NCBI GenBank assembly: GCA_944389865.1
Contig: CALXNX010000002.1
Location: 1,674 to 65,673 of the forward strand
Direction of reading: 5' to 3'
Length of the DNA stretch: 64,000 nt
Source of the DNA: an uncultured Succinivibrionaceae bacterium
GTDB lineage: Bacteria > Pseudomonadota > Gammaproteobacteria > Enterobacterales > Succinivibrionaceae
The notes beneath the pieces are model-generated. The model searched no databases, had not been told where the DNA came from, and saw nothing but the letters and a program-made list of their open reading frames with translations. The first letter of the stretch is position 1. The number at the start of each line of letters is the position of its first letter. Both the position numbers and the translations under genes were made by a program. Positions 1 through 64,000 of this stretch are shown in pieces.

Positions 1-211
1 AGGTGCCCAGGAGCAGGCCGACCCTGCGGGCCGGCACGTCCTGATAGCTGTCGTAGGTATAGAAGGCGCAGCTGGAGATGCGCATGTACGCCAGCACCAT
101 AAAGATGAAAAAGCACAGTACCAGCAGAGCTAATAAATAGCTGAAGGCTCGGACAAACCTGCCCAGCTCTAAGCCGAAATCCTTATTGGGGTTTAACTGC
201 GCCTTGGCCAT
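1..211 (-). CDS. sanA: SanA/YdcF (DUF218) family membrane protein, N-terminal part only; the gene runs off the window start
   Basis: This ORF is not in the ORF track. Reverse translation from the ATG at 211-209 gives MAKAQLNPNKDFGLELGRFVRAFSYLLALLVLCFFIFMVLAYMRISSCAFYTYDSYQDVPARRVGLLLGT. It has one TM helix followed by YxYDxxQDxPxR(R/K)VGxxLGT, which matches my recollection of the E. coli SanA N-terminus. Confidence 0.5.
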   Translation of the reverse strand, partial: MAKAQLNPNKDFGLELGRFVRAFSYLLALLVLCFFIFMVLAYMRISSCAFYTYDSYQDVPARRVGLLLGT

Positions 212-224
212 GGTGCTTAACGTG

Positions 225-521
225 CTACAGCAGATGCTTGACGCAGGGCAGAGAGCCCAGCTCTTTATAGACCTTGTTCAGCATCTCGGCGCTCTGCACG
301 TTGGCGCGCAGCGTATAGGACACATAGCGGCCGTTGGAGCTGACGCGCGGCTCGCCTAAGACCGGATACTCCTGCCTGCCGCAGATGTCAGTCAAGGCGC
401 TGCGCAGTTTGGCAATGACATCCTCCTCGAGCGCATCGACAATAATGCGGAAGTCCACCTGAGCGGGAAATTGGAGCAGATCCTTAAAGGAGGCCTGCTG
501 CTGTTCCAAAATAGTCGGCAT
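225..521 (-). CDS. ybeD: YbeD/UPF0250 family small protein
   Basis: ORF 225..590 was trimmed to the internal Met (MPTILEQQQASFKDLLQFPAQVDFRIIV...) at 521, directly after the dacA stop at 523. The result is about 98 aa. It occupies the conserved position downstream of dacA, as in E. coli and Pseudomonas. Confidence 0.8.
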   Translation of the reverse strand: MPTILEQQQASFKDLLQFPAQVDFRIIVDALEEDVIAKLRSALTDICGRQEYPVLGEPRVSSNGRYVSYTLRANVQSAEMLNKVYKELGSLPCVKHLL

Positions 522-522
522 A

Positions 523-1824
523 TTACTCTCCGGCAAAGAATAAGTAGATGCGATCCCACAGCTTGGAGAAGAAGCCGCCTTCGGCCACATCCTGCTTGGC
601 GCACAGTGGATACTGGGCTAATAATTTGTCATCCAGGCGAAATTCGATGACGCCCAGCTCCTGGCCTTTACTTATCGGCGCAGTGAAGACCGCCTGATTT
701 AAGCGGTAGTTGATCTTAATGCGCTCCCGGCTGCCGCGCGGGATCATTAAGGCTGCACTCTTGGGGATCGTGAGCTCGACGGCATTTTCCTGACCCATGC
801 GCACCTCGCGGGTGAGAATGGTCTGATCGGCGGTAAACGGCTGATAGTTTTCAAAGAAGCGGAAGCCGTAGGTCAGCATCTGGCGGCAGAAGTCGGCGCG
901 ATCCGCCTCGGACTTGGCGCCGATCACCACGGCAATTAAGCGCATATTGCCGACGGCGGCGGAGGCTGCCAGGTTGTAGCCTACAGCCGATAAGTGCCCG
1001 GTCTTAATGCCGTCTACCGCGAGGGTATCGTCCCAGAGCAGGCGGTTGCGGTTGTACTGCTTGATGCCGTTGAAGGTAAAGGACTTTTCCTTATAGATGG
1101 CGTATTCAGCGGGCAGATCGGCAATCAGCCGGCGGCTTAAATTCGCCATGTCGTAGGCGGTGGAATAATTCTGTTCATCAAAGAGGCCGTGCACATTGGA
1201 AAAGTGCGTACCGGTAAGGCCTAAGCGCTGCGCGTAATTATTCATTACCGAGACGAAGCCCTGCTCGGAGCCGGCCAAATGCAGCGCCATGGCGACGCAG
1301 GCGTCATTGCCGGACTGAATGATGATGCCGCGGTTGAGATCGCCTGCCTTAATGGCCTTGCCGACTTCAATAAACATCTTGGAGGAGTCGGTGTAGGTGC
1401 TGTTTTTAGACCACGCATCCGCGGTAATGATCACATCATCGTCCTCGTGCAGCCGGCCGGCCTTAAACTCCATGCCGATGACGTAGGAAGTCATCATCTT
1501 AGTTAAGGAAGCAGGCCAGATCTTCAGCTGGCTGTTGTGCTCAAACAGCACCTGCCCGGAGGCGTAATCCATCAGCACCCAGGCCTGAGCATCGAAAGAG
1601 GGCGGCTCAGGAATGACAATGGGGGTATTGGGATCTACCGGGGCGGCAAAGGGATTATCTGCCGGCGCGGTATTCTGACTCTTTAAGGCCGCAAAGGGAT
1701 CGGGAATGGATTCATCGGCAGCCTGAGCCAAACCTGCACTCAGGCAGCAGGCGCACAGCACAGCTGCGGCGACGGACTTGCGAAACATAGAAGCTCCCAG
1801 CGTTAACATAAATATTCTACGCAT
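523..1824 (-). CDS. dacA: D-alanyl-D-alanine carboxypeptidase (PBP5/6 class)
   Basis: It has a signal peptide (MFRKSVAAAVLCACCLSAGLAQA). The motifs SLTKMM (SxxK), SGND (SxN) and KTGH (KTG) are present in the correct order. The true start may be an internal Met at 1809 or 1788. Confidence 0.9.
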   Translation of the reverse strand: MRRIFMLTLGASMFRKSVAAAVLCACCLSAGLAQAADESIPDPFAALKSQNTAPADNPFAAPVDPNTPIVIPEPPSFDAQAWVLMDYASGQVLFEHNSQLKIWPASLTKMMTSYVIGMEFKAGRLHEDDDVIITADAWSKNSTYTDSSKMFIEVGKAIKAGDLNRGIIIQSGNDACVAMALHLAGSEQGFVSVMNNYAQRLGLTGTHFSNVHGLFDEQNYSTAYDMANLSRRLIADLPAEYAIYKEKSFTFNGIKQYNRNRLLWDDTLAVDGIKTGHLSAVGYNLAASAAVGNMRLIAVVIGAKSEADRADFCRQMLTYGFRFFENYQPFTADQTILTREVRMGQENAVELTIPKSAALMIPRGSRERIKINYRLNQAVFTAPISKGQELGVIEFRLDDKLLAQYPLCAKQDVAEGGFFSKLWDRIYLFFAGE

Positions 1825-1872
1825 CCAATATTTATAAACGAGTATTGTAGCGCATCTGCGCCGCAGTGGCGC

Positions 1873-3048
1873 TCAGCGCTTAATGAAGGCATCGTTAAAG
1901 CCCTGATTTTTCATCTCCAGCAGGACGCGCTGCAGATCGCTCTCCGGCACCGGGCCGATGCGCACGCGGTATAAGCCTTCCTCGGCGGCAATCACGATCG
2001 GATAGGAGGTACTGTTGCGGTAATCATTCTGCACCTGAGCGGCGCGCTTTTGATCCATGGTGGTAAAGATCTGCACCCAGGCCTCAGCGCCGCCGGCGCT
2101 GCTGCTGACCGTCTGCGGCTGCGGGGCGGCGTAGCTGACCTGATAATTCACCGCAGATTGAGATGCAGACGAGGGGGAAGCGGCAGCCGGGGCTGGAACC
2201 GCCTGATCTTCCAGCGCCTGACTCTGCTTGGCCTTGTCAGCCGCCGCCGAGGCAATGCTGTAGACCGCAGCTCCTGCCGCTAAGGCGGTGCCGACTGAAG
2301 GCTTCTCGCCGTTTTTGAGATCTTTAATGAAATCGCCGATGGCGTCGGCTTTATCTCCCAAAGACGCGCTTGCCGGGTTGAGTACGGCCGAGCCCTGACC
2401 GCTTAAAACGGTGTGGGCGAGGTTGGCGATGGTATTGCCCTGGCGGACATCGATGTACTCCAGCTTTACTGTAGCGGTGCCCTTGCCGGTCATATCGATA
2501 GCTTTGGCTGCGCCTTCAGATAAGTCGATAATGCGCGATCCGTGGAAGGGGCCGCGATCATTGACGCGCACCACCACCGCTTTGCCGTTTTCCAAATTGG
2601 TGACCTTAAGATAAGAGGGCAGGGGCAGATTTTTATGAGCTGCGCTGTAGCCCTTTTGATTGTAGACCTCGCCGTTGGAGGTCTTATTGCCGTGAAAGCC
2701 CGGGCCGTACCATGAGGCGGTGCCGATCTCCAAATAGGAAGAGCAGTCGCGCCACACCTGATAATTCTTGCCTAAAACGGTGTAATTCTTATTGCCGCCG
2801 CGCGATAAGGGCTCGTATTTGACCTCCGCACCGCCCACGCCGTTTAAATTCACCGGCTCGGACTGCGGATAGGGCTTGGTGTTGTTGGGACCGCTGCCGT
2901 AGGTGGCGCCGTCATCGGCGATGGCGCCGTGGGTCTTATTGATCACATCCTCCATCTCGGAGGAGGAGCAGGCGGTCAAAAGCAGGGACAGCGCGCCGGC
3001 GGCGGCGAGAAGCGTCAGATAAAATTTAGAACGGGCTGAGATCTTCAT
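1873..3048 (-). CDS. rlpA: Septal ring lytic transglycosylase RlpA (DPBB domain plus C-terminal SPOR domain)
   Basis: Lipobox LLTAC is present. The DPBB core reads ASWYGPGFHGNKTSNGEVYN...VVVRVNDRGPFHGSRIIDLS. An Ala/Ser/Pro linker leads to a SPOR-like tail (WVQIFTT...YRVRIGP). Confidence 0.9.
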   Translation of the reverse strand: MKISARSKFYLTLLAAAGALSLLLTACSSSEMEDVINKTHGAIADDGATYGSGPNNTKPYPQSEPVNLNGVGGAEVKYEPLSRGGNKNYTVLGKNYQVWRDCSSYLEIGTASWYGPGFHGNKTSNGEVYNQKGYSAAHKNLPLPSYLKVTNLENGKAVVVRVNDRGPFHGSRIIDLSEGAAKAIDMTGKGTATVKLEYIDVRQGNTIANLAHTVLSGQGSAVLNPASASLGDKADAIGDFIKDLKNGEKPSVGTALAAGAAVYSIASAAADKAKQSQALEDQAVPAPAAASPSSASQSAVNYQVSYAAPQPQTVSSSAGGAEAWVQIFTTMDQKRAAQVQNDYRNSTSYPIVIAAEEGLYRVRIGPVPESDLQRVLLEMKNQGFNDAFIKR

Positions 3049-3185
3049 TAATGAAAATAGAAAAATTTAAGTTGATTGCGCATGTATGGATTTATTGTAC
3101 CTGACGCGCGGCCCTGCGTACAGTCTGCAGAAAAAGGGAGGAGCTGCACCTGCCTGTTCAGGCAGGCGCTTAAATTGCGGCTTGC

Positions 3186-4190
3186 TTAAGGAATGCGGCC
3201 TGCCGGCGGCACGTCGATCCCCTGGGCGCGCAGCTGATCTTCGTAGGCCATGCGGATGAACTCAGAGAGTTCATAAACTGCGCGGGCATACAGCGGGCTC
3301 TTGTTGTAGCGCATGATGGCGTTGAAGTTGTTAAGTCCCACGCCGTAGCCCATGGAGCCGTCCTCTAATTGATAGGAGAAAAGACGCAGATTTTCATCGA
3401 GCGATAAATTGACCTTGGTGGAGACGCCGGCGGCATAGAGCTCGCGAGCGGTTAAATTCCATTCCTTATCCATTAAGCCTTTGACATCGCCTGCTGCCAA
3501 GGCCGGGTAATAGATCCCTCTGCCGGCCTGCCAGCCGTGGGCCTTGAAGTAATTGGCCACGGAGCCGATGGCATCTTCAATATCGCTGAAGAGATTGACT
3601 TTGCCGTCGTGATCAAAGTCTATGGCGTAATCAAGGTAGGAGCTGGGCATAAACTGTCCCATCCCCATGGCGCCGGCATACGAGCCTTTAACAGAGGTCA
3701 GATCCCAATTCTCGCGCTTGGCAAGTTTGACGAAATTGGCAAATTCCTTTGAGAAATAGCTCTCGCGCGGCGGGTAGTGAAAGCCTAAGGTATAGAGGGC
3801 ATCCAGAACTTTCCACGTGCCCATATTGCGCCCGTAGAAGGTTTCCACGCCGATAATGGCGCACACTATTTCAGGCGGCACGCCTAATTCAGCCTCGGCG
3901 CGCTTTAAAGTGTCCGCATGCTGCAGATAAAACTGCAGGCCGGCCTGAATGCGCGAGGTGGTGATAAAGAGCTTGCGGTACTGCCACCAGGGCTTGCTTT
4001 CATACGGGGTGGTCATGGTCTTAATGATCACGGGCTGTTTGCGCGCCTTGGCAATGGCGGCATTGAGCTCCTGCTCGGACAGCCCGGAGTAGGCGGCAAG
4101 CTCAGTGACGCTCGGGGCAGCGCTGACCGGGAGGGCAGCGCCCACAAGCGCCGCGAGGCCTAATGTGCAGATGCGTTTTTTCAGGTTCAC
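3186..4190 (-). CDS. mltB: Lytic murein transglycosylase B family
   Basis: It has a signal peptide. The motifs GVETFYGRNMG and GAMGMGQFMPSSY are typical of MltB/SltB1. Its position between rodA and rlpA matches Pseudomonas. Confidence 0.85.
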   Translation of the reverse strand: MNLKKRICTLGLAALVGAALPVSAAPSVTELAAYSGLSEQELNAAIAKARKQPVIIKTMTTPYESKPWWQYRKLFITTSRIQAGLQFYLQHADTLKRAEAELGVPPEIVCAIIGVETFYGRNMGTWKVLDALYTLGFHYPPRESYFSKEFANFVKLAKRENWDLTSVKGSYAGAMGMGQFMPSSYLDYAIDFDHDGKVNLFSDIEDAIGSVANYFKAHGWQAGRGIYYPALAAGDVKGLMDKEWNLTARELYAAGVSTKVNLSLDENLRLFSYQLEDGSMGYGVGLNNFNAIMRYNKSPLYARAVYELSEFIRMAYEDQLRAQGIDVPPAGRIP

Positions 4191-4239
4191 GCCAAGCTCC
4201 TTATTCTATAAAACACGGGATCAATCCTAACACGGCTGC

Positions 4240-5388
4240 TCACTGCCTGAAGGTGAGCGTGCGCTTGTGCGTATGAATCGACATAATGATGCCGAAGCCT
4301 ACTGCCAGCGTAATCATCGAGGTGCCGCCGTAGCTTATCATCGGCAGCGGCACGCCCACTACCGGCAGGATGCCGCTTACCATGCCGATGTTGATGAAGA
4401 TGTAGCAGGCAAAGGTAAAGGTGTAGCTGGCCGACAGGATCTTTTCAAAAGGGGTGTGCGCCTGAAAGCTGATGATGACGCAGCGCAGAATAATGTAGCC
4501 GTAGATCACCATCAAAATTATAAAGCCGATCAGGCCCAATTCTTCAGCCAGCACCGCAAAGATGAAGTCGGTATGCGGCTCGGGCAGAAAATCCAGCTGC
4601 GACTGCGAGCCCTGCAGCCAGCCCTTGCCGAACAGGCCGCCGGAGCCGATGGCAATTTTCGACTGAATGATGTGATAGCCTGCGCCCAGGGGGTCAGACT
4701 CCGGGTCAATTAAGGTCAGTACGCGCTGCTTTTGATAGTCATGCAGCACATAATTCCACATTACCGGAATGGCGGCTGCAGCGGCAAGGCCTCCGGCGGC
4801 CAGCCACCACAGGGACATGCCGGCAATAAAGATGGCAATAAAGCCCGAGATGCCTATAAGGCCCGCGGTGCCTAAATCAGGCTGGATCAGCACCAGCCCC
4901 ATGGGCACCAGGATGATGATGAAGGCTGCAACCACGCTGATAAAGCGCGGGGGCAGGGAGCCGCGCGCCAGAAAGGCGGAAATTACCAGCGGCATCACCA
5001 CTTTGAAGATCTCCGAGGGCTGAATGCGCATGAAGCCCAAATCCAGCCAGCGCTGCGCGCCCTTGGAGATGTCGCCGAAAAGCTCCACCATCACCAGCAT
5101 GACAAGACCTGCGATGTAGAGATAGACGGCGGCTTTGCCGTAAAAGCGCGGGGGCAGCTGGGCCACGGCAATCATCACGAAGAAGGCGGCGCCGGTACGC
5201 ATGATCTGGCGCACCAGCATTTCAGGGTGCTGGCCGGAGGCCGAATAGAGCACGATGAGCGATAAAAATAAGGTCATCATCAGGCCCAGCACCAGGGGCA
5301 GATCGATATGCCAGCGCATAAAGATGGAAGCGGGCTGGCGGCCTAATTCGTTGAGATCCTGCCTGGTTTTTTCATCGGTCAATAACAT
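4240..5388 (-). CDS. rodA: SEDS peptidoglycan glycosyltransferase RodA
   Basis: It is a polytopic membrane protein. The SEDS signatures QPSEIFKV, DLGTA and PEPHTDFIFAV are present. It lies directly downstream of mrdA. Confidence 0.93.
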   Translation of the reverse strand: MLLTDEKTRQDLNELGRQPASIFMRWHIDLPLVLGLMMTLFLSLIVLYSASGQHPEMLVRQIMRTGAAFFVMIAVAQLPPRFYGKAAVYLYIAGLVMLVMVELFGDISKGAQRWLDLGFMRIQPSEIFKVVMPLVISAFLARGSLPPRFISVVAAFIIILVPMGLVLIQPDLGTAGLIGISGFIAIFIAGMSLWWLAAGGLAAAAAIPVMWNYVLHDYQKQRVLTLIDPESDPLGAGYHIIQSKIAIGSGGLFGKGWLQGSQSQLDFLPEPHTDFIFAVLAEELGLIGFIILMVIYGYIILRCVIISFQAHTPFEKILSASYTFTFACYIFINIGMVSGILPVVGVPLPMISYGGTSMITLAVGFGIIMSIHTHKRTLTFRQ

Positions 5389-5396
5389 AGCTGCCT

Positions 5397-7421
5397 CTAC
5401 TGCACCATCACCGTGCCGCCTAAGCCGAACTTCATCTGCACCGGCTCCTTTTCGCCCATGTAGCCGTCAGGATAAAGATCCAGCAGATATTTATCGATCA
5501 TTTTGCGGGCCAGGGGCGCGGCCTTGGCCGAGCCGCCGCCTTCGTTTTCGAGGATGATCCCAACGAGAATGCGCGGATGGACAAAGGGCGCAAAAGCCAC
5601 GAACAGCGCATTGTCGCGATGCTCGACTTTAAGCTTGGAGGCATCGTATTTCTGGCCCTGCTTGATGGACACGATCTGCGCGGTGCCGGACTTGCCGGCG
5701 GCCTTGTATTTGGCCCCGTAGAAGGCGCGCCGTCCGGTGCCCTCGGGGCCATTGACCACTAAATACATGCCGGCGCGCGAGACGTCCCAATAGCTTTGAT
5801 CCTTGACCGGGAAGAGCGTGTCTTTAAGCTTGTCCTCGTAAGGCGCCGGCGGCTCATCGGGGGTGAGCGGATCCTGCGCGAACTTCAGAAGATGCGGGGT
5901 AACCTCCTGGCCCTTATTGGCCACCATGCAGTGGGCTTTGACCAGCTGCAGCAGGGTGGTGGTCCAATAACCCTGGCCGATGCCGATGGGCACGGTATCG
6001 CCTAAATGCCAGCGCTCATTGAAGCGGCGCATCTTCCAGTCGCGCGAGGGGTTGACGCCTAAGGATTCCTCGTGAATATCGACCCCGGTAGATCGACCGA
6101 AGCCGAATAAGTCGAGGTATTCGTGAATGCGATCGATGCCGGCGCGGTAGGCCAGGTCGTAGAAGTAGGTGTCGGCCGACAGCTCAATGGCGCGGTAGAT
6201 GTCGAGCCACCCGTGCCCCCAGGAGCGCCAGTCGCGGAAGCGGTGAGTAGAGCCCGGCAGCATGAAGGCAGGTCCCCCGAAATAAGTGGAGGTGGTGGTG
6301 ATAAGGCCTTCATTCAGGCCCATGATGGTAAGCAGGGGCTTGACCGTGGAGGCCGGGGCGTAGCCGCCCTGGGTGACGCGGTTAATCAGCGGCCGCCCGG
6401 GGTGGTTTAAAAGCTTGGAGTACTCTGAGGAGCGAATGCCGCGCACAAACAGATTCGGATCGTACGAGGGATTGGAGTAAAAGGCCAAAAGCTCGCCGGT
6501 AGATGGCTCAATGGCCGCAATGGCCCCGCGCATATTGCCCAAAAGCTCCTGCGCATAATACTGCAGGCGGATGTCGAGAGTTAAGGTGAGATCGCGCCCG
6601 GGCTTGGGCGGATGATAATTTAAAGTGCGGATCACGCGGCCGTGACTGTCCACTTCCACCTCGCGCGAGCCGGTGGTGCCGTGCAGCAGATCTTCGTAAT
6701 ACTTTTCAATCCCCAGCTTGCCGATGGCCAGCGAGCCTTCATAATTGTCAATTTTGCCCTCTTCCGTCAGCTGCTCCACATCCTGCTGATTGATGCGCGA
6801 GACGTAGCCTATGGCATGGGTGGCGATGTTGGCAAAGGGATAGAAGCGCTTTAAGCTGGCCGCAATCTGCACATTGGGATAATGATGGCGGTTGACCGCA
6901 AAAGTAGAGATCTGCTGATCGCTTAAGGCCTCGGCAATTTCCACCCCGTTAAAGCGGTTGCGGGTGCGCGCCAGATAGACCATGTTTTTGATGTCGCGCT
7001 CGGAAAGGCGCAGATCGAGGAGCTCGCTTAACTTTTCAATAGTCTCCTGCGTGCTGTAGTCCTTATGCGGGAACAGCACTAAATGATAAACCGGGCGGTT
7101 GTCGGCCAGGACCACATGATTGCGATCGTAGATAATGCCGCGCTGCGGCACTACCGGCAGCACGCGGATGCGGTTTTCATTGGAGCGGGTCGAATAGTCC
7201 TCGTAGGAGACAATCTGCAGATAGTACAGATTGGCAAAGAGCACCGCCGCCATCAGCACCGTCATGACGATGCAGATGAACATGCGGGTCTTGAACACGC
7301 CGTTTTCCTGCTCGGTATTGCGTACCATCAGGCCGCCGCGGCTTTGATGGGATCTGCGGCGGCGCTTTTTTCTGACCTTAAAGAGCTCGCGCTCATGACG
7401 TTTACGGCGTTTGAACAGCAT
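5397..7421 (-). CDS. mrdA: Penicillin-binding protein 2 (elongasome transpeptidase)
   Basis: It has an N-terminal TM anchor, and the motifs STVKP (SxxK) and KSGT are present. It pairs with rodA. The start is uncertain: Met at 7421, or the internal MVRNTEQ. Confidence 0.93.
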   Translation of the reverse strand: MLFKRRKRHERELFKVRKKRRRRSHQSRGGLMVRNTEQENGVFKTRMFICIVMTVLMAAVLFANLYYLQIVSYEDYSTRSNENRIRVLPVVPQRGIIYDRNHVVLADNRPVYHLVLFPHKDYSTQETIEKLSELLDLRLSERDIKNMVYLARTRNRFNGVEIAEALSDQQISTFAVNRHHYPNVQIAASLKRFYPFANIATHAIGYVSRINQQDVEQLTEEGKIDNYEGSLAIGKLGIEKYYEDLLHGTTGSREVEVDSHGRVIRTLNYHPPKPGRDLTLTLDIRLQYYAQELLGNMRGAIAAIEPSTGELLAFYSNPSYDPNLFVRGIRSSEYSKLLNHPGRPLINRVTQGGYAPASTVKPLLTIMGLNEGLITTTSTYFGGPAFMLPGSTHRFRDWRSWGHGWLDIYRAIELSADTYFYDLAYRAGIDRIHEYLDLFGFGRSTGVDIHEESLGVNPSRDWKMRRFNERWHLGDTVPIGIGQGYWTTTLLQLVKAHCMVANKGQEVTPHLLKFAQDPLTPDEPPAPYEDKLKDTLFPVKDQSYWDVSRAGMYLVVNGPEGTGRRAFYGAKYKAAGKSGTAQIVSIKQGQKYDASKLKVEHRDNALFVAFAPFVHPRILVGIILENEGGGSAKAAPLARKMIDKYLLDLYPDGYMGEKEPVQMKFGLGGTVMVQ

Positions 7422-7423
7422 GA

Positions 7424-7894
7424 TTAGGCTCGATGATAGGGCAGCGCCTGGGTGATGCTGAAGGCCCGATACAGGGTTTCAGCAATGATGATGCGCACTA
7501 AGGGGTGGGGCAGCGTCAGGCGCGAGAGCGCCCAGGCTTCATCCGCGCGCTGCAGCACCGCAGGGGACAGTCCGTCCGGGCCGCCGATGATCACGGCCGC
7601 ATCCATGCCTAAAGTCTGCAGCTCCTCAAGCTTCCCGGCCAGCTGCACCGAGGTGAACTCGCGCCCGTGTTCATCGAGCGCAATGACATGACAGCGTTTG
7701 GGCAGGGTCTTTAAGATGAGCTGTCCTTCCTTATCCTTAATTTTATCGACGCTGCTGCCGGCGCTGCGCTTTTCTAAGGGCAGCTCATGGAGCACCAAGG
7801 CCAAATGCTCGGGCAGGCGCTTCTGATATTCCGTAAAGCCGGTCTGCACCCAGGCAGGCATCTTAGTGCCGACAGCGATTAAATGGATCTTCAC
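7424..7894 (-). CDS. rlmH: 23S rRNA (pseudouridine1915-N3)-methyltransferase RlmH
   Basis: The ORF was trimmed to a GTG at 7894, giving (M)KIHLIAVGTKMPAWVQTGFTEYQKRLP... This aligns from residue 1 with E. coli RlmH. The C-terminus reads LTLPHPLVRIIIAETLYRAFSI. The GTG overlaps the rsfS TGA stop (GTGA). Confidence 0.9.
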   Translation of the reverse strand: MKIHLIAVGTKMPAWVQTGFTEYQKRLPEHLALVLHELPLEKRSAGSSVDKIKDKEGQLILKTLPKRCHVIALDEHGREFTSVQLAGKLEELQTLGMDAAVIIGGPDGLSPAVLQRADEAWALSRLTLPHPLVRIIIAETLYRAFSITQALPYHRA

Positions 7895-8340
7895 GACAGG
7901 GCCTGCGCGCTGACGGCGTCCTCGCTGACGCCGGCTGCCATGCAGCGATACAGATTTTCCAGGGCATAGCGCTCGCGCATCTCCGGCAGCAGCACATGGA
8001 CCATCACGGAGCCTAAGTCCGCCAGCACCCACTGTCCGTCGCGCTCGCCCGAGAGCTGTGCCCCCTTGAGCCCGGCTTTTGCCAAAGCTTCCAGCATTCT
8101 TTCGGCAATGGCGGTGACGTGGCGGGTAGAAGTGCCCGAGCAGATGATCATATAGTCCGTGACAATGGTATGTCCGGCCACCTCAATCTGCACAATATGG
8201 TCGGCCTTCAGCTGCTCTAAGCAGTGCCGGCAGGCGGCGGCTAAAGTGCGGCTGTCGTGTAATGCTTCAGGAAGCTCCAGCATAAAGTCCTGATATACCT
8301 CTTTTATCTGCCTGAGACTAAAAATTAAATCCGTCTTCAA
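7891..8340 (-). CDS. rsfS: Ribosomal silencing factor RsfS (YbeB/iojap)
   Basis: The core DYMIICSGTSTRHVTAIAERM...WVLADLGSVMVHVLLPEMRERYALENLY is typical of iojap/RsfS. It is about 45 aa longer than the E. coli protein, split between both termini. Confidence 0.88.
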   Translation of the reverse strand: MKTDLIFSLRQIKEVYQDFMLELPEALHDSRTLAAACRHCLEQLKADHIVQIEVAGHTIVTDYMIICSGTSTRHVTAIAERMLEALAKAGLKGAQLSGERDGQWVLADLGSVMVHVLLPEMRERYALENLYRCMAAGVSEDAVSAQALS

Positions 8341-8403
8341 AACAGCGCCGAAACCATGCTCCGGTGCTTAAGGCTGAGATTGTACCCTGATTTGCCGTTC
8401 TGT

Positions 8404-9291
8404 CTACTGCAGGCAGAAGAACTGCTCGCGGGCAGCAGGCTGGGCGTTCTGCGGATTGTGCGGAATTGCAGCGCGCCCTTTTAAGTCTGTAAAGCCTGCG
8501 GCTGTGCAGACTGCCTGCAGGATGCGCAGCACCGCCGGAATTAACTCCAGCACGCTCTGTTTATTGCGCTCGATATACTCCGGGGTGAAAAGCTCCGGAT
8601 CCTGCTTGGCAAAGACGGCTAAGTTCTGCGCAGTCTCGGCAAGAAAGGGCGCTGCGGCCTCAGCGCAGTCTGCGGCGCTTAAATTGACTTTAAGGCGCTC
8701 CATGAGTAAACCGCCGTGTTCCATCATCAGCAGGCACAGCTCCGGCGTCCCGCTGCCGCTTTGCTGCAGCGAGGCGAAAAAGCCGCCGAAATCGCGCAGG
8801 CAGGCGGGGTACAGCAGCTTTACAGCAGACGGCAGCTCCTCAAAAAAGGGCAGAGATACAAAGACGGCCCACTGCGGCAGCTGCTGCACGTCGCGCAGCA
8901 TGTGGGCCTCATCGGCCGGGGCCGTGAAGATCTGCTGCATCTTCTGTGCGCTTACAGGATAGATGCCCTTGGTGAAATACCAGGGGATCAGCACTGAGGC
9001 GGCATAGAGATAGTAGATTGCGTTGACCACCTTGAAGCTGGAGCGATTCTCCGGGGCATTGATGATTCTGTCGTCGAAATCTGCCAGCGGATTGTCCCGG
9101 CCCTGCAGGGCAGCATTAATCACAGAGATCAAGCGGCTGTCGCGCAGGAAGCCGGCATGACTTACTGCGGTGTTGGCTGCCAATTCCTTTGCAATCAGCG
9201 GGCTGCCGTTAAAGCAGGTGCAGATCCCGGGGATAAATTCATTTAAAGCAAAGCAGTGATTAATTAAGGTGCGGGGTTTGATATATGCCAT
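8404..9291 (-). CDS. Hypothetical cytoplasmic protein, 295 aa, no family recognised
   Basis: It is a long ORF with host-like composition. It is co-oriented with and tightly packed between nadD and rsfS. No signal peptide, TM helix or known motif was seen. Confidence 0.6.
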   Translation of the reverse strand: MAYIKPRTLINHCFALNEFIPGICTCFNGSPLIAKELAANTAVSHAGFLRDSRLISVINAALQGRDNPLADFDDRIINAPENRSSFKVVNAIYYLYAASVLIPWYFTKGIYPVSAQKMQQIFTAPADEAHMLRDVQQLPQWAVFVSLPFFEELPSAVKLLYPACLRDFGGFFASLQQSGSGTPELCLLMMEHGGLLMERLKVNLSAADCAEAAAPFLAETAQNLAVFAKQDPELFTPEYIERNKQSVLELIPAVLRILQAVCTAAGFTDLKGRAAIPHNPQNAQPAAREQFFCLQ

Positions 9292-9348
9292 GTTGAGATC
9301 TCAAGCTGAGCGCTGCGGTAAATCGACGCTTAGTATAGCACTGCAGCG

Positions 9349-10092
9349 CTATTTTCCGCCGGTTTTGTAGAGCTGATGGGCGGTAATGTAGCGCAGCACC
9401 GGCGCTGTCAGCATGTTTTTCACCTCATGCTGCGCCGAACGCTCTGCATCGGCTGCCATGGCCGCGCTTTGATTTAAAGCGGCGAGATCTGCGCGCAGCT
9501 GCGTAGAGGATACCGCGTATTCCCGGCTGTGCACAATAAAGATGCGCCCGCTGGGCTTGGCTGCGGCCGCCTTAAACTCAGCGCTGTCTGGGGCGGCGGT
9601 GACCAGCTTCTGTTCTAAATACGCTTTAAGCTGCGCCGAAAGAGCGGTCTCATCTGCCAAATTGAGTGTATAGCCCGGGCGCAGCAGCACCGCCAAATGC
9701 GCACTGTCAGTTAAGGTGAGCCCTTCATGCCAGGTGTCAAGCGTCAGCAGTGAGTCCATGCCCATAATAAAGAACAGCCGCGCTTCAGGCCCGTACTGCA
9801 ATCGCAGCAGCTTCAAAGTGTCTGCGGTATAGTGCGCCTTCGCTGCATCCTGCTCTAAGGTAGAGATCTCATACTGGCGGTGATTTAAAGCCTGCAGGGC
9901 CAGCGCGCTCATCTTAAGGCGATCGGCGTAGGAGGTGTAATTGCCGGCCTTGTGGGGCGGATGGGCGTTAGGGATCAGCACAATCTTGTCTAAATTAAAG
10001 GTGCGTCTGACCTCCTGGGCCAAATGCAGATGGCCCTTGTGGATGGGATCGAACGATCCGCCTAAAAAGCCTAAGGCCTTAGGCCGCTCCAT
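9349..10092 (-). CDS. nadD: Nicotinate-nucleotide adenylyltransferase
   Basis: The ORF was trimmed to MERPKALGFLGGSFDPIHKGHLHLA (HxGH motif). ISST-like VSSTQLR lies near the C-terminus. It overlaps the holA end by 14 nt. Confidence 0.88.
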   Translation of the reverse strand: MERPKALGFLGGSFDPIHKGHLHLAQEVRRTFNLDKIVLIPNAHPPHKAGNYTSYADRLKMSALALQALNHRQYEISTLEQDAAKAHYTADTLKLLRLQYGPEARLFFIMGMDSLLTLDTWHEGLTLTDSAHLAVLLRPGYTLNLADETALSAQLKAYLEQKLVTAAPDSAEFKAAAAKPSGRIFIVHSREYAVSSTQLRADLAALNQSAAMAADAERSAQHEVKNMLTAPVLRYITAHQLYKTGGK

Positions 10093-11161
10093 AGGCCATG
10101 GCTCCGAAGTTGTTGACCGCGACCGCCATGGTCTGCAGCAGCGCGGACGCTTCGTCAAAGGCAAAGTGCGAGTGCAGCAGGGCGCACTCCTTTAAATTGG
10201 CAATCAGGAAGTTTAACAGCTGCGGGGGCATATTGTGCGCCGCCTGCAGACAGGCCTGCTTCAGCGCCGGCGTGACTATGCCAGACGAGAGCAGCAGCGC
10301 CGTTTGCTGCTGGGGCGGCAGGCGCGCGCCTCTGAGCTTGACAATGACGTTCAGGCAGCTGTCAAGGCGGGAAATTAAAATGGGCAGTGCGGCCGCCGCT
10401 CCGCCGCTTTCAGCCTGGGTGACGGCATTTAAGATGTTGAGCGCGCGTACCCCCTGGCCTGACAGCAGGGCCTCTGCGAAGGTAAAGACCGAGAAGCGGC
10501 TGTCATCGGAGAAATAGGTATTGAGATCATCAGGCGTAATCGCTCCCTGTTTGGCGTTGAGCACCATCAGCTGCAGCGCCTGATCAATAGCGGTCAGATT
10601 GCCCTCGTTAAGGGAGGCCAGCAGCGCCGCAGTCCGAGGGTCGATAGTAAAGCCGTAAGCCTGACAGCGCCTGGCAATAAACTGCGGCAGCTCCTGGGGA
10701 TTGGGCGGGTAGATGATCTCCAATGACCCGCCGATCCCTTTGACGCAGGAAATGGCGGTCTTTTTGAGATCGGCGCGCTTATTGGGCTGGGCTGGGATCT
10801 TAGCGGCCGGCAGCTTGGCAAAGGCCGTCGTGAGCCGCGGCACATCGACAATCACAAACATCCCGGGGCGGAAATAGCGCACCACCGCCATTAAGGCCTG
10901 CGCTGCGGTATTATCGTATTCTTTAAAGTAGAGCTTGATGATGCGATCGCCGCCGAAAAGGCCCGGATCGCGCAGCTCGTTTTCCAAACGCGCTAAATTG
11001 GCCGGACCGCCTGCTGACTTAAAGTCGGCCTCGGTGAAAATTAAATAGGAGGCATGGGGCAGCTGCGTGCGCGCTGTCTGCAGCAGCTGACTGCTGCGAT
11101 CCTGCTTTAAAAGCGGCTCTTCTGAGCTCAGGATGTACAAGGGCGCGCGCTGATCGGTCAT
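10079..11161 (-). CDS. holA: DNA polymerase III delta subunit
   Basis: The call rests on size (360 aa), position between lptE and nadD, and an N-terminal pattern (YILSSEEPLL...) typical of HolA. This family is poorly conserved, so the call leans on synteny. Confidence 0.8.
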   Translation of the reverse strand: MTDQRAPLYILSSEEPLLKQDRSSQLLQTARTQLPHASYLIFTEADFKSAGGPANLARLENELRDPGLFGGDRIIKLYFKEYDNTAAQALMAVVRYFRPGMFVIVDVPRLTTAFAKLPAAKIPAQPNKRADLKKTAISCVKGIGGSLEIIYPPNPQELPQFIARRCQAYGFTIDPRTAALLASLNEGNLTAIDQALQLMVLNAKQGAITPDDLNTYFSDDSRFSVFTFAEALLSGQGVRALNILNAVTQAESGGAAAALPILISRLDSCLNVIVKLRGARLPPQQQTALLLSSGIVTPALKQACLQAAHNMPPQLLNFLIANLKECALLHSHFAFDEASALLQTMAVAVNNFGAMAYGAA

Positions 11162-11295
11162 ATATTGCTCTCTAATCCAAGGGACTGCAGAACCCGCAGG
11201 TCCCAGCTGAAACTTCGAGTGCAGTGTAGCAGAAAAAAGGCATTAAATGATGACAGCCGCGCCAAGCCGCGGCTGTCTAATAGAAAGGAAGAATA

Positions 11296-12072
11296 TTATG
11301 GCTGAGCCTTAGTATTGAGCGTGTCCGGGGCTTCGTGCTTTAACTGCGGCTCTATTGGCGGCAGCTGCGGATTGGTATAGACGCTCCCGTTATTGAGCTC
11401 ATTTAAATCCACCTGCTGCGCCTTAGCCTGATCTTCCGCGTCCTGCTGCTGCAGCGCTTCAATCAGAGTCATGCCCTCGTAGGGATTGACCGCAGTGACC
11501 TGACTTGAGGGATCATCGGCGCTGGTCACCAGGTCCTGCGGCAGCGGCACCCGGGCATCCGGATCTGATTCGCGGCCTAAATAGCCGATGCGGATCACCA
11601 TCTGCGAGGCCAGCTCTTCGTAGGTCTCAGAGGTGACGATGTCGATCTCGTTCTCCGAGGCCAGCGAGTGACCGGTTTTATTGAGCACCGTGCGGGTCAG
11701 AGAGTTGCGCATGATGATGGGGCGGTGATGCGGAATTAACAGCGTCATCGCCACCTGCACGAATAAATTGCGCTCCAGAGCCTGCGCGCGGGAGTCTACC
11801 GCTACCACTACGTTATCCACTGAAGGCTCAGGGATCAGCAAAGTGGGGACTTCCTGATTGGCCGCAAAGCCCGGATCGCCCTGCGAATTGACCTTCACGC
11901 CGCTGATGCGCAGCTTCTGCACCACCATTTTGTAAAACTGATGATGATAGTCGCCTTCGACGTTGAGCTCAGGCACCGCTTCATCAAGCTTGGTTTGATG
12001 GGGCAGATGAAAGCCGCAGGCGCTCAAGAGCGCCAGGGCAAGGCACAGGCAGCAGCATGAAGCAAAACGCAT
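11296..12072 (-). CDS. lptE: LPS-assembly lipoprotein LptE (RlpB), with a C-terminal extension
   Basis: Lipobox LLSACGFHL is present. It lies immediately downstream of leuS (18-nt gap), as in other gammaproteobacteria. Its 258 aa compare with roughly 190 in E. coli. Confidence 0.75.
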   Translation of the reverse strand: MRFASCCCLCLALALLSACGFHLPHQTKLDEAVPELNVEGDYHHQFYKMVVQKLRISGVKVNSQGDPGFAANQEVPTLLIPEPSVDNVVVAVDSRAQALERNLFVQVAMTLLIPHHRPIIMRNSLTRTVLNKTGHSLASENEIDIVTSETYEELASQMVIRIGYLGRESDPDARVPLPQDLVTSADDPSSQVTAVNPYEGMTLIEALQQQDAEDQAKAQQVDLNELNNGSVYTNPQLPPIEPQLKHEAPDTLNTKAQP

Positions 12073-12090
12073 GAATCCTCCAAATACCGA

Positions 12091-14685
12091 TCAGGCAGCC
12101 ACGATGTTGACTAAACGGCCCTTAACATAGATGACTTTGCGGACCGCTTTGCCCTCTAAGTATTTTGCCGTGCCGGCATCCTGCAGCGCGGTCTGCTTAA
12201 TCTCTTCCTCGCCCATGTCAGCCGGAACGGTGACGCGGGCGCGCACCTTGCCGTTGACCTGCACGACGATGAGCAGCTCGTCGGCCGTTAAGGCGCTCTG
12301 GTCGACTTCAGGCCAGCGGGCCTGCAGATCAATGTCTGCGCTGTTGCCCAGCATGCGGTAGAGCTTAAAGCAGATGTGCGGCACGATAGGATAGAGCATC
12401 AGTACGGCGGCGTTGTAGATCTCATAGCGCACGCTGAGGCCCACGGCATCCTTGCGATTGTACTTTGCGGCAGCGTTTAAAAGCTCCATCACCGAAGCAA
12501 TAGCCGTGTTGAAGGTCTGGCGGCGGCCGATGTCATCGGAGACCTTGGCGATAGTGCGGTGCAGCAGCGAGCGCAGCTGCTTTTCCTCATGGCCCAAAGC
12601 GCTCTTGTCCAGCGGGACATAAGCGCCGTCAGCGGTAAGATCGCACACCTGCTTCCACAGCTTCTTTAAGAAGCGGTTGGCCCCTTCCACGCCGGACTGC
12701 CGCCACTCTAAGGTAAGCTCAGCCGGCGAGGCGAACATCATGAACAGGCGCACGGTATCAGCGCCGTACAGCCGGACCATATCTTCAGGATCGATGCCGT
12801 TGTTCTTGCTCTTGGACATCTTGATCATGCCCTCGTGCACCAGCTCGTGACCTGCGGCATCCACGGCCTTGATGATGTTGCCCTTATCGTCGCGAGTGAC
12901 GACGGCGTCAAGCGGGCTGACCCACACGCGCGCGCCGGCTTCGTTGACGTAGTAGAAGGCGTCAGCCAGCACCATGCCCTGGCAGAGCAGCCGCTTGAAG
13001 GGCTCATCGCCGCTGACCATGCCGGCATCGCGCATCAGTTTGAAGAAGAAGCGCGAATAGAGCAGATGCAGTACGGCGTGCTCAATGCCGCCGATGTACT
13101 GATCGACCGGAAGCCAGTAGTCGGCTGCGCTCTTTTCCACCATGCCGCCTTCATAGCGCGGCGAGCAGTAGCGGGCGAAGTACCAGGAAGACTCCATGAA
13201 GGTGTCAAAGGTATCAGTCTCGCGGACGGCGGGCTTGCCCTCGTATGAGGTCTGATACCAGCTGGGATCGGTCTTTAAAGGCGAGGTCACGCCGTCAATC
13301 TTGACGTCGGTGGGCAGAGTGACCGGCAGGTTCTCAGCCTTCTCCGGGACAATGGTGCCGTCCTCCAAGGTCAGCATCGGAATGGGAGCGCCCCAGTAGC
13401 GCTGACGGGAAATGCACCAGTCGCGCAGACGGTAGTTGACCTTGCGCTGCGCGCAGCCCTGCGCCTCCAGCTTGTCGGCAATGGCGTCAAAAGCCTGCTC
13501 GAAATTAAGGCCGTCAAACTCGCCTGAATTGTACAGCACGCCGTGATCGGTGAAGGCGCCCTGGGATAAATCAGGCTCCGGGCCGTCCGCCGGGCGGATC
13601 ACGCCTTTGATGGGCAGATTGTATTTTTTGGCAAATTCGTAGTCGCGCTCGTCATGGGCCGGGACGGACATCACGGCGCCGGTGCCGTAATCCATGATGA
13701 CGAAGTTGGCCACCAGGATGGGGAATTTTTCGCCGGTAATAGGGTGCACGGCATTAAGGCCTGTCGGCATGCCCTTCTTTTCCATGGTGGCGATGTCGGC
13801 TTCAGCAAATTTCTGCGTGCGGCATTCCTGACAGAAGGCGGCCAGCTCAGCATTGTGCTCGCAGGCTTTGCGGGCTAAGGGGTGGTTGGCGGAGATGGCC
13901 ATATAGGTAATGCCCATGAAGGTATCCGGACGGGTGGTATAGACCGTCACGGTATCCTCGCTGTCCGCTACCTTGAAGGTGATCTCCAGACCCTTGGACT
14001 TGCCGATCCAATTGCGCTGCATGGTGCGCACGCGCTCGGGCCAGCCGTCGAGCTTATCGATGTCCTGCAGCAGCTCCTCGGCGTAGGCGGTGATCTTTAA
14101 ATACCACTGCGGAATTTCGCGCAGCTCGACTTTAGCGTCGCAGCGCCAGCAGCGGCCGTCCACCACCTGTTCGTTGGCCAGCACGGTCTGATCGTTCGGG
14201 CACCAGTTGACGGTAGAAACCTTCTTATACACAAGTCCCTTTTTGTACAGCTCCCCGAAGAACTGCTGCTCCCATTTGTAGTACTCGGGACGGCAGGTGG
14301 CCACTTCGCGCTGCCAGTCGTAGGATAAGCCTAAGGACTTTAACTGCCGCTTCATATAGGCAATGTTGGCGTAAGTCCAGTCGGCCGGCTGAGCATTGTT
14401 CTTAATGGCGGCATTTTCAGCCGGCAGACCAAAGGAGTCCCAGCCGATAGGGGCCATCACATTTTTGCCCTGCAGACGCTGATAGCGGGCAATCACGTCG
14501 CCGATGGTGTAGTTGCGCACATGGCCCATGTGCAGCTTGCCTGACGGATAGGGGAACATCACGAGGCAGTAATACTTCTCTCTGCTCTGATCCTCGCAGG
14601 CATGGAAAGTCTCATGCTCCTGCCAATACTGCTGAATTTCCGGCTCAATCTCCTGCGGATTGTAAGCAGTGTCATTGGTTGCCAT
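12091..14685 (-). CDS. leuS: Leucyl-tRNA synthetase
   Basis: The ORF was trimmed to [27 protein letters not shown] (ATG at 14685). The motifs HMGHVRNY (HIGH) and KMSKSKNN (KMSKS) are present. The upstream 125-codon extension in the track overlaps the divergent ldt gene and is rejected. Confidence 0.97.
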
Positions 14686-14983
14686 TTGTTCTGTAAGCTC
14701 CGATAAAGTGAAATCAGCGCGCTGGGCCCCCGGCCCTGTCAGCGGCATTAAATAAAAAAAACAGCCCCTTATTTTGCCATGAAAACGGCAGTTTCGGGCA
14801 GTTAATGCGCTGCCGGTCACAAAAAATTGTGCATCCACGCACCGCAATGGTGCGTAAGGGGGCGCCGGGACCGCGCCTGGGCGGCGCTTTTTGCGCTCCA
14901 AGTCAGCACAAGTGTTGGAAAAAAAGTAAAATAAAGCGGTCTGCCGCCGGCGCATCAGGCGGCGCATAATTAAGGATCTTTTT

Positions 14984-15943
14984 ATGAATAAGCTTTTAAG
15001 CGCCGCGTGCCTGTGCGCTCTGCTGGCCTCCTTAAGTGCCGGGGCTTTTGAAGAAACCACGCAGCATAATGTCCCGGACAGCGTGATCTTTCATTCCTAT
15101 CCCCTAACTGAGAGCACGCAGATAGTAGGCGAGGATGATACTTATTTAATTGACCCTGAGGGCGTCACTACCCTTGAATACGTGGCCGCGCACTATAAAT
15201 TGGGCCTGTCCAATATGATCGAGGCCAATCCTTACGTCGATCCGATTGTGCCGCTTAAGGGCAGCCGCTTAATTGTGCCGCTGCGGCTGATCCTGCCTGA
15301 TGCCAAGCGCGATGGGATCGTGGTAAATTCCCCTGAGATGCGCCTGTACTACTACCACGACAATCAGGTTGAAGTTTTTCCTATCGGCATCGGCGAGGTG
15401 GGCAAGGGTACACCGCTCAGCTGGGTCACCAAGGTCGAGCGCAAGCGCGCCAATCCTACCTGGACGCCGACGGCGCAGATGCGCCGCGAGGCTGCAGCCG
15501 CCGGCGAGCCGCTGCCTGCGGTATGGCCGGCCGGCCCCGATAATCCCATGGGCTTATTTGCCCTGTACGTCGGCAAACTCTTTGCCATTCACGGCACCAA
15601 CGCTGACTTCGGCATCGGTCTGCGCGTCAGCCACGGCTGCGTGCGTCTGCGCCATGACGATATTGAATATCTGTTCAATAACGTGCCGGTAGGGACCCGC
15701 GTGGCCTTTATCAATCAGCCGATTAAGTACGTCAAGACCCCTGAGGGCGCCATCTATATTGAAGTCCATCAGCCGCTCTCGCGCACCCAGGCTGAGTTTG
15801 AAGAGCTGACTAATCAGCCTTTTACCTTTACTAAGGCAGATGAGGAGTTCTTTGCAGATCCCGAGATCGATCAGGAAATTCTGCAGCGCGCCTTAACCGA
15901 GCGCTCCGGGCGCGTGATCATGCTCAATCCCCCCAAGTTCTAA
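14984..15943 (+). CDS. L,D-transpeptidase, ErfK/YbiS/YcfS/YnhG (YkuD) family
   Basis: It has a signal peptide. The N-terminal region reads [52 protein letters not shown], like E. coli YbiS/ErfK. The catalytic motif is [25 protein letters not shown]. Confidence 0.9.
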
Positions 15944-15946
15944 ACC

Positions 15947-18604
15947 ATGCAGAGCAGTGCGCTTAAATTCCTGCTGCCAGCCGCCTTGGTTTTGAGCCTG
16001 CAGGCGGCAGCGCAGCCGCAGAGTGCAGGGCAGCCGGCGCTCAAGCCGGTGCCGGGTGAGCTGGCCGCCGCCGCAGCAGAATCTGAGGATAATGATGAAC
16101 TGCAGCCGCTCTTTGCGGCCGCCTTAAATCCACAGGCTCAGACCGCGGCTCTGCAGCAGCAGTTTAAAGTCTCAGGCACGCTTCTGCCCGCAGCTTCTGA
16201 TCCGCAGCTGCAGCTGGTACCGCTTAAATATTTAGACGCTCTGCTCCAAGACGATGCGCGGCATAACGGCGGGCTGGTCTTTCCCTTTTTAGTCTTTGCC
16301 GGCGGCGCGGGCAGCGATCATTTAGATGCCTGCAGCCGGATTGAGACTGACGGGCGCAGCGCGCAGCTTGCCGCTTTAGAACAGCGCAGCGCGCAGCAGG
16401 AGGAAGATGATGCAGTGCAGCTTGGCCTTGAAGATCTGGAAGAGGCGGGTCTTGCCTGGCTCTATCTGCAGCCCGAGCTTGCTGCGCAGGGGCTGTCGCT
16501 TAATACCGGTGCGCTGCCCCGGCAGGGCTTGTCCTTAGATCTCAAAGCAGTGTCCATGCGCACTCTGCTGCAGAATCTGGCTTTTTACAGTCATGTGGAC
16601 GACCAGGGCTTCAGGCTGCCGGCCACGCCCTTTGATCAGCACATCTACAGCCGCTTCACCGAGCGCATGATCAATGGCGATAAGCTCTCTGCTTTAGGCC
16701 AGGGCTGCTCTTTTGCGCATGAGGAAAACTGCGGGCTTTATTTTACCGGTGCGCATGTCAGCGCGGTGCTTAAAGATGCCGGCGTCAGTTCCCCCTTCTA
16801 CATCAAGGATGATTTGTACGGCATTCCGCTGCGCTTTGATGAGCACGGGCAGCCGCAGCTCATTCTGCGCGCTGCGCTGTCCTCGGATTGGAATTACGTC
16901 AATTACGGCAATTTAATGGAGCTGGAGCTGGCGGTGCTGCAGGATCTGGGCTTTAACGTCAATCCGCGCCGGCATTACGGACGCTCGATTTATACCTTCG
17001 GAACCAGGGAAGAGCCCTTAAGACAGCAGCTGAGCTTTGCTTACGGGGACATTAACCATGCAGGCGACTATACTCTGCGCCCCAACAGCGCTCCTCTGGC
17101 GGTAGGTCTGCACTTATACGGCTCCTATAATGACATCTTAGCCGGCGGCACCGTCACTTCATCCGGTATCGGCTCCATCGGCGTGCGCGCAGACGGCTCA
17201 TACAATCGCCTGACCCTGCCTTTTCAGTCCTACGTGCGGGTGACAGGACCGCGCAGCATGGCAGCGGCGCTTACCAACGGCCATGACAATGTGCTGCAGA
17301 TAGACGGCGTCTTAAGCGCGCCGGCAGCTGACGGCATTGCCCTAAGCGCCGATTACGGCTCGAATATCTACTCGGACTTAACTGAGGCGCAGGGCTCGTG
17401 GCAGCGCTCGCGCTCTATTCCGGCTGCAGCCGGCGATCCGGCGGCAGCTTTGCCGCTGCTGCCGCCCTTAGAGGGGCCCCTTGCTCAGAAGATCAACATC
17501 TCCGGGCGATTGGAGGGCGGTCAGGCTGCGATCTATGCTGCGCCCGGCGCCTATGTGGGTGAAATCAATTTAACCGGGCGGGCGCAGATCTACGGGAATA
17601 TAGAGATTGCCTGGCATCCGCAGCCGCTGACGGATGATCTGGATGATGCACAGAAGTCGCGCCGGCCGCTGCCGCTCAATCTGCATGCGCCCACTGCTCA
17701 CGGCGCGGCTGCGGGGAATTTTTACGGCAGGCTGCCGCATAAGTCCGCTTGCTTTATCGGCACGCAGCTGCATCTGCCTGACGGAGTCAAGCCGGAGACT
17801 TTGACCACCAGGCTTAATTTAGGCATCAGCAAGGTCGCGGCAGCCGCCTCCGGACCTTCCGAACCTGCAGGCGATCCGCGCGCCAACATCCTTATAAACG
17901 GCGATGTGCAGGGGCCTGCATTGGAGATTAATCAGCCCGGCGGGCGGGCGCAAATCAGCGGTGCGCTGCAGGCGCGCAGCCTCACGGTCCGGCATGGTTT
18001 AATGCGTCTTAATCTGCCGGCAGGTGAGCAGGGCAGACTGCAGCAGCTGCAGCTGGGCGCGCGCGGCGTTTTAGATCTGCTCAACGGCAGGGCGGATACG
18101 CTGATTATTGACCGTGCCGCGATCTCGCGTACGGCCGCGGTGCGTGTCGATGCAGCCCCTGATGGGACTATCATGGATCAGCTGATCATTACTCATGACG
18201 CACAGTCAAGCTCGGGATATCTGACCTTAGAGCCGGGCGTGTCCTTTGATGCTTTAAAGCGGCTGTCCGCTGATCCGCGCCAATTCTTAAGCTTTATGAC
18301 CACATTTTCCTCCAGCGCTAATTATCTGTATAAGGATTTAGATATCTTTGTGGCCTTTCCAAACCAGATCTGGCTGCAGAACGGTACCTACGGGCGCGAG
18401 ACGCGCTGCAGCGCCCGCGGCTGCCGGGCTGGGAATTTTGTCAAAGCCTACGCACAGGGACATGCAGAGCTGCCGTCCTGGCGCTATGCCTTAAGCATCG
18501 GCGGTCTGGCTGCCTTAGTCTTAGGCACTGTGCTTTACTTTAAGCTTGCGCAGTACTTCAGCCGCCGCCGGATGCGCAGGCAGGCAAAAGCTCAGCAAGA
18601 GTGA
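15947..18604 (+). CDS. Large secreted or surface protein of unknown function (885 aa): signal peptide, beta-helix-like Gly-rich middle, C-terminal TM helix plus Arg-rich tail
   Basis: The start lies 4 nt after the ldt stop. The signal peptide is MQSSALKFLLPAALVLSLQAAAQP. The middle carries repeated G-x-I/V-x-G strand-like patterns. The last 40 aa read SWRYALSIGGLAALVLGTVLYFKLAQYFSRRRMRRQAKAQQE. I recognise no catalytic motif. Confidence 0.7.
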   Translation: MQSSALKFLLPAALVLSLQAAAQPQSAGQPALKPVPGELAAAAAESEDNDELQPLFAAALNPQAQTAALQQQFKVSGTLLPAASDPQLQLVPLKYLDALLQDDARHNGGLVFPFLVFAGGAGSDHLDACSRIETDGRSAQLAALEQRSAQQEEDDAVQLGLEDLEEAGLAWLYLQPELAAQGLSLNTGALPRQGLSLDLKAVSMRTLLQNLAFYSHVDDQGFRLPATPFDQHIYSRFTERMINGDKLSALGQGCSFAHEENCGLYFTGAHVSAVLKDAGVSSPFYIKDDLYGIPLRFDEHGQPQLILRAALSSDWNYVNYGNLMELELAVLQDLGFNVNPRRHYGRSIYTFGTREEPLRQQLSFAYGDINHAGDYTLRPNSAPLAVGLHLYGSYNDILAGGTVTSSGIGSIGVRADGSYNRLTLPFQSYVRVTGPRSMAAALTNGHDNVLQIDGVLSAPAADGIALSADYGSNIYSDLTEAQGSWQRSRSIPAAAGDPAAALPLLPPLEGPLAQKINISGRLEGGQAAIYAAPGAYVGEINLTGRAQIYGNIEIAWHPQPLTDDLDDAQKSRRPLPLNLHAPTAHGAAAGNFYGRLPHKSACFIGTQLHLPDGVKPETLTTRLNLGISKVAAAASGPSEPAGDPRANILINGDVQGPALEINQPGGRAQISGALQARSLTVRHGLMRLNLPAGEQGRLQQLQLGARGVLDLLNGRADTLIIDRAAISRTAAVRVDAAPDGTIMDQLIITHDAQSSSGYLTLEPGVSFDALKRLSADPRQFLSFMTTFSSSANYLYKDLDIFVAFPNQIWLQNGTYGRETRCSARGCRAGNFVKAYAQGHAELPSWRYALSIGGLAALVLGTVLYFKLAQYFSRRRMRRQAKAQQE

Positions 18605-18693
18605 TTGTGCTGGGCTGACCCGGGCCGGCAGTGCACTGACTTGCAGAGCCGGCTGCTTGCCGCTGTCCCTTAAAGACAGCGGTTGGCGCCATT

Positions 18694-21600
18694 CTATTGG
18701 ATCTGCGCCTGCATGGGGGCAGCAGCCACCGCACTCAACGGTATTGCGGCATTTTCCTGCAGCTTATCTATAGTTGTTAAGAAAGACTGCAGCATCCCGG
18801 GCGCAGCTTCATCAAAGGTCTGAGCAAAAGCTGCTACAAACGGCGGCTCGTTCAATGCATTTCTTTCCAGAATGCCGTTTTTGACGATATACTCAATCAC
18901 CATATTGATGAAGCGCGACTGCAGCGGATTGAGCTGGTAGCTGCGCAGAAATTCAGCAAACAGCTCTTTGGCTGCCTGCTGGCTTAAGCCTGCAGTCCTG
19001 CGGATCAGCACGCCGACGTTCTGTCCTTTAAAAGCCTGCAGATACTCTTCCTTAGAGCCCAGATCCCGCCAGACGATAAGCTCCAAGTGAGCGATATCGC
19101 TGTCAGACAGCGGCTGGTTGTTGTGCAGCTTGCTGATCACGCCTTCATTCAGATGTTCAAGGATGTAATCCTTAAAACGTTGTTCGTAGGACTCAAAGTT
19201 TTCATCGGGGTATTTTTTAATCCCGTCCGAATCATACTCTTTAACTTCAAGCTGGTCGGTGAAATCTACAATTTTATAAAACTCAGGATCTGATGTAATA
19301 AAAAAGCACAAGTCCCGCAGATGTACTCTGATCTGCTCAAGCTGCGTTAAGTTAAGCTCTTTAAGAAAGTTTGCACTTAAAATGCAGTCAATCCACTTGC
19401 GCTGCCTTCCGATATCCGGGATCTCATCTTGTAATTTCCGCAGAGCTTTTGCGATAGCTTGAAGGCGCTTGTATAACATCGTCAGCAGTCCGCGATCCTT
19501 ATTATTGGAGCTTATAAAATACTCTAAGGAATACAGCAGATAATCAAAGCGCCGAGCCCGAATGTCATCCTTAAAATCAGCAGGAATGATCGCTCCCAAT
19601 TCTTTTGAGGCATGCTCAATGATCTCTGAGGTAAGGTTTTCATAGGCTTTAGGCTGCTTAAATTCTCGCACCGCCTGGGGGTGGTTCTGCGCCTGGAAGC
19701 TGTTCTCTGGGATAGCGCCGACTTTAGCTGCCAGATCAGAAATAGTCTTTTCAGCATAAGCCTGATAATCCTCCTGATGTTCAGACTGCTGCAGGCTGGC
19801 AAGCAGTTTCAGTCTGAGCTCGAAGGTAAGATGCTCCAGTGATTTGATCGCTTTAGTAGCGCGTCCCTGTGGATTGGTGTTGAAGTACTCAAAGTTGCCG
19901 CAGGCATCGATAATCAGGAAATGATCCTTGTCCTTTCCGTCAATCAGTCCCGGGCATTTGCGCGTGCCGCGGCCAATCATCTGCCAGAACTTGGCATAAC
20001 TGTAAACCGGCTTGTAAAACACCAGATTTAGGCATTCCGGCACATCGATGCCGGTATCGAGCATATCCACTGAGACTGCTATCTGCGGCATTTTAGACGG
20101 GTCTTTAAACTGGTCTATCAGGTTTTCACAGTAGCTGATCTGATTGTCGATCACCTTGCAGAATTCATTGCCCAGATACGGGTACTGCTGCAGGAAAACA
20201 TCGCGGATCACTTCAGCATGGCGGTGACTGCGTGCAAAGATGATTGTTTTGCCTATTTTATCGCCGTTATCGATTTTAAGACCGTTAGTCATCAGCTGAT
20301 CTAAAATCTGCTTAATTGTGTCCTGATTGAACAGCCAGTTATCGATAGCTCCGCTGGAGATCTCGGTGATCATGCTGCCATTTTCATTTGTAAGATCGGC
20401 AAAAGTCTCCTCCCACATTTCTTTTTCAGCCTCGGACAGATCGGCATACTTAATGCCGCTGCGCTGAAATCCGGTATTGAGCTTCAAGGTATGGAAGTCA
20501 ACTAAAACTTTGTCTTCTACTGCTTTTTTAAGCGGGTAATAGTAGGTAGGATTATCTTTGTCCTGATTAAATACTTTGTAGGTATTGATGTCGATGTCAT
20601 CCTTCGGGGTGGCAGTAAGGCCTACTAAGTAGGAGTCGAAATAATCGAAGATCTCGCGGTACTTGTTGTAAATCGACCGATGCGCCTCATCACAGACAAT
20701 AAGATTGAAGTGCCCCGAAGAGAACAAACGGCTGCCGTCCTCATTGCGGTTTTCATCAATGGTCCCGATCATGGTCTGATAAGTAGAGAACACAATGCGG
20801 GCACCCGGAGATCGGTCTTCAGGCTTGTCAGCACAGAGATTTGCCAGCGGGAAAGACTTCAGCTGCATTTTAGCCGCGCTGAAGGCCTGCGACACCAAGG
20901 CCTTGCGATCTGCCAAAAAGAGCACATTTTTAACCCAGCCCTTTTCACAGAGCACCTTGATTAGATTAAGCACAGTTAAAGTCTTGCCGCTGCCGGTTGC
21001 CATCACCAGCAGAGCTTTGCGGTATCCCTTACTGAAGCGCTCACAGACAGCATTAACAGCTTCAATCTGATAATAGCGGCAGAGCGGATCGAGGTTCAGA
21101 TCCTGCAGCTTCTGGCGATGACTGTAGTTATAGTGCAGGGTCTGCAGATCGCTTTTGGTGTAGAAGGACGATACCCGACGTTCATTGCCGTATTCAATTA
21201 AGATGATTTCATTGCCGTTAGTCAGGAAGACCGCAGGCTTGCGGCCGTACTTCTTTTCAAGGCACTCAGCATAGAGCATGGCCTGATGGCGGCCGACGGA
21301 CGGATCTGCGAAGAACTTTTTAGCTTCAATGACGGCAAGCGGAGTACCGTCGTTATCGAACATTACGTAATCTGCATAACCGATGCCGGCAGCGTTAGGC
21401 ATGCCGGAAACTTCATATTCAGTTAGGCAGTCAGAGCCGATTTTCCACCCGGCATCCTGCAGTCTTGAATCAATAAAGCGTCTGCGGGTTTCCTCTTCAG
21501 AAATATCGGTTTTAGGCGCCTGATACTTAGAGGCATGCTGTTCTCTGCGCTTAGTGAGTTCTTCAGCCAGAGTTTCCGGCACCGCTTTTTTTGCAGTCGC

Positions 21601-22251
21601 CGGTAAAGCTGACTGCGGCTGAGATATGCTGACTTTTGAATTATTGCTCTTAGAAGATGCTTTAAGCTGTTTTTGCGCTGCATTTGCATCGGCATCCGGC
21701 TTTGCCTGCACGGCTGCAGCTGATACTGCAGGAGCAGAGTGCTGTACCGGCTGTTTTGCTGCTGTCGGCTGAACCGCTGACTGTGGTCTTGAGGCTGCAG
21801 TTACGCCTGATCTCGGATTTAAAACTAGATCTTTATGAAAACGCCTGAAGGCCTGCCCGCTGCCGTAGATCTGATCAATCCAGTCCATGTACATGAACAG
21901 TGAATTTAAAGTAAATACAGCATCGCCAATGGTGAATTTGGTCGGATTGTGGGCGGCCTCGTTGCCTGCCTTACGGATGAAAAACAGGTGATTGGAGATG
22001 TTTTGGCCGATTAGCTGCCTGAAGTGGTAGTTTGAAGTAAGTTCATAGAAGCTGACACGATAGGGATCAGGCTGAATCCTGCGCAGTGAGTTATCAGCTG
22101 TATACAGCCATTTGGTGGCAGATTCAGCTGCAGAGCGACATCCCAGAATTGCGCCGGTAGGAAACTGCACTGCTGTGCTTTCTGCTTGGCAGGCTAGGTT
22201 AGCAAAGGCAGCGAAGTTAGGCTGCTTTAAAAGAAAGTCAAAATTGCCCAT
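18694..22251 (-). CDS. hsdR: Type I restriction enzyme R subunit, with an N-terminal DUF4145-like domain and an EcoEI-R-type C-terminal domain
   Basis: The PD-(D/E)xK-like nuclease region is GYADYVMFDNDGTPLAVIEAKK. The helicase motifs are LLVMATGSGKTLT (Walker A), LIVCDEAHRS (DEAH) and QMIGRGTR (motif VI). It is co-oriented with the adjacent hsdS and hsdM. Confidence 0.92.
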   Translation of the reverse strand: MGNFDFLLKQPNFAAFANLACQAESTAVQFPTGAILGCRSAAESATKWLYTADNSLRRIQPDPYRVSFYELTSNYHFRQLIGQNISNHLFFIRKAGNEAAHNPTKFTIGDAVFTLNSLFMYMDWIDQIYGSGQAFRRFHKDLVLNPRSGVTAASRPQSAVQPTAAKQPVQHSAPAVSAAAVQAKPDADANAAQKQLKASSKSNNSKVSISQPQSALPATAKKAVPETLAEELTKRREQHASKYQAPKTDISEEETRRRFIDSRLQDAGWKIGSDCLTEYEVSGMPNAAGIGYADYVMFDNDGTPLAVIEAKKFFADPSVGRHQAMLYAECLEKKYGRKPAVFLTNGNEIILIEYGNERRVSSFYTKSDLQTLHYNYSHRQKLQDLNLDPLCRYYQIEAVNAVCERFSKGYRKALLVMATGSGKTLTVLNLIKVLCEKGWVKNVLFLADRKALVSQAFSAAKMQLKSFPLANLCADKPEDRSPGARIVFSTYQTMIGTIDENRNEDGSRLFSSGHFNLIVCDEAHRSIYNKYREIFDYFDSYLVGLTATPKDDIDINTYKVFNQDKDNPTYYYPLKKAVEDKVLVDFHTLKLNTGFQRSGIKYADLSEAEKEMWEETFADLTNENGSMITEISSGAIDNWLFNQDTIKQILDQLMTNGLKIDNGDKIGKTIIFARSHRHAEVIRDVFLQQYPYLGNEFCKVIDNQISYCENLIDQFKDPSKMPQIAVSVDMLDTGIDVPECLNLVFYKPVYSYAKFWQMIGRGTRKCPGLIDGKDKDHFLIIDACGNFEYFNTNPQGRATKAIKSLEHLTFELRLKLLASLQQSEHQEDYQAYAEKTISDLAAKVGAIPENSFQAQNHPQAVREFKQPKAYENLTSEIIEHASKELGAIIPADFKDDIRARRFDYLLYSLEYFISSNNKDRGLLTMLYKRLQAIAKALRKLQDEIPDIGRQRKWIDCILSANFLKELNLTQLEQIRVHLRDLCFFITSDPEFYKIVDFTDQLEVKEYDSDGIKKYPDENFESYEQRFKDYILEHLNEGVISKLHNNQPLSDSDIAHLELIVWRDLGSKEEYLQAFKGQNVGVLIRRTAGLSQQAAKELFAEFLRSYQLNPLQSRFINMVIEYIVKNGILERNALNEPPFVAAFAQTFDEAAPGMLQSFLTTIDKLQENAAIPLSAVAAAPMQAQIQ

Positions 22252-22281
22252 AAAGTGACCTCGAAAACTTACTGTTATAGC

Positions 22282-23469
22282 CTACTCCAATATTTTGAGG
22301 ATTTGCTCAATGTTAGCTTTTAGTTTGTCGATATGTTTGATAATAACAGAATAATCATCTTGTAAATTAAGAGGAGGAATGGGAATTTGTGTTGAGCCTA
22401 TTTTTGCTTTATTTAAAGTTGATCCTTTAACTGCGGAAGAAGACACTTGTGACCACTTAAAGTAGGATAGAAAAGTTGACAGATATTGATTGCTTATATT
22501 CTGGTTTTTGGGTAAAAAAGCCATTATAGCTTCATTAGTAAATATTTCTTCATTAGTTATGATGGTTTTTCCTATTGATAACTTAAAGCTCATCAAAACT
22601 GTATTACTAGGAACAGGTTTGATTCCAGATTCATTAACTGCAATGTCAGAAATTTTTTCTTTTGTGTTAATACAGCAAGCATTAGCGTTATTTAGATCCG
22701 AAATAGATAACCATTTATGATGAGGTTTATCCCAATATAATTTATTTGCTCTAGATGGTGTTTTACCCATTTGTAAATTAAATAAATTAGAAATCTTATC
22801 TGTTGGCCATTTTTTACTATTTGCATTAATATCACCAAACAACTCGCTAAATATCGTATTTTTAAGTAATTCAACTTTTTCTAGTATTTGCTGAGCTATA
22901 AGTTTTAATTTGTCGATATGTTTGATAATAACAGAATAATCATCTTGTAAATTAAGAGGAGGAATGGGAATTTGTGTTGAGCCTATTTTTGCTTTATTTA
23001 AAGTTGATCCTTTAACTGCGGAAGAAGACACTTGTGACCACTTAAAGTAGGATAGAAAAGTTGACAGATATTGATTGCTTATATTCTGGTTTTTGGGTAA
23101 AAAAGCCATTATAGCTTCATTAGTAAATATTTCTTCATTAGTTATGATGGTTTTTCCTATTGATAACTTAAAGCTCATCAAAACTGTATTACTAGGAACA
23201 GGTTTGATTCCAGATTCATTAACTGCAATGTCAGAAATTTTTTCTTTTGTGTTAATACAGCAAGCATTAGCGTTATTTAGATCCGAAATAGATAACCATT
23301 TATGATGAGGTTTATCCCAATATAATTTATTTGCTCTAGATGGTGTTTTACCCATTTGTAAATTAAATAAATTAGAAATCTTATCTGTTGGCCATTTCTT
23401 ACTATTTGCATTAATATCACCAAACAACTCGCTAAATATGGATTTGACTAAATTTTTGCTATCGCTCAT
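22282..23469 (-). CDS. hsdS: Type I R-M specificity subunit (hsdS2) whose two target-recognition domains are almost identical
   Basis: The fold pattern is typical of HsdS (MGKTPSR..., conserved helices ending DKLK). Residues about 11-189 and about 206-384 are identical in the translation. It lies directly upstream of hsdR. Confidence 0.9.
   Translation of the reverse strand: MSDSKNLVKSIFSELFGDINANSKKWPTDKISNLFNLQMGKTPSRANKLYWDKPHHKWLSISDLNNANACCINTKEKISDIAVNESGIKPVPSNTVLMSFKLSIGKTIITNEEIFTNEAIMAFLPKNQNISNQYLSTFLSYFKWSQVSSSAVKGSTLNKAKIGSTQIPIPPLNLQDDYSVIIKHIDKLKLIAQQILEKVELLKNTIFSELFGDINANSKKWPTDKISNLFNLQMGKTPSRANKLYWDKPHHKWLSISDLNNANACCINTKEKISDIAVNESGIKPVPSNTVLMSFKLSIGKTIITNEEIFTNEAIMAFLPKNQNISNQYLSTFLSYFKWSQVSSSAVKGSTLNKAKIGSTQIPIPPLNLQDDYSVIIKHIDKLKANIEQILKILE
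22317..23439 (-). repeat. Near-perfect tandem direct duplication, period 585 bp (copy A about 22317-22854, copy B about 22902-23439)
   Basis: Identical 76-aa antisense ORFs at 22490..22720 and 23075..23305 fix the 585-bp offset. In my manual alignment of the ends I saw only two mismatches: g/a near 22323 versus 22908, and t/c at about 22814 versus 23399. Confidence 0.9.
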
Positions 23470-23481
23470 TGCAGTATTCCC

Positions 23482-24486
23482 CTAGGCAATGAATTTTCTA
23501 TGTGATTGTTTTACATTGGACTGATTTACCATTGCGTATTGCATGGTGGTATCAATTTGTGAGTGACCCAGCAATTGCTGTAATTGTTCAATTGGCATGC
23601 CTTTATCAATAGCCTTGGTAGCCAAGGTCCTTCTGAATTTGTGAGGGTGAGCTTTATTGATACCCAACCTTTTACCAAGGTTTCTAATCCTGATTTCAAC
23701 CCCGCTGATATTAAGTCGGCTGCATTTCTTTTGATTAAGTGAGATAAACAGGGCAGGGTTGTCGTCTGTCCTAGACTTTAAGTAATTGCTTAAGTGAATT
23801 TTAGTCCGCGCATCAAAATAAACTGGGCGCTGTTTGTTGCCTTTGCCTAAAACGACGCATTCGCGATTTTCAAAGTCAATATCTTCACGGTTAAGGTTTA
23901 CTAGCTCACCTACGCGCATACCTGTTGAAGCGAGAAGATCAATCATAGCTAAATCGCGCAAATTGCTGCACTCATCGCGCATTTTTTCTAAGGATTCATC
24001 ACTGTAGGTTTCTTTTACAACCTTCTGCTTTCTGATCTTATGGATGCGTCTGACCGGACTTTTAATAATGAAGTCTTCATCCTCAAGCCAAGCAAAAAAG
24101 GTTGACAGGATCCGACGTATATTGTCAATGTTTACCTTGGTGCAGGAATGTGTTTGTTCGTAATTACTTAAATAGGCACGCAGATCATCGGTAGTTGCTA
24201 AAGTAACCTTTTTACTGTTGCTATCTAAAAAGGTATTTAATGTGTAGCGGTAGTACTTTAAAGTACGTGGGCTGCAGCCTTCTACTTGCTTTGCATCTAA
24301 GAATTTATTTAAAAGGCTTTCATTAGAGTCATCATTGGTTCTGGTTGGTTCATTGACATCTATAGAATAAATTTTTCGGTTATGTAGTTTTTCCTGCAAA
24401 ACCTGACTAAGGATTTGTGACTGCTCTGCATTTAAGCAGCCAGACATAGCTTCTTGCACTTGATTGATAAACAGGGAGGTATTCAT
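23482..24486 (-). CDS. Tyrosine site-specific recombinase (phage integrase/XerD-like) embedded between two hsdS genes
   Basis: The catalytic pattern is present in order: STGMRVGEL (Arg), GKGNKQR (Lys), HPHKFRRT (His-x-x-Arg), LGHS (His), TMQYA (Tyr). An N-terminal SAM-like core-binding domain is present. Confidence 0.9.
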   Translation of the reverse strand: MNTSLFINQVQEAMSGCLNAEQSQILSQVLQEKLHNRKIYSIDVNEPTRTNDDSNESLLNKFLDAKQVEGCSPRTLKYYRYTLNTFLDSNSKKVTLATTDDLRAYLSNYEQTHSCTKVNIDNIRRILSTFFAWLEDEDFIIKSPVRRIHKIRKQKVVKETYSDESLEKMRDECSNLRDLAMIDLLASTGMRVGELVNLNREDIDFENRECVVLGKGNKQRPVYFDARTKIHLSNYLKSRTDDNPALFISLNQKKCSRLNISGVEIRIRNLGKRLGINKAHPHKFRRTLATKAIDKGMPIEQLQQLLGHSQIDTTMQYAMVNQSNVKQSHRKFIA

Positions 24487-24523
24487 AAACTTGCTCCATT
24501 AGTTGCTGTAGTTGTAAATTTTT

Positions 24524-25945
24524 TTAAGAAAACAATAAATTAATGAGCAAGTTTGAAATCTCAATAGTTTTAATCAAAATATATAGAAGTATTATATTTT
24601 GATTAAAACTATTGAAATTAAATTTTAGTTTGTCGAGTCTTTTAATAATATCAGCGAACTTATTTTGTAACAGAATAGGTGGTACCTTGATTTCTAAATT
24701 GCGTATTAATTCCTGACTTAAATTTTTTTGAACACCTCCTTTTAACTGAGATTGTAATATGTGTTCACTATTATTTAATGCATGGTATAGGTATATTGGA
24801 TTAAAAAGATTGCAAGGTAATATACAACATAAAGCCTGGTTAGTGGCTGCCTGTATTTTTAACAGACCTGCTTTTCCAGCAGTTCCTTTGCAGTACATTG
24901 CTACAACAACAGTGTTCTCAGGAACGAGTTTGGCTGATGAGTTTTTTAATCCTTCTTTAGTAATGTGTTTAAGTGCATGGTTTATATAGCCTTGGCTAAC
25001 TTCTGTGCTTGTTATCCATGGGATATTTCCATTTTCGTAATACTCTTTATGCGAAGTCGAAGGCGTTCCGCCAGAAACAGTATCAGTACATTCTGAGATT
25101 TTTTTTATTTGAAAATTATCACCATCAAAAAAATCATTGAATACAGTTTTTTGAATAATGCTAATTTTTTTACTAATCTGCTGAGCAATAAGTTTTAATT
25201 TGTCGCGCTGATTTACTATGTTTGCATATTTTAACTGCTTAGATTTATGTGGTACAGGAATTGTTAATTGTTTTAACAATTTGCTTCTAATGCCTATAAC
25301 AGTTGAACCTGATTTCTTTTGAAAAAGTTTTGATTGAAATTTTTTCGAAAGTAAAACATATTCTAAGAATGTTGAGTCTAATGATTCTTTATGAGGTTGT
25401 AATGTTATTATACGCTGTCCAACTCCAAATTTTGGTTTTAATTCTGCTATATTAGGAATTTTACAGACATTTCCTAAAGGAGCTTCAGTTGTAAACAAAA
25501 CATCTCCTATCTTAGGATAACCACGTTGCATAAACTTTTCATAAGTTTCAGGAGATATGAATTCTTGAGGCTCTGAAGTAAAGTGGTTGTTTTTAACGTT
25601 TTTGGCAGTAATCAGTCTGTAACCGAAATCTGATTTCTCAGGAGTCTTTCCTCTGTAATCAATAAATGTGCATACCTTTTCAAGAGTATAATAATTGTAG
25701 TTTCCATATCCAAACATCTCGTTAAATATGGATTTGACAATACGCTTGATTAAATATAATGTCCTATTATTTAGCTGATTTATATCAAAATAAAAGTTTT
25801 TTATTGAGTACTGTTGATTAAATGACATCATTGTCACCTGCTGGAGCAGATTACACTGAGCTTTTATATTTAGCGCAGTCAGTACGTCTATCTTTTTCAA
25901 GATGGGCGTTACTGATCTTTTTACTCGGGCAGTAAACATTGTCAA
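24524..25945 (-). CDS. hsdS: Type I R-M specificity subunit (hsdS1) with two different TRDs
   Basis: TRD1 contains IDYRGKTPEK...TTEAPLGNV. The central conserved region is RDKLKLIAQQISKK. TRD2 contains VSGGTPSTSH...NIPWIT. The C-terminal conserved region is LDKLK. The start is uncertain (25945, or Met-Met at about 25831), and the last roughly 30 codons read through a strong hairpin. Confidence 0.85.
   Translation of the reverse strand: MTMFTARVKRSVTPILKKIDVLTALNIKAQCNLLQQVTMMSFNQQYSIKNFYFDINQLNNRTLYLIKRIVKSIFNEMFGYGNYNYYTLEKVCTFIDYRGKTPEKSDFGYRLITAKNVKNNHFTSEPQEFISPETYEKFMQRGYPKIGDVLFTTEAPLGNVCKIPNIAELKPKFGVGQRIITLQPHKESLDSTFLEYVLLSKKFQSKLFQKKSGSTVIGIRSKLLKQLTIPVPHKSKQLKYANIVNQRDKLKLIAQQISKKISIIQKTVFNDFFDGDNFQIKKISECTDTVSGGTPSTSHKEYYENGNIPWITSTEVSQGYINHALKHITKEGLKNSSAKLVPENTVVVAMYCKGTAGKAGLLKIQAATNQALCCILPCNLFNPIYLYHALNNSEHILQSQLKGGVQKNLSQELIRNLEIKVPPILLQNKFADIIKRLDKLKFNFNSFNQNIILLYILIKTIEISNLLINLLFS
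24561..24615. repeat. Perfect inverted repeat: 20-bp arms, extendable to 23 bp, with a 9-nt centre
   Basis: tcaatagttttaatcaaaat (24561-24580) is the exact reverse complement of attttgattaaaactattga (24596-24615). Three further inner base pairs also match. It lies in the 3' tail of hsdS1, 75-130 bp upstream of the recombinase start. Confidence 0.9.
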
Positions 25946-25975
25946 GCATCCTTTAATTAATTTACATCGCAGAGC

Positions 25976-27508
25976 TTATTTGTCCTCTGATGCTTCAGAT
26001 GCTCTTGCTTCCTGCAGCATTTGCTGCAGTTTGGCAAACTCAGTCTGGAATTCAGCACTGAGTGTTGCAATTTCCTGCATTAATTCAGCGCTTGAAGGCA
26101 GATCTTCCTCTTCATAGACGATCTCTTTGTATTTATTGATGGATAGATCGTAGCCGTTGGCAATAATCTCATCTTTTGGAACTAAGAAGCTCTGCTCTGT
26201 ACGCTTGCGTTCTGCTTCTGCCTCTAAATGATTCCAGCGTTCAATAATGTCGGGCAGATTACTGTGATCAAGAGGCTGGCGCTTGTCATCGAGACTGAAG
26301 CCGTCAGACTGCATGTCGTAGAACCAAACATCTTCAGTGGCGGCATGATCGGTCTTGGTAAACACCAAGATAGAAGTAGAAACGCCGGCGTATGGTTTAA
26401 ATACGCCTGAAGGCATCGAAATTACTGCCTGCAGACGCTGGTTATCTACTAGCTCTTTACGGATGGAGAGGTGCGCCTTGGAGCTGCCGAAAAGCACGCC
26501 GTCAGGCACAATTACAGCTGCTCGTCCGCCAATCTTCAGTAGGCGCAGGAACTGCGCAATGAATAAAAGCTCCGTCTTGCTGGTATTAGTTACCCGCTTG
26601 AGCACTGGATCGGTAGTATCCTTATCCAGACTGCCTGTGAAGGGAGGATTGGCCAGCACAACTGAATAGCGCCCCTGATCCTTTTCCTTAAGCTGCTGCT
26701 GTTCGCTGTTTTCAGCAACGGTAAGGCCGTTTAAGTATTGAATGTTCGGATCTTCAATATTGTGCTGCATCAGATTCATAGCAGCAATTTCCAGCATGGT
26801 AGTATCAATATCGTAGCCGGTGAAAAGCTCGGTATTGTAATAGGCCATCTTTTCAGGCTCGAATATGAGATCCGGATTCTGCTCGCGAATATATTTGCCG
26901 GCTTCAATCAGGAATCCTGCAGTACCGCAGGCCGGATCGCAGATCCGATCTGAAATGCCGGGTTTTAACAGCTCCACCATCATGCGGATAATGTGGCGCG
27001 GAGTTCTGAACTGTCCTAAATTGCCCGAGGTGGACAGCTTGCTCAGCATGTACTCGTAGATATCGCCGCGAATGTCGCTGTCAGAGCCGTCTTCATTAAT
27101 GATGCCGTAAACCTCATTCATGGCCTCCATCACCGAGACCAGCTTTTGATCAGACGGGATCTCAAACTGAGCATTCTTCATGTAGCGGGCAAAGGCGCTC
27201 TTTTTGTTGGGATTGAGGTTTTTAATCAGCGGGAAGATGGTGTTCTCAACCGTATCCCGCAGAGTGCGAGGATCAGTGATCTTCAGGAGATTGTCCCAGC
27301 GCAGATCTTCATTGCCGTCAAAGATAGAAGTGTAGGGTGTATTGAGCAGTGCCGCGTTTTTGGCCTTGACGGTATCGTAGGCGCTGAGATCGTGAATAAA
27401 CATCAAATAGGTGATCTGCTCAATTACTTTGAGCGGGTTGCTGATGCCGCCTGAATAAAAGATATCCCACAGAGCGTCAACTTTATTCTTTAAGGTTCCG
27501 GTGATCAT
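25976..27508 (-). CDS. hsdM: Type I R-M N6-adenine DNA methyltransferase subunit
   Basis: It has an HsdM N-terminal domain. The AdoMet motif is DPACGTAGFL. The catalytic motif is VLANPPFTG (NPPF). Confidence 0.95.
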   Translation of the reverse strand: MITGTLKNKVDALWDIFYSGGISNPLKVIEQITYLMFIHDLSAYDTVKAKNAALLNTPYTSIFDGNEDLRWDNLLKITDPRTLRDTVENTIFPLIKNLNPNKKSAFARYMKNAQFEIPSDQKLVSVMEAMNEVYGIINEDGSDSDIRGDIYEYMLSKLSTSGNLGQFRTPRHIIRMMVELLKPGISDRICDPACGTAGFLIEAGKYIREQNPDLIFEPEKMAYYNTELFTGYDIDTTMLEIAAMNLMQHNIEDPNIQYLNGLTVAENSEQQQLKEKDQGRYSVVLANPPFTGSLDKDTTDPVLKRVTNTSKTELLFIAQFLRLLKIGGRAAVIVPDGVLFGSSKAHLSIRKELVDNQRLQAVISMPSGVFKPYAGVSTSILVFTKTDHAATEDVWFYDMQSDGFSLDDKRQPLDHSNLPDIIERWNHLEAEAERKRTEQSFLVPKDEIIANGYDLSINKYKEIVYEEEDLPSSAELMQEIATLSAEFQTEFAKLQQMLQEARASEASEDK

Positions 27509-28005
27509 ATAAATATTCCGTCAGCTGCAGTCGTCCCGCAGTCTGCTTTAAGGTTTAAGTCATGAAGTTCGAGGTCATCTTATGGTGCAGCGCTTTTGGT
27601 GTCAAACAAAATCGGGGCTGAAAAAATATTTTTTTAACACCCGGCATTATTCCATTTGAAGGAATAATAGAACGTATAATCAGTCTTTTTGACGCCTGTA
27701 TGTTCTCTAAAAAACGACATTAAGGCGGATTTTAAAGCCCTTTAAATCTGAGGTTTTGACTGCTATACTATGAACATCTTCTGATAGACCGGCCGGGCGT
27801 AAATTTATCGCCCCTGCGACAAATTCAGCATGATTGCTGTAACCGGATGGCACGGCAGCTAATAGGAGGCTATCAGAAGCACGCTTTTCCAGCCTTTTCT
27901 CTCTAATGCGTTTTTCTTTAGTCTCAAAGGTTTTTATGCCCTTTCGATTTACGCTGTAAGCAGGACTTCAGCTCTGTGCAGCCTTGAACGAAGGGCAGAG
28001 GCCGT

Positions 28006-29640
28006 TCATGGACGAATAAGACTTGCCAGCACTTCATGCTCTTTGTTAATGCCGTGACGACGGTGATAGAAGCCGGCAGCCAGCAGCAGGATTAAGAGCA
28101 CATAAAGCGGCAGGTGACCAAAGCGCGCAAAGGGCGTCTGCCCATGATAGAGCGCGGTGCTCACTTTTAGCACCGCAGCAGAATCGCGCGGCAGGGCATC
28201 GATCACCATGCCGTCAGCTCCTATGAGCGCAGTGATGCCGGAGTTGGTGGCGCGCAGCATCGGCTTCTGCAGTTCCATACAGCGCAGGCGTGCAATATTT
28301 AAATGCTGTACCGGACCTGAAGTCAGGCCGAACCAAGAGTCATTGCTTACCATCAGGATAAGACTGCTTTCCGGGGTATCGGCATCTAAAAAGAGCTCCG
28401 GGAATACCGCTTCAAAGCAGATGGCTGGGATAAAGGGATGCCCCAGCGCACTTAAAGGTTCAGTCGGCAGCTGTCCTGTGGCAAAGGAGGACATCGGGAA
28501 ATTGAAGATGGAGCCTAAGGGGCGCAGCAGATCGGCAAAAGGCACTACCTCGCCGAATGGCACCAATTTGCGCTTGTCATAGCGCGGCAGATCTTCCAAA
28601 TCATCAAAGTTTTTAAGCTCGCTCTGACCTAAGACCACTAAGGAGTTATAGGGCCGGCGGGTATCTCTATCTACATGCTGCACGCCGGTAATGAGGGCTG
28701 CGCCTTGGGATTTGAAGGCGGCGTTGAGGTCAAAAAAGAGCTCAGGCGCACGCTCCAGGTACAGCGGCACCGCCGACTCCGGCCACACCACTAAAGTATC
28801 CGGCTTAATTTCAGGCTTGGTCAGATCCCAATAAGTCTGCAGCGTAGGGCCCACCATCTCAGGGCGCCATTTGACGCTCTGCTCGATGTTGCCCTGCACG
28901 AGGACAGCATGCAGATCACCTTGCGGGGTGGTGAATTTTAATGAGGAGGCGAAAACGCCCAGCATAAAGATGATGCCGGCTGCCGGCAGGAAGATAAACT
29001 GGCGGTAGAGCGCCAGCGCAATGGCTCCGGCGCAGAGATAGAAGCACAGATTAATGCCGCGCACGCCGATCAAGGGGGCAAAGGCCGATAAAGGACCGGT
29101 GATCGCGGTATAGCCGGCGTACACCCAAGGAAAGCCGCCGAACAGCACGCCGATGATGAGATCGGCAAGGCACCAGGCGGGCGGCAGGAAGCAGAATAAA
29201 AAGATCCCGCGCCGATCGCCTGCCAGCCGGCGTGCCATGACGGTGAGCAGAGCGTAAGGCAGGGCCAGGTAGAGCGCAAAGATTAACAGCACGGTCCAGG
29301 CTAGCGGCACCGGCATCGCGCCGAAGCCCTGGAGCACAAAGTTCAGCCACCACAATGAGGCGGCGCTTAAGGCCGTAAAAAAGGAAAGGCTTGCGGCAAA
29401 GATCTGCTTTTTAGTTCGATAGAGCGTAAGGAGCGCTGCCCCTAAGCTCAAGCCTGCCAAGGTCAAGGGCCACAGGCCGACCGGGGCAAAGCCGCAGGAG
29501 GTCAGCAGGCCCAGCAGAGCCGGGAAGAGCACCAAACCCCATTTGGCAGAAAAAAGGCGCTGCCACAGCGCCGGTTGTCCTAAAATTTCCAGAATAAGAC
29601 GGAGTTTAAGCAGCATCTTCTTCCTCAGCGGGGCCGACAA
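28006..29640 (-). CDS. lnt: Apolipoprotein N-acyltransferase
   Basis: It has a multi-TM N-terminal half and a C-N hydrolase domain (VVWPESAVP, with the later FIPAICFEAVFPEL carrying the catalytic Cys). Its position after corC is conserved. Confidence 0.9.
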   Translation of the reverse strand: MSAPLRKKMLLKLRLILEILGQPALWQRLFSAKWGLVLFPALLGLLTSCGFAPVGLWPLTLAGLSLGAALLTLYRTKKQIFAASLSFFTALSAASLWWLNFVLQGFGAMPVPLAWTVLLIFALYLALPYALLTVMARRLAGDRRGIFLFCFLPPAWCLADLIIGVLFGGFPWVYAGYTAITGPLSAFAPLIGVRGINLCFYLCAGAIALALYRQFIFLPAAGIIFMLGVFASSLKFTTPQGDLHAVLVQGNIEQSVKWRPEMVGPTLQTYWDLTKPEIKPDTLVVWPESAVPLYLERAPELFFDLNAAFKSQGAALITGVQHVDRDTRRPYNSLVVLGQSELKNFDDLEDLPRYDKRKLVPFGEVVPFADLLRPLGSIFNFPMSSFATGQLPTEPLSALGHPFIPAICFEAVFPELFLDADTPESSLILMVSNDSWFGLTSGPVQHLNIARLRCMELQKPMLRATNSGITALIGADGMVIDALPRDSAAVLKVSTALYHGQTPFARFGHLPLYVLLILLLAAGFYHRRHGINKEHEVLASLIRP

Positions 29641-30466
29641 AGACCTGCAGCAGATGCACCTGTCGGCGGGTGGCGGTCACTACCTTAAAGGTAAAGCGGC
29701 CAATCTTGACGCTTTCATCCTTGACGGGGAGATGGCCGAAGACGTGGATCACCAGACCTGCGATTGTATCGACGTCGATCTCGGGCAGGGCGGTATGGAA
29801 GTATTCGTTAAATTCCTCAATCTCGGTGAGGCCTTTGACGAGGTAGGTATCTTTTTCCGCGCTCTTGACGATGTTGGGCGTTTTGGCCACCTTCTCATCG
29901 TATTCATCGCCGATGTCGCCGACGATAAGCTCCAGGATGTCTTCAATGGTGACTACGCCGCAGACGCCGCCGAACTCGTCGACTACCACGGCAATATGCA
30001 GATGATTTTCCTGGAACTGCTTTAACATCGAGTCCACGCGCTTGGTCTCCGGCACGAAGACGCAGGGGCGCAGGATCTCGGCCAGATTCTGCGGCGCAGG
30101 CTTAATGCCGGCCACGTAGGGCAGCAGATCCTTGGCATTGAGGATGCCTAAAATATGATCTTTATCTTCGTTGGTGACCGGATAGCGGGAATGGCCGTGG
30201 GCGGAGATTACCTTGACGGCTTCAGTAAGAGAGCAGCGGCTGTCAATGGTGACCATCTGCGAGCGCGGGATCATAATGTCTGCAATGCGCTGTGTGGTGA
30301 TGTCGAAAACGCCGCGGATCATATCCTCGGTATTTTCATCGATAATGTCGCGCTCGCCGGCATCCTTGATCATTTCCGCCAGCTCGGAGCGGGTATTCGG
30401 CCGCATGCCGTGCCACAGCCTCTTGAGCAGACCTTCCTTTTCTTTACGGTCCAGTGTATTTACCAT
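29606..30466 (-). CDS. corC: Magnesium/cobalt efflux-related protein CorC (YbeX): CBS pair plus CorC_HlyC domain
   Basis: The sequence RIADIMIPRSQMV...AVVVDEFGGVCGVVTIEDILELIVGDI is diagnostic for the CorC/TlyC family. Synteny is ybeY-corC-lnt. Confidence 0.9.
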   Translation of the reverse strand: MVNTLDRKEKEGLLKRLWHGMRPNTRSELAEMIKDAGERDIIDENTEDMIRGVFDITTQRIADIMIPRSQMVTIDSRCSLTEAVKVISAHGHSRYPVTNEDKDHILGILNAKDLLPYVAGIKPAPQNLAEILRPCVFVPETKRVDSMLKQFQENHLHIAVVVDEFGGVCGVVTIEDILELIVGDIGDEYDEKVAKTPNIVKSAEKDTYLVKGLTEIEEFNEYFHTALPEIDVDTIAGLVIHVFGHLPVKDESVKIGRFTFKVVTATRRQVHLLQVFVGPAEEEDAA

Positions 30467-30528
30467 AATTAATCCGTGTTTTTCAGCTTGTAAGCCGATT
30501 ATAACAAAGCCGGCGGCCTTCTATGAAT

Positions 30529-30999
30529 TTAACTCTCCTTTTCGGCCGCGTATGGATCGGCATAGCCTAAGCCCATGACAATGCGGCTTTCGAGCGTTTC
30601 CATTTGCACGGCTTCATCCTCTTCAATATGGTCATAGCCTAAAAGATGCAGACAGCCGTGGACGATTAAATGCGCGCAGTGCTCCTTCAGGCTCTTGCTC
30701 TGGGCCTGAGCCTCCTGCTGCAGCACCTGCGAGCAGATCACCAGGTCGCCCAGCAGCGGGAGCTTAACCTCCGGCGGGCACTCAAAGGGGAAGGACAGGA
30801 TGTTGGTCGCTTTATCCATGCCGCGGTATTCATGATTGAGCTCGTGGATCTCCTCTGGACTGACGAAGCGCACCGTGATCTCGCTGTCCTCTTTGTAGTC
30901 CGCACCGTCTAAAGCGGCCTGGGCCCAGGCGGTGATCTCGGCGAGCGTGGGGATCTCAATGCCGTCATCCACCGCAATCTGCAGATCGATGTTTACCAT
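30529..30999 (-). CDS. ybeY: rRNA maturation endoribonuclease YbeY
   Basis: The zinc motif HLIVHGCLHLLGYDH (HxxxHxxxxxH) is present, along with the TNILSFPF motif. Confidence 0.93.
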   Translation of the reverse strand: MVNIDLQIAVDDGIEIPTLAEITAWAQAALDGADYKEDSEITVRFVSPEEIHELNHEYRGMDKATNILSFPFECPPEVKLPLLGDLVICSQVLQQEAQAQSKSLKEHCAHLIVHGCLHLLGYDHIEEDEAVQMETLESRIVMGLGYADPYAAEKES

Positions 31000-31008
31000 T
31001 TATGCCTC

Positions 31009-32157
31009 CTAAGTTCTGCCCGCATCAGCGGCCGGAGCCGTGGTCTCCTGCTCTGCTTTAACCTGCAGACCGGCGCTGCGCCGCCGCGCCTCCTCCTTAG
31101 CTTTCTTAGCGGCCTCCTCTTTGGCCTCAAAGGCGGCGTAGGCATTAACGATGGCGGCGACCACCGGATGGCGCACCACGTCCACCGCACCGAAATAAGT
31201 AAAGGAGATGCTGTCGATACCCTCCAAAACCGTTAAGGCCTGCTTGAGCCCGGAGCGCACTGCATGGGGCAGGTCGATCTGCGACGGATCGCCGGTGATC
31301 ACCGCCTTGGAGTTAAAGCCGATGCGGGTTAAAAACATCTTCATCTGCTCGATGGTGGTGTTCTGCGCCTCATCGAGGATGATGAAGGAGTCATTCAGGG
31401 TACGGCCGCGCATGTAAGCGAGCGGTGCAATTTCAATGATCTGGCGCTCGATGAGCTTTTCAACCTTTTCAAAACCGAGCATTTCAAACAGGGCGTCGTA
31501 GAGCGGGCGCAGATAGGGATCGACCTTCTGCGACAGATCGCCTGGCAGAAAGCCCAGCTTCTCTCCGGCCTCGACCGCCGGGCGGGTTAAGATGATGCGG
31601 CGCACCTCATTGCGCTCCAGGGCATCCACGGCTGCAGCGACGGCTAAATAGGTCTTGCCGGTGCCGGCCGGGCCCACGCCGAAATTGACGTCGTGGCTGC
31701 TGATGGCGGCGATGTATTTGGCCTGATTGTCGGTGCGCGGCTTAATCACCCCGCGCTTGAGCTTGAGCCTGGAGGCAGCTCCGTATAAATGCGCGATGTC
31801 CTGATGCAGCCGATCTTCAAAGTCCGCTGAAGGAGCATCTGCATCATCCCCGTCATCCTGCAGCAGCACGCGGCTTTCAGTCAGCTCCAAATGCACCATG
31901 TCAGGGGTGATGTAGGTGATCCGGCCGCGCCTGCCGACCGGGGCGGTTTCGAGATACAGATCTTTTAAAATCTTTTCGGCAGCCTTCACCGGGCGCTCCG
32001 GCCCCTGGAGCTGAAAATGCGCTCCGGAGTAGGCAATGGTGATGCCCAAACGCTTTTCAATTAACTTTAAATTTTCATCTTCAGGGCCGATGAGCGCGGC
32101 CAGACGGTCGCGCTCGACCGGCTCGAGCATAAAATCGGCGGTATAAGGCTTAGCCAT
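31009..32157 (-). CDS. phoH: PhoH-like ATPase (YbeZ) with a Lys/Ala/Glu-rich C-terminal tail
   Basis: The Walker A motif is [21 protein letters not shown] and [11 protein letters not shown] are present. Its position between miaB and ybeY is conserved. Confidence 0.9.
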
Positions 32158-33514
32158 TGATAAGCTCTCCTTTTAAGGTATGCGCCATGACTTTAGTAAT
32201 TTTTACGCGCGCCATCTGTCCGATTAAATCCTGCGGTCCGTCGATGACCACAATGCGGTTATTGGAGGCGCGGGCCTTAAGCTCGGCTGCGCTCTTGCGC
32301 GACAGCCCCTCCACTAAGACCTGCTGCTCGGTGCCCAGCATAGCCTGACTGTACTGCGCGGCAAAGCCTTCGAGCTTTTCCTGCAGCGCGTACAGACGCT
32401 CTTTTTTCAGCTCTAAGGGCGTATCGTCGGGCATGCCGGCAGCCGGAGTACCCGGGCGCTTGGAGTAGATGAAGCTGAAGCTCTGGTCAAAGCGGATGTC
32501 ATCCACAAGGCGCATGGTGTCGTTGAAGTCTGCTTCCGTCTCGCCCGGAAAGCCTACGATAAAGTCTGAGGACACGTAAATATTCGGCCGCACCTTACGC
32601 AGCTTGGCAATTAAAGTGCGGTAGTCATCGCCGGTATAATGGCGGCGCATCAGCTGCAGAATGCGATCTGAGCCGCTCTGCACCGGAATATGCACGCTGT
32701 CGGCAATCAGCGGAATGTCGCCGATAGCCTCGATAATGTCATCGGTAAATTCCATCGGATTGGACGTGGTAAAGCGCAGACGCTCCACTCCGTCCACCGC
32801 AGCGGCGGCATAGAGCAGGGTGGAGAAGCGGGCAGTATGGCCGTGCCCGTCATCGCCGCGATAGGAATTGACGTTCTGGCCTAAAAGGTGGATTTCCTTG
32901 ACCCCATTGGCGGTATGCAGGGTGATCTCATCGATGATGTCCTGCAGCGGACGGCTGACTTCCTCGCCGCGGGTATAGGGCACAATGCAGTAGGAGCACT
33001 TGTTGGAGCAGCCTTCCATAATGGTCACGAAGGCAGACGCACCGCGCGCTCCCTGATCGGGCAGAGCGTCGAATTTCTCCAGGGCCTGCGCCTCGACTGC
33101 GATCTGCGGCTGGGCGGTTTCGTGCCAGCGCTTGATAAGCTCAGGCAGGCGATGGGCAGTCCGCGGGCCGAACACTACTTTGACGTCCTTATTGAGCTTA
33201 GGGATTTCAGCTGCCAGCTCTGCGCCGACGCAGCCGCCGAAGGCGATGACGGTATGATCATCAATAATGCCCTGATGCCGCCAGCTCTGCAGTTGATTGA
33301 AGACTTTATCCTCCGCCTTGGCGCGCACCGCACAGGTAATGAGCACGATGACGTCAGCCCCTTTGGGCTCAGGCAGCTGCAGCAGGCCGGAGGCCGTGAG
33401 CAGATCGCTGACGCGCTGGGCATCATAGACATTCATTTGGCATCCCCAGACGGCGGTGTAGAAGGTGCCGCTGGGAGGCACCGGAGGCAGTTTTACATTA
33501 AATGCTGTGGTCAT
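32150..33514 (-). CDS. miaB: tRNA-2-methylthio-N6-dimethylallyladenosine synthase
   Basis: It has an N-terminal UPF0004 Cys triad region. The radical-SAM motif is CSNKCSYCIVPYTRG. A C-terminal TRAM domain is present. Confidence 0.95.
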   Translation of the reverse strand: MTTAFNVKLPPVPPSGTFYTAVWGCQMNVYDAQRVSDLLTASGLLQLPEPKGADVIVLITCAVRAKAEDKVFNQLQSWRHQGIIDDHTVIAFGGCVGAELAAEIPKLNKDVKVVFGPRTAHRLPELIKRWHETAQPQIAVEAQALEKFDALPDQGARGASAFVTIMEGCSNKCSYCIVPYTRGEEVSRPLQDIIDEITLHTANGVKEIHLLGQNVNSYRGDDGHGHTARFSTLLYAAAAVDGVERLRFTTSNPMEFTDDIIEAIGDIPLIADSVHIPVQSGSDRILQLMRRHYTGDDYRTLIAKLRKVRPNIYVSSDFIVGFPGETEADFNDTMRLVDDIRFDQSFSFIYSKRPGTPAAGMPDDTPLELKKERLYALQEKLEGFAAQYSQAMLGTEQQVLVEGLSRKSAAELKARASNNRIVVIDGPQDLIGQMARVKITKVMAHTLKGELING

Positions 33515-33551
33515 AAATATAGAGAGTTTGTCGGCAGTTAAGAACTCAAGC

Positions 33552-34133
33552 TTAGAGCTCGATACATTGTCTGAATAAATCTTCCATCATGGAGTAATCA
33601 CCTCCGAAGGAGGCGATGCTGGCCTCAACCATGCGCTGCGGCGGCACTTTGGCAAAATTTACGCGTACGCCGCGCTTTAACAGCAGCTCGCGCATAAACT
33701 CGCGCTGGGTGCGGCCGTTGCCGTCGCGAAAAGGGTGGACGGCGTTAATTTCACTTAAATAGTAAGCGGCGCGCGCAGGCAGTTCATCGTCTCTGCAGTC
33801 AGCTAAATACTGCTCTTCCTTTAAGGCCTGAAAGATTTTGCCAGCCTCGCGTTCAATATAGGCGGCGCGGCAGAAAAACAGTCCTTTAGCTATTTCAATG
33901 CGGCGCAATTCACCGGCCCAGGTGTAGAGATCCTGAAAGATGTGATGGTGGATGGCCTGCAGATGTTTTAAATCAAAGGCCCCGGGCAGGGGATGGTGAT
34001 AGAGCTCAATTAAGCGTGCGCCGGTAAGCAGGCGCTCTGCCTGCTTGAGAGCCTGCGCATCATGCAGGTCTAAAAGATTAATTAAAACGTCGCTGCCCTG
34101 ATAGCAGTAAATCAGATCCGCCTGCGCGCTCAA
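33552..34133 (-). CDS. fic: Fic-domain protein (adenylyltransferase-type toxin, class I architecture)
   Basis: The canonical Fic motif HPFRDGNGRTQR (HxFx[D/E]GNGRxxR) is present. I noticed no internal inhibitory helix motif. A TTG start at 34133 lies 3 nt after the stop of the small upstream ORF. Confidence 0.88.
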   Translation of the reverse strand: MSAQADLIYCYQGSDVLINLLDLHDAQALKQAERLLTGARLIELYHHPLPGAFDLKHLQAIHHHIFQDLYTWAGELRRIEIAKGLFFCRAAYIEREAGKIFQALKEEQYLADCRDDELPARAAYYLSEINAVHPFRDGNGRTQREFMRELLLKRGVRVNFAKVPPQRMVEASIASFGGDYSMMEDLFRQCIEL

Positions 34134-34136
34134 TCT

Positions 34137-34295
34137 TCAGGCAGCCTTGCGGTTTTTTAACTGTTCCAGCACAAAAGCCTGCAGCCTGCTGAAGCTGATG
34201 CGTCCCTGCGCAAAGTCCTGCAGCACCTGCTCCTCTGCAGGCGTCAGGTATAATTTTTCCATCGCTAAAGTAGCTTTGATTTCATCAAGAAGCAT
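34137..34295 (-). CDS. VbhA-like Fic antitoxin candidate (52 aa), absent from the ORF track because it is under 60 aa
   Basis: My translation is MLLDEIKATLAMEKLYLTPAEEQVLQDFAQGRISFSRLQAFVLEQLKNRKAA. GAGG lies 6 nt upstream of the ATG. It contains T-x-x-x-E (TLAME), resembling the (S/T)xxxE(G/N) inhibitory motif. Its stop lies 3 nt before the fic start. Confidence 0.6.
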   Translation of the reverse strand: MLLDEIKATLAMEKLYLTPAEEQVLQDFAQGRISFSRLQAFVLEQLKNRKAA

Positions 34296-34606
34296 ACTGA
34301 CCTCAAATCACAAATTTTACTTAAATTATAAGCCGGATCACGCTTTTTTACAAGGCGTCAAAAGCTGGTATATTCTGTGCTGAGCCAGGTCTCTATCCTG
34401 CAGAAAATACGGTAAAACAGCAGTTCAGTCTGGTGATTGCCGCAGGCCTCCGCTGCGGCGGCAGGCTCTTTTACTGCCGGCTGCGCTGACGCTCTAACGA
34501 GCGGCTAATTCTGCGCTAATTTTTCTCTGCTAGATTTAAAGGCTGAAGACTGGTGACAGCACCTGCTGCCAGGCTTAATGCCTGCTGTGAGTTTAATCTG
34601 CGCTGC

Positions 34607-35026
34607 ATGCGCCCTGTAGAGGAGATCTGCGCCTTGAAGCTTAAGACTATCTTTGTGACGCTCTTTTGTTGTGCCGCAGGCTTTTATGCCGCAGCGGTAC
34701 AGGCGCACGGCTTTGATCATGTTTTTTCTGATCACCGCAGGCCGCGCGGCTTTGAGCAGCAGCCGCTGACCTCCATTGAGGAAATCAAGCGCAACGGCCG
34801 GGATGATCAGTATGTAGTGCTGCGCGGGCGGCTGACCAAGTATTACGGCAAGGACAGCTATGAATTTGCTGATCTCAGCGGCGATACCATTGAGGTCAAA
34901 TTAGATGATGATGAGGACTGGTCCTATCTGTCCCGGGATGAGCTCATTGACATCTTAGGGAAGCTCGATTATGACTGGTTCTCCGTAACCATTGATGTCA
35001 AGCGCGCTGTGCCGGTACAGCAGTAG
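34607..35026 (+). CDS. YgiW/YdeI-type periplasmic OB-fold (BOF) protein
   Basis: It has a signal peptide (LKLKTIFVTLFCCAAGFYAAAVQA). This is followed by TSIEEIKRNGRDDQYVVLRGRLTKYYGKDSYEFADLSGDTIEVKLDDD, the characteristic YgiW pattern. The start was chosen at MRPVEE and is uncertain. Confidence 0.7.
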   Translation: MRPVEEICALKLKTIFVTLFCCAAGFYAAAVQAHGFDHVFSDHRRPRGFEQQPLTSIEEIKRNGRDDQYVVLRGRLTKYYGKDSYEFADLSGDTIEVKLDDDEDWSYLSRDELIDILGKLDYDWFSVTIDVKRAVPVQQ

Positions 35027-35078
35027 CCTGGGGCTTTCTTCTCCCCAAGCTTATTTTCACCCTCACCACATTTTAAGC

Positions 35079-35654
35079 TTAATATCGCCACAAACCGATG
35101 CCGGCGCCGAAGCCGGTGCCGCCCCAGCGGGGTCCCGGCCGGTACATCGGCAGCTGATAGGGGCGGTAGTAAGGATAGATGCGCGAGTTGACCGGATACG
35201 GGCGCTCTTTAATGTCCTGATAATCCTTTGCAGTGCCGACCGGCAGCGGGGCCGGGCGATCGCCGCCGGCAGGCGGAGCGCTCAGCTCCTGCGCTTTGGC
35301 ATAGGCGCGAGCGGTTACCTGCTTTAAATAATCAGGTGCGGCGCTGTTAAGCGGCCTGCTGTCATCGTAAGGGCCGGAGGCTAAGGGGACAGCCCCGGGC
35401 TTTGCCGGCAGACCCTGATATGCTCCCATTAAATCGAGCTTTTCATCTTTCCCGTCTTTCTTATCAGCCTCATTCTGCGTTACTGCATCCTCAGGCGCCG
35501 CCGCAGCGGTATTTTCAGCGCGTTCCTGCACCTGATAGTCGTAATCGATGCGGTAGTTCTCGGCAATATCGGAAGTGCAGGCGCAAAACAGCACGGATGC
35601 GGCGAGCAGTGCGCCGGTGCGCGGCAGGGCGGTGGTCAGAGTCTTCAGCAGCAT
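35079..35654 (-). CDS. Hypothetical lipoprotein with a Tyr/Pro/Arg-rich C-terminus
   Basis: The ORF was trimmed to MLLKTLTTALPRTGALLAASVLFCAC (lipobox). No family was recognised. The tail reads YPYYRPYQLPMYRPGPRWGGTGFGAGIGLWRY. Confidence 0.5.
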   Translation of the reverse strand: MLLKTLTTALPRTGALLAASVLFCACTSDIAENYRIDYDYQVQERAENTAAAAPEDAVTQNEADKKDGKDEKLDLMGAYQGLPAKPGAVPLASGPYDDSRPLNSAAPDYLKQVTARAYAKAQELSAPPAGGDRPAPLPVGTAKDYQDIKERPYPVNSRIYPYYRPYQLPMYRPGPRWGGTGFGAGIGLWRY

Positions 35655-35913
35655 TGTCTGATCTCCTTGAAAAAGGCAGCTGGTCTTAAGCAAAGTATAG
35701 GGCAAATTCCTGGACGCGGTGTTTGGTTTATCCCCTGCAGGCTGCGTTTATTTTGCAACAAAGGGCGCAAAGCGCGCTGCCATGCGCTCTGCAGCAGCTG
35801 ACCTGATCTCAGGCATCTTTTATGCAAAGCTGGTCACTGAAGAAAAAACCTGCATAAAAACAAAATGATAAAGTGCAATGTTAAAATAATTGCAGAATTC
35901 CATGAAAATTTTG

Positions 35914-35941
35914 TTGACAGGGTAAAAATTGCCTTTATAAT
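35914..35941 (+). promoter_or_regulatory. Consensus sigma70 promoter of the tRNA operon
   Basis: TTGACA (35914-35919), a 16-nt spacer, then TATAAT (35936-35941). An AT-rich UP-like stretch lies upstream and a GC-rich discriminator (gtgcaccg) lies downstream. It is about 75 nt before the first tRNA. Confidence 0.6.
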
Positions 35942-36015
35942 GTGCACCGTTCCTTGCAGCGAACGACGAAAAAAGTTCAGAAATGATCTGCAGGAGCTTA
36001 GATGCGTAGGGCTAT

Positions 36016-36091
36016 AGGGGTATAGCCAAGTGGTAAGGCAACGGGTTTTGATCCCGTCATTACCCTGGTTCGAGTCCAGGTACCCCTGCCA
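36016..36091 (+). tRNA. tRNA-Gln (anticodon UUG)
   Basis: It folds by hand as a cloverleaf. The acceptor stem is aggggta/tacccct, the anticodon arm is acggg-TTTTGAT-cccgt, and the T-arm is cctgg-ttcgagt-ccagg. CCA is encoded. It is close to E. coli glnU/W. Confidence 0.9.
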
Positions 36092-36107
36092 TCTAGGGAA
36101 AATTTAT

Positions 36108-36184
36108 TGGGGTATAGCCAAGTTGGTAAGGCAGCGGATTCTGATTCCGCCATTTCCAAGGTTCGAGTCCTTGTACCCCAGCCA
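36108..36184 (+). tRNA. tRNA-Gln (anticodon CUG)
   Basis: The acceptor stem is tggggta/tacccca, the anticodon arm is gcgga-TTCTGAT-tccgc, and the T-loop is ttcgagt. CCA is encoded. Confidence 0.9.
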
Positions 36185-36190
36185 CAGCGT

Positions 36191-36267
36191 GGCTACGTAG
36201 CTCAGTTGGTCAGAGCGCGGCACTCATAATGCTGAGGTCACTGGTTCAATTCCAGTCGTAGCTACCA
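36191..36267 (+). tRNA. tRNA-Met, elongator (anticodon CAU)
   Basis: The acceptor stem ggctacg and the D-arm gctcagttggtcagagc match E. coli metT/metU. The anticodon loop is CTCATAA. It lacks initiator features (no C1:A72 mismatch, no GGG/CCC anticodon stem). Confidence 0.88.
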
Positions 36268-36289
36268 ATCCTCTTCATTTCCTTCCCAT

Positions 36290-36366
36290 TGGGGTATAGC
36301 CAAGTTGGTAAGGCAGCGGATTCTGATTCCGCCATTTCCAAGGTTCGAGTCCTTGTACCCCAGCCA
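36290..36366 (+). tRNA. tRNA-Gln (anticodon CUG), second identical copy
   Basis: Its sequence is identical to 36108-36184 on reading. Confidence 0.9.
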
Positions 36367-36485
36367 ATTCCTCTTTGAATTTTCACTTTGATTTTTAATT
36401 TCGCACGCTTTGCGTGTCTGCACCCTCAATGTCGGCGCTTGAGACGGAGGGACGCTGTTATGCCCAAGGTCCTGGGCACAGCAGG

Positions 36486-37163
36486 CTAAGGATGGGGGCA
36501 GTGACTGCGCAGATGCAGATAGATTACATCGCGCGAGATCTGCAGAATTTCGGCCACGCGCGGCACTGAGCGGCGCAGCTTGAACACGCCGGCCTCATGC
36601 AGACGCAGGATGATTTCCTTGGTCTTCTGGCGGGGAGGGATGTGCGGATCGGATGCCACCTCAGCCTGGATCTTCTTGACCTGATTGAGCAGCAGATCGT
36701 CGATATCCAGGGCAAAGTGCTCCGAATCGAGCTCTGCGGACGCCGGCTCAGAGAGCAGGATCTCCGCCCACTCATGCAGCGGGGTAGAGACATCGAAGTT
36801 GATGCACAGCATGCCGATGGGCTGCCCGGCGGTGCCGCGGATCACCGTGGTGGAGGAGCGCATCTTGTGCCCCTGCGCGCTGGTGGTGAGGTACAGACCG
36901 CTGTTATCCCGGCCGGTGCGTTCGCAGTCGCGCAGCACGGTGAGAGCTTTATCGGTCACCGGCGAGCCTAACTGCCGTCCGGTTTTGGCGCCATTGTGGA
37001 TGCAGATCACCGAGTGACTGAGATCTTCAAGACTGTGCAGCACCGCCTCGCAGCTGCTGCCGAAAACCAGGCCCACCGCCTGCACAATGCCTTTATAGCC
37101 CTCTAAGATCTGCCGGTCGATGGGGGTCAGGGTGACGCTGTGTTCCATTTTTTGACTGGTCAT
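36486..37163 (-). CDS. YheO/DauR-like transcriptional regulator (PAS-like sensor plus C-terminal HTH)
   Basis: The pattern LEGYKGIVQAVGLVFGSSCEAVLHSLEDLSHSVICIHNG...TGR is typical of the YheO-like PAS domain. The C-terminal sequence VPRVAEILQISRDVIYLHLR is an HTH. Confidence 0.8.
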   Translation of the reverse strand: MTSQKMEHSVTLTPIDRQILEGYKGIVQAVGLVFGSSCEAVLHSLEDLSHSVICIHNGAKTGRQLGSPVTDKALTVLRDCERTGRDNSGLYLTTSAQGHKMRSSTTVIRGTAGQPIGMLCINFDVSTPLHEWAEILLSEPASAELDSEHFALDIDDLLLNQVKKIQAEVASDPHIPPRQKTKEIILRLHEAGVFKLRRSVPRVAEILQISRDVIYLHLRSHCPHP

Positions 37164-37234
37164 AATGCTCCTTGAGCTGACGACTGCGGCCGCTTACGCG
37201 GCCGCAGCATGGTAAGTTTTAGGAATGCAAAGAA

Positions 37235-38416
37235 TTAAGCGTGCAGCGCGCGCTCGATGCGCTCCACGATCTCCTGGAGCATCGGACGCGGCTCAGCTAA
37301 ATTAAAGCGCATAAAGCCGGCAAAGTCCATGCCGAAATGCGAGCCCGGATAGACCTCCACGCGCGCTTTATTAAGGAAGAAGCTGAACATTTCCTGCTCG
37401 GTACTAAATACCTCGCGAAAATCCATCCATAACAGATAGGTGCCTTCACGGCGCAGGATCCTGAGCTTGGGGAAGAGGCGCATGAACTCCCGGCGAATAT
37501 AGCTTTCACTCTGGTCAATATAGGCATTGACCGCCGGCACGTAGTCAGCGCAGCGCTGATAGACCGTCTTGAGCACTAAATTGGCAAAGAGATTGGGATT
37601 ATGCTCGCCGATGCGCTGCATTTCCCGGTTAAAGGCCGCTCGGATGTGCTGATTGGGCACAATCAGGTAGGCTGCCTGCGCGCCCATCACATTAAAGGTC
37701 TTAGCCGGAGAATTGGCCACGATCAGGCGCTCACGCAGCTTCTCGTCCGCAGCTTCCAAAATCGAGTGGAAGATGCAGCCTGCCTTCACGAAATCGGCAT
37801 GGATCTCATCGACAAAGAGATAGAGCTCATGGCGCACGCAGAAGTCCGCAATTTCCTTTAACTCCGCGACGGTCCAGCAGCGGGTGGTCGGATTGTGCGG
37901 ATTGACCAGGATCATGAAATGGGTCTTTTCCGTGATCTGCGCCTCTACCGCCGGCAGGTCGAGAACAAAGCTGTCGCCCTCGGTCTTCAGCGGTGCCTCC
38001 AGCACAAAGCGGCCGTTGTCGCAGGCGGCCTGCTTTAAAGGCGGATAGGCCGGCGCGTTCAGTATCACTTCATCACCCGGGCGTGTCAGCGCTTCAATGC
38101 ACAGTCCGCAGGCAATATTGATGCGCGGGGTAAAGAGCACTTCCTCAGGGTCAACCTTGATGCCGTGGCGGCTATGATACCAGGCGCAGATCCCGGTAAA
38201 GCAGGCCGGGTTTAAATCGGTATAGCCGAAAATGCCGTGACAGGCAGCGTCCTTAAAGGCCTGACAGATTTCAGGTGGCGATTTGAAATCCATATCGGCG
38301 CAGCCTACATGGATTAAATCAGTGCCGCCGTAGATCCGGTCAAAAGTATCCCATTTGGCGCTGTCGGTGCCCCGGCGCACGGCCGGGGCGTCAAAAAAGC
38401 TGGAATCGTACTGCAT
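37235..38416 (-). CDS. PLP-dependent C-S lyase (MalY/PatB cystathionine beta-lyase family aminotransferase)
   Basis: The ORF was trimmed to MQYDSSFFDAPAVRRGTDSAKWD. It then carries ADMDFKSPPE, NPHNPT and SPAKTFN (PLP lysine region). The ATG overlaps the nhaC stop (TAATG). Confidence 0.85.
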   Translation of the reverse strand: MQYDSSFFDAPAVRRGTDSAKWDTFDRIYGGTDLIHVGCADMDFKSPPEICQAFKDAACHGIFGYTDLNPACFTGICAWYHSRHGIKVDPEEVLFTPRINIACGLCIEALTRPGDEVILNAPAYPPLKQAACDNGRFVLEAPLKTEGDSFVLDLPAVEAQITEKTHFMILVNPHNPTTRCWTVAELKEIADFCVRHELYLFVDEIHADFVKAGCIFHSILEAADEKLRERLIVANSPAKTFNVMGAQAAYLIVPNQHIRAAFNREMQRIGEHNPNLFANLVLKTVYQRCADYVPAVNAYIDQSESYIRREFMRLFPKLRILRREGTYLLWMDFREVFSTEQEMFSFFLNKARVEVYPGSHFGMDFAGFMRFNLAEPRPMLQEIVERIERALHA

Positions 38417-39846
38417 TAAGCCTGCTCCTTTTTGGGCAGCTTGGAAATGCCGATGCCGGTGGCGGCCCAGATCACCGCAAAGATCATGCCGGTGTAGTTT
38501 AAGAAAGCCCACGGCAGATATTCAAGGGTCGGTACGCCCAGCATGGTAGCCATGTAAACGCCGGCGGCAGTCCAAGGCAGAATCGGCTCGACCACGGTGC
38601 CGGCGTCCTCAGCGGTACGGGACAGGTTGGTCGGAGCCAGACCGAACTTCTTATAGGTCTCCTTAAACATTTCACCGGGCAGGAGCACGGACAGCTGACC
38701 GTTGGAGGTAATGCCGCAGATAAGCACGGTGGAGATTAAGGTGGTGACGATGAGGCGGAATACCGACTTCACGCCCTTTAAGAGGGCGGCGATGATGATC
38801 TCCAGGGAGTGCGCTGCTGACATGGCGCCGGCTAAGGTGAAGGCGCAGAAGCAGATCACCAGGGTGCTCATCATCGCGACCATGCCGCCGCGCTCCAGGA
38901 GCTTGGAGACGTCAGCCGGGAAGGCGGCTACGGCTTCCTGATTGGGGATCATCGAGAGCTTGAAGCCGCCGATCACGGCCTCGCAGATCTGGCTTAAGTT
39001 AAAGCCCTGGAAGCAGAAGGCGCACAGCATGGCCACGGCGGAGGCTAGGAACAGCACCGGGATGGTAGGCTGACGCATAATGGAGCCGGCCAGCACCAGC
39101 ACCGGGGGCAGGAGCACTAAGAGATTGAAGTCATAGACGGCCTCTAAGGAGGTGGTGATCTCGATAATGCGCTGCGGGGTATCGATGTGACCGATGTGCT
39201 GAGTCAGACCGATGGCGGTATAGGCGATGCAGCAGATGATAAAGCCCGGGCCGGTGGTCCAGAACAGATGCGCAATATGGGCATAGAGCGGCGAGCCGGC
39301 TGCAATGGAGGCTAAGTTGGTGGAGTCCGAGAGCGGGGAGCACTTATCGCCGAAATAGGCGCCGGAGAGCACCGCGCCTGCGGCAACCGGCAGGGATAAG
39401 TTCAGGCCGACGGCCACGCCCATCAGAGCCACGCCGATGGTGCCGGCCGAGCCCCAGGAGGTGCCGGTGCAGGTGGCGGTCAGCGCGGTGAGCAGGAAGG
39501 CGGCGACGTAGAAGTAGGACGGATCGATGTACTTTAAGCCGTAGTACACCATCATGGGGATGGTGCCGCCGATCATCCAGGCGCCGATCAAAAAGCCTAC
39601 CGAAATTAAGATCAAAATTGCCGGCATGGCTTTGGCCAATTTCTCGACAATGGCGTCCAGGATGTCGTTCCAGGTATAGCCGTGGAAGTAGGCAATAGCG
39701 GCAGCGACGGCTGCGGAAAGCAGAATCATCGGCTCAGCGCGCAGATTGAGAGTGATATAGCCCACGCCTAAGAACAAAATCATGCCCAGGACGGGGACAA
39801 AGGCCCAGAACAAGCTCAAGGGCTTCTTTTCTTTGGTTGTCTGCAT
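38416..39846 (-). CDS. nhaC: NhaC-family Na+/H+ antiporter or metabolite transporter
   Basis: It has about 12 TM helices. The N-terminal region (GYTWNDILDAIVEKLAKAMPAILILISVGFLIGAWMIGGTIPMMVYYGL) is characteristic of NhaC. Confidence 0.88.
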   Translation of the reverse strand: MQTTKEKKPLSLFWAFVPVLGMILFLGVGYITLNLRAEPMILLSAAVAAAIAYFHGYTWNDILDAIVEKLAKAMPAILILISVGFLIGAWMIGGTIPMMVYYGLKYIDPSYFYVAAFLLTALTATCTGTSWGSAGTIGVALMGVAVGLNLSLPVAAGAVLSGAYFGDKCSPLSDSTNLASIAAGSPLYAHIAHLFWTTGPGFIICCIAYTAIGLTQHIGHIDTPQRIIEITTSLEAVYDFNLLVLLPPVLVLAGSIMRQPTIPVLFLASAVAMLCAFCFQGFNLSQICEAVIGGFKLSMIPNQEAVAAFPADVSKLLERGGMVAMMSTLVICFCAFTLAGAMSAAHSLEIIIAALLKGVKSVFRLIVTTLISTVLICGITSNGQLSVLLPGEMFKETYKKFGLAPTNLSRTAEDAGTVVEPILPWTAAGVYMATMLGVPTLEYLPWAFLNYTGMIFAVIWAATGIGISKLPKKEQA

Positions 39847-40304
39847 AATAGTTTCCTTTATATGAGCGGCTGAGGGTCAGCCATAGCTCCGTATTTTACT
39901 GCCCATCATCAATAAAAAGTTGAATATGCTCAAAGAAATACAAAATTTTGTGCAATTTCAGCAGGAAAGTATTTAAATCAACAGTTAAGTTGAGAATAAA
40001 TCTATTGATTAATAAGAATATTTAATTTTACCCTCAGATCTTTACTCCACCATTTGTCCCCGTTTTACCTGCATATTTCTCTCTAATGGCGGTTGTAATG
40101 GGATGTTTTACTCAATTTTTTATGGATTGTGCTTTTCTAGTGCATTACGGTTCCGCTCCGGAAGTCTGTTTGGGCTCCGGCGGGGATGGTTCTGCGGGCG
40201 GGCGCGGGCTTTTTAGCCCCGGCGCATTGACAAGCGCAGACGGCGCGGCTTTAATGAAGAAAGAATTTAGTTTTTCATGCGCTTAACCGCAGTTAAGGAT
40301 ATTT

Positions 40305-40637
40305 ATGCCCCGCATTGATCTGCAGACTTTGGCAGCTTTGCTTGATGATGTTGAACTGGAGCTGCGCCGCCTGGGCTATTGGCGCGGCGCGGAGGGCCGC
40401 CCGGACAAACAGGCATTTTTAAGCACCATGCCTTTCTGCCTGGATACCATGGACTTTTATCAGTGGCTGGAATATGTGCTGCTTGAGCGCCTGCGCGCGC
40501 TCATTACCGCCGGCGGACCGCTGCCTGAGCAGCTGGCCGTCGCCCCGATGGCGCAGGAATTTTGGCGCGGGCGCTGGAGCGAGCATAAGGAGCTTATCAT
40601 GGCTCTGCGCGCCCTGGACGATGCTTTCAAGCGCTGA
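40305..40637 (+). CDS. yqcC: YqcC family protein (DUF446)
   Basis: It is 110 aa. The pattern LELELRRLGYW...PFCLDTMDFYQWLEYVLLERL matches YqcC as I recall it. Confidence 0.7.
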   Translation: MPRIDLQTLAALLDDVELELRRLGYWRGAEGRPDKQAFLSTMPFCLDTMDFYQWLEYVLLERLRALITAGGPLPEQLAVAPMAQEFWRGRWSEHKELIMALRALDDAFKR

Positions 40638-40654
40638 CAGAGATCAGCAAATTA

Positions 40655-40670
40655 AGGCACTGTTTTTGCT
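40655..40670 (+). promoter_or_regulatory. Sigma54 (-24/-12) promoter candidate upstream of flhA
   Basis: aGGCACtgtttTTGCt compares well with the consensus TGGCAC-N5-TTGCW. GG (40656-57) and GC (40668-69) are separated by exactly 10 nt. It lies about 70 nt upstream of the flhA ORF start. Confidence 0.5.
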
Positions 40671-40740
40671 TTTGTCTGATCTGAATGGTTAAATGTGAAA
40701 ACCGCAGTAACAGAGCATCACCGTCTGCAGCAGTGAGAAC

Positions 40741-42948
40741 ATGTTTGAGAAGATAAAAAGGCGGCTCAAAACGCCCGCCGTCGTCAGCACCTTTTTAGCT
40801 AAGGCTAAAGCTAATCCGCAGGTCCAAAAGGGGCTGCAGATAGGCTCTACGGCCTATAAAAAGGCGGCGATGTTCAAAATGGGCACCCCGATCCTGGTTT
40901 TAGCCTGCCTTGCCATGATCACGCTGCCGATGCCGCCGCTGCTCCTTGACATGCTGTTTTCACTCAATATTTCGCTCTCCATGGTGGTCCTGCTGGTTGC
41001 CATTTATGCCAAGCGCCCCCTGGACTTCGGCTCATTCCCCACGGTGCTGCTTTTAACTACCATTCTGCGCCTGTCCTTAAACGTGGCCTCCACGCGCGTG
41101 ATCTTAATTCACGGCCAGGAAGGCACGGCCGCGGCCGGGCACGTGATTGAAGCTTTCGGTCAGGTGGTGATGGGCGGCAGCTACGTGGTCGGCATCATCG
41201 TGTTCTCCATCTTGATGATCATCAACTTCGTGGTGGTGACCAAGGGCGCAGGGCGCATCTCAGAAGTGACCGCCCGCTTTACTTTGGATGCCATGCCGGG
41301 CAAGCAGATGGCTATTGATGCCGACTTGAACGCTGGTCTTATCAATCAGGAGCAGGCCAAGGAGCGCCGCCAGGAAGTGACCCGCGAGGCTGATTTTTAC
41401 GGCTCCATGGACGGCGCCTCCAAATTCGTTAAAGGCGATGCCATCGCCGGCCTGCTGATTTTGGTGATCAATATCGTAGGCGGCATCATCATCGGCTCGC
41501 TGCAGCATGGGCTGCCCTTGGCCGAATGCGCCCGCATCTATACCATTCTGACCATCGGCGACGGTCTGGTGGCGCAGATCCCCTCGCTCCTGCTCTCCGT
41601 GGCCTCCGCCATCATCGTGACGCGGCAGACCAATACTGAAAAGGAAATGGGTCAGCAGGTGACCAGCGAGCTCTTTGCTGAGCCTAAGACCTTATATATT
41701 GTAGGCGCCGTGCTCTTTGTCATGGGCATTGTCCCGGGCATGCCTACCTTTGCGTTTCTTTCCTTTGCGGCCATTGCCTTTACCATCGGCAAGATCATAT
41801 CCCGGCATAAAAAGAAGCTGGCGGCGGACAGCAAAAAGAGCGAGCTTAAAGGCGAAGTGCTCCCGGCCCCGGAGCAGAAGGAGCTGTCCTGGGATGATGT
41901 CTCTGAAGTTGATGTGGTAGGGCTTGAAGTAGGCTACCGCCTCATTCCCTTAGTCGATAAGGCCCAGAACGGCGAGCTTCTGGGCAGGGTTAAGGGCGTG
42001 CGCAAGAAGCTCTCGCAGGATCTGGGTTTTTTAATTCCGCCGGTGCATATTCGCGATAATCTTGATTTAGGGCCCAACTTCTACCGTATTACCTTGATGG
42101 GAGTGACCTTCGGCGAGGCGGAGATCCAGCCCGAGCGCGACATGGCTATCAACCCCGGGCAGGTGTTCGGGGAGATTAACGGCCTTAAGACGGTTGATCC
42201 GGCCTTTGGTCTGGAGGCGGTGTGGATCGCCAAGAGTGATAATGACAAGGCCTTGGGCCTGGGCTACACCGTGGTGGACTGTGCGACGGTAATTGCCACC
42301 CATCTGTCGCAGATCCTGGCCAATAACTGCGCGGTGCTCCTGGGGCAGGAGGAAGTGCAGAACATCCTCGATATTGTGGCGCGCACGCAGCCTAAGCTCG
42401 TCAACGGTCTGGTGCCGGGCGTAGTGAGCCTGGGGCTTTTAACTAAAATTCTGCAGAACTTATTAAATGAAGGCGTGCCGGTGCGCGATATGCGCACCAT
42501 TCTTGAGACCCTGGTGGAGTATGCGCCCAAATCGCAGGATCCTGAAGTGCTGACCGCCGCCTGCCGCATCGGCCTGCGCCGCCTCATCCTGCAGGACATC
42601 TGCGGCGGCGCCAATCTCATCCCGGTGATCACGCTGGCCCCGGATTTAGAGAAAGTGCTGCATAAGTCCTTAGAGACCGGCGGCGCTTCCGGCATCGGCA
42701 TTGAGCCTGGACTTGCCGACAGACTGCAGAAGTCTTTGTATGAAGCTACCGCTACTCAGGAAATGCAGGGCGAGCCCGCTATTCTGCTGACCTCCGGCAT
42801 CCTGCGCTCGACCTTGTCGCGCTTTGTCAAAAATACCATCCCGGGTCTGCGCGTGCTGTCCTATCAGGAGATCCCTGATGACAAGCAGATTAAGATCGTC
42901 TCGGTAGTAGGCAGCGGAGCACCGGGGCAGCTGGAGCGCGGCGCTTAA
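40741..42948 (+). CDS. flhA: Flagellar type III export gate protein FlhA
   Basis: The motifs LPMPPLLLDMLFSLNISLSMVVLLVA, FHxxxGG region and ARFTLDAMPGKQMAIDADL are present, and there is a large cytoplasmic C-domain. The start may be the internal Met at about 40870. Confidence 0.95.
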   Translation: MFEKIKRRLKTPAVVSTFLAKAKANPQVQKGLQIGSTAYKKAAMFKMGTPILVLACLAMITLPMPPLLLDMLFSLNISLSMVVLLVAIYAKRPLDFGSFPTVLLLTTILRLSLNVASTRVILIHGQEGTAAAGHVIEAFGQVVMGGSYVVGIIVFSILMIINFVVVTKGAGRISEVTARFTLDAMPGKQMAIDADLNAGLINQEQAKERRQEVTREADFYGSMDGASKFVKGDAIAGLLILVINIVGGIIIGSLQHGLPLAECARIYTILTIGDGLVAQIPSLLLSVASAIIVTRQTNTEKEMGQQVTSELFAEPKTLYIVGAVLFVMGIVPGMPTFAFLSFAAIAFTIGKIISRHKKKLAADSKKSELKGEVLPAPEQKELSWDDVSEVDVVGLEVGYRLIPLVDKAQNGELLGRVKGVRKKLSQDLGFLIPPVHIRDNLDLGPNFYRITLMGVTFGEAEIQPERDMAINPGQVFGEINGLKTVDPAFGLEAVWIAKSDNDKALGLGYTVVDCATVIATHLSQILANNCAVLLGQEEVQNILDIVARTQPKLVNGLVPGVVSLGLLTKILQNLLNEGVPVRDMRTILETLVEYAPKSQDPEVLTAACRIGLRRLILQDICGGANLIPVITLAPDLEKVLHKSLETGGASGIGIEPGLADRLQKSLYEATATQEMQGEPAILLTSGILRSTLSRFVKNTIPGLRVLSYQEIPDDKQIKIVSVVGSGAPGQLERGA

Positions 42949-42980
42949 ATACCGGCGCTAAATTCGCTACAATCTAAATA

Positions 42981-42996
42981 AGGCATTGTTTCTGCA
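42981..42996 (+). promoter_or_regulatory. Sigma54-like promoter candidate upstream of flhF
   Basis: aGGCATtgtttCTGCa has GG (42982-83) and GC (42994-95) 10 nt apart. It shares the core GGCA-TGTTT-TGC with the flhA candidate. It lies about 80 nt upstream of flhF. Confidence 0.4.
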
Positions 42997-43076
42997 TCAA
43001 AGCCTGCAGCATGCCGCGCAGCTGTAAGGCTGCACCTCGCAGCCCAGGGCTGCGGCCGGTTAACGGAGTTTAAGTT

Positions 43077-44597
43077 ATGAAGCTCAAACGCTTTTTTGCC
43101 AAGGATATGCGCACCGCGCTGAGCATGATTAAAGAAGAGCTCGGCCCGGATGCCGTGATCATGTCCAATAAGCGGGCATCTGACGGCGTGGAGATCGTCG
43201 CCGGCATTGAAGATAATCCCGCGCCTGCCAAAAATTTGGCGCAGAGCCTGCGCGCGGGCGCAAATGCGGCGCAGGCTGCCAAAATATTGTCAGCAGCCGA
43301 GCGTTTAGAGCGCGATTTGGGCGATGATGAGGTCTCTTTATCCAGTGCGGCGCGTACGTCGGCCTCCGCTCCTTCCCTGGGCAGTCAAAAATCTGACAAT
43401 AAGGAAGAGTTTGCGGCCAGTCTGGCGGCGCTGCTGCAGCGCAGTCATCAAAAGACTCAGGCGGCAATGCGCGCGGCGCAGCAGGGCGCTGAGACGGCCC
43501 AGCCGGCAGCCGCCCCTGAGCCGGAGCCTGCTCCTGCAGCATCCCCCAATCCTGCCGCGGCGCCTAAAACTCTGGCCGAAAACAGCGAATTGGCCGCGCT
43601 GTTTGCCAAGACTAAGGCTAAAGAGGAGCGCGAGGCGCAGCTTAAAGTCCACGGCATGGACAGCTATCAGACCGATCAGAGCGAGGCTGTAGCAGTCAAA
43701 GATCCGGCGTTCTCGCAGCTGCAGGATGAAGTGGCGCAGATCCGGCGCCTGCTGCAGTTTGAATTATCCGGGCTGTTGACCGACAGCCGCAGCCGCGAAG
43801 ATCCGGTTAAGGCCATGGTTTCGACCCTGCTGCAGTCAGCAGGCTTTGCGCGGGAGATCGCCGATGATTTTTCCAGCGCCGTTTCTTCAGATGCCTCCTT
43901 TAATTTTGCCTGGCGCGAGCTTGCCGACATCCTGGCGGACAGGCTGCCGGTGGGGGGCGATGAAATCATTAAGGAAGGCGGCGTGGTGGCTTTAATCGGG
44001 CCGGCCGGCGTAGGCAAGACTACGACTTTGGCCAAACTGGCAGCCCGCTTTGTCATGCGCTACGGCCCGGAGCGGGCGGCTATCGTCACGGCCGATCATT
44101 TCCGCATCGGCGCGGTGGAGCAGGTCAAGACCTACGGCCGCATCATGGGCTGCGCCGCTTTTGCCGTCAAAGATTTAACTGAACTGCCAGAGCTCCTCTA
44201 TACCCTGCGCGATAAGAGCCTGGTGCTGGTCGATACTGCGGGCGTGGGGCTTAAAGATGAACGTTTTGGCACGCAGCTTGCACAGCTTAAACTGCAGTCA
44301 GCTTTAAAGCTCAAGCATTATCTGGTGCTGCCGGCCACGGCGCAGCGCAGAGCGCTGCAGCAGGCCTATCGCCACTTTGCCCCGGCAGGCCTTACCGGCT
44401 TGATCTTAACTAAGCTTGATGAATGCGGCAGTCTGGGCGATGCCCTCTCGCTTATCATCAAGGAGGACTTAAAGCTCTGCTACGTCACGGACGGACAGCG
44501 CGTGCCGGAAGATTTAACGGTTCCCGATCCGCGCAGCATCGCGCTTCAGGCTTTAGCCTGCGTAGAAGACGATGCGGTACAAAGTGCGCTTGGCTGA
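43077..44597 (+). CDS. flhF: Flagellar SRP-type GTPase FlhF
   Basis: The N-terminal B-domain starts MKLKRFFAKDMRTALSMIKEELGPDAVI. The G-domain carries LIGPAGVGKTTTLAKLA, DTAG and TKLDE. Confidence 0.92.
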   Translation: MKLKRFFAKDMRTALSMIKEELGPDAVIMSNKRASDGVEIVAGIEDNPAPAKNLAQSLRAGANAAQAAKILSAAERLERDLGDDEVSLSSAARTSASAPSLGSQKSDNKEEFAASLAALLQRSHQKTQAAMRAAQQGAETAQPAAAPEPEPAPAASPNPAAAPKTLAENSELAALFAKTKAKEEREAQLKVHGMDSYQTDQSEAVAVKDPAFSQLQDEVAQIRRLLQFELSGLLTDSRSREDPVKAMVSTLLQSAGFAREIADDFSSAVSSDASFNFAWRELADILADRLPVGGDEIIKEGGVVALIGPAGVGKTTTLAKLAARFVMRYGPERAAIVTADHFRIGAVEQVKTYGRIMGCAAFAVKDLTELPELLYTLRDKSLVLVDTAGVGLKDERFGTQLAQLKLQSALKLKHYLVLPATAQRRALQQAYRHFAPAGLTGLILTKLDECGSLGDALSLIIKEDLKLCYVTDGQRVPEDLTVPDPRSIALQALACVEDDAVQSALG

Positions 44598-44656
44598 TAA
44601 ATATTGATAAGCGGCCCCAGTGCAGGGCAGCGGAGAGAATAAGGAAGATTATTAAG

Positions 44657-45490
44657 ATGAGCTCAGCAAACCGCAGCCGTAAAGTTAAGGTCATCACCGT
44701 CACCGGCGGCAAGGGCGGCGTCGGGAAATCCAGCGTCTCGCTCAATTTGGCGGCAGCCCTCTGCGCCTTAAAGCGCAAAGTCATGCTCTTTGATGCCGAC
44801 CTGGGGCTTGCCAACATCGATGTGATGCTGGGGCTTAAGGTTGATAAGAATTTAGGCCATGTGCTGCGCGGGGAGTGCGAGCTGAAGGATATTATTCAGG
44901 ACGGCCCCATGGGGCTGCGCATTGTGCCGGCCTCCTCAGGCCTGCGCGAAATGGCGGAGCTCTCAGTCGATCAGCACGCCGGGCTCATCCGCGCCTTTTC
45001 CAGCCTCGATGAAGACATCGATTTTCTGATCGTCGATACGGCAGCCGGCATCTCAGACATGGTGCTGTCTTTTGCCCGCGCGGCGCAGGATGTGCTGATG
45101 GTAGTGTGCAATGAGCCCACCTCGGTGGCCGACGCCTACGCGCAGATGAAGGTGCTGCAGAACGATTACGGCGTGCAGAAGTTTAAAGTGATTGCCAATC
45201 AGGTGCACTCCCTGGAAGAGGGCAAGCTGATGTTCTCCAAATTAGTGAAGGTCACCGATCGCTTCCTGGACGTCACTTTAGAGCTGGTGTCCTGCATTCC
45301 GGCCGATCCCAATATGAAAAAGGCCATCAAGCAGCGCTCCTGCGTGGTGCAGCTTTACCCGCAGTCCCCGGCGGCTATCGCTTTCAGATCCCTGGCGCAG
45401 CGCGCTTTGAGCTGGCCGGTGCCGGAGGTGGCCGGCGGGCATTTAGAGTTTTTCGTGGAGAATTTAATCTCCCGCGGCCCTGAAGATTGA
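44657..45490 (+). CDS. flhG: MinD-type ATPase FlhG/FleN (flagellar number regulator)
   Basis: The ORF was trimmed to MSSANRSRKVKVITVTGGKGGVGKSS (deviant Walker A), with the ATG at 44657. The track's longer ORF overlaps the flhF 3' end. Confidence 0.92.
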   Translation: MSSANRSRKVKVITVTGGKGGVGKSSVSLNLAAALCALKRKVMLFDADLGLANIDVMLGLKVDKNLGHVLRGECELKDIIQDGPMGLRIVPASSGLREMAELSVDQHAGLIRAFSSLDEDIDFLIVDTAAGISDMVLSFARAAQDVLMVVCNEPTSVADAYAQMKVLQNDYGVQKFKVIANQVHSLEEGKLMFSKLVKVTDRFLDVTLELVSCIPADPNMKKAIKQRSCVVQLYPQSPAAIAFRSLAQRALSWPVPEVAGGHLEFFVENLISRGPED

Positions 45491-45663
45491 CCCAGGTCAC
45501 AACCTGAGGTGCGGCAGGGCCAAAACATCGATTAAAAAGCCCTTTGAGCTCACGCTGCGTACCCGTTAATTGTGGACAAATCAAACTATTGTGCTATATT
45601 TTTAACGTATAAAAGCAAAAGTCTGCAGGTGCGGACTGAAACTTAACAATGGCTTACTGATTC

Positions 45664-46401
45664 ATGGCAGGAATGAATACCGGCGCTAAAGCTTATCTGC
45701 AGCAAAGGCGCGACGCGACCGCTTTAAAAGTGGAGCAGTATGCTCCGCTGGTCAAGCGTATTGCGCTGCATTTAAAGGCGCGGCTGCCGGCGAGCGTGGA
45801 GCTGGATGATTTAATTCAGGCCGGCATGCTCGGGCTGATGGACGCCGTGCAGAACTTTGAAGAAGGGCACGGCGCAGCTTTTGAAACCTACGCCACCATT
45901 CGGGTACGCGGCGCCATGATCGATGAAATGCGCCGCAGCTCCTGGGCCCCGCGCTCCGTGCATCAGAGCACGCGGCAGATCTCCGATGCCATGGCGGCAT
46001 TGGCGCATAAATTAGGCCGCGAGCCTAAAGACAGCGAAATTGCTGCCGAATTAAAAGTAAGCTTGGAAAAGTATTATCAGATGCTTCTCGATTCGTCCTC
46101 CTCGCAGATAGTGGGAATCGACGATTTGGGGATCAGTGATGATGTTATCGGCGAGAGCAGTGATCATCGCGAGGACAAGCTGTTTAATCTCCTGGCCTCC
46201 GCTGAATTCAAACAGGCTTTAGCCCGCGCTATTGCCAAACTGCCCGAGCGCGAACAGCAGGTGCTGTCTTTTTATTACGATGAAGAGCTCAACCTGCGTG
46301 AAATCGGCGCGGTTTTAGATTTATCGGAATCGCGCGTCTGCCAGATCATGTCGCAGGCCATGGCGCGGCTGCGCAGCATGCTCAAGGACTGGCGGAATTA
46401 A
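45664..46401 (+). CDS. fliA: Flagellar sigma factor FliA (sigma28)
   Basis: Region 2 reads DLIQAGMLGLMDAVQNFE...FETYATIRVRGAMIDEMR. The region 4 HTH reads LNLREIGAVLDLSESRVCQI. Confidence 0.93.
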   Translation: MAGMNTGAKAYLQQRRDATALKVEQYAPLVKRIALHLKARLPASVELDDLIQAGMLGLMDAVQNFEEGHGAAFETYATIRVRGAMIDEMRRSSWAPRSVHQSTRQISDAMAALAHKLGREPKDSEIAAELKVSLEKYYQMLLDSSSSQIVGIDDLGISDDVIGESSDHREDKLFNLLASAEFKQALARAIAKLPEREQQVLSFYYDEELNLREIGAVLDLSESRVCQIMSQAMARLRSMLKDWRN

Positions 46402-46474
46402 TCATGGGATCTAAAGAGTTTGCTGTTTGGACTGTTTAGATAATGGAAGCCGCGCATAAACAAGGAGCACGATC

Positions 46475-46861
46475 TTGAATAAGAATGTCAAGATTCTGAT
46501 TGTGGACGATTTCTCCACAATGCGTCGCATTATTAAGAATCTGTTAAGAGATCTGGGCTACAACAATACCCACGAAGCTGACGACGGCTCAACGGCCCTG
46601 CCGATGCTGGAGTCAGGCGATTTTCAGTTCGTGATCACCGACTGGAATATGCCGATTATGCAGGGCATTGACCTGCTCAAGGCCATTCGCGCCAATCCCA
46701 AGCTGCGTTCGCTGCCGGTGCTGATGGTAACCGCCGAGGCCAAGCGCGATCAGATCATCGAAGCGGCTAAGGCCGGCGTCAACGGCTACATCGTCAAGCC
46801 TTTTACCGCAGCCACCTTAAAAGAAAAGCTCGATAAGATCTTTGAGCGTATTGACGGCTGA
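46475..46861 (+). CDS. cheY: Chemotaxis response regulator CheY
   Basis: A TTG start follows AAGGAG with a 7-nt spacer. [19 protein letters not shown] (phospho-Asp), MVTAEA and YIVKPF are present. Confidence 0.95.
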
Positions 46862-46881
46862 GAACAGGCGAGGGTGTCTTA

Positions 46882-47670
46882 ATGGAAAATACTGAAAATA
46901 CCGCCAAGCAGCCGCTGATTAATTTGGATGAAGCGCGTGAATTGGTGATGCTGCTTGAGGCCGGGATGCAGGATGAAGCGGACAGCAGATTTCTTGAGCT
47001 GATGCGCCGCTGCGAGCCTAATATCTACAATGAAGTCGGCAACTTAACCCGCGATCTGCACGAGGCAATCCGCTCCTTTGCCGAAGATCCGCGCCTGCGC
47101 GACATCGCCGACGTCGAAATTCCCGACGCCTCTGAAAGACTGCGCTACATCATCAAGATGACCGATAAGGCCGCCAACCGCACTTTAGACGCCGTTGACG
47201 CCTGCACCCCCCTGGTCAATAAGCTCACATCCTCCATTGATAATCTGATGCCGGTGTGGGATCGCCTGATGCACGGGCGCATCGATCGCTTTGAGTTCGT
47301 GACCTTATGCCATCAGATTGACGAGATGCTCACGCAGACCAAGGATAATGTGGATGTGCTGTCCTCGCAGTTAAATGAGATCCTGATGGCGCAGGATTAT
47401 CAGGATTTAACCGGACAGATGATTCAGAAGGTGATTGCCTTAGTGACCGAGGTGGAGGATGAACTGGTGAAGTTCTTAGTCTCCTTCGGCCGCATTGAGG
47501 GCATCAACCCGCAGCTCAAGTCCCGTACCGACGCCTTAATTGATGAGGCCGAACAGGTGAAGAAATCGTTGGAAGCCCAGGGCCCGGCCACGCAGACCAT
47601 GAAGGACAGCGGCAAGGTCATGGCTACACAGGACGATGTAGACGATCTGTTAGCCAGCTTGGGATTTTAA
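46882..47670 (+). CDS. cheZ: CheY-P phosphatase CheZ
   Basis: The catalytic region is QDYQDLTGQMIQKV. The C-terminal CheY-binding peptide is DDVDDLLASLGF. Confidence 0.88.
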   Translation: MENTENTAKQPLINLDEARELVMLLEAGMQDEADSRFLELMRRCEPNIYNEVGNLTRDLHEAIRSFAEDPRLRDIADVEIPDASERLRYIIKMTDKAANRTLDAVDACTPLVNKLTSSIDNLMPVWDRLMHGRIDRFEFVTLCHQIDEMLTQTKDNVDVLSSQLNEILMAQDYQDLTGQMIQKVIALVTEVEDELVKFLVSFGRIEGINPQLKSRTDALIDEAEQVKKSLEAQGPATQTMKDSGKVMATQDDVDDLLASLGF

Positions 47671-47686
47671 CCAGGGAGATAGGAAT

Positions 47687-49792
47687 ATGGATGAGGAAAT
47701 TCTGCAGGACTTTATAGTAGAAGCAGGTGAAATCATCGAAAAGCTCGATGAGCAGCTGGTGCAGATTGAAAAGACGCCTGATGACAAAGATTTGCTCAAT
47801 GCCATTTTCCGCAGTTTCCACACGGTAAAGGGCGGTGCCGGTTTCCTCGATCTCAAGGAATTAGTTGAGATCTGTCATGCCGCAGAAAGCGTATTCGACA
47901 TGCTGCGCAACGGCAAAATCTCCATGAGCCCGGCGCTGATGGACGCAATTTTAGCAGCCTACGATGAGATCACGCGGCTCTTTGCCCAGGTACAGAATCG
48001 CGAGCCCCTGGAGGCCGCGCCGCAGGATTTAATTGACAAGCTCCATGCCATTGCCGACGGCACCTTTGTCGATGACAGCGCCTCTGCTGCGGCAGCCGCC
48101 CCTGAGGCAGCCCCGGCTCCGGAACCTGCAGCCGCGCCGGCTCCGGCGCCTGAGCCTCCTGCCGCACCTGCACCTGCACCTGCCCCTGAGCCGGCCCCGG
48201 CCCAGCCGCCTAAGGTCGATCCGCCCATTGATGACAGCGGCTCTATCGACGATATTACTGAAGATGAATTTGAAGCGCTGCTCGATCAGCTGCACGGCAA
48301 GGGCAATGCCCCGGGCTCTGATCATGATTTAGCGCTGCAGGAGCATGACGCCGCTCCGGGAGCTGATGCTACCGACGCTGATTTTGACGATCTGCTGGCG
48401 GCAGCCAAGCGCGATCAGGACGCAAAGAAGGCGGAACTGAAAATCGCCACCCAGGAAGAGTTTGACAAAGCCTCGGCCAAAGCCCAGGCTGCAGCCGCTC
48501 CGGCCCCTGCCCCTGCCCCGGCAGCTCCTGCAGCGGCAGCTCCGGCCGCTCCTGCCCGGGAGGGCAAAGAGCATAAGCCTGCGCCGGCCTCCGGTCCTGA
48601 AAACATCGCTGAGACTACGGTGCGCGTGGATACCCAGGTGCTCGATGACATTATGAACATGGTAGGCGAGCTGGTGCTGGTGCGAAACCGCCTGCTCTCC
48701 ATCGCCTCGCACCGCTCCGATCAGGAAATGTCCAAGGTTATTGCCAATCTTGACGTAGTGACTGCAGATCTGCAGGGCGCGGTGATGAAGACGCGCATGC
48801 AGCCTATCAAGAAGGTGTTCGGCCGCTTCCCGCGCGTGGTGCGCGATCTGGCCCGCAAGCTCAATAAGAAAATTGAGCTGCGCATGGAAGGCGAGGACAC
48901 TGAGCTTGATAAGAATCTGGTGGATGCGCTGGCTGATCCCATGGTGCACATGGTGCGCAACTGCTGCGATCACGGCATTGAGATGCCGGCCGATCGCCTG
49001 GCGGCCGGCAAGAGCGAGACCGGCGTGGTGACCCTGGCTGCCGCTCAGCAGGGCGATCACATCCTGCTGCGCATCAGTGATGACGGGCAGGGCATGGATC
49101 CGGAGGCGCTGCGCAAAGCCGCCGTGCGCAAGGGGGTGATTGACGAGGAAACCGCCTCGCGGCTGAGCGATGAAGATGCTTTAAACCTTATCTTTGCGCC
49201 GGGCTTTTCGACCAATACCGTGGTCACCGATATTTCAGGGCGCGGCGTGGGCATGGATGTGGTTAAAACCAATATTTCCAAGCTCAACGGTCAGGTGCGC
49301 GTGATCTCCACCTACGGCGTCGGCACTACCATTGAAATCCGAGTGCCGCTGACGCTCGCTATTCTGCCGACCTTAATGGTAGGGGTGTCCGGCCGCACCT
49401 TTGCGCTGCCTTTGACCTCGGTGTCGGAGATCTTCTATTTAAGTCTTGACAGCATGCGCAATGTGGACGGTCTCAATACCATTGTGATCCGCGATAAGGC
49501 GGTGCCGCTGTTCTTCTTAAAGCAGTGGTTTGAAAACGGCTCGATTGATGAGTACATGCAGGGCAAGGCGCACATCGTCTTAGTGCAGGTCTCGGCGTCG
49601 CAGCTGGTCGGCTTTATCGTCGATGAGCTCATCGGACAGGAAGAAGTGGTGATTAAGCCGCTGGATAACGTACTGCGGCATACACCGGGCATGGCCGGCG
49701 CGACTGTGACCTCTGACGGCGGCATTGCGCTGATCCTGGATATTCCAAGTCTGCTGCGCGCTTACGGGCATAAGAATATCAATCGTTATTAA
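47687..49792 (+). CDS. cheA: Chemotaxis histidine kinase CheA
   Basis: The P1 Hpt motif is FRSFHTVKGGAGF. The HATPase boxes are HMVRNCCDHGIE, DDGQGMD and GRGVGMDVV. A C-terminal CheW-like P5 domain is present. Two Ala/Pro-rich linkers are present. Confidence 0.95.
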   Translation: MDEEILQDFIVEAGEIIEKLDEQLVQIEKTPDDKDLLNAIFRSFHTVKGGAGFLDLKELVEICHAAESVFDMLRNGKISMSPALMDAILAAYDEITRLFAQVQNREPLEAAPQDLIDKLHAIADGTFVDDSASAAAAAPEAAPAPEPAAAPAPAPEPPAAPAPAPAPEPAPAQPPKVDPPIDDSGSIDDITEDEFEALLDQLHGKGNAPGSDHDLALQEHDAAPGADATDADFDDLLAAAKRDQDAKKAELKIATQEEFDKASAKAQAAAAPAPAPAPAAPAAAAPAAPAREGKEHKPAPASGPENIAETTVRVDTQVLDDIMNMVGELVLVRNRLLSIASHRSDQEMSKVIANLDVVTADLQGAVMKTRMQPIKKVFGRFPRVVRDLARKLNKKIELRMEGEDTELDKNLVDALADPMVHMVRNCCDHGIEMPADRLAAGKSETGVVTLAAAQQGDHILLRISDDGQGMDPEALRKAAVRKGVIDEETASRLSDEDALNLIFAPGFSTNTVVTDISGRGVGMDVVKTNISKLNGQVRVISTYGVGTTIEIRVPLTLAILPTLMVGVSGRTFALPLTSVSEIFYLSLDSMRNVDGLNTIVIRDKAVPLFFLKQWFENGSIDEYMQGKAHIVLVQVSASQLVGFIVDELIGQEEVVIKPLDNVLRHTPGMAGATVTSDGGIALILDIPSLLRAYGHKNINRY

Positions 49793-49895
49793 ACGGTACT
49801 TAAAAAGAACAAGAATATGTGCGTCAGGACATGAGCATGATTAGAGCCTGACGCCGCCTGCAGAAAACTGCAGCAGACGCTCAAGAGGAGGAGCT

Positions 49896-51245
49896 ATGGC
49901 GGTTAAGGTTTTAATTGTTGATGATTCAAGCTTCTTTCGCAAGCGCTTGGCTGAGATCATCGGCGCAGATCCCCAGATGGAGGTCTGCGGCGAGGCCAAG
50001 GACGGCAAAGAAGGCGTCGCCATGGCGCAGCAGTTAAGGCCGGACGTCATTACCATGGACGTGGAAATGCCGGTGATGGACGGCATTACCGCGGTCAAGG
50101 AGATCATGGCCAAGTGCCCGACTCCCATCCTAATGTTCTCCTCCTTAACCTACGAGGGCGCCAATTCCACCTTCAAGGCCTTAGAGGCCGGCGCGGTGGA
50201 CTTTATGCCCAAGAATTTCGACGCCATTGCGCATCGCCGCGAGGATGCCTTAAATGAGCTGCGCGCCAATATTAAGGCTGTAGCCCGCAGCCGGGTGTCC
50301 AGAAGAGCAGCTCCCGCAGCTCCGCTGCGCCCGACGACTGCATCCGGTCACAGCGTGCTGACCTCTGCGCGCACCGCTGCGCCGCAGACGGCGCATCTGC
50401 CCCCGCGCGCTGCCGCCCCGGCCGCCGTGCGCCAGACCACCTTCACCCCGCGCTCCGGCACCGGCGCGATGCCCGGCCGCGCAGCCGCTCCCGCGCCTTC
50501 AGCGGCCCTGTCCACGGCCCGCCCGGGGAGCGCGGCTGAGGCCAGCTCCGCGCGCATGAGCTTTGAGAAGATCCAGACGCAGCTGGCGCATGTAGATCAG
50601 GGCAAGCCGGCCTCGGCCATGCAGTTTACCTTCGGCAATCACAAGGGAGAGACTACGCGCTTCCGTCCGTCAGGCAAGATCCATGACATCGTGGCTATCG
50701 GCAGCTCCACCGGCGGCCCCATCGCGCTGCAGAAGGTGATCCCGCAGCTGCCGCGCCTGAAGGTGCCGGTGGTGATCGTGCAGCACATGCCGCCTTCATT
50801 TACTACTACCTTTGCCCAGCGTCTTGACGGCATGTCGCAGCTGCATGTGGTGGAGGCGCAGGACAATATGCTGCTGGAGCCGGGCTGCTGCTATATTGCC
50901 CCGGGCGGCATGCAGATGATTTTTGAGCGCGGGGCCGGCAAGGTCAAGGTACGCATCCTGAAGGGCGACAGCCGCGTGGTCTATCATCCCTGCGTGGACG
51001 TGTCCTTTGCTTCATTGGCCCAGATTTACGGCGGGCGCGTGCTGGCGATGATTTTAACCGGCATGGGCTCGGACGGCTGCGAGGGCTGCCGCCTGCTCAA
51101 GCGTCAGGGCGCAGTGATCTGGGCGCAGAATGAAGATACCTGCGTGGTTTACGGCATGCCTCAGGCGGTGGTCAATGCGGGCCTTGCCGAGCAGATCCTG
51201 CCCATTGAGAGCTTTGCCTCCTGCATCAGCGAGGAAGTAAGGTAA
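49896..51245 (+). CDS. cheB: Chemotaxis methylesterase/deamidase CheB with an unusually long REC-to-esterase linker
   Basis: The REC domain reads VLIVDDSSFFR...ITMDVEMPVMDG. The esterase domain carries IGSSTGGP, VQHMP and GMGSDG. About 125 aa of Ala/Pro/Arg/Ser-rich sequence lies between the domains. Confidence 0.92.
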   Translation: MAVKVLIVDDSSFFRKRLAEIIGADPQMEVCGEAKDGKEGVAMAQQLRPDVITMDVEMPVMDGITAVKEIMAKCPTPILMFSSLTYEGANSTFKALEAGAVDFMPKNFDAIAHRREDALNELRANIKAVARSRVSRRAAPAAPLRPTTASGHSVLTSARTAAPQTAHLPPRAAAPAAVRQTTFTPRSGTGAMPGRAAAPAPSAALSTARPGSAAEASSARMSFEKIQTQLAHVDQGKPASAMQFTFGNHKGETTRFRPSGKIHDIVAIGSSTGGPIALQKVIPQLPRLKVPVVIVQHMPPSFTTTFAQRLDGMSQLHVVEAQDNMLLEPGCCYIAPGGMQMIFERGAGKVKVRILKGDSRVVYHPCVDVSFASLAQIYGGRVLAMILTGMGSDGCEGCRLLKRQGAVIWAQNEDTCVVYGMPQAVVNAGLAEQILPIESFASCISEEVR

Positions 51246-51273
51246 GAATACCTGCACAAAGGAGAACTGCTGC

Positions 51274-52017
51274 ATGAATGTATTTGGCGTATTTATTGCG
51301 GTCGGCTGCATCATCGCCACCATGATGATCGAAGGCACCCATCCTGCCGCCCTGATTAATTTACCGGCGTTCCTCGTGGTGGTGGGCTCGTCCTTTTCGG
51401 CCTGTCTGGTGCAGTTTTCCTTAAAGGAAGTGGGCTCTGCCTTCAAGCACATCGGCTGGATCATCGCCCCGCCGCGCATCAACATGCTCTCGCAGGCCGA
51501 GCTGCTCTCCGGCATGTCCACCACTGCCCGCCAGCAGGGCCTTTTAGCCTTGGAAAATTCCGTAGGTTCAGCCTCCGATGACTTTACCCGCACCGGCATA
51601 CAGATGATTGTGGACGGCGTGGATAAGGATGCGCTGACGGCGCTGCTCAACAACGCCATTGATGTGGAGCAGCAGAAATTAGAGCCCAACGTGCGCTACT
51701 TTGAGTCAATGGGCGGCTATGCGCCGACCATGGGCATTATCGGCGCGGTGCTGGGGCTCATTCACGCCATGTCGCTGCTTGACCGGCCGGATCTTTTAGG
51801 CGCGTCCATCGCCGTGGCCTTCGTGGCGACCATTTACGGCCTGGTGCTGGCCAATATTATCTGCCTGCCCATTGCCAACCGCATCCGCACCATCAATCAG
51901 GAGCTGGCCCTCTACAAATACATGACCTTAGAGGGGCTGGTATCGATTGCAGCCGGCGAGAACACCATGATGCTCAAGCGCCGCATTGCGGTGTTTACGG
52001 GACAGAGCGCGGATTAA
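51274..52017 (+). CDS. motA: Flagellar stator protein MotA/PomA/MotC type
   Basis: It has four TM helices. The C-terminal TM3-4 region reads YAPTMGIIGAVLGLIHAM...AFVATIYGLVLANIICLPIA. It pairs with motB. Confidence 0.88.
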   Translation: MNVFGVFIAVGCIIATMMIEGTHPAALINLPAFLVVVGSSFSACLVQFSLKEVGSAFKHIGWIIAPPRINMLSQAELLSGMSTTARQQGLLALENSVGSASDDFTRTGIQMIVDGVDKDALTALLNNAIDVEQQKLEPNVRYFESMGGYAPTMGIIGAVLGLIHAMSLLDRPDLLGASIAVAFVATIYGLVLANIICLPIANRIRTINQELALYKYMTLEGLVSIAAGENTMMLKRRIAVFTGQSAD

Positions 52018-52040
52018 CCCGGCCTTAAAGGAGCACTGCA

Positions 52041-53162
52041 GTGAAGAAAAAAGCTCCCGCCCATGAGAATTTAGAGCGCTGGATGGTGTCCTACGCGGAC
52101 TTTTTGACCTTGATGTTCGCGGTCTTCGTGGTGCTCTATTCCTTTGCCATGACCAAGCAGTCTGAAGCGCAGTCCATGGTCAAAGGCTTAGTGCAGTCCT
52201 TCAGCGAAATCGGCATGATCTCCTCTACGCCCGGCGTCATTGCACTGCCCGGGCCCTTAGCGCAGTCGAGCGCTGCGCAGGCCAGTGAAGCGGCGCAGGC
52301 CTCCTCTGAGCGTGTCAACGCCCCGGTGCAGGGCGGGGGCGGCGTGATGTCCTTCGGGCTTACCGCACCGCCTTCCGATGCCGTGATCAGCTCTGAAGAT
52401 GCCGCGGCCGCAGGCGAGCGCGAGCGCGCTGAAGAGATTGAAGCCGGTACGCCGGATCAGGACTCTAAGAATCTGCAGGCTGAAGGCGGTCTGACCCCGG
52501 GCGGGCAGGCTGAGCAGGTCGAGGCCGGCGGTCAGAACGCAGAGGCCGTCGAGAGCTCCGGACAGGCGCAGACCGGCGAGCCTTTTGATGCCATTGAGCG
52601 CTCCATCTCCTCCACCATTGAAGAGATGGGCCTGGAGAATGCGGTGATTGTGGAGAAGGACAACCGCTGGCTGACCATCAACATCGGCTCGGCTCTGCTC
52701 TTTGCAGAAGACAGCGCCGCGGTGCTCAATTCGGCAAGGCCGGTGATCGCGCAGATTGCCTCGGTACTGCGCTCCATCAACAATTACGTGCGAGTGCGCG
52801 GCTATACCGACAATACCTTTGTCACCGACAGTGTCTATCGCAATAATTGGGAGCTGTCAGCCGATCGCGCCATTGCGGTCTTAGAGGAGCTGGAGCGCTT
52901 CGGCGTAGCGCCGGATCGCCTGGCGGCTGAGGCCTACAGTCAGTATGCGCCGTTCTATTCCAACTCCACGCGCGCCGGGCGCGCGCAGAATCGGCGCGTC
53001 GTCATCGCCATCTCGCGCAATGCCGTGGCGCGCGATGAGCTGCAGGTGCTGCATGGCGACAGCGAGGCCCTGGTCAATACGCCGGCTGCCATGCGCGCCG
53101 GACAGGGACAGGTATCCTTCAGTCAGGGCGCGAACGGTACGCTCAATTTAAATTTTAATTAA
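52041..53162 (+). CDS. motB: Flagellar stator protein MotB/MotD type (OmpA-like C-domain) with a long acidic linker
   Basis: It has a GTG start. The plug/TM region WMVSYADFLTLMFAVFVVLY carries the conserved Asp. The OmpA-like region reads VRGYTDN...NWELSADRAIAVL...NRRVVI. Confidence 0.85.
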   Translation: MKKKAPAHENLERWMVSYADFLTLMFAVFVVLYSFAMTKQSEAQSMVKGLVQSFSEIGMISSTPGVIALPGPLAQSSAAQASEAAQASSERVNAPVQGGGGVMSFGLTAPPSDAVISSEDAAAAGERERAEEIEAGTPDQDSKNLQAEGGLTPGGQAEQVEAGGQNAEAVESSGQAQTGEPFDAIERSISSTIEEMGLENAVIVEKDNRWLTINIGSALLFAEDSAAVLNSARPVIAQIASVLRSINNYVRVRGYTDNTFVTDSVYRNNWELSADRAIAVLEELERFGVAPDRLAAEAYSQYAPFYSNSTRAGRAQNRRVVIAISRNAVARDELQVLHGDSEALVNTPAAMRAGQGQVSFSQGANGTLNLNFN

Positions 53163-53179
53163 GGCACAGGAGAGTTCAG

Positions 53180-54103
53180 GTGTTAGTTTGGGCAGTGGCA
53201 AGTCAGAAAGGCGGCGTGGGCAAAACCACCACCGTCGCGACCTTAGCCGGCTGGCTGCAGCAGGAGCATCTGCGGGTCTTGGTGATTGATACCGATCCCC
53301 ATGCCTCGCTGACCAGTTATTTAGGCTTTGATGAAAGCGGCGCAGACTACAATTTATTTGATCTGTACGCAGCTGAGACCATTACCCGGGAGCTTTTTTT
53401 AAAGTGTACGGTTAAAAGCCGGCATCAGGGCCTCGATCTCATTCCGGCGGCCATGACGCTGGCCACTATCGACCGGCAGCTGTCAGGCCGCCAGGGCGTA
53501 GGGCGCATCCTGGATCAGGCGCTGCATTTAGTCGAGGACTGCTACGATGTGGTCTTAATTGACTGCCCGCCGGTGCTGGGGGCGCTGATGGTCAATGCGC
53601 TGGCCGCCAGCACGCTGATTTTAGTGCCGACGCAGACTGAATTTCTGGCCTTAAAGGGGCTGCAGGGCATGGTGCGCACCTTTGAAATCATGTCTCAGGC
53701 CGATCCCAATGCCGATTTTGACTACATCATTGTGCCGACCATGTTTGACAAGCGTACCCGCGCTTCCAATCACTCGCTGACCTATATGCGCGAGCATTAT
53801 CCCTCCAAGGTGTGGTCAGGCTGCATCCCCATTGATACCTTATTCAGAGAATCGAGCGCCCAGCGCACGCCGCTGCCTTTAATGGCCCCGAGCGCCCGCG
53901 GCGCGCAGTCCTATTACGCGCTGCTGCGCGATTTAGTGGCCCATGAGCTTAAGGTGCACCCGCGTCAGGTAAGTCCGGCCCTGGCGGCCGTGCTGACCGA
54001 TGATCTGGCCGCAGGCGGCGAAATGCTGCAGCATCACGGTCCTGAAATGGTGGCGCAGAGCGTGCAGAGCATGATCACTCCGGCCTCTGAGGAGCAGAAC
54101 TAA
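53180..54103 (+). CDS. ParA/MinD-like ATPase of the chemotaxis cluster (ParC-like)
   Basis: The deviant Walker A is SQKGGVGKTTT, and VIDTDPH is present. Its position between motB and the cheW-like genes matches Vibrio parC and Pseudomonas PA1462. Confidence 0.85.
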   Translation: MLVWAVASQKGGVGKTTTVATLAGWLQQEHLRVLVIDTDPHASLTSYLGFDESGADYNLFDLYAAETITRELFLKCTVKSRHQGLDLIPAAMTLATIDRQLSGRQGVGRILDQALHLVEDCYDVVLIDCPPVLGALMVNALAASTLILVPTQTEFLALKGLQGMVRTFEIMSQADPNADFDYIIVPTMFDKRTRASNHSLTYMREHYPSKVWSGCIPIDTLFRESSAQRTPLPLMAPSARGAQSYYALLRDLVAHELKVHPRQVSPALAAVLTDDLAAGGEMLQHHGPEMVAQSVQSMITPASEEQN

Positions 54104-55071
54104 TGTCGCTTAGTCATCAGGATAAAGAGGCTCAGACCTTATTAAATTATTTTCAGCAGATGCTGGCCGATCGCCTTGATCCGCCCTCAGCTGAGGCCGC
54201 CCCGGCGCAGCCTGCAGTCCCGGCCGCACCTGCAGCGCCGGTGTCGGCGCCGGCCCCCGCTCCCGTGGAGCAGATGCCGACCCCTGCACTGCAGCCGCAG
54301 CCTAAGGCGCAGGAGCAGGAGCGTACGCACAGCCTGCCTACCTTGGAGCGCAGCCCGACGCAGAGTCTGGAGCAGCTGCTGCAGAGCGTGGAAGCGGCGG
54401 CTGCGGTGCAGACTGAAGTTAAGACGGAGCCTGAAACTGCGGCTGCAGTTAAGACCAAGACCCAGACTGCAGCTGATACTGAAACTAAGACCCGGAGGGC
54501 GGTGCAGCAGAGCGCGCAGACTGCGGCGGTCCGGACTGAGGAGCAGACGGTAAAGGCTGAGCCGGCGCCGGCCTTAGGTTTTGATCCGGCGCAGTGGCGT
54601 AATTTAGATACTTTAGAGGAATTTCAGACCCTGTTCTTTATTGCCCAGGGCGTGCGCTTTGCCGTGCCGCTGATCGATTTGGGCGGCATCTTTGAATACG
54701 ATAAGCTCACCACGCTGTTCGGCAAGCCCGACTGGTATTTGGGCATGACCGATATTCGCGGGCGCAAGATCAATGTGGTCGATACGCTGCGCTGGGTCAG
54801 CCCGGAGGCTGAAGCGCGGGAGGAGAAATACCCGTATATTATTGCGCTGGGGCAGAGTAAATGGGCCTTGGGCTGTGATGAGCTGGAGGGCAATAAGACC
54901 ATTTCCCGCGATGCGGTGAAGTGGCGGCAGACTCCCGGATCGCGACCGTGGCTGGCCGGCATTGTTAAGGATCAGCGCTGTGCGCTCCTGCATGTGCAGG
55001 CTTTAATCGCCCTGTTTGATAAAGGCATCGGCAATGCCGATCTGGAACGCGAGTTTGAGCAGTCTGCCTGA
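54103..55071 (+). CDS. CheW-domain protein with a long disordered N-terminus (ParP-like)
   Basis: The start overlaps the preceding stop (TAATG). The N-terminal 170 aa are rich in Ala, Pro, Gln and Thr. The C-terminal 150 aa are CheW-like (FFIAQGVRFAVPLIDLGGI...). Its position is as for parP. Confidence 0.7.
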   Translation: MSLSHQDKEAQTLLNYFQQMLADRLDPPSAEAAPAQPAVPAAPAAPVSAPAPAPVEQMPTPALQPQPKAQEQERTHSLPTLERSPTQSLEQLLQSVEAAAAVQTEVKTEPETAAAVKTKTQTAADTETKTRRAVQQSAQTAAVRTEEQTVKAEPAPALGFDPAQWRNLDTLEEFQTLFFIAQGVRFAVPLIDLGGIFEYDKLTTLFGKPDWYLGMTDIRGRKINVVDTLRWVSPEAEAREEKYPYIIALGQSKWALGCDELEGNKTISRDAVKWRQTPGSRPWLAGIVKDQRCALLHVQALIALFDKGIGNADLEREFEQSA

Positions 55072-55151
55072 TTGCGCCGCAGATCATGCTTTGCAGGCAG
55101 AGAATAGGTTACAATAAATCAGGAAAACTCAGAACAATGAGGATATAAATC

Positions 55152-55652
55152 ATGGCAAATGAGAGTGCAGCCGCAATCCCCGCCGGCGATCTGGAAAAAG
55201 ACGGAGAGCTTAAGCGCTGGGTGACTTTCCAGCTGGATAAGGAAATGTACGGCGTCAATGTGATGCAGGTGCGTGAAGTGCTGCGTTACTCTGATATTGC
55301 GCCGGTGCCGGGCGCTCCGGCATACGTGCTGGGCATTATCAATCTGCGCGGCAATGTGGTGACGGTGATCGACACCAGAATGCGCTTCGGTCTGCCTTCC
55401 GCTGACATTACCGACAGCACGCGCATTATGATCATTGAAAGCGAGAAGCAGGTGATCGGCATCCTGGTGGACTCAGTGGCTGAGGTGGTTGATCTCAATA
55501 GCGCCGATATCGATGATACGCCGAATGTCGGTACTGAGGAAAGCGCCAAGTTCATCTGCGGCGTATGCAACCGTGAGAACGAGCTTTTGATCTTAATTGA
55601 TCTCAATAAGCTCTTATCCGAGGAAGAGTGGCAGGAAGTCGCTAATCTCTAA
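55152..55652 (+). CDS. cheW: Chemotaxis coupling protein CheW
   Basis: The sequence WVTFQLDKEMYGVNVMQVREVL...VPGAPAYVLGIINLRGNVVTVIDTR...IGILVDSVAEV is canonical CheW. Confidence 0.93.
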   Translation: MANESAAAIPAGDLEKDGELKRWVTFQLDKEMYGVNVMQVREVLRYSDIAPVPGAPAYVLGIINLRGNVVTVIDTRMRFGLPSADITDSTRIMIIESEKQVIGILVDSVAEVVDLNSADIDDTPNVGTEESAKFICGVCNRENELLILIDLNKLLSEEEWQEVANL

Positions 55653-55671
55653 GCCTGCGTAAGCTCGGTGC

Positions 55672-56457
55672 GTGATGCAGACCTATACTGATCTGATCCT
55701 GCTTTCCATCATCGGGGGCGCAGTGCTTCTTCTGCTGCTCCTGCTCATCTTCTTTGTACTGTTGCAGCGCCGCTGCAGCGAGGTGGAGCGCGCGGGGGCA
55801 GCCGAGCTTAATGCCGTCCAAATAAAGCTGCAGCACGCCTTAACTGAAGCCGCCGGCCTGCAGACTAAGCTGCAGGCGCTGCAGCAGCAGTATGAAAGCC
55901 AGCAGAAAAAGCTGAGCTCTGCAGAAAACCAGCTGTCCTATCTGCGCAGTACCCAGGATGAATGCATCGACGAGCTCAAGGAGCTGCGCGAGCGCCTGGG
56001 GCAGCTGCAGGTCCATCAGGATGTGCAGCAGAAGCTGATTGAAGAGCAGGATCCCGATCATGAATCCCTGCTGCAGGCCAAAAAGCTGATTGCCAAAGGA
56101 CTGCCCTTGGACGAGGTGCAGAAGCTTACAGGCATGCCGCGCGCGGAGCTCGATATGCTCAAGAGCGTGCAGGATCAAAAGAGCGCTCAGGAAGAGGCCG
56201 CACTGGCCAAAGCCCAGGCCGCAGCCAAACCGGCTCCGACCCTGCAGCCGCAGCCGGGCGTCGTTGATCTCAATGCCCCGGAGGAAAAAGCAGAGGAGCC
56301 GCTCTCGATTGAGGAGCAGGCGCATGCCTTAAGCGAGGCCTTTGTGCAGCAGCACCGGCACGCAGAAGCTCCCGCTCCGCAGCCCCAGCGTCCGGCCGCA
56401 TCCCTGCGCGCCCGCAGCGCCTACGGCATTAAATCTCTGCGCGGCCGCGGCCATTAA
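55672..56457 (+). CDS. Membrane-anchored coiled-coil protein, probably DUF2802 family (commonly follows cheW)
   Basis: It has an N-terminal TM helix (LILLSIIGGAVLLLLLLLIFFVLL). A long Gln/Leu coiled coil follows. There is an HTH-like segment LIAKGLPLDEVQKLTGMPRAELDML. The family assignment is from memory of gene neighbourhoods. Confidence 0.45.
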   Translation: MMQTYTDLILLSIIGGAVLLLLLLLIFFVLLQRRCSEVERAGAAELNAVQIKLQHALTEAAGLQTKLQALQQQYESQQKKLSSAENQLSYLRSTQDECIDELKELRERLGQLQVHQDVQQKLIEEQDPDHESLLQAKKLIAKGLPLDEVQKLTGMPRAELDMLKSVQDQKSAQEEAALAKAQAAAKPAPTLQPQPGVVDLNAPEEKAEEPLSIEEQAHALSEAFVQQHRHAEAPAPQPQRPAASLRARSAYGIKSLRGRGH

Positions 56458-56575
56458 GCCTTTTTAGCAAAGTTAAATCTGCACTTGGCAAGCGGTGTGA
56501 TCGCACAACAGAGCTTATTTAAAAATATTTTTGTAAAAAACGTGATCTATCGCAAAAAATTGGTATAATAGCACC

Positions 56576-56641
56576 AACTTCGTAAGACACTCCTTATTTG
56601 ATGACGAGGGAGGATCATCATCCTCCCTTGTTAATTTTTTT
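56576..56641 (+). ncRNA. Candidate small RNA (about 65 nt) between an extended -10 promoter and an intrinsic terminator
   Basis: TGGTATAAT (56561-56569) is an extended -10 element. The hairpin is agggaggat-catc-atcctccct (56607-56628), followed by ttgttaattttttt. No downstream plus-strand gene exists; the next gene is convergent. Confidence 0.3.
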
Positions 56642-56800
56642 CAAATCCCCTGTAGTTTCATCCTTTTTATTTCTCAGCGCCGCAGCATTTTCGGCTCCCG
56701 ACCTAACTCTCAGTCTGCAGATCGCTGCGATTTCCGGCGGGAGATAAAACTGCTGCTGAGGCTTTACGCTGCGGCCGTCTGCCTGCGCCGCTCAGCGCCC

Positions 56801-56831
56801 AAAACAAAACAGGCCCCCGTATGGGAGCCTG
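56801..56831 (-). terminator. Rho-independent terminator of the potABC-like operon
   Basis: On the minus strand the sequence is caggctccc-atac-gggggcctg followed by ttttgtttt. It lies 22 nt downstream of the potC stop. Confidence 0.55.
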
Positions 56832-56852
56832 TGCCTTGAGCCTGAGCTGAGC

Positions 56853-57776
56853 CTAAGCCTTGGATTTATAGAGGCGGCGGTGCTCAATCACCGCCTTCTC
56901 CTCTATCAGCATCGCCCGGGCGGCCTTAGCGCGGTCGGCTGCCATGCGCTTCTGCTTGCGCGTCATGGACAGCCAGGCAAAGAAGGTGCACACCGAGACA
57001 ATGGCGACGATGATGGTGGCCAGCGCGTTGATCTCAGGCGATAAGCCGCGGCGCACGCTGGAGAAGATCAGCATCGGCAGAGTGGTGCTGTCCGGGCCGG
57101 CGATGAAGCTGGTGATCACCAGATCATCCATCGACATGGTGAAGGACAGCAGGAAGGCGGCCACTTCAGCGGGCATAATGGCCGGCAGAATGATGGCAAA
57201 GAACACCTTGATGGGGCCGGCGCCTAAGTCCATGGCGGCCTCTTCAATGCTGATGTCCAGCTCTCTAAAGCGCGAGCGGATCACCACCGTGGTATAGGCC
57301 GAGCAGAAGGTCACATGCGCAATCCAGATGGCGATCACGCCTCTATCTGAAAAGAACGGAATGACGTTGCCCAGGGTTACGAAGAGCAGCAGCAGAGCAA
57401 GGCCGGTGATCACTTCAGGCAGCACCATCGGGGCGGTCATGAAGAGCACGAAGGCGCTCTCGCCCTTAAAGGAGCGCACGCGCACCAGCACGAAGGCGGC
57501 GAGGGTACCGATCACCACCGCGGTGCACGAGGTCAACACGGCAATGAGCAGCGAGATGCCGACCGCATCGATAATGGCCTTATCGTGAACTAAGGCGCCG
57601 TACCACTTCAGCGACGCTTCCGTCCACACCGTCACCATCTTGGACTCATTGAAGGAGTACACAATCAAGGTGCCGATGGGCAGATATAAAAAGACTAAGG
57701 TCAGAATAATAATGACCAGTCGGGCCGCAGCCGGCTTATTTACCCGCATAAAGCTTCTCCTGTTCACGACGCTCAA
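56853..57776 (-). CDS. potC: Polyamine ABC transporter permease (PotC/PotI-like)
   Basis: It has six TM helices. The EAA-type loop is IEEAAMDLGAGPIKVFFAIILP. The start is probably the internal Met at 57749. Confidence 0.85.
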   Translation of the reverse strand: MSVVNRRSFMRVNKPAAARLVIIILTLVFLYLPIGTLIVYSFNESKMVTVWTEASLKWYGALVHDKAIIDAVGISLLIAVLTSCTAVVIGTLAAFVLVRVRSFKGESAFVLFMTAPMVLPEVITGLALLLLFVTLGNVIPFFSDRGVIAIWIAHVTFCSAYTTVVIRSRFRELDISIEEAAMDLGAGPIKVFFAIILPAIMPAEVAAFLLSFTMSMDDLVITSFIAGPDSTTLPMLIFSSVRRGLSPEINALATIIVAIVSVCTFFAWLSMTRKQKRMAADRAKAARAMLIEEKAVIEHRRLYKSKA

Positions 57777-58719
57777 TCTTATAGAAGATCATGATCGGAA
57801 TGATTAAGATCACCAGCATGGTGATGGCGACCGCGGAGGCCAGCGGCCAGTCGCGATTGTTGAAGAACTCCTGCCACAAAATGCGGCCGATTAGGATGGA
57901 GCTCTTGCCGCCTAAAAGTTCAGGGATCACGTACTCGCCCAAGGCCGGAATGAACACCAGCATCGAGCCTGCAATAATGCCGTTTTTAGTCTGCGGCACC
58001 AGGGTGCTGAAGAAGGTCTTTACCGGACGGCAGCCTAAATCGTAGGCCGCTTCGATGAGGGAATAATCCACCTTCATTAAAGCGGAGAACAAAGGCAGCA
58101 CCATGTAGGGCAGATAACAGTAGACAATGCCGACATAGACCGCAAAGTCCGTCTGCAGCATCTGTATCGGGCTGTCGATGATCCCGAGCGCCATCAGGAC
58201 ATCGTTGATGAGTCCGTCCTTTTTCATGATGGTCATCCAGGCGTAGATCCGGACCACTAAGGAGGTCCAGCTGGGCATGATCACCAGCATGAAGAGCACG
58301 TTGCGCACGGCAGGCTTGGAGGTGGCAAGCGCCCAGGCGATGGGATAACCGATGAGGAGGCAGAACACCGTCGAGAAGGCCGCGACCTGCAGGGACTTCA
58401 AGTATGAGCGGATGTAGGTGCCGTCCGGATCGGTGAAGATGCTGGTGTAGTTTTCCAAATGCAGAATGATCTGCATGGCCCCTTCTTCAAAGGTCACCAG
58501 GGGTGAATAGGGTGGAATGGCAATTTCCGTCACCGACAGGGAGATCTTGAAGATGATAAGAAAGGGCAGCAGGAAAAAGATGAGCATCCAGACGTAGGGC
58601 AGGAAGATCAGAGCGTAATCGCGCCAGGTATTATTATGCACCGCCATTGAAGGCTCCTTCCGCCGGCGCTGGAAGGCGCGGCGGATATAGGTCATATTGA
58701 CGCTGAATCCGGTGGACAT
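57736..58719 (-). CDS. potB: Polyamine ABC transporter permease (PotB/PotH-like)
   Basis: The EAA loop is LIEAAYDLGCRPVKTFFSTLVPQT. It has six TM helices. It follows the ATPase gene. Confidence 0.85.
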   Translation of the reverse strand: MSTGFSVNMTYIRRAFQRRRKEPSMAVHNNTWRDYALIFLPYVWMLIFFLLPFLIIFKISLSVTEIAIPPYSPLVTFEEGAMQIILHLENYTSIFTDPDGTYIRSYLKSLQVAAFSTVFCLLIGYPIAWALATSKPAVRNVLFMLVIMPSWTSLVVRIYAWMTIMKKDGLINDVLMALGIIDSPIQMLQTDFAVYVGIVYCYLPYMVLPLFSALMKVDYSLIEAAYDLGCRPVKTFFSTLVPQTKNGIIAGSMLVFIPALGEYVIPELLGGKSSILIGRILWQEFFNNRDWPLASAVAITMLVILIIPIMIFYKIERREQEKLYAGK

Positions 58720-58734
58720 GGCAGCTTGCTCCTG

Positions 58735-59982
58735 TTAGAAGGTCAAGGCGATGCAGGACTCCGGGTCCCAGCTTAAATAGACATGATCATCCCAGGTCGG
58801 CAGACCGGTCTTGAAGCGATCGACGTTCGGCAGGGTGGCGCAGACAATGCGGCCGCCGATAAGGCGCACGTAGTAGATGGAGATGTCGCCCAAATAAGCG
58901 ATGTTTTCTACCGTGCCTTCGCACCAATTGGTCTTTTCCTCCGGCTCTTCATGGGAGATATAGATCTTCTCCGGACGCAGCGCGATGGTCAGCGGCATGC
59001 CGTCTGCCAGATCGATATCGTGCGTGAGCTCAATATTATTCTTAAAGTCCTTAGAGGCAATCAGCGACTGCGCGGCATTGGAGGTAATTAAATGGCAGTC
59101 GAAGATGTTGACCGAGCCGATAAATTCCGCGCAGAAGCGGCAGTTGGGGTTCTCGTAAATCTCGCGCGGACCGCCGATCTGCAGAAACTCGCCCTTATCC
59201 ATAATGGCAATGCGATCGGCCATGGTCATGGCCTCTTCCTGATCGTGCGTTACCATGAGGCAGGTTACGCCCACGGAATTGATGATGTCCACAAGCTCCA
59301 GGCGCATCTGCTCGCGCAGCTTCTTATCGAGAGCTCCCATGGGCTCGTCGAGCAGGAGCACGCGCGGCTCCTTGGCCAGCGAGCGGGCTAAAGCCACGCG
59401 CTGACGCTGACCGCCGGAGAGCTGATAGGGCTTTCTGTCGACATACTCTTCCATGTGCACTAAGCGCAGCATTTTCTCGACGCGCTCTTCGATCTGGGCC
59501 TTGGGCAGCTTGGACTGCTTGAGGCCGAAGGCGATGTTCTGCTTTACCGTCATGTACGGGAATAAGGCGTAGGACTGGAACATCATATTGACCGGGCGCT
59601 TGTAGGGCGGCACGCCGATAAGCTCGCGGCCGTCCAGCAGAATGCTGCCGGAGGTCGGAGTTTCAAAGCCGGCCAGCATGCGCAGCAGGGTGGACTTGCC
59701 GCAGCCTGAGGATCCTAAGAGCGCAAAGATCTCGCCCTGATAGAGGGTCAGATCAACGTCATTGACCGCAGTAAAAGCCTCAAACTGCTTAGTTAAATGC
59801 TTAATCTCTAAGATGGGTTTGCGGTTCTGCTGCTGCGGGGTGGGTTTCTGCCCGGGCAGCTGGCCGGGTAAATGCATTTGCTTTACCGGCTGATTCTGCT
59901 GGGCTGCAGTATTTTCTTCGGCAGCTGCCTGCGCAGCTGCAGCGCGTTCAGTTGTCATGTCCACTGGCGCTTCAATCTCCAC
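58735..59982 (-). CDS. potA: Polyamine ABC transporter ATPase (PotA/PotG-like) with a roughly 55-aa Gln/Ala/Pro-rich N-terminal extension
   Basis: The Walker A is GSSGCGKSTLLRMLAG, the signature is LSGGQRQRVALAR, and the Walker B is LLLDEP. A C-terminal TOBE-like domain is present. Confidence 0.9.
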   Translation of the reverse strand: MEIEAPVDMTTERAAAAQAAAEENTAAQQNQPVKQMHLPGQLPGQKPTPQQQNRKPILEIKHLTKQFEAFTAVNDVDLTLYQGEIFALLGSSGCGKSTLLRMLAGFETPTSGSILLDGRELIGVPPYKRPVNMMFQSYALFPYMTVKQNIAFGLKQSKLPKAQIEERVEKMLRLVHMEEYVDRKPYQLSGGQRQRVALARSLAKEPRVLLLDEPMGALDKKLREQMRLELVDIINSVGVTCLMVTHDQEEAMTMADRIAIMDKGEFLQIGGPREIYENPNCRFCAEFIGSVNIFDCHLITSNAAQSLIASKDFKNNIELTHDIDLADGMPLTIALRPEKIYISHEEPEEKTNWCEGTVENIAYLGDISIYYVRLIGGRIVCATLPNVDRFKTGLPTWDDHVYLSWDPESCIALTF

Positions 59983-60271
59983 TTGCCGTCCGGTGTCGGA
60001 CGGGGGGCTGATAAGAAAATCCTGAGATGCTCAGGAGCCTTTAAATTTTCCGCTATCTTAAATAAAAATTTTAAAATTAAAAGCACTTTTTGCCCCTCAC
60101 CCCGGCTTTTTTGCATTTTTGCCTGACGCTTAGTACTAATTGATTGTTTTATCGTAGAAATATTTTTATTAACGCGGATTTTACTCAGCTGTTTTCGCCC
60201 TTGTCTGCAGGCATAATCCCGCGGTTTTCAGCTTGCAATCTCGCTATGGGGCCGCTACATTTAGGACACTT

Positions 60272-61462
60272 ATGAACGATTTTGAATTGGCGCGCCGCAC
60301 CCGCTTCGTGTTTGGGCGCAATAAAGAAAATGAAGCCGGCCATTTAATTAAATATGCCGGCGGCAGCCGCGTGCTCTTAGTTACCGGGCAGCAGAGCGCC
60401 CGCGTCACCGGGCTGACTGAGCGCATCAAGCGCTCCCTGGATCGCTCAGGCCTTGAAGTGCGCGAGCTTACCGGCGTCAGTTCCAGCCCCGCCCTTGACA
60501 AGGTGCGCCAGGGTATCAGAATGTGCCGGGAGAGCGGCATTGATTATGTGCTGGCAGCCGGCGGCGGCTCGGTCATTGATACGGCCAAGGTGATCTGCGC
60601 CGGGGTCTTTTATGAAGGCGATGCCGAGGAGCTCTTTACCAAAAAGCGCATTATTGTCAGAAGCCTGCCCTTGGGCGGCGTGCTGACTATCCCCGGCTCC
60701 GGAGCCGAAAGCTCGCAGGAGGCGGTGCTGACCTGTCAGTCAGAGTCCGGACGCCGCCTGCTGTCGGCCGGCTACAGCTGCTTTGCTTTAGATTTTGTGA
60801 TCTTAAACCCGGAGCTGACCTTCTCGCTGCCGCCCAGGCTTACCGCTTACGGCTGCGCGGATCTGCTGGCCCACGCGGCCGCGTACTACTTCTCGCCCAC
60901 CCCGGGCACGGATTTAGGCGACCGGCTGTGCGAGGGGCTGATGCAGTCGGTGCTCAATATCATGGCGGAATTGGCGCGTGATCCGAAAAGCTACGACGCG
61001 CGGGCCAATTTAATGTGGGCCTCAGCCATGGCGCAGGACGGCATGCTCACCGCAGGGCGCGTCCCGGATCCGGCGGTGCAGCAGCTTGAGCGCACGCTCT
61101 GCGCCTGCTGTCAGCTGCCTCTGGGCAGCGCCGTCAGCGTGATCCTGCCTGCCTGGATGACCTTTGCCGCACAGTCCTGCCCTGAGCGGCTGGCGCAGTT
61201 TGCCGTGCGCGTCATGGGCACACCGCTTAGCTTTGATGATCTGCGCTTTACTGCAGGACAGGGTATTGAGCGGCTGCGCTCCTTCTTTCGGCTTCTGGGG
61301 CTGCCGCAGCGTTTGACCGATGTGGGCGCAGATGCGGCGCGGGCGGCTGAAATAGTTAATCTGCTGCCCTTTGGGCCTGACGGCACTATCGGCACCCTAG
61401 TGCGCCTTGACAGAGCAGCCTGCGAGGCCGTTTACTGCATCGCAGCCAATCCTGAGCTTTAA
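60272..61462 (+). CDS. Iron-containing (group III) alcohol dehydrogenase family oxidoreductase
   Basis: The ORF was trimmed to MNDFELARRTRFVFG. GGGSVIDTAK (NAD-binding) is present. The overall length and pattern resemble YqhD/butanol dehydrogenase-like enzymes. Confidence 0.8.
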   Translation: MNDFELARRTRFVFGRNKENEAGHLIKYAGGSRVLLVTGQQSARVTGLTERIKRSLDRSGLEVRELTGVSSSPALDKVRQGIRMCRESGIDYVLAAGGGSVIDTAKVICAGVFYEGDAEELFTKKRIIVRSLPLGGVLTIPGSGAESSQEAVLTCQSESGRRLLSAGYSCFALDFVILNPELTFSLPPRLTAYGCADLLAHAAAYYFSPTPGTDLGDRLCEGLMQSVLNIMAELARDPKSYDARANLMWASAMAQDGMLTAGRVPDPAVQQLERTLCACCQLPLGSAVSVILPAWMTFAAQSCPERLAQFAVRVMGTPLSFDDLRFTAGQGIERLRSFFRLLGLPQRLTDVGADAARAAEIVNLLPFGPDGTIGTLVRLDRAACEAVYCIAANPEL

Positions 61463-63186
61463 GTCTGCGGCCCGTGCAGCTGCGCCGGCGCTGCCTTTTC
61501 AGATGTCTCTGTCTCCTTGACCTGCGGCAGCGGCGGCAGATCGGGGAAGCTGCTGTGCATCCGGCGCTGCAGCTGATGCCGGGATAAAGCGTTTAAAAGA
61601 TTAAAGACAAAGGCCGGCACGTAGCGGAACATCGCGCTGTCTGCATATTCCCCGCAGCGCTGCAGGAAACCGCCGCGGATGCCTAAAATGATGCCCGGGC
61701 AGTTCAGGGGCAGAAGCTGGGGAGCGCCCAGGGGATTTTCCTTGTCTAAGAGTTCAAGCGCCTGATCGGCCCCCTGCGGGCGCAGGAAATTGAGCGCGCA
61801 GGGCGCAGCTCCTGCAGTGAGCCGGGCCGGGACCTCGGTGAGGGACGAGAGCTGCTGGAGCGCGGCGTGCAGGAGCATTAAATGCTCGCGATCCTCGCGG
61901 CGGGCGGCGACCAGCTCGGTGCGCGGAATGAAGCCGGGGCCCATGTAGATCACTATCGACGGCCGCGGCAGATTGACGAATTCATTGAGCTTTTCGATGA
62001 TGCAGCAGATGCTCTCGCGCGCGCTTAAGCCCTCCTTCAGGCAGTTGCGCTGTAAACTCTCCACTGCGGGCGTCAGCTGTCCGGGATACTGCCGGGCGGC
62101 CCGGGCGAACAGCTCGCTGTAGGTTAAGATCTCAGCATCTTTAAGCTGCAGCTGATAAGGGCGCTCGTGCAGTGAGCAGTAGAGTGCCTCGCGCTCATCG
62201 TTAAGCTCTGCGCAGCGCTCCACGGCCTGTGCGCTTAACTGCTTTAAGCCCTCCACGACGGCGCTCAGCGGGGTGTTATTGATGTTTAATTTAAAGCACA
62301 GGGCCGCGCAGTCCGTGTGCAGCAGCGCATTGCGCGCATTTAATACCTCGGTAAGCTGCGGCACTAAGGGCTCCAGGGCAGCCGTGCGCAGGGCCGCCGG
62401 ATTTAACTCCAGAAGTTCAATCAGCTTTGCACCGATGAGCCCGGCGCTGAAGCCGCTGTAGGGATTATCCGGCGCACTGTGCTCGCCTAAGATGAAAAAG
62501 CAGGGCTCGCAGCAGCCTTGAGCGCTGGTATACACCGGCAGCGGCGCCTTAGGGTCACTTACCGAGATCGGGGCCGTCTGCAGCGCGGCGTAAAAGTCTA
62601 AATGTTCAGTCTGCGCCAGATCCTGCAGAAAAGGCAGCAGCTCCATGATGCCGGCATAATTGCGCCTGACCTCAGACAGGCATAAAAAGAGGATGTTGAA
62701 CTCCAGGGCCGCAGCGTGATCGGAGATCTCCTTGAGCGCGGCGATAAAGCAGGCGGCGCCGGCTTTGCACTCCAGGACGCCGAGACCGGGCAGCATGTCA
62801 GGCAGGCTGCCGTCCTCAAGCTTTAACTTATCGAACACGCCGGCAGAGAGGAGCTCTGCTTTGAGCTCATCGGTTTTGAAGGCGAAATTTTTAAACCGGC
62901 CGTAATTTTCCAGTCCAAAGGTATCAATGCTGCAGCAGAGCACTAAGGTGGAGGAAATATTTCCGGGCGCTTTGATCAGGGCGGCGATGGAGGTGTTTTT
63001 TTGATCGGCATGGCCGATAAAATGCAGCTTCTCAGGATGGGCTTTAAAGTAGGGGAAACCGGCCAGCCCGTCGCCTACGGCCTGCATGATGATGCTCTCG
63101 CCGCGGCTGCCGGTGACGCTGGGTATGGAGATCAGCCATTTGGCTAAAGTTTCGGATTCTGCTTTGAGATCGCGGTTGAAAAACAC
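61459..63186 (-). CDS. Hypothetical protein, possibly a RocB-like member of the M20/M25/M40 peptidase superfamily
   Basis: The N-terminus ETLAKWLISIPSVTGSRGE resembles the M20 LVxIPSVTGxE opening. Its 575 aa are similar in size to B. subtilis RocB. The assignment is by weak resemblance only. Confidence 0.35.
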   Translation of the reverse strand: MFFNRDLKAESETLAKWLISIPSVTGSRGESIIMQAVGDGLAGFPYFKAHPEKLHFIGHADQKNTSIAALIKAPGNISSTLVLCCSIDTFGLENYGRFKNFAFKTDELKAELLSAGVFDKLKLEDGSLPDMLPGLGVLECKAGAACFIAALKEISDHAAALEFNILFLCLSEVRRNYAGIMELLPFLQDLAQTEHLDFYAALQTAPISVSDPKAPLPVYTSAQGCCEPCFFILGEHSAPDNPYSGFSAGLIGAKLIELLELNPAALRTAALEPLVPQLTEVLNARNALLHTDCAALCFKLNINNTPLSAVVEGLKQLSAQAVERCAELNDEREALYCSLHERPYQLQLKDAEILTYSELFARAARQYPGQLTPAVESLQRNCLKEGLSARESICCIIEKLNEFVNLPRPSIVIYMGPGFIPRTELVAARREDREHLMLLHAALQQLSSLTEVPARLTAGAAPCALNFLRPQGADQALELLDKENPLGAPQLLPLNCPGIILGIRGGFLQRCGEYADSAMFRYVPAFVFNLLNALSRHQLQRRMHSSFPDLPPLPQVKETETSEKAAPAQLHGPQT

Positions 63187-63213
63187 GGGCTCTATCTCCT
63201 TGTGCCGGCTTAA

Positions 63214-64000
63214 TTATTGGTTCTGCGCTAAGGCCTCGTTGAATAATTGGGTTTTAAAGACCTGCACGCTGCTCTTAAAGGCCTCGCGCTGCTCACGGGC
63301 TAAATTGGGATGACTGGAGGTCGGCAGTTCAATCTTCAGCGGATCGACCGGACGATCGTTGATGCGCAGCTCATAATGCAGATGCGGTCCGGTGGTGCGG
63401 CCGGTATTGCCGGTCTTGGCGATGACCTGGCCTGCCATGATCTGCTGGCCCTTCTTCACGTCTATCCTGGATAAGTGCATATAGACTGTAGAGTAATTCT
63501 GCTCGTGGCGCAGAATGATGTAGTAGCCGGCGGCGCGCTGATAGCCGGCAAAGGTCACCATGCCGTCAGCCGGCGCATAGACCGGGGTGCCGATGGGAGC
63601 TTTGATATCTATGCCTTTATGCGGCGACACCCGTCCGGTGACCGGATGGCGGCGGTGCAGATTGAATTTTGAATTGATCTTGATGGCGGTGGCCAGCGGG
63701 AAGCGCCGGAAGATGCCGGCGGTGGGGACATATTTGTCCTCTTCATAGAAATTATTGTCCGCCGTGCTGCGGTAGTAGGCGGTCCTGCCGAAGGCGGCGC
63801 TGTTAATTTCCACGGCATTGATTAAAGCGCTGGTGCCGATTTCATTAAAGAGCACGCGCACGCTGTCCCCGGGCTTGAGCTTCTTCAGACTGCCCTTGGA
63901 GGCATAAATCCGCTCCAGGCTGCGCACCTCAGTTGAGGTTAAGCCTAAGCGGCGGGCGCAGCTTTTAAAGTTCTCGCCAGGCTTCAAGGCGCCGTAAATT
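63214..64000 (-). CDS. M23 family murein DD-endopeptidase (MepM/YebA-like), C-terminal part; the ORF is open to the window end
   Basis: HKGIDIKAPIGTPVYAPADG (HxxxD) and GNTGRTTGPHLHYELRIN (HxH) are present. There is no stop codon upstream before position 64000. Confidence 0.85.
   Translation of the reverse strand, partial: IYGALKPGENFKSCARRLGLTSTEVRSLERIYASKGSLKKLKPGDSVRVLFNEIGTSALINAVEINSAAFGRTAYYRSTADNNFYEEDKYVPTAGIFRRFPLATAIKINSKFNLHRRHPVTGRVSPHKGIDIKAPIGTPVYAPADGMVTFAGYQRAAGYYIILRHEQNYSTVYMHLSRIDVKKGQQIMAGQVIAKTGNTGRTTGPHLHYELRINDRPVDPLKIELPTSSHPNLAREQREAFKSSVQVFKTQLFNEALAQNQ

Follow-up and report, generated by a model that had tools for sequence, protein, structure and literature searches.

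A Type I R-M operon in which a tyrosine recombinase gene lies between two complete, co-oriented hsdS genes raises the question of what such a recombinase could rearrange, and by what route. The operon occupies positions 18694 to 27508 of a stretch of 64,000 nucleotides from an uncultured Succinivibrionaceae bacterium (GCA_944389865.1), referred to here as the window. A preliminary description had proposed excision and re-integration between co-oriented repeats, and had regarded this as an undescribed way of switching specificity. The evidence presented here favours the first part of that proposal. The claim of novelty was wrong: Kwun et al. (2018, PMC6265443) demonstrated by experiment the excision and re-integration of a circle carrying the recombinase gene and a TRD at the tvr/SpnIV locus of pneumococci, whose recombinase, TvrR, shares 62% identity with that of the window and whose repeats are homologous as well. 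Judged from sequence comparisons, the island is probably a horizontally acquired, phase-variable Type I R-M operon of the tvr/SpnIV type that shuffles its TRDs by excision and re-integration.

Organization of the operon and its repeats

All five genes were located on the minus strand. The first was hsdM (25976 to 27508), which encodes a Type I methyltransferase subunit of 510 aa (Pfam N6_Mtase, E 7e-66, and HsdM_N). It was followed by hsdS1 (24524 to 25945; 473 aa from a TTG start, TRD Y then TRD Z), the gene for a TvrR-family tyrosine recombinase (23482 to 24486; 334 aa; Pfam Phage_integrase and SAM_4, with homology to TvrR), hsdS2 (22282 to 23469; 395 aa, consisting of TRD W, a central region and TRD W again) and hsdR (18694 to 22251), which encodes a restriction/translocase subunit of 1185 aa (Pfam ResIII, Helicase_C, EcoEI_R_C and DUF4145). 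Taken in the order hsdR, hsdS2, recombinase, hsdS1, hsdM, the intergenic gaps were 30, 12, 37 and 30 nt. These ORF coordinates agreed exactly with the gene order and the gaps of 12 to 37 nt given in the preliminary description, as did the finding of two full-length, co-oriented hsdS genes; both ORFs were intact and each matched Pfam Methylase_S in two stretches (E 2.5e-37 for hsdS2). Pfam and NCBIfam matches showed that the HsdM, HsdS and HsdR subunits of a Type I R-M system were all present, the best NCBIfam matches of HsdR being EcoAI/EcoEI-type models that scored below their equivalog cutoffs. On other contigs, gene callers placed the hsdS1 start a few codons downstream. The best sigma-70-like match upstream of hsdM was at 27577 to 27605; promoter-like matches in this region were not above chance. 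The G+C content of the island was 27-50% overall, with 27-40% in the block from hsdS1 to hsdS2 and 43-53% in hsdM and hsdR, compared to about 57% for the genome.

The two S genes differed in construction. In hsdS1, an N-terminal extension of about 70 aa, identified by translation, was encoded upstream of the first repeat (25739 to 25945, minus strand) and was also kept in a sister species. It was followed by TRD Y, which occupies position 1 and is variable (25206 to 25709), and TRD Z in position 2 (approximate limits 24650 to 25120), both on the minus strand. The C-terminal tail, past the conserved DKLK codons, was encoded by a palindrome with a 27-bp stem. In an AlphaFold2 model of the protein the TRDs and the central and C-terminal helices (residues ~81-450) had pLDDT values of ~80-98, compared to values below about 50 for the N-terminal 80 residues. 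The hsdS2 gene was a tandemly duplicated half-gene with a period of 585 nt, and its W-W structure was also found in an independent assembly (L025). The duplication appears to be recent, since the two TRD W cores differed at only 1 base in ~530 nt and the junction fell in a repeat, MPR3; from its sequence, the W-W subunit is predicted to recognize a symmetric DNA target.

Two types of repeat, all of them co-oriented on the minus strand, bounded the TRD-coding segments. The midpoint-type repeat MPR1 (GTCAAATCCATATTTAACGAGATGTTTGG, 25710 to 25738) lay at the 5' edge of TRD Y and was identical at 27 of 29 bases to MPR2 (GTCAAATCCATATTTAGCGAGTTGTTTGG, 23420 to 23448), which was found by repeat search at the 5' edge of hsdS2. 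The whole 64 kb contained just two occurrences of this 29-nt repeat, each on the minus strand, against 0 expected by chance. There were degenerate copies in addition, among them MPR3 (22835 to 22863) at the W-W duplication junction, with its 3' 20 nt identical to MPR2. The core-type repeat, TCGACAAAYTAAAA, was present in four copies of 14-30 nt in the window. Core A (CGACAAATTAAAACTTATTGCTCAGCAGAT, 25176 to 25205), at the 3' edge of TRD Y, codes for DKLKLIAQQI and matched core C (CGACAAATTAAAACTTATAGCTCAGCAAAT, 22886 to 22915; repeat search), 2290 nt downstream, at 28 of 30 bases. Core B (TCGACAAACTAAAA, 24623 to 24636), at the 3' edge of TRD Z, was a 14-mer identical to core D (TCGACAAACTAAAA, 22318 to 22331) at the 3' edge of the last TRD. 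A repeat search for an inverted hsdS copy gave inverted pairs at chance level only (71-73%), and tblastn with S1, S2 and the recombinase against both strands of the 64 kb revealed no further hsdS or recombinase copies. Together with the MPR count, these searches bore out, across the window, the earlier statement that there is no inverted hsdS fragment.

Comparison with the pneumococcal tvr locus

A pneumococcal tvr locus, retrieved using the published Rcirc primer, carried hsdM, hsdS, tvrA, tvrT, tvrR, hsdS' and hsdR on one strand, and the window has the same order of hsdM, hsdS, recombinase, hsdS and hsdR. The recombinase was 62% identical to Streptococcus pneumoniae TvrR over 325 aa (E 5e-150) and was the best-conserved gene of the operon in this comparison, HsdM being 50% and HsdR 37% identical; the MGNF start of HsdR was common to both loci. 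The catalytic residues R191, K215, H282, R285, H308 and Y317 were invariant in an 11-sequence family alignment that included TvrR. The protein scored 249 bits against the NCBIfam model recomb_XerA_Arch (cutoff 220), and its scores against the integron-integrase models were far under their cutoffs. Any likeness to integrons is an analogy only: there too, cassettes are cut out as circles by a tyrosine recombinase and put back at cognate sites, so that they become reordered and duplicated, but in the window the sites lie inside coding sequence, with the reading frame kept, and no attC-like folded cassette-end site is present.

The repeats were comparable as well, since both loci combine an MPR-type repeat with a DKLK/DKS core repeat, all co-oriented, and the MPR of the window and that of pneumococci (GTCAAATCCCGATTTAACGAGATGTTT) agreed at 24 of 27 bases. 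In tvr, TvrR-dependent circles form, 2+2 and 3+1 arrangements occur, and there are two co-oriented repeat types with a common core, namely a midpoint repeat of ~18 bp and a tail-end repeat of ~70 bp at the 3' TRDs, sharing a core of ~11 bp (PMC6265443). The ~70-bp repeat favours efficient excision and core-only loci excise poorly (PMC6265443). No ~70-bp tail-end repeat was found in the window, which has its core only, in copies of 14-30 nt. The window repeats are also short (29 nt with 27 identical bases, 30 nt with 28, and 14 nt). Their shortness, the missing ~70-bp repeat and the lack of TvrA/TvrT count against switching of the tvr type.

Both loci have a hairpin just upstream of the recombinase gene; that of tvrR is an attenuator (PMC6265443). 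In the window it is formed by the palindrome that encodes the hsdS1 tail and spanned 24557 to 24619 (minus strand), with a 27-bp stem whose arms were 96% complementary, a 9-nt loop and no adjacent U-tract. The predicted fold of the 171-nt region had a free energy of -41.8 kcal/mol (z -8.7), and none of 200 shuffled sequences was as stable. The stem was kept in the sister species (L116) despite changes on both arms. By its position, like that of the tvrR attenuator, the hairpin is a candidate transcriptional attenuator. A second stem, AAACUUGCUCAUUA with UAAUGGAGCAAGUUU (24487 to 24554, minus strand), was predicted in both the MFE and centroid structures to cover the ribosome-binding site of the recombinase gene; the predicted fold in L116 likewise covered its ribosome-binding site, using other partner bases.

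The window locus departed from tvr in several other respects. It lacks the TvrA/TvrT (Phd/Doc-like) pair, with only 37 nt between hsdS1 and the recombinase gene. This pair was also absent from the gut Firmicutes relatives, and it was treated as an accessory feature because it is regulatory and dispensable for locus stability in pneumococci (Kwun 2018, PMC6265443). An MPR also precedes the first TRD in the window, so that slot 1 varies (Y, X or V). In contrast to tvr, a TRD of the window lineage is free to sit in either N- or C-terminal slots and to be duplicated (W-W, and V-Z twice), it is the upstream S gene and not the downstream one that has the odd C-terminal tail, and the host is a gammaproteobacterium.

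TRD arrangements in conspecific and related loci

Conspecific contigs from other samples, with flanks 99.7-100% identical to those of the window, carried other TRD sets. Reading slots 1 to 4 with a slash at the recombinase gene, the window and L025 had Y Z / W W, L001 had X Z / X.., L028 had V(stop) Z / X U, and both L114 and L115 had V Z / V Z. Among these contigs, all TRD breakpoints coincided with a repeat, namely MPR1, core A, MPR2, core C/MPR3 or core D. The swap of TRD Y for TRD X (L001) or TRD V (L028 and L114), between flanks that were 99.7-99.8% identical, began at MPR1, and core A was a breakpoint of these position-1 swaps. The TRD changed at MPR2 in L028 and L114, and a different TRD (U) was joined at core D in L028 and L029. 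Contig ends were found at the same places: three contigs (L001, L002 and L026) ended at or just beyond MPR2, another (L027) ended ~95 nt into the repeated TRD W, and three (L030, L031 and L033) started one base before identity to the window begins inside core D.

TRD Z was present in every conspecific contig at 98.6-100% identity and in each case was linked to the hairpin and the gene for the recombinase. TRD X was seen in slots 1 and 3, and V-Z on both sides of the recombinase gene. In L114/L115, TRD Z adjoined the hsdS2 tail, with the Z/hsdS2-tail junction of P0243/L114 at core B; these two contigs hold a perfect 1107-nt repeat in a cycle-like structure, which may be an assembler path through a graph cycle, not a real molecule. 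The TRD sets of conspecific strains were mostly non-overlapping, with only X, V and Z recurring, so TRD import by homologous recombination must also contribute. In the sister species the island was at the same lnt/hsdM site; its slot 1 contained a W-like TRD and its slot 2 a Y-like TRD that was 84% identical to TRD Y at the nucleotide level (L116).

Permutation of identical modules was seen in a gut Firmicutes relative. Eight metagenomes carried an identical recombinase, and modules a, b, c and d, 99.8-100% identical and all forward, were found in six orders (ab/cd, acb/d, ac/bd, ad/cb, acd/b and ad/d), with module a always beside hsdM, as in the tvr model. Arrangements among the relatives included both 2+2 and 3+1. 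The recombinase gene had ~70% nucleotide identity to the Firmicutes loci (~90 sampled), and no near-identical TRD or recombinase DNA was shared. Relatives were observed on mobilisable elements carrying Mob_Pre.

Orientation was surveyed in 78 close metagenomic relatives that had an S gene nearby. Co-oriented S genes only were carried by 52 of the 78, contrary to the possibility, raised in the preliminary description, that close homologues always sit between inverted hsdS copies; the other 26 had an inverted half-hsdS beside the recombinase gene. In a recombinase tree (neighbour-joining, no support values) the mixed-orientation loci formed a separate clade, and the window grouped with the direct-only loci and TvrR. 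Huang et al. (2020, PMC7672463) reported the TvrR clade ("clade 2") of hsdS-associated recombinases from 10 phyla, with only 2 proteobacterial loci in REBASE, and proposed that it catalyses either inversion or excision according to how the repeats are oriented. Identity to TvrR places the window recombinase in this clade. The proportion of direct-only loci (52/78) differs from that survey, in which clade-2 loci were mostly of mixed orientation and direct-repeat loci a small proportion (PMC7672463).

Proposed mechanism, alternatives and significance

In the proposed mechanism, each TRD-coding segment would be a cassette, bounded 5' by an MPR that codes for VKSIFxExFG and 3' by a core repeat that codes for DKLK. 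The recombinase would act on matching repeats, joining MPR1 to MPR2, core A to core C or core B to core D across ~2.3 kb, and each such exchange would release a circle of ~2.3 kb with the recombinase gene and one or two TRDs. Re-integration at another repeat or into a sister chromosome would then move, swap or duplicate TRDs among the four slots, and the changed HsdS protein or proteins would alter the sequences that are methylated and restricted. The hairpin and the ribosome-binding-site stem probably hold recombinase expression, and hence the switching rate, low. The homology, the repeat architecture, the intact catalytic residues and the differences in TRD sets and positions with breakpoints on the repeats were observed directly; catalysis by the recombinase, circular intermediates, switching within a clone and an attenuator role for the hairpin are inferred. 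Circles and shuffling in clonal populations have indirect evidence in the recurrence of TRDs in different slots, the contig breaks at the repeats and the cycle-like structure of L114/L115, and the differences between contigs may equally be fixed differences between strains.

The operon might instead be static, with hsdS1 (asymmetric, Y-Z) and hsdS2 (symmetric, W-W) co-expressed and competing for HsdM and HsdR, the recombinase a relic or rarely active, and strain diversity generated by homologous recombination and TRD import. Both S genes are intact, with their own start codons and tight gaps, the S1 model is well folded, the conserved regions could act as homology arms, and conspecific TRD sets differ largely, as import would yield. 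Simultaneous expression of two S subunits is compatible with shuffling, and the true rival is therefore only the static part of this explanation. That part is unlikely: a recombinase that is the best-conserved gene of its operon and retains all of its catalytic residues does not have the pattern of a relic, TRDs X and V-Z were found in different slots, the W duplication is nearly perfect with its junction in an MPR, and identical modules are permuted in the Firmicutes relative. Furthermore, in pneumococcal 2+2 arrangements methylation is driven by the upstream hsdS only.

Still less probable is that the block from hsdS1 to hsdS2 is an integrative element inserted into, or replacing, a resident hsdS gene, with a recombinase that mainly moves the block between genomes. 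The low G+C content of the block relative to hsdM, hsdR and the genome, an N-terminal extension of hsdS1 that resembles a leftover conserved-region helix, and the Mob_Pre elements of the relatives would fit such a cassette. However, TRDs are commonly A+T-rich, HsdM and HsdR are homologous to those of pneumococcal and Ruminococcus-like tvr-type operons, which indicates that the operon travels as a whole, the complete island is at the same site in the sister species, and the ~90 Firmicutes loci sampled had no near-identical TRD or recombinase DNA in common with the window. The pneumococcal ivr/cod locus (SpnD39III; PsrA/CreX), Mycoplasma pulmonis hsd (HvsR) and the Bacteroides fragilis hsdS invertons also switch Type I specificity with spare hsdS sequence and a site-specific recombinase. 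Those systems invert DNA between inverted repeats and use recombinases of other clades. That the window is an inversion shufflon of the ivr/SpnD39III kind, its co-orientation being one assembly state or an artefact, is highly improbable despite the 26 relatives with an inverted half-hsdS, since the locus and the window as a whole lack inverted repeats, all independent assemblies of the species and its sister species are co-oriented, and the recombinase lies outside the mixed-orientation clade in the neighbour-joining tree (no support values).

Beyond excision and re-integration as such, a broader reading is put forward tentatively. In this lineage and many gut Firmicutes relatives each TRD might be a free-standing, copyable half-hsdS cassette (MPR-TRD-core) that can occupy any slot, N- or C-terminal, on either side of the recombinase gene. 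The locus would then be a small cassette array from which symmetric specificities (W-W) also arise, perhaps with two S subunits active simultaneously.

Surveys of epigenetic phase variation in the gut microbiome seek inverted repeats beside invertases (PMC7672463, PMC11741434), and direct-repeat loci such as this one would therefore be missed. In annotation, operons with co-oriented hsdS genes on both sides of a recombinase gene are best treated as candidate tvr-type switches, and the recombinase should not be taken for a prophage integrase. Experimental proof that Type I specificity is switched by direct-repeat excision and re-integration comes so far from pneumococci only. The window locus extends the tvr-type architecture, and most likely its mechanism, to a gut gammaproteobacterium, and the relatives suggest that it is widespread among the mobilisable elements that gut Firmicutes carry. 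Should the direct-only architecture truly prevail within the TvrR clade of gut metagenomes, epigenetic phase variation would commonly proceed by excision and re-integration.

Organization of the locus and its genomic setting

Five minus-strand ORFs had been listed in the preliminary description, and all were recovered with exactly the same boundaries. Their assignments were backed by Pfam and NCBIfam: hsdR (18694-22251), hsdS2 (22282-23469), a tyrosine recombinase gene (23482-24486), hsdS1 (24524-25945) and hsdM (25976-27508), separated in that order by gaps of 30, 12, 37 and 30 nt. The reported lack of an inverted hsdS copy was borne out as well. A repeat search of the locus yielded inverted pairs only at chance level, a 29-nt repeat common to hsdS1 and hsdS2 was present in exactly two copies in the 64 kb, both on the minus strand (0 expected), and no further hsdS or recombinase copies were revealed in the window when S1, S2 and the recombinase served as tblastn queries.

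The hsdS2 gene is intact and consists of a half-gene duplicated in tandem with a period of 585 nt; its two TRD cores differ by one base in about 530 nt. In hsdS1, a palindrome with a 27-bp stem encodes the tail that follows the DKLK codons, and a 70-aa N-terminal extension (25739-25945, minus strand) precedes the first repeat. A portion of this extension resembles an HsdS conserved-region helix (ILKKIDVLTALNIKAQ versus IIKHIDKLKLIAQQIL). It is also kept in the sister species, its model confidence is low, and it could be the remnant of a lost first module. In the AlphaFold2 model of S1 both TRDs and both long helices were well folded. The possibility that hsdS1 encodes a circularly permuted S subunit, in which the extension replaces a missing C-terminal helix, was unsupported, because pLDDT was below about 50 at residues 1-80 and the C-terminal helix was modelled with reasonable confidence to about residue 450. 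The N-terminus of HsdR carries a DUF4145 domain (E = 6e-7), which was seen too, more weakly, in HsdR of Firmicutes tvr-type loci.

The island is flanked by lnt on one side and on the other by an 885-aa ORF (15947-18604, plus strand) that is convergent with hsdR and had no Pfam match. This ORF adjoined hsdR in all conspecific contigs and had an 886-aa counterpart in the sister species. The neighbouring gene order, miaB-phoH-ybeY-corC-lnt, is proteobacterial, and the best named relatives of MiaB were from Anaerobiospirillum, Succinatimonas and Succinivibrio (63-70% identity), which places the host among the uncultured Succinivibrionaceae of the gut. Four clustered tRNA genes, Gln(ttg), Gln(ctg), Met(cat) and Gln(ctg), lie at 36016-36366 on the plus strand. 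The G+C content was about 57% for the genome, about 43-53% for hsdM and hsdR, and 27-40% for the S-recombinase-S block; judged by this composition, which is below that of the genome, the island is foreign DNA.

Homology to the pneumococcal tvr locus

In the pneumococcal tvr locus, TvrR excises a circle comprising tvrATR and one or two TRDs and re-integrates it, which leads to TRD shuffling (Kwun 2018, PMC6265443). Two types of co-oriented repeat direct this shuffling, a midpoint repeat (MPR) of ~18 bp and a tail-end repeat (TER) of ~70 bp, which have a common core of ~11 bp; the process gives rise to 2+2 and 3+1 arrangements in which the hsdM-adjacent TRD is fixed, and its rate is held down by TvrT and by a hairpin attenuator ahead of tvrR (PMC6265443). 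Methylation in the 2+2 forms is driven by the upstream hsdS only. The TvrR clade of hsdS-linked recombinases spans 10 phyla, with two proteobacterial loci in REBASE (Huang et al. 2020, PMC7672463), and has been proposed to invert or excise DNA according to repeat orientation (PMC7672463).

Pneumococcal loci were fetched using the Rcirc primer listed in the supplementary material of Kwun et al. 2018. One of these (L014) had the order hsdM, hsdS, tvrA, tvrT, tvrR, hsdS', hsdR, all on one strand. The window recombinase was 62% identical to TvrR over 325 aa (E = 5e-150), and its catalytic residues R191, K215, H282, R285, H308 and Y317 were invariant in a family alignment that included TvrR. Homologues numbered in the thousands at about 65% identity, mostly from gut Firmicutes. 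HsdM was 50% identical to its pneumococcal counterpart and HsdR 37%, both HsdR proteins starting with MGNF. The midpoint repeats matched at 24 of 27 bases (pneumococcal GTCAAATCCCGATTTAACGAGATGTTT, window GTCAAATCCATATTTAACGAGATGTTTGG), and the core in the pneumococcal tail-end repeat, GTCGACAAATCACAATT, corresponded to the four-copy core of the window, TCGACAAAYTAAAA. The window repeats are homologous to those of tvr.

TRD arrangements in the species and the proposed mechanism

Contigs of the same species from other samples, with hsdM, hsdR and flanks 99.7-100% identical, were compared with the window by TRD type (U to Z), reading slots 1 and 2 in hsdS1 and slots 3 and 4 in hsdS2, with a slash for the recombinase gene. 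The window and L025 were Y-Z/W-W, with consistent fragments in L026, L027 and L032; L001 was X-Z/X.., L028 was V-Z/X-U, with a stop in V, and L114 and L115 were both V-Z/V-Z. The species is represented in samples ERZ24773389, ERZ28614559, ERZ24773394, ERZ28614349, ERR4096502, ERR4398708 and ERZ13616301. All breakpoints fell at MPR1 (25710), the DKLK-coding core repeat A (25205), MPR2 (about 23416-23419), core C/MPR3, or core D (about 22331). The contigs L030, L031 and L033 started one base ahead of where window identity begins within core D; L001, L002 and L026 stopped at MPR2 or shortly beyond it, and L027 stopped inside the repeated TRD W, about 95 nt in. In L028 (4416-5108), the stop (LPPVE*Q) is in frame in the slot-1 TRD V and hsdS2 (X-U) is intact; unlike in L028, TRD V is intact in L114 and L115.

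L001 carried TRD X in slots 1 and 3, and L028 carried it in slot 3 (96.7% identity). The V-Z pair was found on both sides of the recombinase gene, its downstream copy fused to the hsdS2 leader and the hsdS2 tail; the two copies in L114 and L115 were 100% identical across 1107 nt. These contigs were rejected as proof of a circle, as a perfect 1107-nt repeat is compatible both with a true duplication and with a graph-cycle path. The short-read contigs may represent the latter, in which case they would reflect circle and empty-site junctions and no real duplication; both explanations require recombination at the repeats.

Three co-oriented repeat pairs would each be able to excise a circle bearing the recombinase gene: MPR1 and MPR2 (27/29 nt identical, 2290 nt apart), cores A and C (28/30 nt, 2290 nt apart) and cores B and D (14/14 nt, 2305 nt apart). 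If the circle re-integrated at a repeat belonging to the other class, S1 and S2 would exchange TRDs, turning Y-Z/W-W, for instance, into W-Z/Y-W, and insertion into a sister chromosome would produce duplications such as W-W or the doubled V-Z. Excision and re-integration between co-oriented repeats, as put forward in the preliminary description, is probably what occurs at this locus; the accompanying view that such a mechanism was undescribed did not hold, since it had been published for tvr (PMC6265443).

In the sister species (L116), with nucleotide identities of 88% for hsdM, 91% for hsdR and 85% for the recombinase gene, the island was at the same site; its slot 1 held a W-like TRD and its slot 2 a Y-like one. 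Recent TRD exchange between phyla was rejected for the loci fetched: among them, the TRDs of the window's species had no close DNA match, and protein identities were 23-42%.

The palindrome at 24557-24619 forms the 27-bp stem. The 171-nt region around it folded at -41.8 kcal/mol (z = -8.7), and in a second predicted stem the ribosome-binding site of the recombinase gene is paired. In the sister species the first stem was maintained despite changes on both arms, and the ribosome-binding site was also covered. The position parallels that of the tvrR attenuator, from which we infer a similar function. The hairpin had no adjacent U-tract and was not called in a terminator scan. Promoter and terminator counts were at chance level, and upstream of hsdM there was only one promoter-like site (10/12). 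The palindrome was ruled out as a crossover site, because all observed breakpoints were at an MPR or core and the hairpin always stays with Z and the recombinase gene.

Related loci and relationship to tvr

In 80 close metagenomic relatives, with S genes scored within 4 kb, these genes were exclusively co-oriented in 52; inverted half-S genes were present in 26 (seven Pfam-checked) and no S gene in two. Because 52 loci were co-oriented only, homologues of this recombinase do not always sit between inverted hsdS copies, an alternative raised in the preliminary description. In a neighbour-joining tree (no support values), the mixed-orientation loci formed one clade and the window grouped with direct-only loci and TvrR. 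Within the mixed clade (L054-L111), two layouts occurred in one recombinase subclade (e.g. L071 versus L072): M, half-S(+), half-S(-), recombinase, full S; and M, full S, recombinase, half-S(+), half-S(-). They may represent two states of a single switch that combines inversion with translocation. No hsdR was found within the flanks of these loci. In L076 and L105 a phmmer-based map placed a 972-aa HsdR-like ORF between hsdS and the recombinase gene, and in L076 the R-recombinase-S unit appeared twice; both may be map artefacts.

Eight metagenomes shared an identical recombinase (P0034) together with the same backbone, which bears Mob_Pre. These Ruminococcus-like gut contigs (L003-L010) carry a tvr-type locus within a mobilisable element that has Mob_Pre, AAA_25 and HTH. 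The four modules of the locus, each a half-hsdS in forward orientation and 99.8-100% identical, were arranged in six orders: ab/cd, acb/d, ac/bd, ad/cb, acd/b and ad/d, with module a adjoining hsdM in every locus. The pattern is that of tvr, but modules also move between N- and C-terminal slots. In the 3+1 forms, half-size S ORFs of 191-206 aa were called.

Compared with tvr, the window locus has neither the TvrAT pair nor the long tail-end repeat. Its TRDs are not slot-locked and can be duplicated, and an MPR precedes slot 1, so that slot 1 varies. With a proteobacterium as its host, the window locus is a further member of the already described tvr kind.

Follow-up and report, generated by a model that had tools for sequence, protein, structure and literature searches.

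A Type I specificity gene with two identical target recognition domains in a probable tvr-type cassette-shuffling locus of an uncultured Succinivibrionaceae bacterium

In the window, the 64,000-nt stretch of DNA from an uncultured Succinivibrionaceae bacterium that was analysed here, the downstream specificity gene of a Type I restriction-modification (R-M) locus carries the same target recognition domain (TRD) in both of its slots. The duplicated TRD of this gene, hsdS2, is confirmed as a real feature of the sequence, and we consider hsdS2 to be probably a real and recent downstream allele of a tvr-type (SpnIV-like) cassette-shuffling Type I R-M locus, horizontally acquired by this bacterium. 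A cassette-shuffling locus of a known kind accounts for the duplication, which is an extension of known mechanisms and not a new principle. All coordinates are positions in the window, and all the features located below are on the minus strand.

The hsdS2 gene (22282..23469, 395 aa) matches Pfam PF01420 Methylase_S in two stretches (E 2.5e-37), each slot being filled by the same domain, TRD A. Copy 1 of the duplicated block (22909..23439) comprises the repeat L3, TRD A, and the sequence up to the R3 core, and copy 2 (22324..22854) comprises the repeat L4, TRD A, and the sequence up to the R4 core. They are separated by a unique spacer of 54 bp (22855..22908), which contains the rest of the R3 core and the central helix (..LKLIAQQILEKVELLKNT). 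The first-pass annotation had proposed a tandem duplication of a single TRD plus conserved helix, with an offset of 585 bp and a synonymous AAA/AAG lysine mismatch, and a base-by-base comparison agrees on all these points: the copies are offset by 585 bp and show one synonymous mismatch in 531 bp, and residues 11-189 of the protein are identical to residues 206-384. This sole mismatch within the block, at 22813/23398, is AAG at Lys24 in copy 1 and AAA at Lys219 in copy 2, and is followed by 41 identical bases up to 22854/23439. The longest perfect run in the repeat, in which 22324-22812 equals 22909-23397, is only 489 bp long and not 538 bp as had been claimed. By BLAST, the repeat extends over 537 bp with 99.63% identity and two mismatches, the other one being TTA/CTA at 22323/22908, a synonymous change in the Leu codon of DKLK at the one base that always separates central from distal R repeats. 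As the two copies are 99.8% identical, against about 82% for the nearest orthologous TRD of the sister lineage, the duplication is recent, as had also been supposed.

The AlphaFold2 model of hsdS2 (mean pLDDT 91.3) shows two TRDs and two helices, at residues 171-210 and 366-393, and gives full-length Foldseek matches to the HsdS structures 1YF2, 2Y7C, 7VS4_C, and 7BST_A. According to this model, hsdS2 is a canonical two-TRD, two-helix HsdS; hsdM and hsdR are among the adjacent genes. A sequence search of the PDB returned the HsdS of M. jannaschii (1YF2) as the closest structure, which is too distant for the half-site of TRD A to be read from it, and the comparison with NCBIfam gave no meaningful family for hsdS2.

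With regard to homologues, the identity between the TRDs of each protein was computed by Smith-Waterman alignment of the sequence halves. P0004 is the only other protein with two identical TRDs among the best 120 homologues, drawn from 5.8 billion proteins; P0005 has a pair that is 63% identical, and the remaining ones show 20-40% identity between their own TRDs. The presence of identical TRDs is therefore far beyond chance, and rare. P0004 comes from an unrelated metagenome and is of the form A'-A'-D, with three TRDs of which two are 100% identical. The exact 395-aa protein is recorded on three contigs. An independently assembled metagenome contig of 8.5 kb (L001) contains the same duplication with the same inter-copy SNP, and differs from the window at 8 other positions. 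It also has premature stops in hsdS1 and in the recombinase, and the shuffling system may be decaying in part of the population.

The genes of the cluster are arranged in the order hsdM-hsdS1-tyrosine recombinase-hsdS2-hsdR, in one direction throughout. The first gene, hsdM (25976..27508, 510 aa), encodes the Type I N6-adenine methyltransferase subunit (Pfam HsdM_N and N6_Mtase, E 7e-66). The upstream specificity gene, hsdS1 (24524..25945, 473 aa from a TTG, with an alternative ATG at 25939), matches Pfam Methylase_S in two stretches and, by comparison with the related loci L002, L004, and L168-L177, holds TRD B in slot 1 and TRD C in slot 2. After a gap of 37 nt, in which there is no ORF, it is followed by a tyrosine recombinase (23482..24486, 334 aa), a TvrR homologue with the Pfam domains Phage_integrase and SAM-like N, and an NCBIfam match of XerA type above the cut-off. 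The last gene, hsdR (18694..22251, 1185 aa), encodes an EcoAI-like restriction/translocase subunit (Pfam ResIII, Helicase_C, and EcoEI_R_C; NCBIfam EcoAI/FtnUII family below its cut-off).

The recombinase is 69% identical over 281 aa to that of the S. mitis tvr locus (L166), whose layout is hsdM-hsdS-phd-doc-int-hsdS-hsdR and whose recombinase is the reference on which the assignment to the TvrR family rests. In the 165 loci found to hold relatives of this integrase, the commonest layout is a co-directional hsdM - hsdS - recombinase - hsdS/TRD cassette - hsdR. Scans of a genome collection and of metagenomes with the integrase returned no close relative of the host and a best match of only 69%, so the set of species representatives is without the locus; the host was assigned by means of MiaB. 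The first-pass annotation, which had overlooked the recombinase 12 nt upstream of hsdS2 and the second hsdS gene, had invoked unequal crossover for a homogenisation of the copies and RecA for the instability of the repeat. These agents are neither the only ones nor the most likely ones, as the recombinase and the second hsdS place hsdS2 in a tvr-type locus.

Each TRD is bounded by two classes of direct repeats, L on the 5' side, encoding KSIFNEMFG, and R on the 3' side, encoding DKLK with the core GACAAAYTAAAA. L1 (25710..25729), an L-type repeat encoding SIFNEMF, precedes slot 1 of hsdS1 and matches the L repeat that opens hsdS2 with 93% identity over 29 nt. The central R-type core is GACAAATTAAAA both in hsdS1 (R1, 25193..25204, DKLK) and in hsdS2 (R3, 22903..22914), and the distal core is GACAAACTAAAA in both genes (R2, 24623..24634, DKLK, and R4, 22318..22329, respectively). 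The L repeats are about 28-29 nt long, the central R repeats 18-24 nt, and the distal R repeats 13 nt, and all of them are oriented like the embedded recombinase. The unequal crossover that might homogenise the copies had been placed between the DKLK-encoding regions; recombination at the conserved flanking repeats is indeed the likely cause, and the right edge of each copy does fall in the DKLK repeat, but the left edge is the IFSELFG-encoding L repeat. The S. mitis tvr locus shares the R and L sites of the window in its own direct repeats, ...GTCGACAAATCACAATT (41 nt) and GTAAAATCCCGATTTAACGAGATGTTTGGGGAT (33 nt). In the 165 loci, the 12-nt core GACAAAYYRAAA was found 113 times on the strand of the integrase and twice on the opposite strand. 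It occurs at least twice in 40 of these loci, all of them among those with the most similar integrases, and in these it is found before and after the integrase in every case where the sequence covers both flanks, whereas the loci of more distant integrases have inverted TAAACGATAATTTA repeats instead.

The resemblance to the tvr locus of S. pneumoniae (SpnIV; Kwun et al. 2018, PMC6265443) includes the co-directional hsdM-hsdS-recombinase-hsdS-hsdR arrangement, the 2+2 layout, with 3+1- and 2+1-like relatives, and two classes of direct repeats in one orientation that flank the recombinase gene and share their core (KSRFNEMFG in mid-gene and VDKS in the tail). Natural alleles also differ by translocation of cassettes in both, as the circle model predicts. 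Nevertheless, the window locus is without the tvrAT (Phd/Doc) pair, which regulates the pneumococcal system and is present in S. mitis L166; its host is a Gram-negative gut member of the Succinivibrionaceae; one cassette is present twice; and the shuffling is deduced from sequence comparison. Moreover, the hsdS frame is permuted here, with an L repeat also ahead of slot 1, unlike in the hsdS of S. mitis. Since the L repeat also precedes slot 1, the TRDs are not locked to the N- or C-terminal position as they are in tvr, and TRDs A and B are found in both.

Evidence for movement of cassettes comes from the comparison of samples. L002 and L004 occupy the same chromosomal site, with left flanks that are 99.7% identical, and show a clean reciprocal swap, in which hsdS1 and hsdS2 have traded their slot-2 cassettes (598 and 589 bp, with 99.8% identity for each), with breakpoints in the 24-nt central and 13-nt distal R repeats. 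This is as predicted by excision at one pair of repeats and reintegration at the other (Kwun et al. 2018, PMC6265443). The right flanks are 96.8% identical, which makes them different strains, so the swap could be old or could have occurred via transformation. TRD A occupies slot 1 of hsdS1 in L002 and L004 and both slots of hsdS2 in the window, TRD B occupies slot 1 in the window and slot 2 in L002 and L004, and TRD G occupies slot 1 of hsdS1 in L169 and L177 and slot 1 of hsdS2 in L168. In addition, the L1 repeat is the exact point at which contigs from five other samples break off, which probably reflects heterogeneity within these samples. In most relatives, the integrase is followed by an ORF that consists of one cassette and has no evident start of its own.

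The duplication could also have arisen by homologous recombination alone, whether sister chromatids exchanged unequally with the help of RecA, the conserved repeats that encode the helices underwent gene conversion, or DNA was taken up by transformation, with an integrase that is irrelevant or dead. Domain movement (DoMo) systems, with three-TRD and single-TRD alleles, exist without a linked recombinase in H. pylori and M. catarrhalis (PMC3077401, PMC3983042, PMC6241649), TvrR-independent excision at long repeats has also been seen (Kwun et al. 2018, PMC6265443), and the integrase of L001 has a stop codon. We nevertheless find this explanation unlikely: the repeats are short, and the L002/L004 swap used one of 13 nt, a poor substrate for RecA. 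Furthermore, conservation of the 12-nt core extends to synonymous positions of the DNA and holds across phyla and GC contents, in a fixed orientation to the integrase, and in one integrase clade only.

For the tvr-type reading that we favour, we infer the catalysis by the recombinase and the order of events; an active recombinase is suggested by the comparative patterns only. Each of hsdS1 and hsdS2 provides two TRD slots, which makes four for the locus, all of the form L-TRD-R. The recombinase would excise a circle between two like sites and reinsert it at another like site, and homologous recombination would help or replace it at the longer repeats. TRD cassettes would thus move between hsdS1 and hsdS2 by excision and reintegration and, because the hsdS frame begins here with an L repeat, could also move between slot 1 and slot 2. 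As intramolecular excision-reintegration conserves copy number, the A-A duplication requires an extra intermolecular step, and copy number would change when the partner site belongs to a sister chromosome. Exchange between the sisters at L sites (L x L) would produce a three-TRD gene, A-A-X, from which an R x R excision would leave A-A. P0004 (A'-A'-D) matches the predicted three-TRD intermediate.

If one unit were lost, whether through L x L or R x R events or through RecA, the result would be a half-S of 200 aa that dimerises to the same specificity. Such a single-TRD form of 200 aa, exactly one 585-bp unit shorter than hsdS2, is present in another sample of the same study (P0122/L165), with the copy-2 allele beside the hsdS2 head, as an L x L exchange predicts, and it would probably have the same specificity as A-A. 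It is known only from a scaffold of 970 bp, which may be a collapsed repeat, and the gene in the window is itself full length with two TRDs, and hence not a half-size homodimeric S of the NgoAV / EcoR124I delta50 type. The locus had been described as toggling between a full-length and a half-length S. The existence of the shorter form agrees with this; 'toggle' is too strong a term, because deletion is easy and re-duplication needs an intermolecular event.

The duplication could also be an artefact of assembly in a heterogeneous population, if the path had been threaded through junctions of different cells or had run once too often through the A-helix-A loop, so that no chromosome carries A-A. 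All the sources are metagenome or MAG assemblies, the unique spacer between the copies is short, and the single-copy version was assembled from the same study. In addition, many contigs of the species break exactly at L repeats, which indicates branching of the graph at the slots, and suspicious 100%-identical copies of cassettes occur in other integrase-linked loci as well. However, the same structure recurs in two or three assemblies made separately, which are distinguished by 8 SNPs elsewhere, and the inter-copy SNP is phased to its own context in both assemblies. The window holds no alternative cassette for either slot of hsdS2, and the identical-TRD analogue P0004 has an unrelated origin. 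Short-read assemblers usually collapse such repeats and do not expand them. On balance, we regard an artefact as improbable.

With regard to function, we infer both the expression of hsdS2 and its target. The A-A product would be an HsdS with exact two-fold sequence symmetry which, if made and assembled with HsdM, would direct methylation and restriction of an interrupted palindrome (a half-site, about 5-8 N, and the reverse-complement half-site). The palindromic bipartite target that had been predicted follows from the known symmetric or half-size S subunits, namely EcoR124I(delta50), truncated EcoDXXI, NgoAV, and the engineered EcoR124I-NT (Loenen et al. 2014, PMC3874165; PMC3320862); by this analogy, it is expected for the A-A hsdS2, though only if the gene is expressed. 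In tvr, only the hsdS upstream of tvrATR drove methylation, and the downstream hsdS of pneumococcal 2+2 loci gave none (Kwun et al. 2018, PMC6265443). A palindromic motif may for this reason be absent from the methylome though the gene is real, and its absence, which had been put forward as a refutation of the duplication, is not valid as such.

The same precedent raises a distinct possibility, to which we give somewhat less than even weight, that the duplication is real and hsdS2 is a silent store, untranslated into active HsdS, with A-A arising neutrally from the traffic of cassettes and a methylome free of a palindromic motif. This would fit the single cassettes without an obvious start beyond the integrase in most relatives, and the strong hairpin ahead of the recombinase, which lies inside the 3' end of hsdS1 (24557..24619, inverted repeat I1, 27-nt arms that are 96% complementary, 9-nt loop). 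The hairpin has an RNA folding energy of -27.9 kcal/mol, is located 71 nt upstream of the recombinase start, and has an equivalent of different sequence in L002 and L004; it may be an attenuator or an accessory site. In contrast, hsdS2 is an intact ORF of 395 aa with an ATG and a Shine-Dalgarno-like GGGGAA motif 7 nt ahead of it, and its N-terminal MSDSKNLVKS head and C-terminal tail are conserved in L002, L004, and L168. It starts 12 nt past the recombinase stop and ends 30 nt before hsdR, whose transcription is required for restriction, and no promoter stands out inside it. A promoter and terminator scan of 18.5-28.1 kb gave counts equal to the shuffled expectation, and hence carries no information on the expression of hsdS2.

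Several other known systems share features with the locus. In the DoMo systems of the Type I and IIG S genes of Helicobacter pylori (Furuta et al. 2011, PMC3077401; 2014, PMC3983042) and of Moraxella catarrhalis (PMC6241649), as here, TRDs are flanked on both sides by direct repeats, a given TRD can occupy either position and recur in different hsdS genes, and three-TRD and single-TRD alleles arise by recombination of the repeats. In the window and its relatives, the same direct repeats flank each TRD and one TRD family occupies positions 1 and 2 in different alleles; the same TRD even fills both positions in the Type IIG allele HPV225_1544 of H. pylori (Furuta et al. 2011, PMC3077401; 2014, PMC3983042). 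DoMo, however, has no dedicated recombinase and is thought to proceed by homologous recombination, whereas the present locus contains a TvrR-type recombinase and a conserved core site. The homodimeric S subunits (EcoR124I(delta50), EcoDXXI, NgoAV, and EcoR124I-NT) likewise place two identical TRDs in the methylase and lead to an interrupted palindrome, and the product expected from the deletion (200 aa, P0122) is a half-S of precisely this type; there, a truncated subunit dimerises, whereas here both identical TRDs lie in one full-length, tandem-duplicated polypeptide.

The inverting hsdS shufflons, or epigenetic invertons (SpnIII/ivr, Mycoplasma pulmonis hsd, and Bacteroides; Huang et al. 2020, PMC7672463), also combine a tyrosine recombinase with multiple hsdS genes and exchange of TRDs, and they are served by more distant members of the same integrase family. 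An inverton was considered for the present locus and rejected: the hsdS genes are on the same strand, all sites are direct, and inverted repeats between hsdS1 and hsdS2 were not above chance (longest inverted match 12 nt, against direct matches of 18, 16, and 14 nt).

If real and expressed, hsdS2 would provide a natural Type I S subunit that is full-length and exactly symmetric within itself; NgoAV, given in the 2014 review as the natural Type I case with a palindromic target, depends on a truncated subunit (Loenen et al. 2014, PMC3874165). The context of the locus carries more weight than the symmetric allele itself, and it takes no more than a permuted hsdS frame to free the TRDs from their fixed positions. 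To our knowledge, the pneumococcal tvr locus is the only one for which experiments have described shuffling by excision and reintegration. The present comparison suggests that a whole clade of recombinases, spread over Firmicutes, Proteobacteria, and other gut taxa and sharing a conserved DNA core site, makes use of this mechanism. This has a bearing on how gut bacteria vary their restriction barriers and methylomes, as well as on the mis-assembly of such loci in metagenomes. More speculatively, TvrR-type recombinases with the GACAAAYYRAAA core might form a widespread cross-phylum class, whose permuted-frame L-TRD-R cassettes would behave like those of integrons, being excised, reinserted in any of four slots, and changed in copy number, and would give half-size, symmetric (A-A), and three-TRD genes on demand. 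If true, this would add palindromic targets and copy-number states to the phase-variable Type I repertoire.

Some minor features of the locus and its relatives can be added. The hsdS1 protein is extended at its N terminus by about 70 aa and ends in an unusual C-terminal tail. The extension was considered as a relic TRD tail followed by a degenerate R repeat, and the lengths do not fit. The sequence of L177 past the distal R core has no match in the window. In syntenic loci, a Fic/Doc-domain gene is located about 6 kb off, outside the cluster.

The base-by-base comparison of hsdS2, a 395-aa ORF on the minus strand (22282-23469 in the ORF listing), with itself at an offset of 585 bp shows a perfect run of 489 bp (22324-22812 and 22909-23397), followed by a lone mismatch at 22813/23398 and by 41 more matching bases, up to 22854/23439. 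In the protein, residues 11-189 are identical to residues 206-384, which bears out the near-perfect tandem duplication of a target-recognition domain (TRD) proposed in the first-pass annotation. The inner mismatch is AAG versus AAA (Lys24 and Lys219) and the next one outward, TTA versus CTA, affects the DKLK leucine codon. Overall, the repeat measures 537 bp with two synonymous mismatches, instead of the perfect 538 bp announced earlier, and the duplicated block in the window extends from an L repeat, 5' of the TRD, to an R repeat, 3' of it. Pfam detects Methylase_S in two stretches of hsdS2. The AlphaFold2 model, built with 60 homologues (mean pLDDT 91.3, pTM 0.76), has two TRDs of globular shape and two long helices, at residues 171-210 and 366-393, and is aligned over its full length by Foldseek with the solved HsdS structures 1YF2, 2Y7C, 7VS4_C, 5YBB_D and 7BST_A. 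Beyond hsdS1 and hsdS2, no further hsdS-like sequence was found within the window.

The gene cluster comprises hsdM (27508-25976), hsdS1 (25945-24524), a tyrosine recombinase gene (24486-23482), hsdS2 and hsdR (22251-18694), all five on the minus strand and closely spaced. The G+C content is 28-34% in the hsdS genes, about 40% in the recombinase gene and 45-50% in hsdM and hsdR, compared with 55-62% in the flanks, which marks the cluster as an acquired island. This low-G+C island (18500-28000) lies between lnt (28006-29640) and an ORF of 885 aa without Pfam matches (15947-18604). MiaB, encoded in the flank, is 69-70% identical to proteins of Anaerobiospirillum and Succinatimonas and fully (100%) identical to metagenome proteins only, which places the host among the uncultured Succinivibrionaceae. 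The 5' part of hsdS1 (25730-25945, minus strand) holds, ahead of the first L repeat, a putative N-terminal extension of some 70 aa, starting at TTG 25945 or ATG 25939; this extension is kept in contigs L002, L004 and L168-L177, and is missing from hsdS2 and from the S. mitis hsdS.

In the literature searched, the only experimentally characterised system with such a layout is the pneumococcal tvr (SpnIV) locus, in which a tyrosine recombinase, TvrR, cuts out circles at pairs of direct repeats and inserts them again at a different repeat (Kwun 2018, PMC6265443). The tvr repeats, of about 18 bp at the mid-point and about 70 bp at the tail-end, share a core of about 11 bp, and 2+1, 3+1 and 2+2 arrangements are produced (Kwun 2018, PMC6265443). 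The S. mitis homologue of hsdS2, P0038, is encoded in a complete tvr-type locus (hsdM-hsdS-phd-doc-int-hsdS-hsdR), whose two direct repeats, ...GTCGACAAATCACAATT and GTAAAATCCCGATTTAACGAGATGTTTGGGGAT, are the R and L sequences, respectively. Its recombinase is 69% identical to that of the window, which suggests a transfer across phyla. In contrast to tvr, the window locus has no Phd/Doc pair, and its hsdS frame opens with a half helix and an L repeat; in S. mitis, TRD1 comes first in hsdS. As the frame starts in this way, every slot is L-TRD-R, with cassettes that are unlocked from their position; this agrees both with the position changes seen here and with the 'domain movement' of H. pylori and M. 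catarrhalis (PMC3077401, PMC3983042, PMC6241649). The locus is best read as one of tvr type, in which a recombinase drives the shuffling of cassettes that are free to take any position. The first-pass annotation overlooked this, although its duplication, its repeat-mediated origin and, in principle, its symmetric target are retained.

Among 165 integrase loci (160 fetched with the window integrase as the query, L005-L164, four of this species, and the window), the most common layout is a co-directional M-S-int-S(-R). The core GACAAAYYRAAA is present 113 times on the integrase strand versus 2 times on the opposite one. It occurs at least twice in 40 of the 165 loci, and these all belong to the part of the set whose integrases are closest to that of the window; wherever a contig includes both flanks, they have the core to either side of the integrase. 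More distant integrases are associated instead with TAAACGATAATTTA repeats in inverted arrangement, as in invertons. Synonymous positions of the core are conserved too, in loci that vary in G+C content. The clade of the recombinase thus co-varies with the sequence and the orientation of the sites. Of the arguments for the R core as the crossover site of the recombinase, this co-variation is the best available one. The integrase clade with a phmmer score above 441 to the window integrase, which combines direct GACAAAYYRAAA and KSRFIEMFG-coding repeats with co-directional hsdS genes, occurs in Firmicutes, Succinivibrionaceae and other gut MAGs; the distant group with inverted TAAACGATAATTTA occurs in Bacteroidales, Faecalibacterium and S. 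sanguinis. Direct-repeat loci were found in the literature searched for pneumococcus and one Sphaerochaeta locus only.

The best homologues of hsdS2, P0001 and P0003, are hsdS1-type proteins from sister lineages, with a relative of the duplicated TRD in slot 1 (about 82% DNA identity). The window and contig L001 carry TRDs B+C in hsdS1 and A+A in hsdS2. At the same chromosomal site and in the same order (lnt-hsdM-hsdS1-int-hsdS2-hsdR), the loci of these homologues follow: L002 and L003 carry A'+B' and D+E, and L004 carries A'+E and D+B'. L002 and L004 differ by a clean reciprocal exchange of both slot-2 cassettes, which measure 598 and 589 bp and show 99.8% identity; outside of them, the cluster is colinear. 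The left breakpoints fall within CGACAAATTAAAACTTATTGCTCA and the right ones within the 13-nt CGACAAACTAAAA, which are the DKLK-encoding R repeats of hsdS1 and hsdS2. The L repeat, TCAAATCCATATTTAAYGAGATGTTTGG, encoding KSIFNEMFG, is a second repeat class ahead of the TRDs: in L002-L004 it precedes each of the four slots; in the window it precedes slot 1 of hsdS1 and both slots of hsdS2, the copy of hsdS1 slot 2 being degenerate. Contig L168 carries F+C in hsdS1 and G+H in hsdS2, and L169 carries G+C and an hsdS2 beginning with G. With hsdS2 beyond the contig end, L174 carries F+C and L177 G+C in hsdS1, and L170 carries F and then ends at L2, the L repeat of hsdS1 slot 2. In five further samples (L171, L172, L173, L175 and L176), the contig of this species ends exactly in or just after L1, that of slot 1. 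Assemblers stop in this way where more than one cassette can follow a given head, and these ends indicate several alternative cassettes behind one head within single samples, whether by phase variation or by strain mixture. In L169, TRD G stands behind the hsdS1 head (10432-10888) and, at the contig end, behind the hsdS2 head (12655-12700), so that either one cassette would again occupy two slots, as a second example, or the assembler would have merged two arrangements. In L177 (11818-11870), the usual hsdS1 tail is replaced after the distal R core by TGTGAGGCATGCTCAATAAATTGG..., which has no match within the window; this junction falls exactly at the putative crossover site.

The exact 395-aa hsdS2 protein was found on three contigs. 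L001 (8.5 kb, ENA ERZ28614349) is colinear with the window, with 8 differing positions, and has the same hsdS2 duplication with the identical inter-copy SNP. All of this rests on metagenome assemblies, and the locus is clearly one that misleads assemblers; nevertheless, the phased inter-copy SNP and the concordance of separate assemblies favour a real duplication, which we consider considerably more probable than a mis-assembly. Five other integrase-linked Type I loci have direct repeats of 550-2096 bp flanking the integrase gene, with 99.4-100% identity (100% in three of the five): L015 (2008-2557/4708-5257), L102 (4076-5121/6765-7810), L092 (3276-5371/6990-9085), L143 (3295-4008/5518-6232) and L094 (3703-4475/5382-6154). 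Either cassettes or genes have been duplicated repeatedly in such loci, or shuffling loci have repeatedly been mis-assembled. In L001, otherwise 99.9% identical, differences at window positions 25102 and 25116 cut hsdS1 to 279 aa, and one at 24390 cuts the recombinase to 166 aa; in L168, hsdS1 (5450-6142) has a stop within TRD F. In parts of the population, the primary specificity gene therefore seems to be inactivated, the locus to be locked, or both.

Within one chromosome, excision and reintegration would merely permute cassettes, so that a duplication would require an exchange between sister chromosomes or the integration of a circle into the sister. The likely route would be an L x L exchange giving A-A-X, followed by an R x R excision removing X. 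P0004 (560 aa) comes from an unrelated metagenome and is a three-TRD protein: TRDs 1 and 2 are 100%-identical relatives of A, and TRD 3 is different. It could be this A-A-X intermediate, as expected when the L x L exchange is unequal, or represent a 3+1 arrangement. P0002 (493 aa), another hsdS2 homologue, is also a three-TRD protein. The reverse step would give a 200-aa half-S, through excision at a pair of L or of R repeats or through RecA on the 531-bp repeat. P0122, a further member of the 90% cluster of the hsdS2 protein, has 200 aa, exactly head-TRD A-tail, and is thus shorter by one 585-bp unit. It lies on L165, a scaffold from a different sample of the study of L001, with the copy-2 allele (AAA) immediately behind the hsdS2 head, a pattern expected of L x L excision, or of a crossover that falls within bases 1-41 of the 531 bp. 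As this scaffold is only 970 bp long, it may equally be a collapsed repeat.

A methylase with two identical TRDs should recognise an interrupted palindrome, by analogy with truncated EcoR124I and EcoDXXI, NgoAV and the engineered EcoR124I-NT, which set this principle (PMC3874165, PMC3320862). The closest solved relative is 1YF2, too distant a guide to the half-site of TRD A. Expression of hsdS2 would be favoured by its intact ORF, by a GGGGAA motif 7 nt ahead of the ATG, and by its location between the recombinase gene and hsdR, with gaps of 12 and 30 nt. Against expression, the analogy with pneumococcal 2+2 tvr loci, where methylation is driven by the upstream hsdS alone (Kwun 2018, PMC6265443), would predict a silent hsdS2. 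Since this downstream gene may be silent, the lack of a palindromic motif in the methylome, proposed in the first-pass annotation as a refutation, would not be a valid one. A hairpin at 24557-24619 (minus strand), which lies within the hsdS1 3' end and ahead of the recombinase gene, may also argue against expression. It is near-perfect, with 27-nt arms, a 9-nt loop and an RNA fold of -27.9 kcal/mol for the 27-bp stem, and its structure is conserved in L002 and L004, where a hairpin of another sequence occupies the equivalent place. This hairpin could attenuate the transcription of the recombinase gene and of hsdS2, in parallel with the attenuator before tvrR, or serve as an accessory recombination site.
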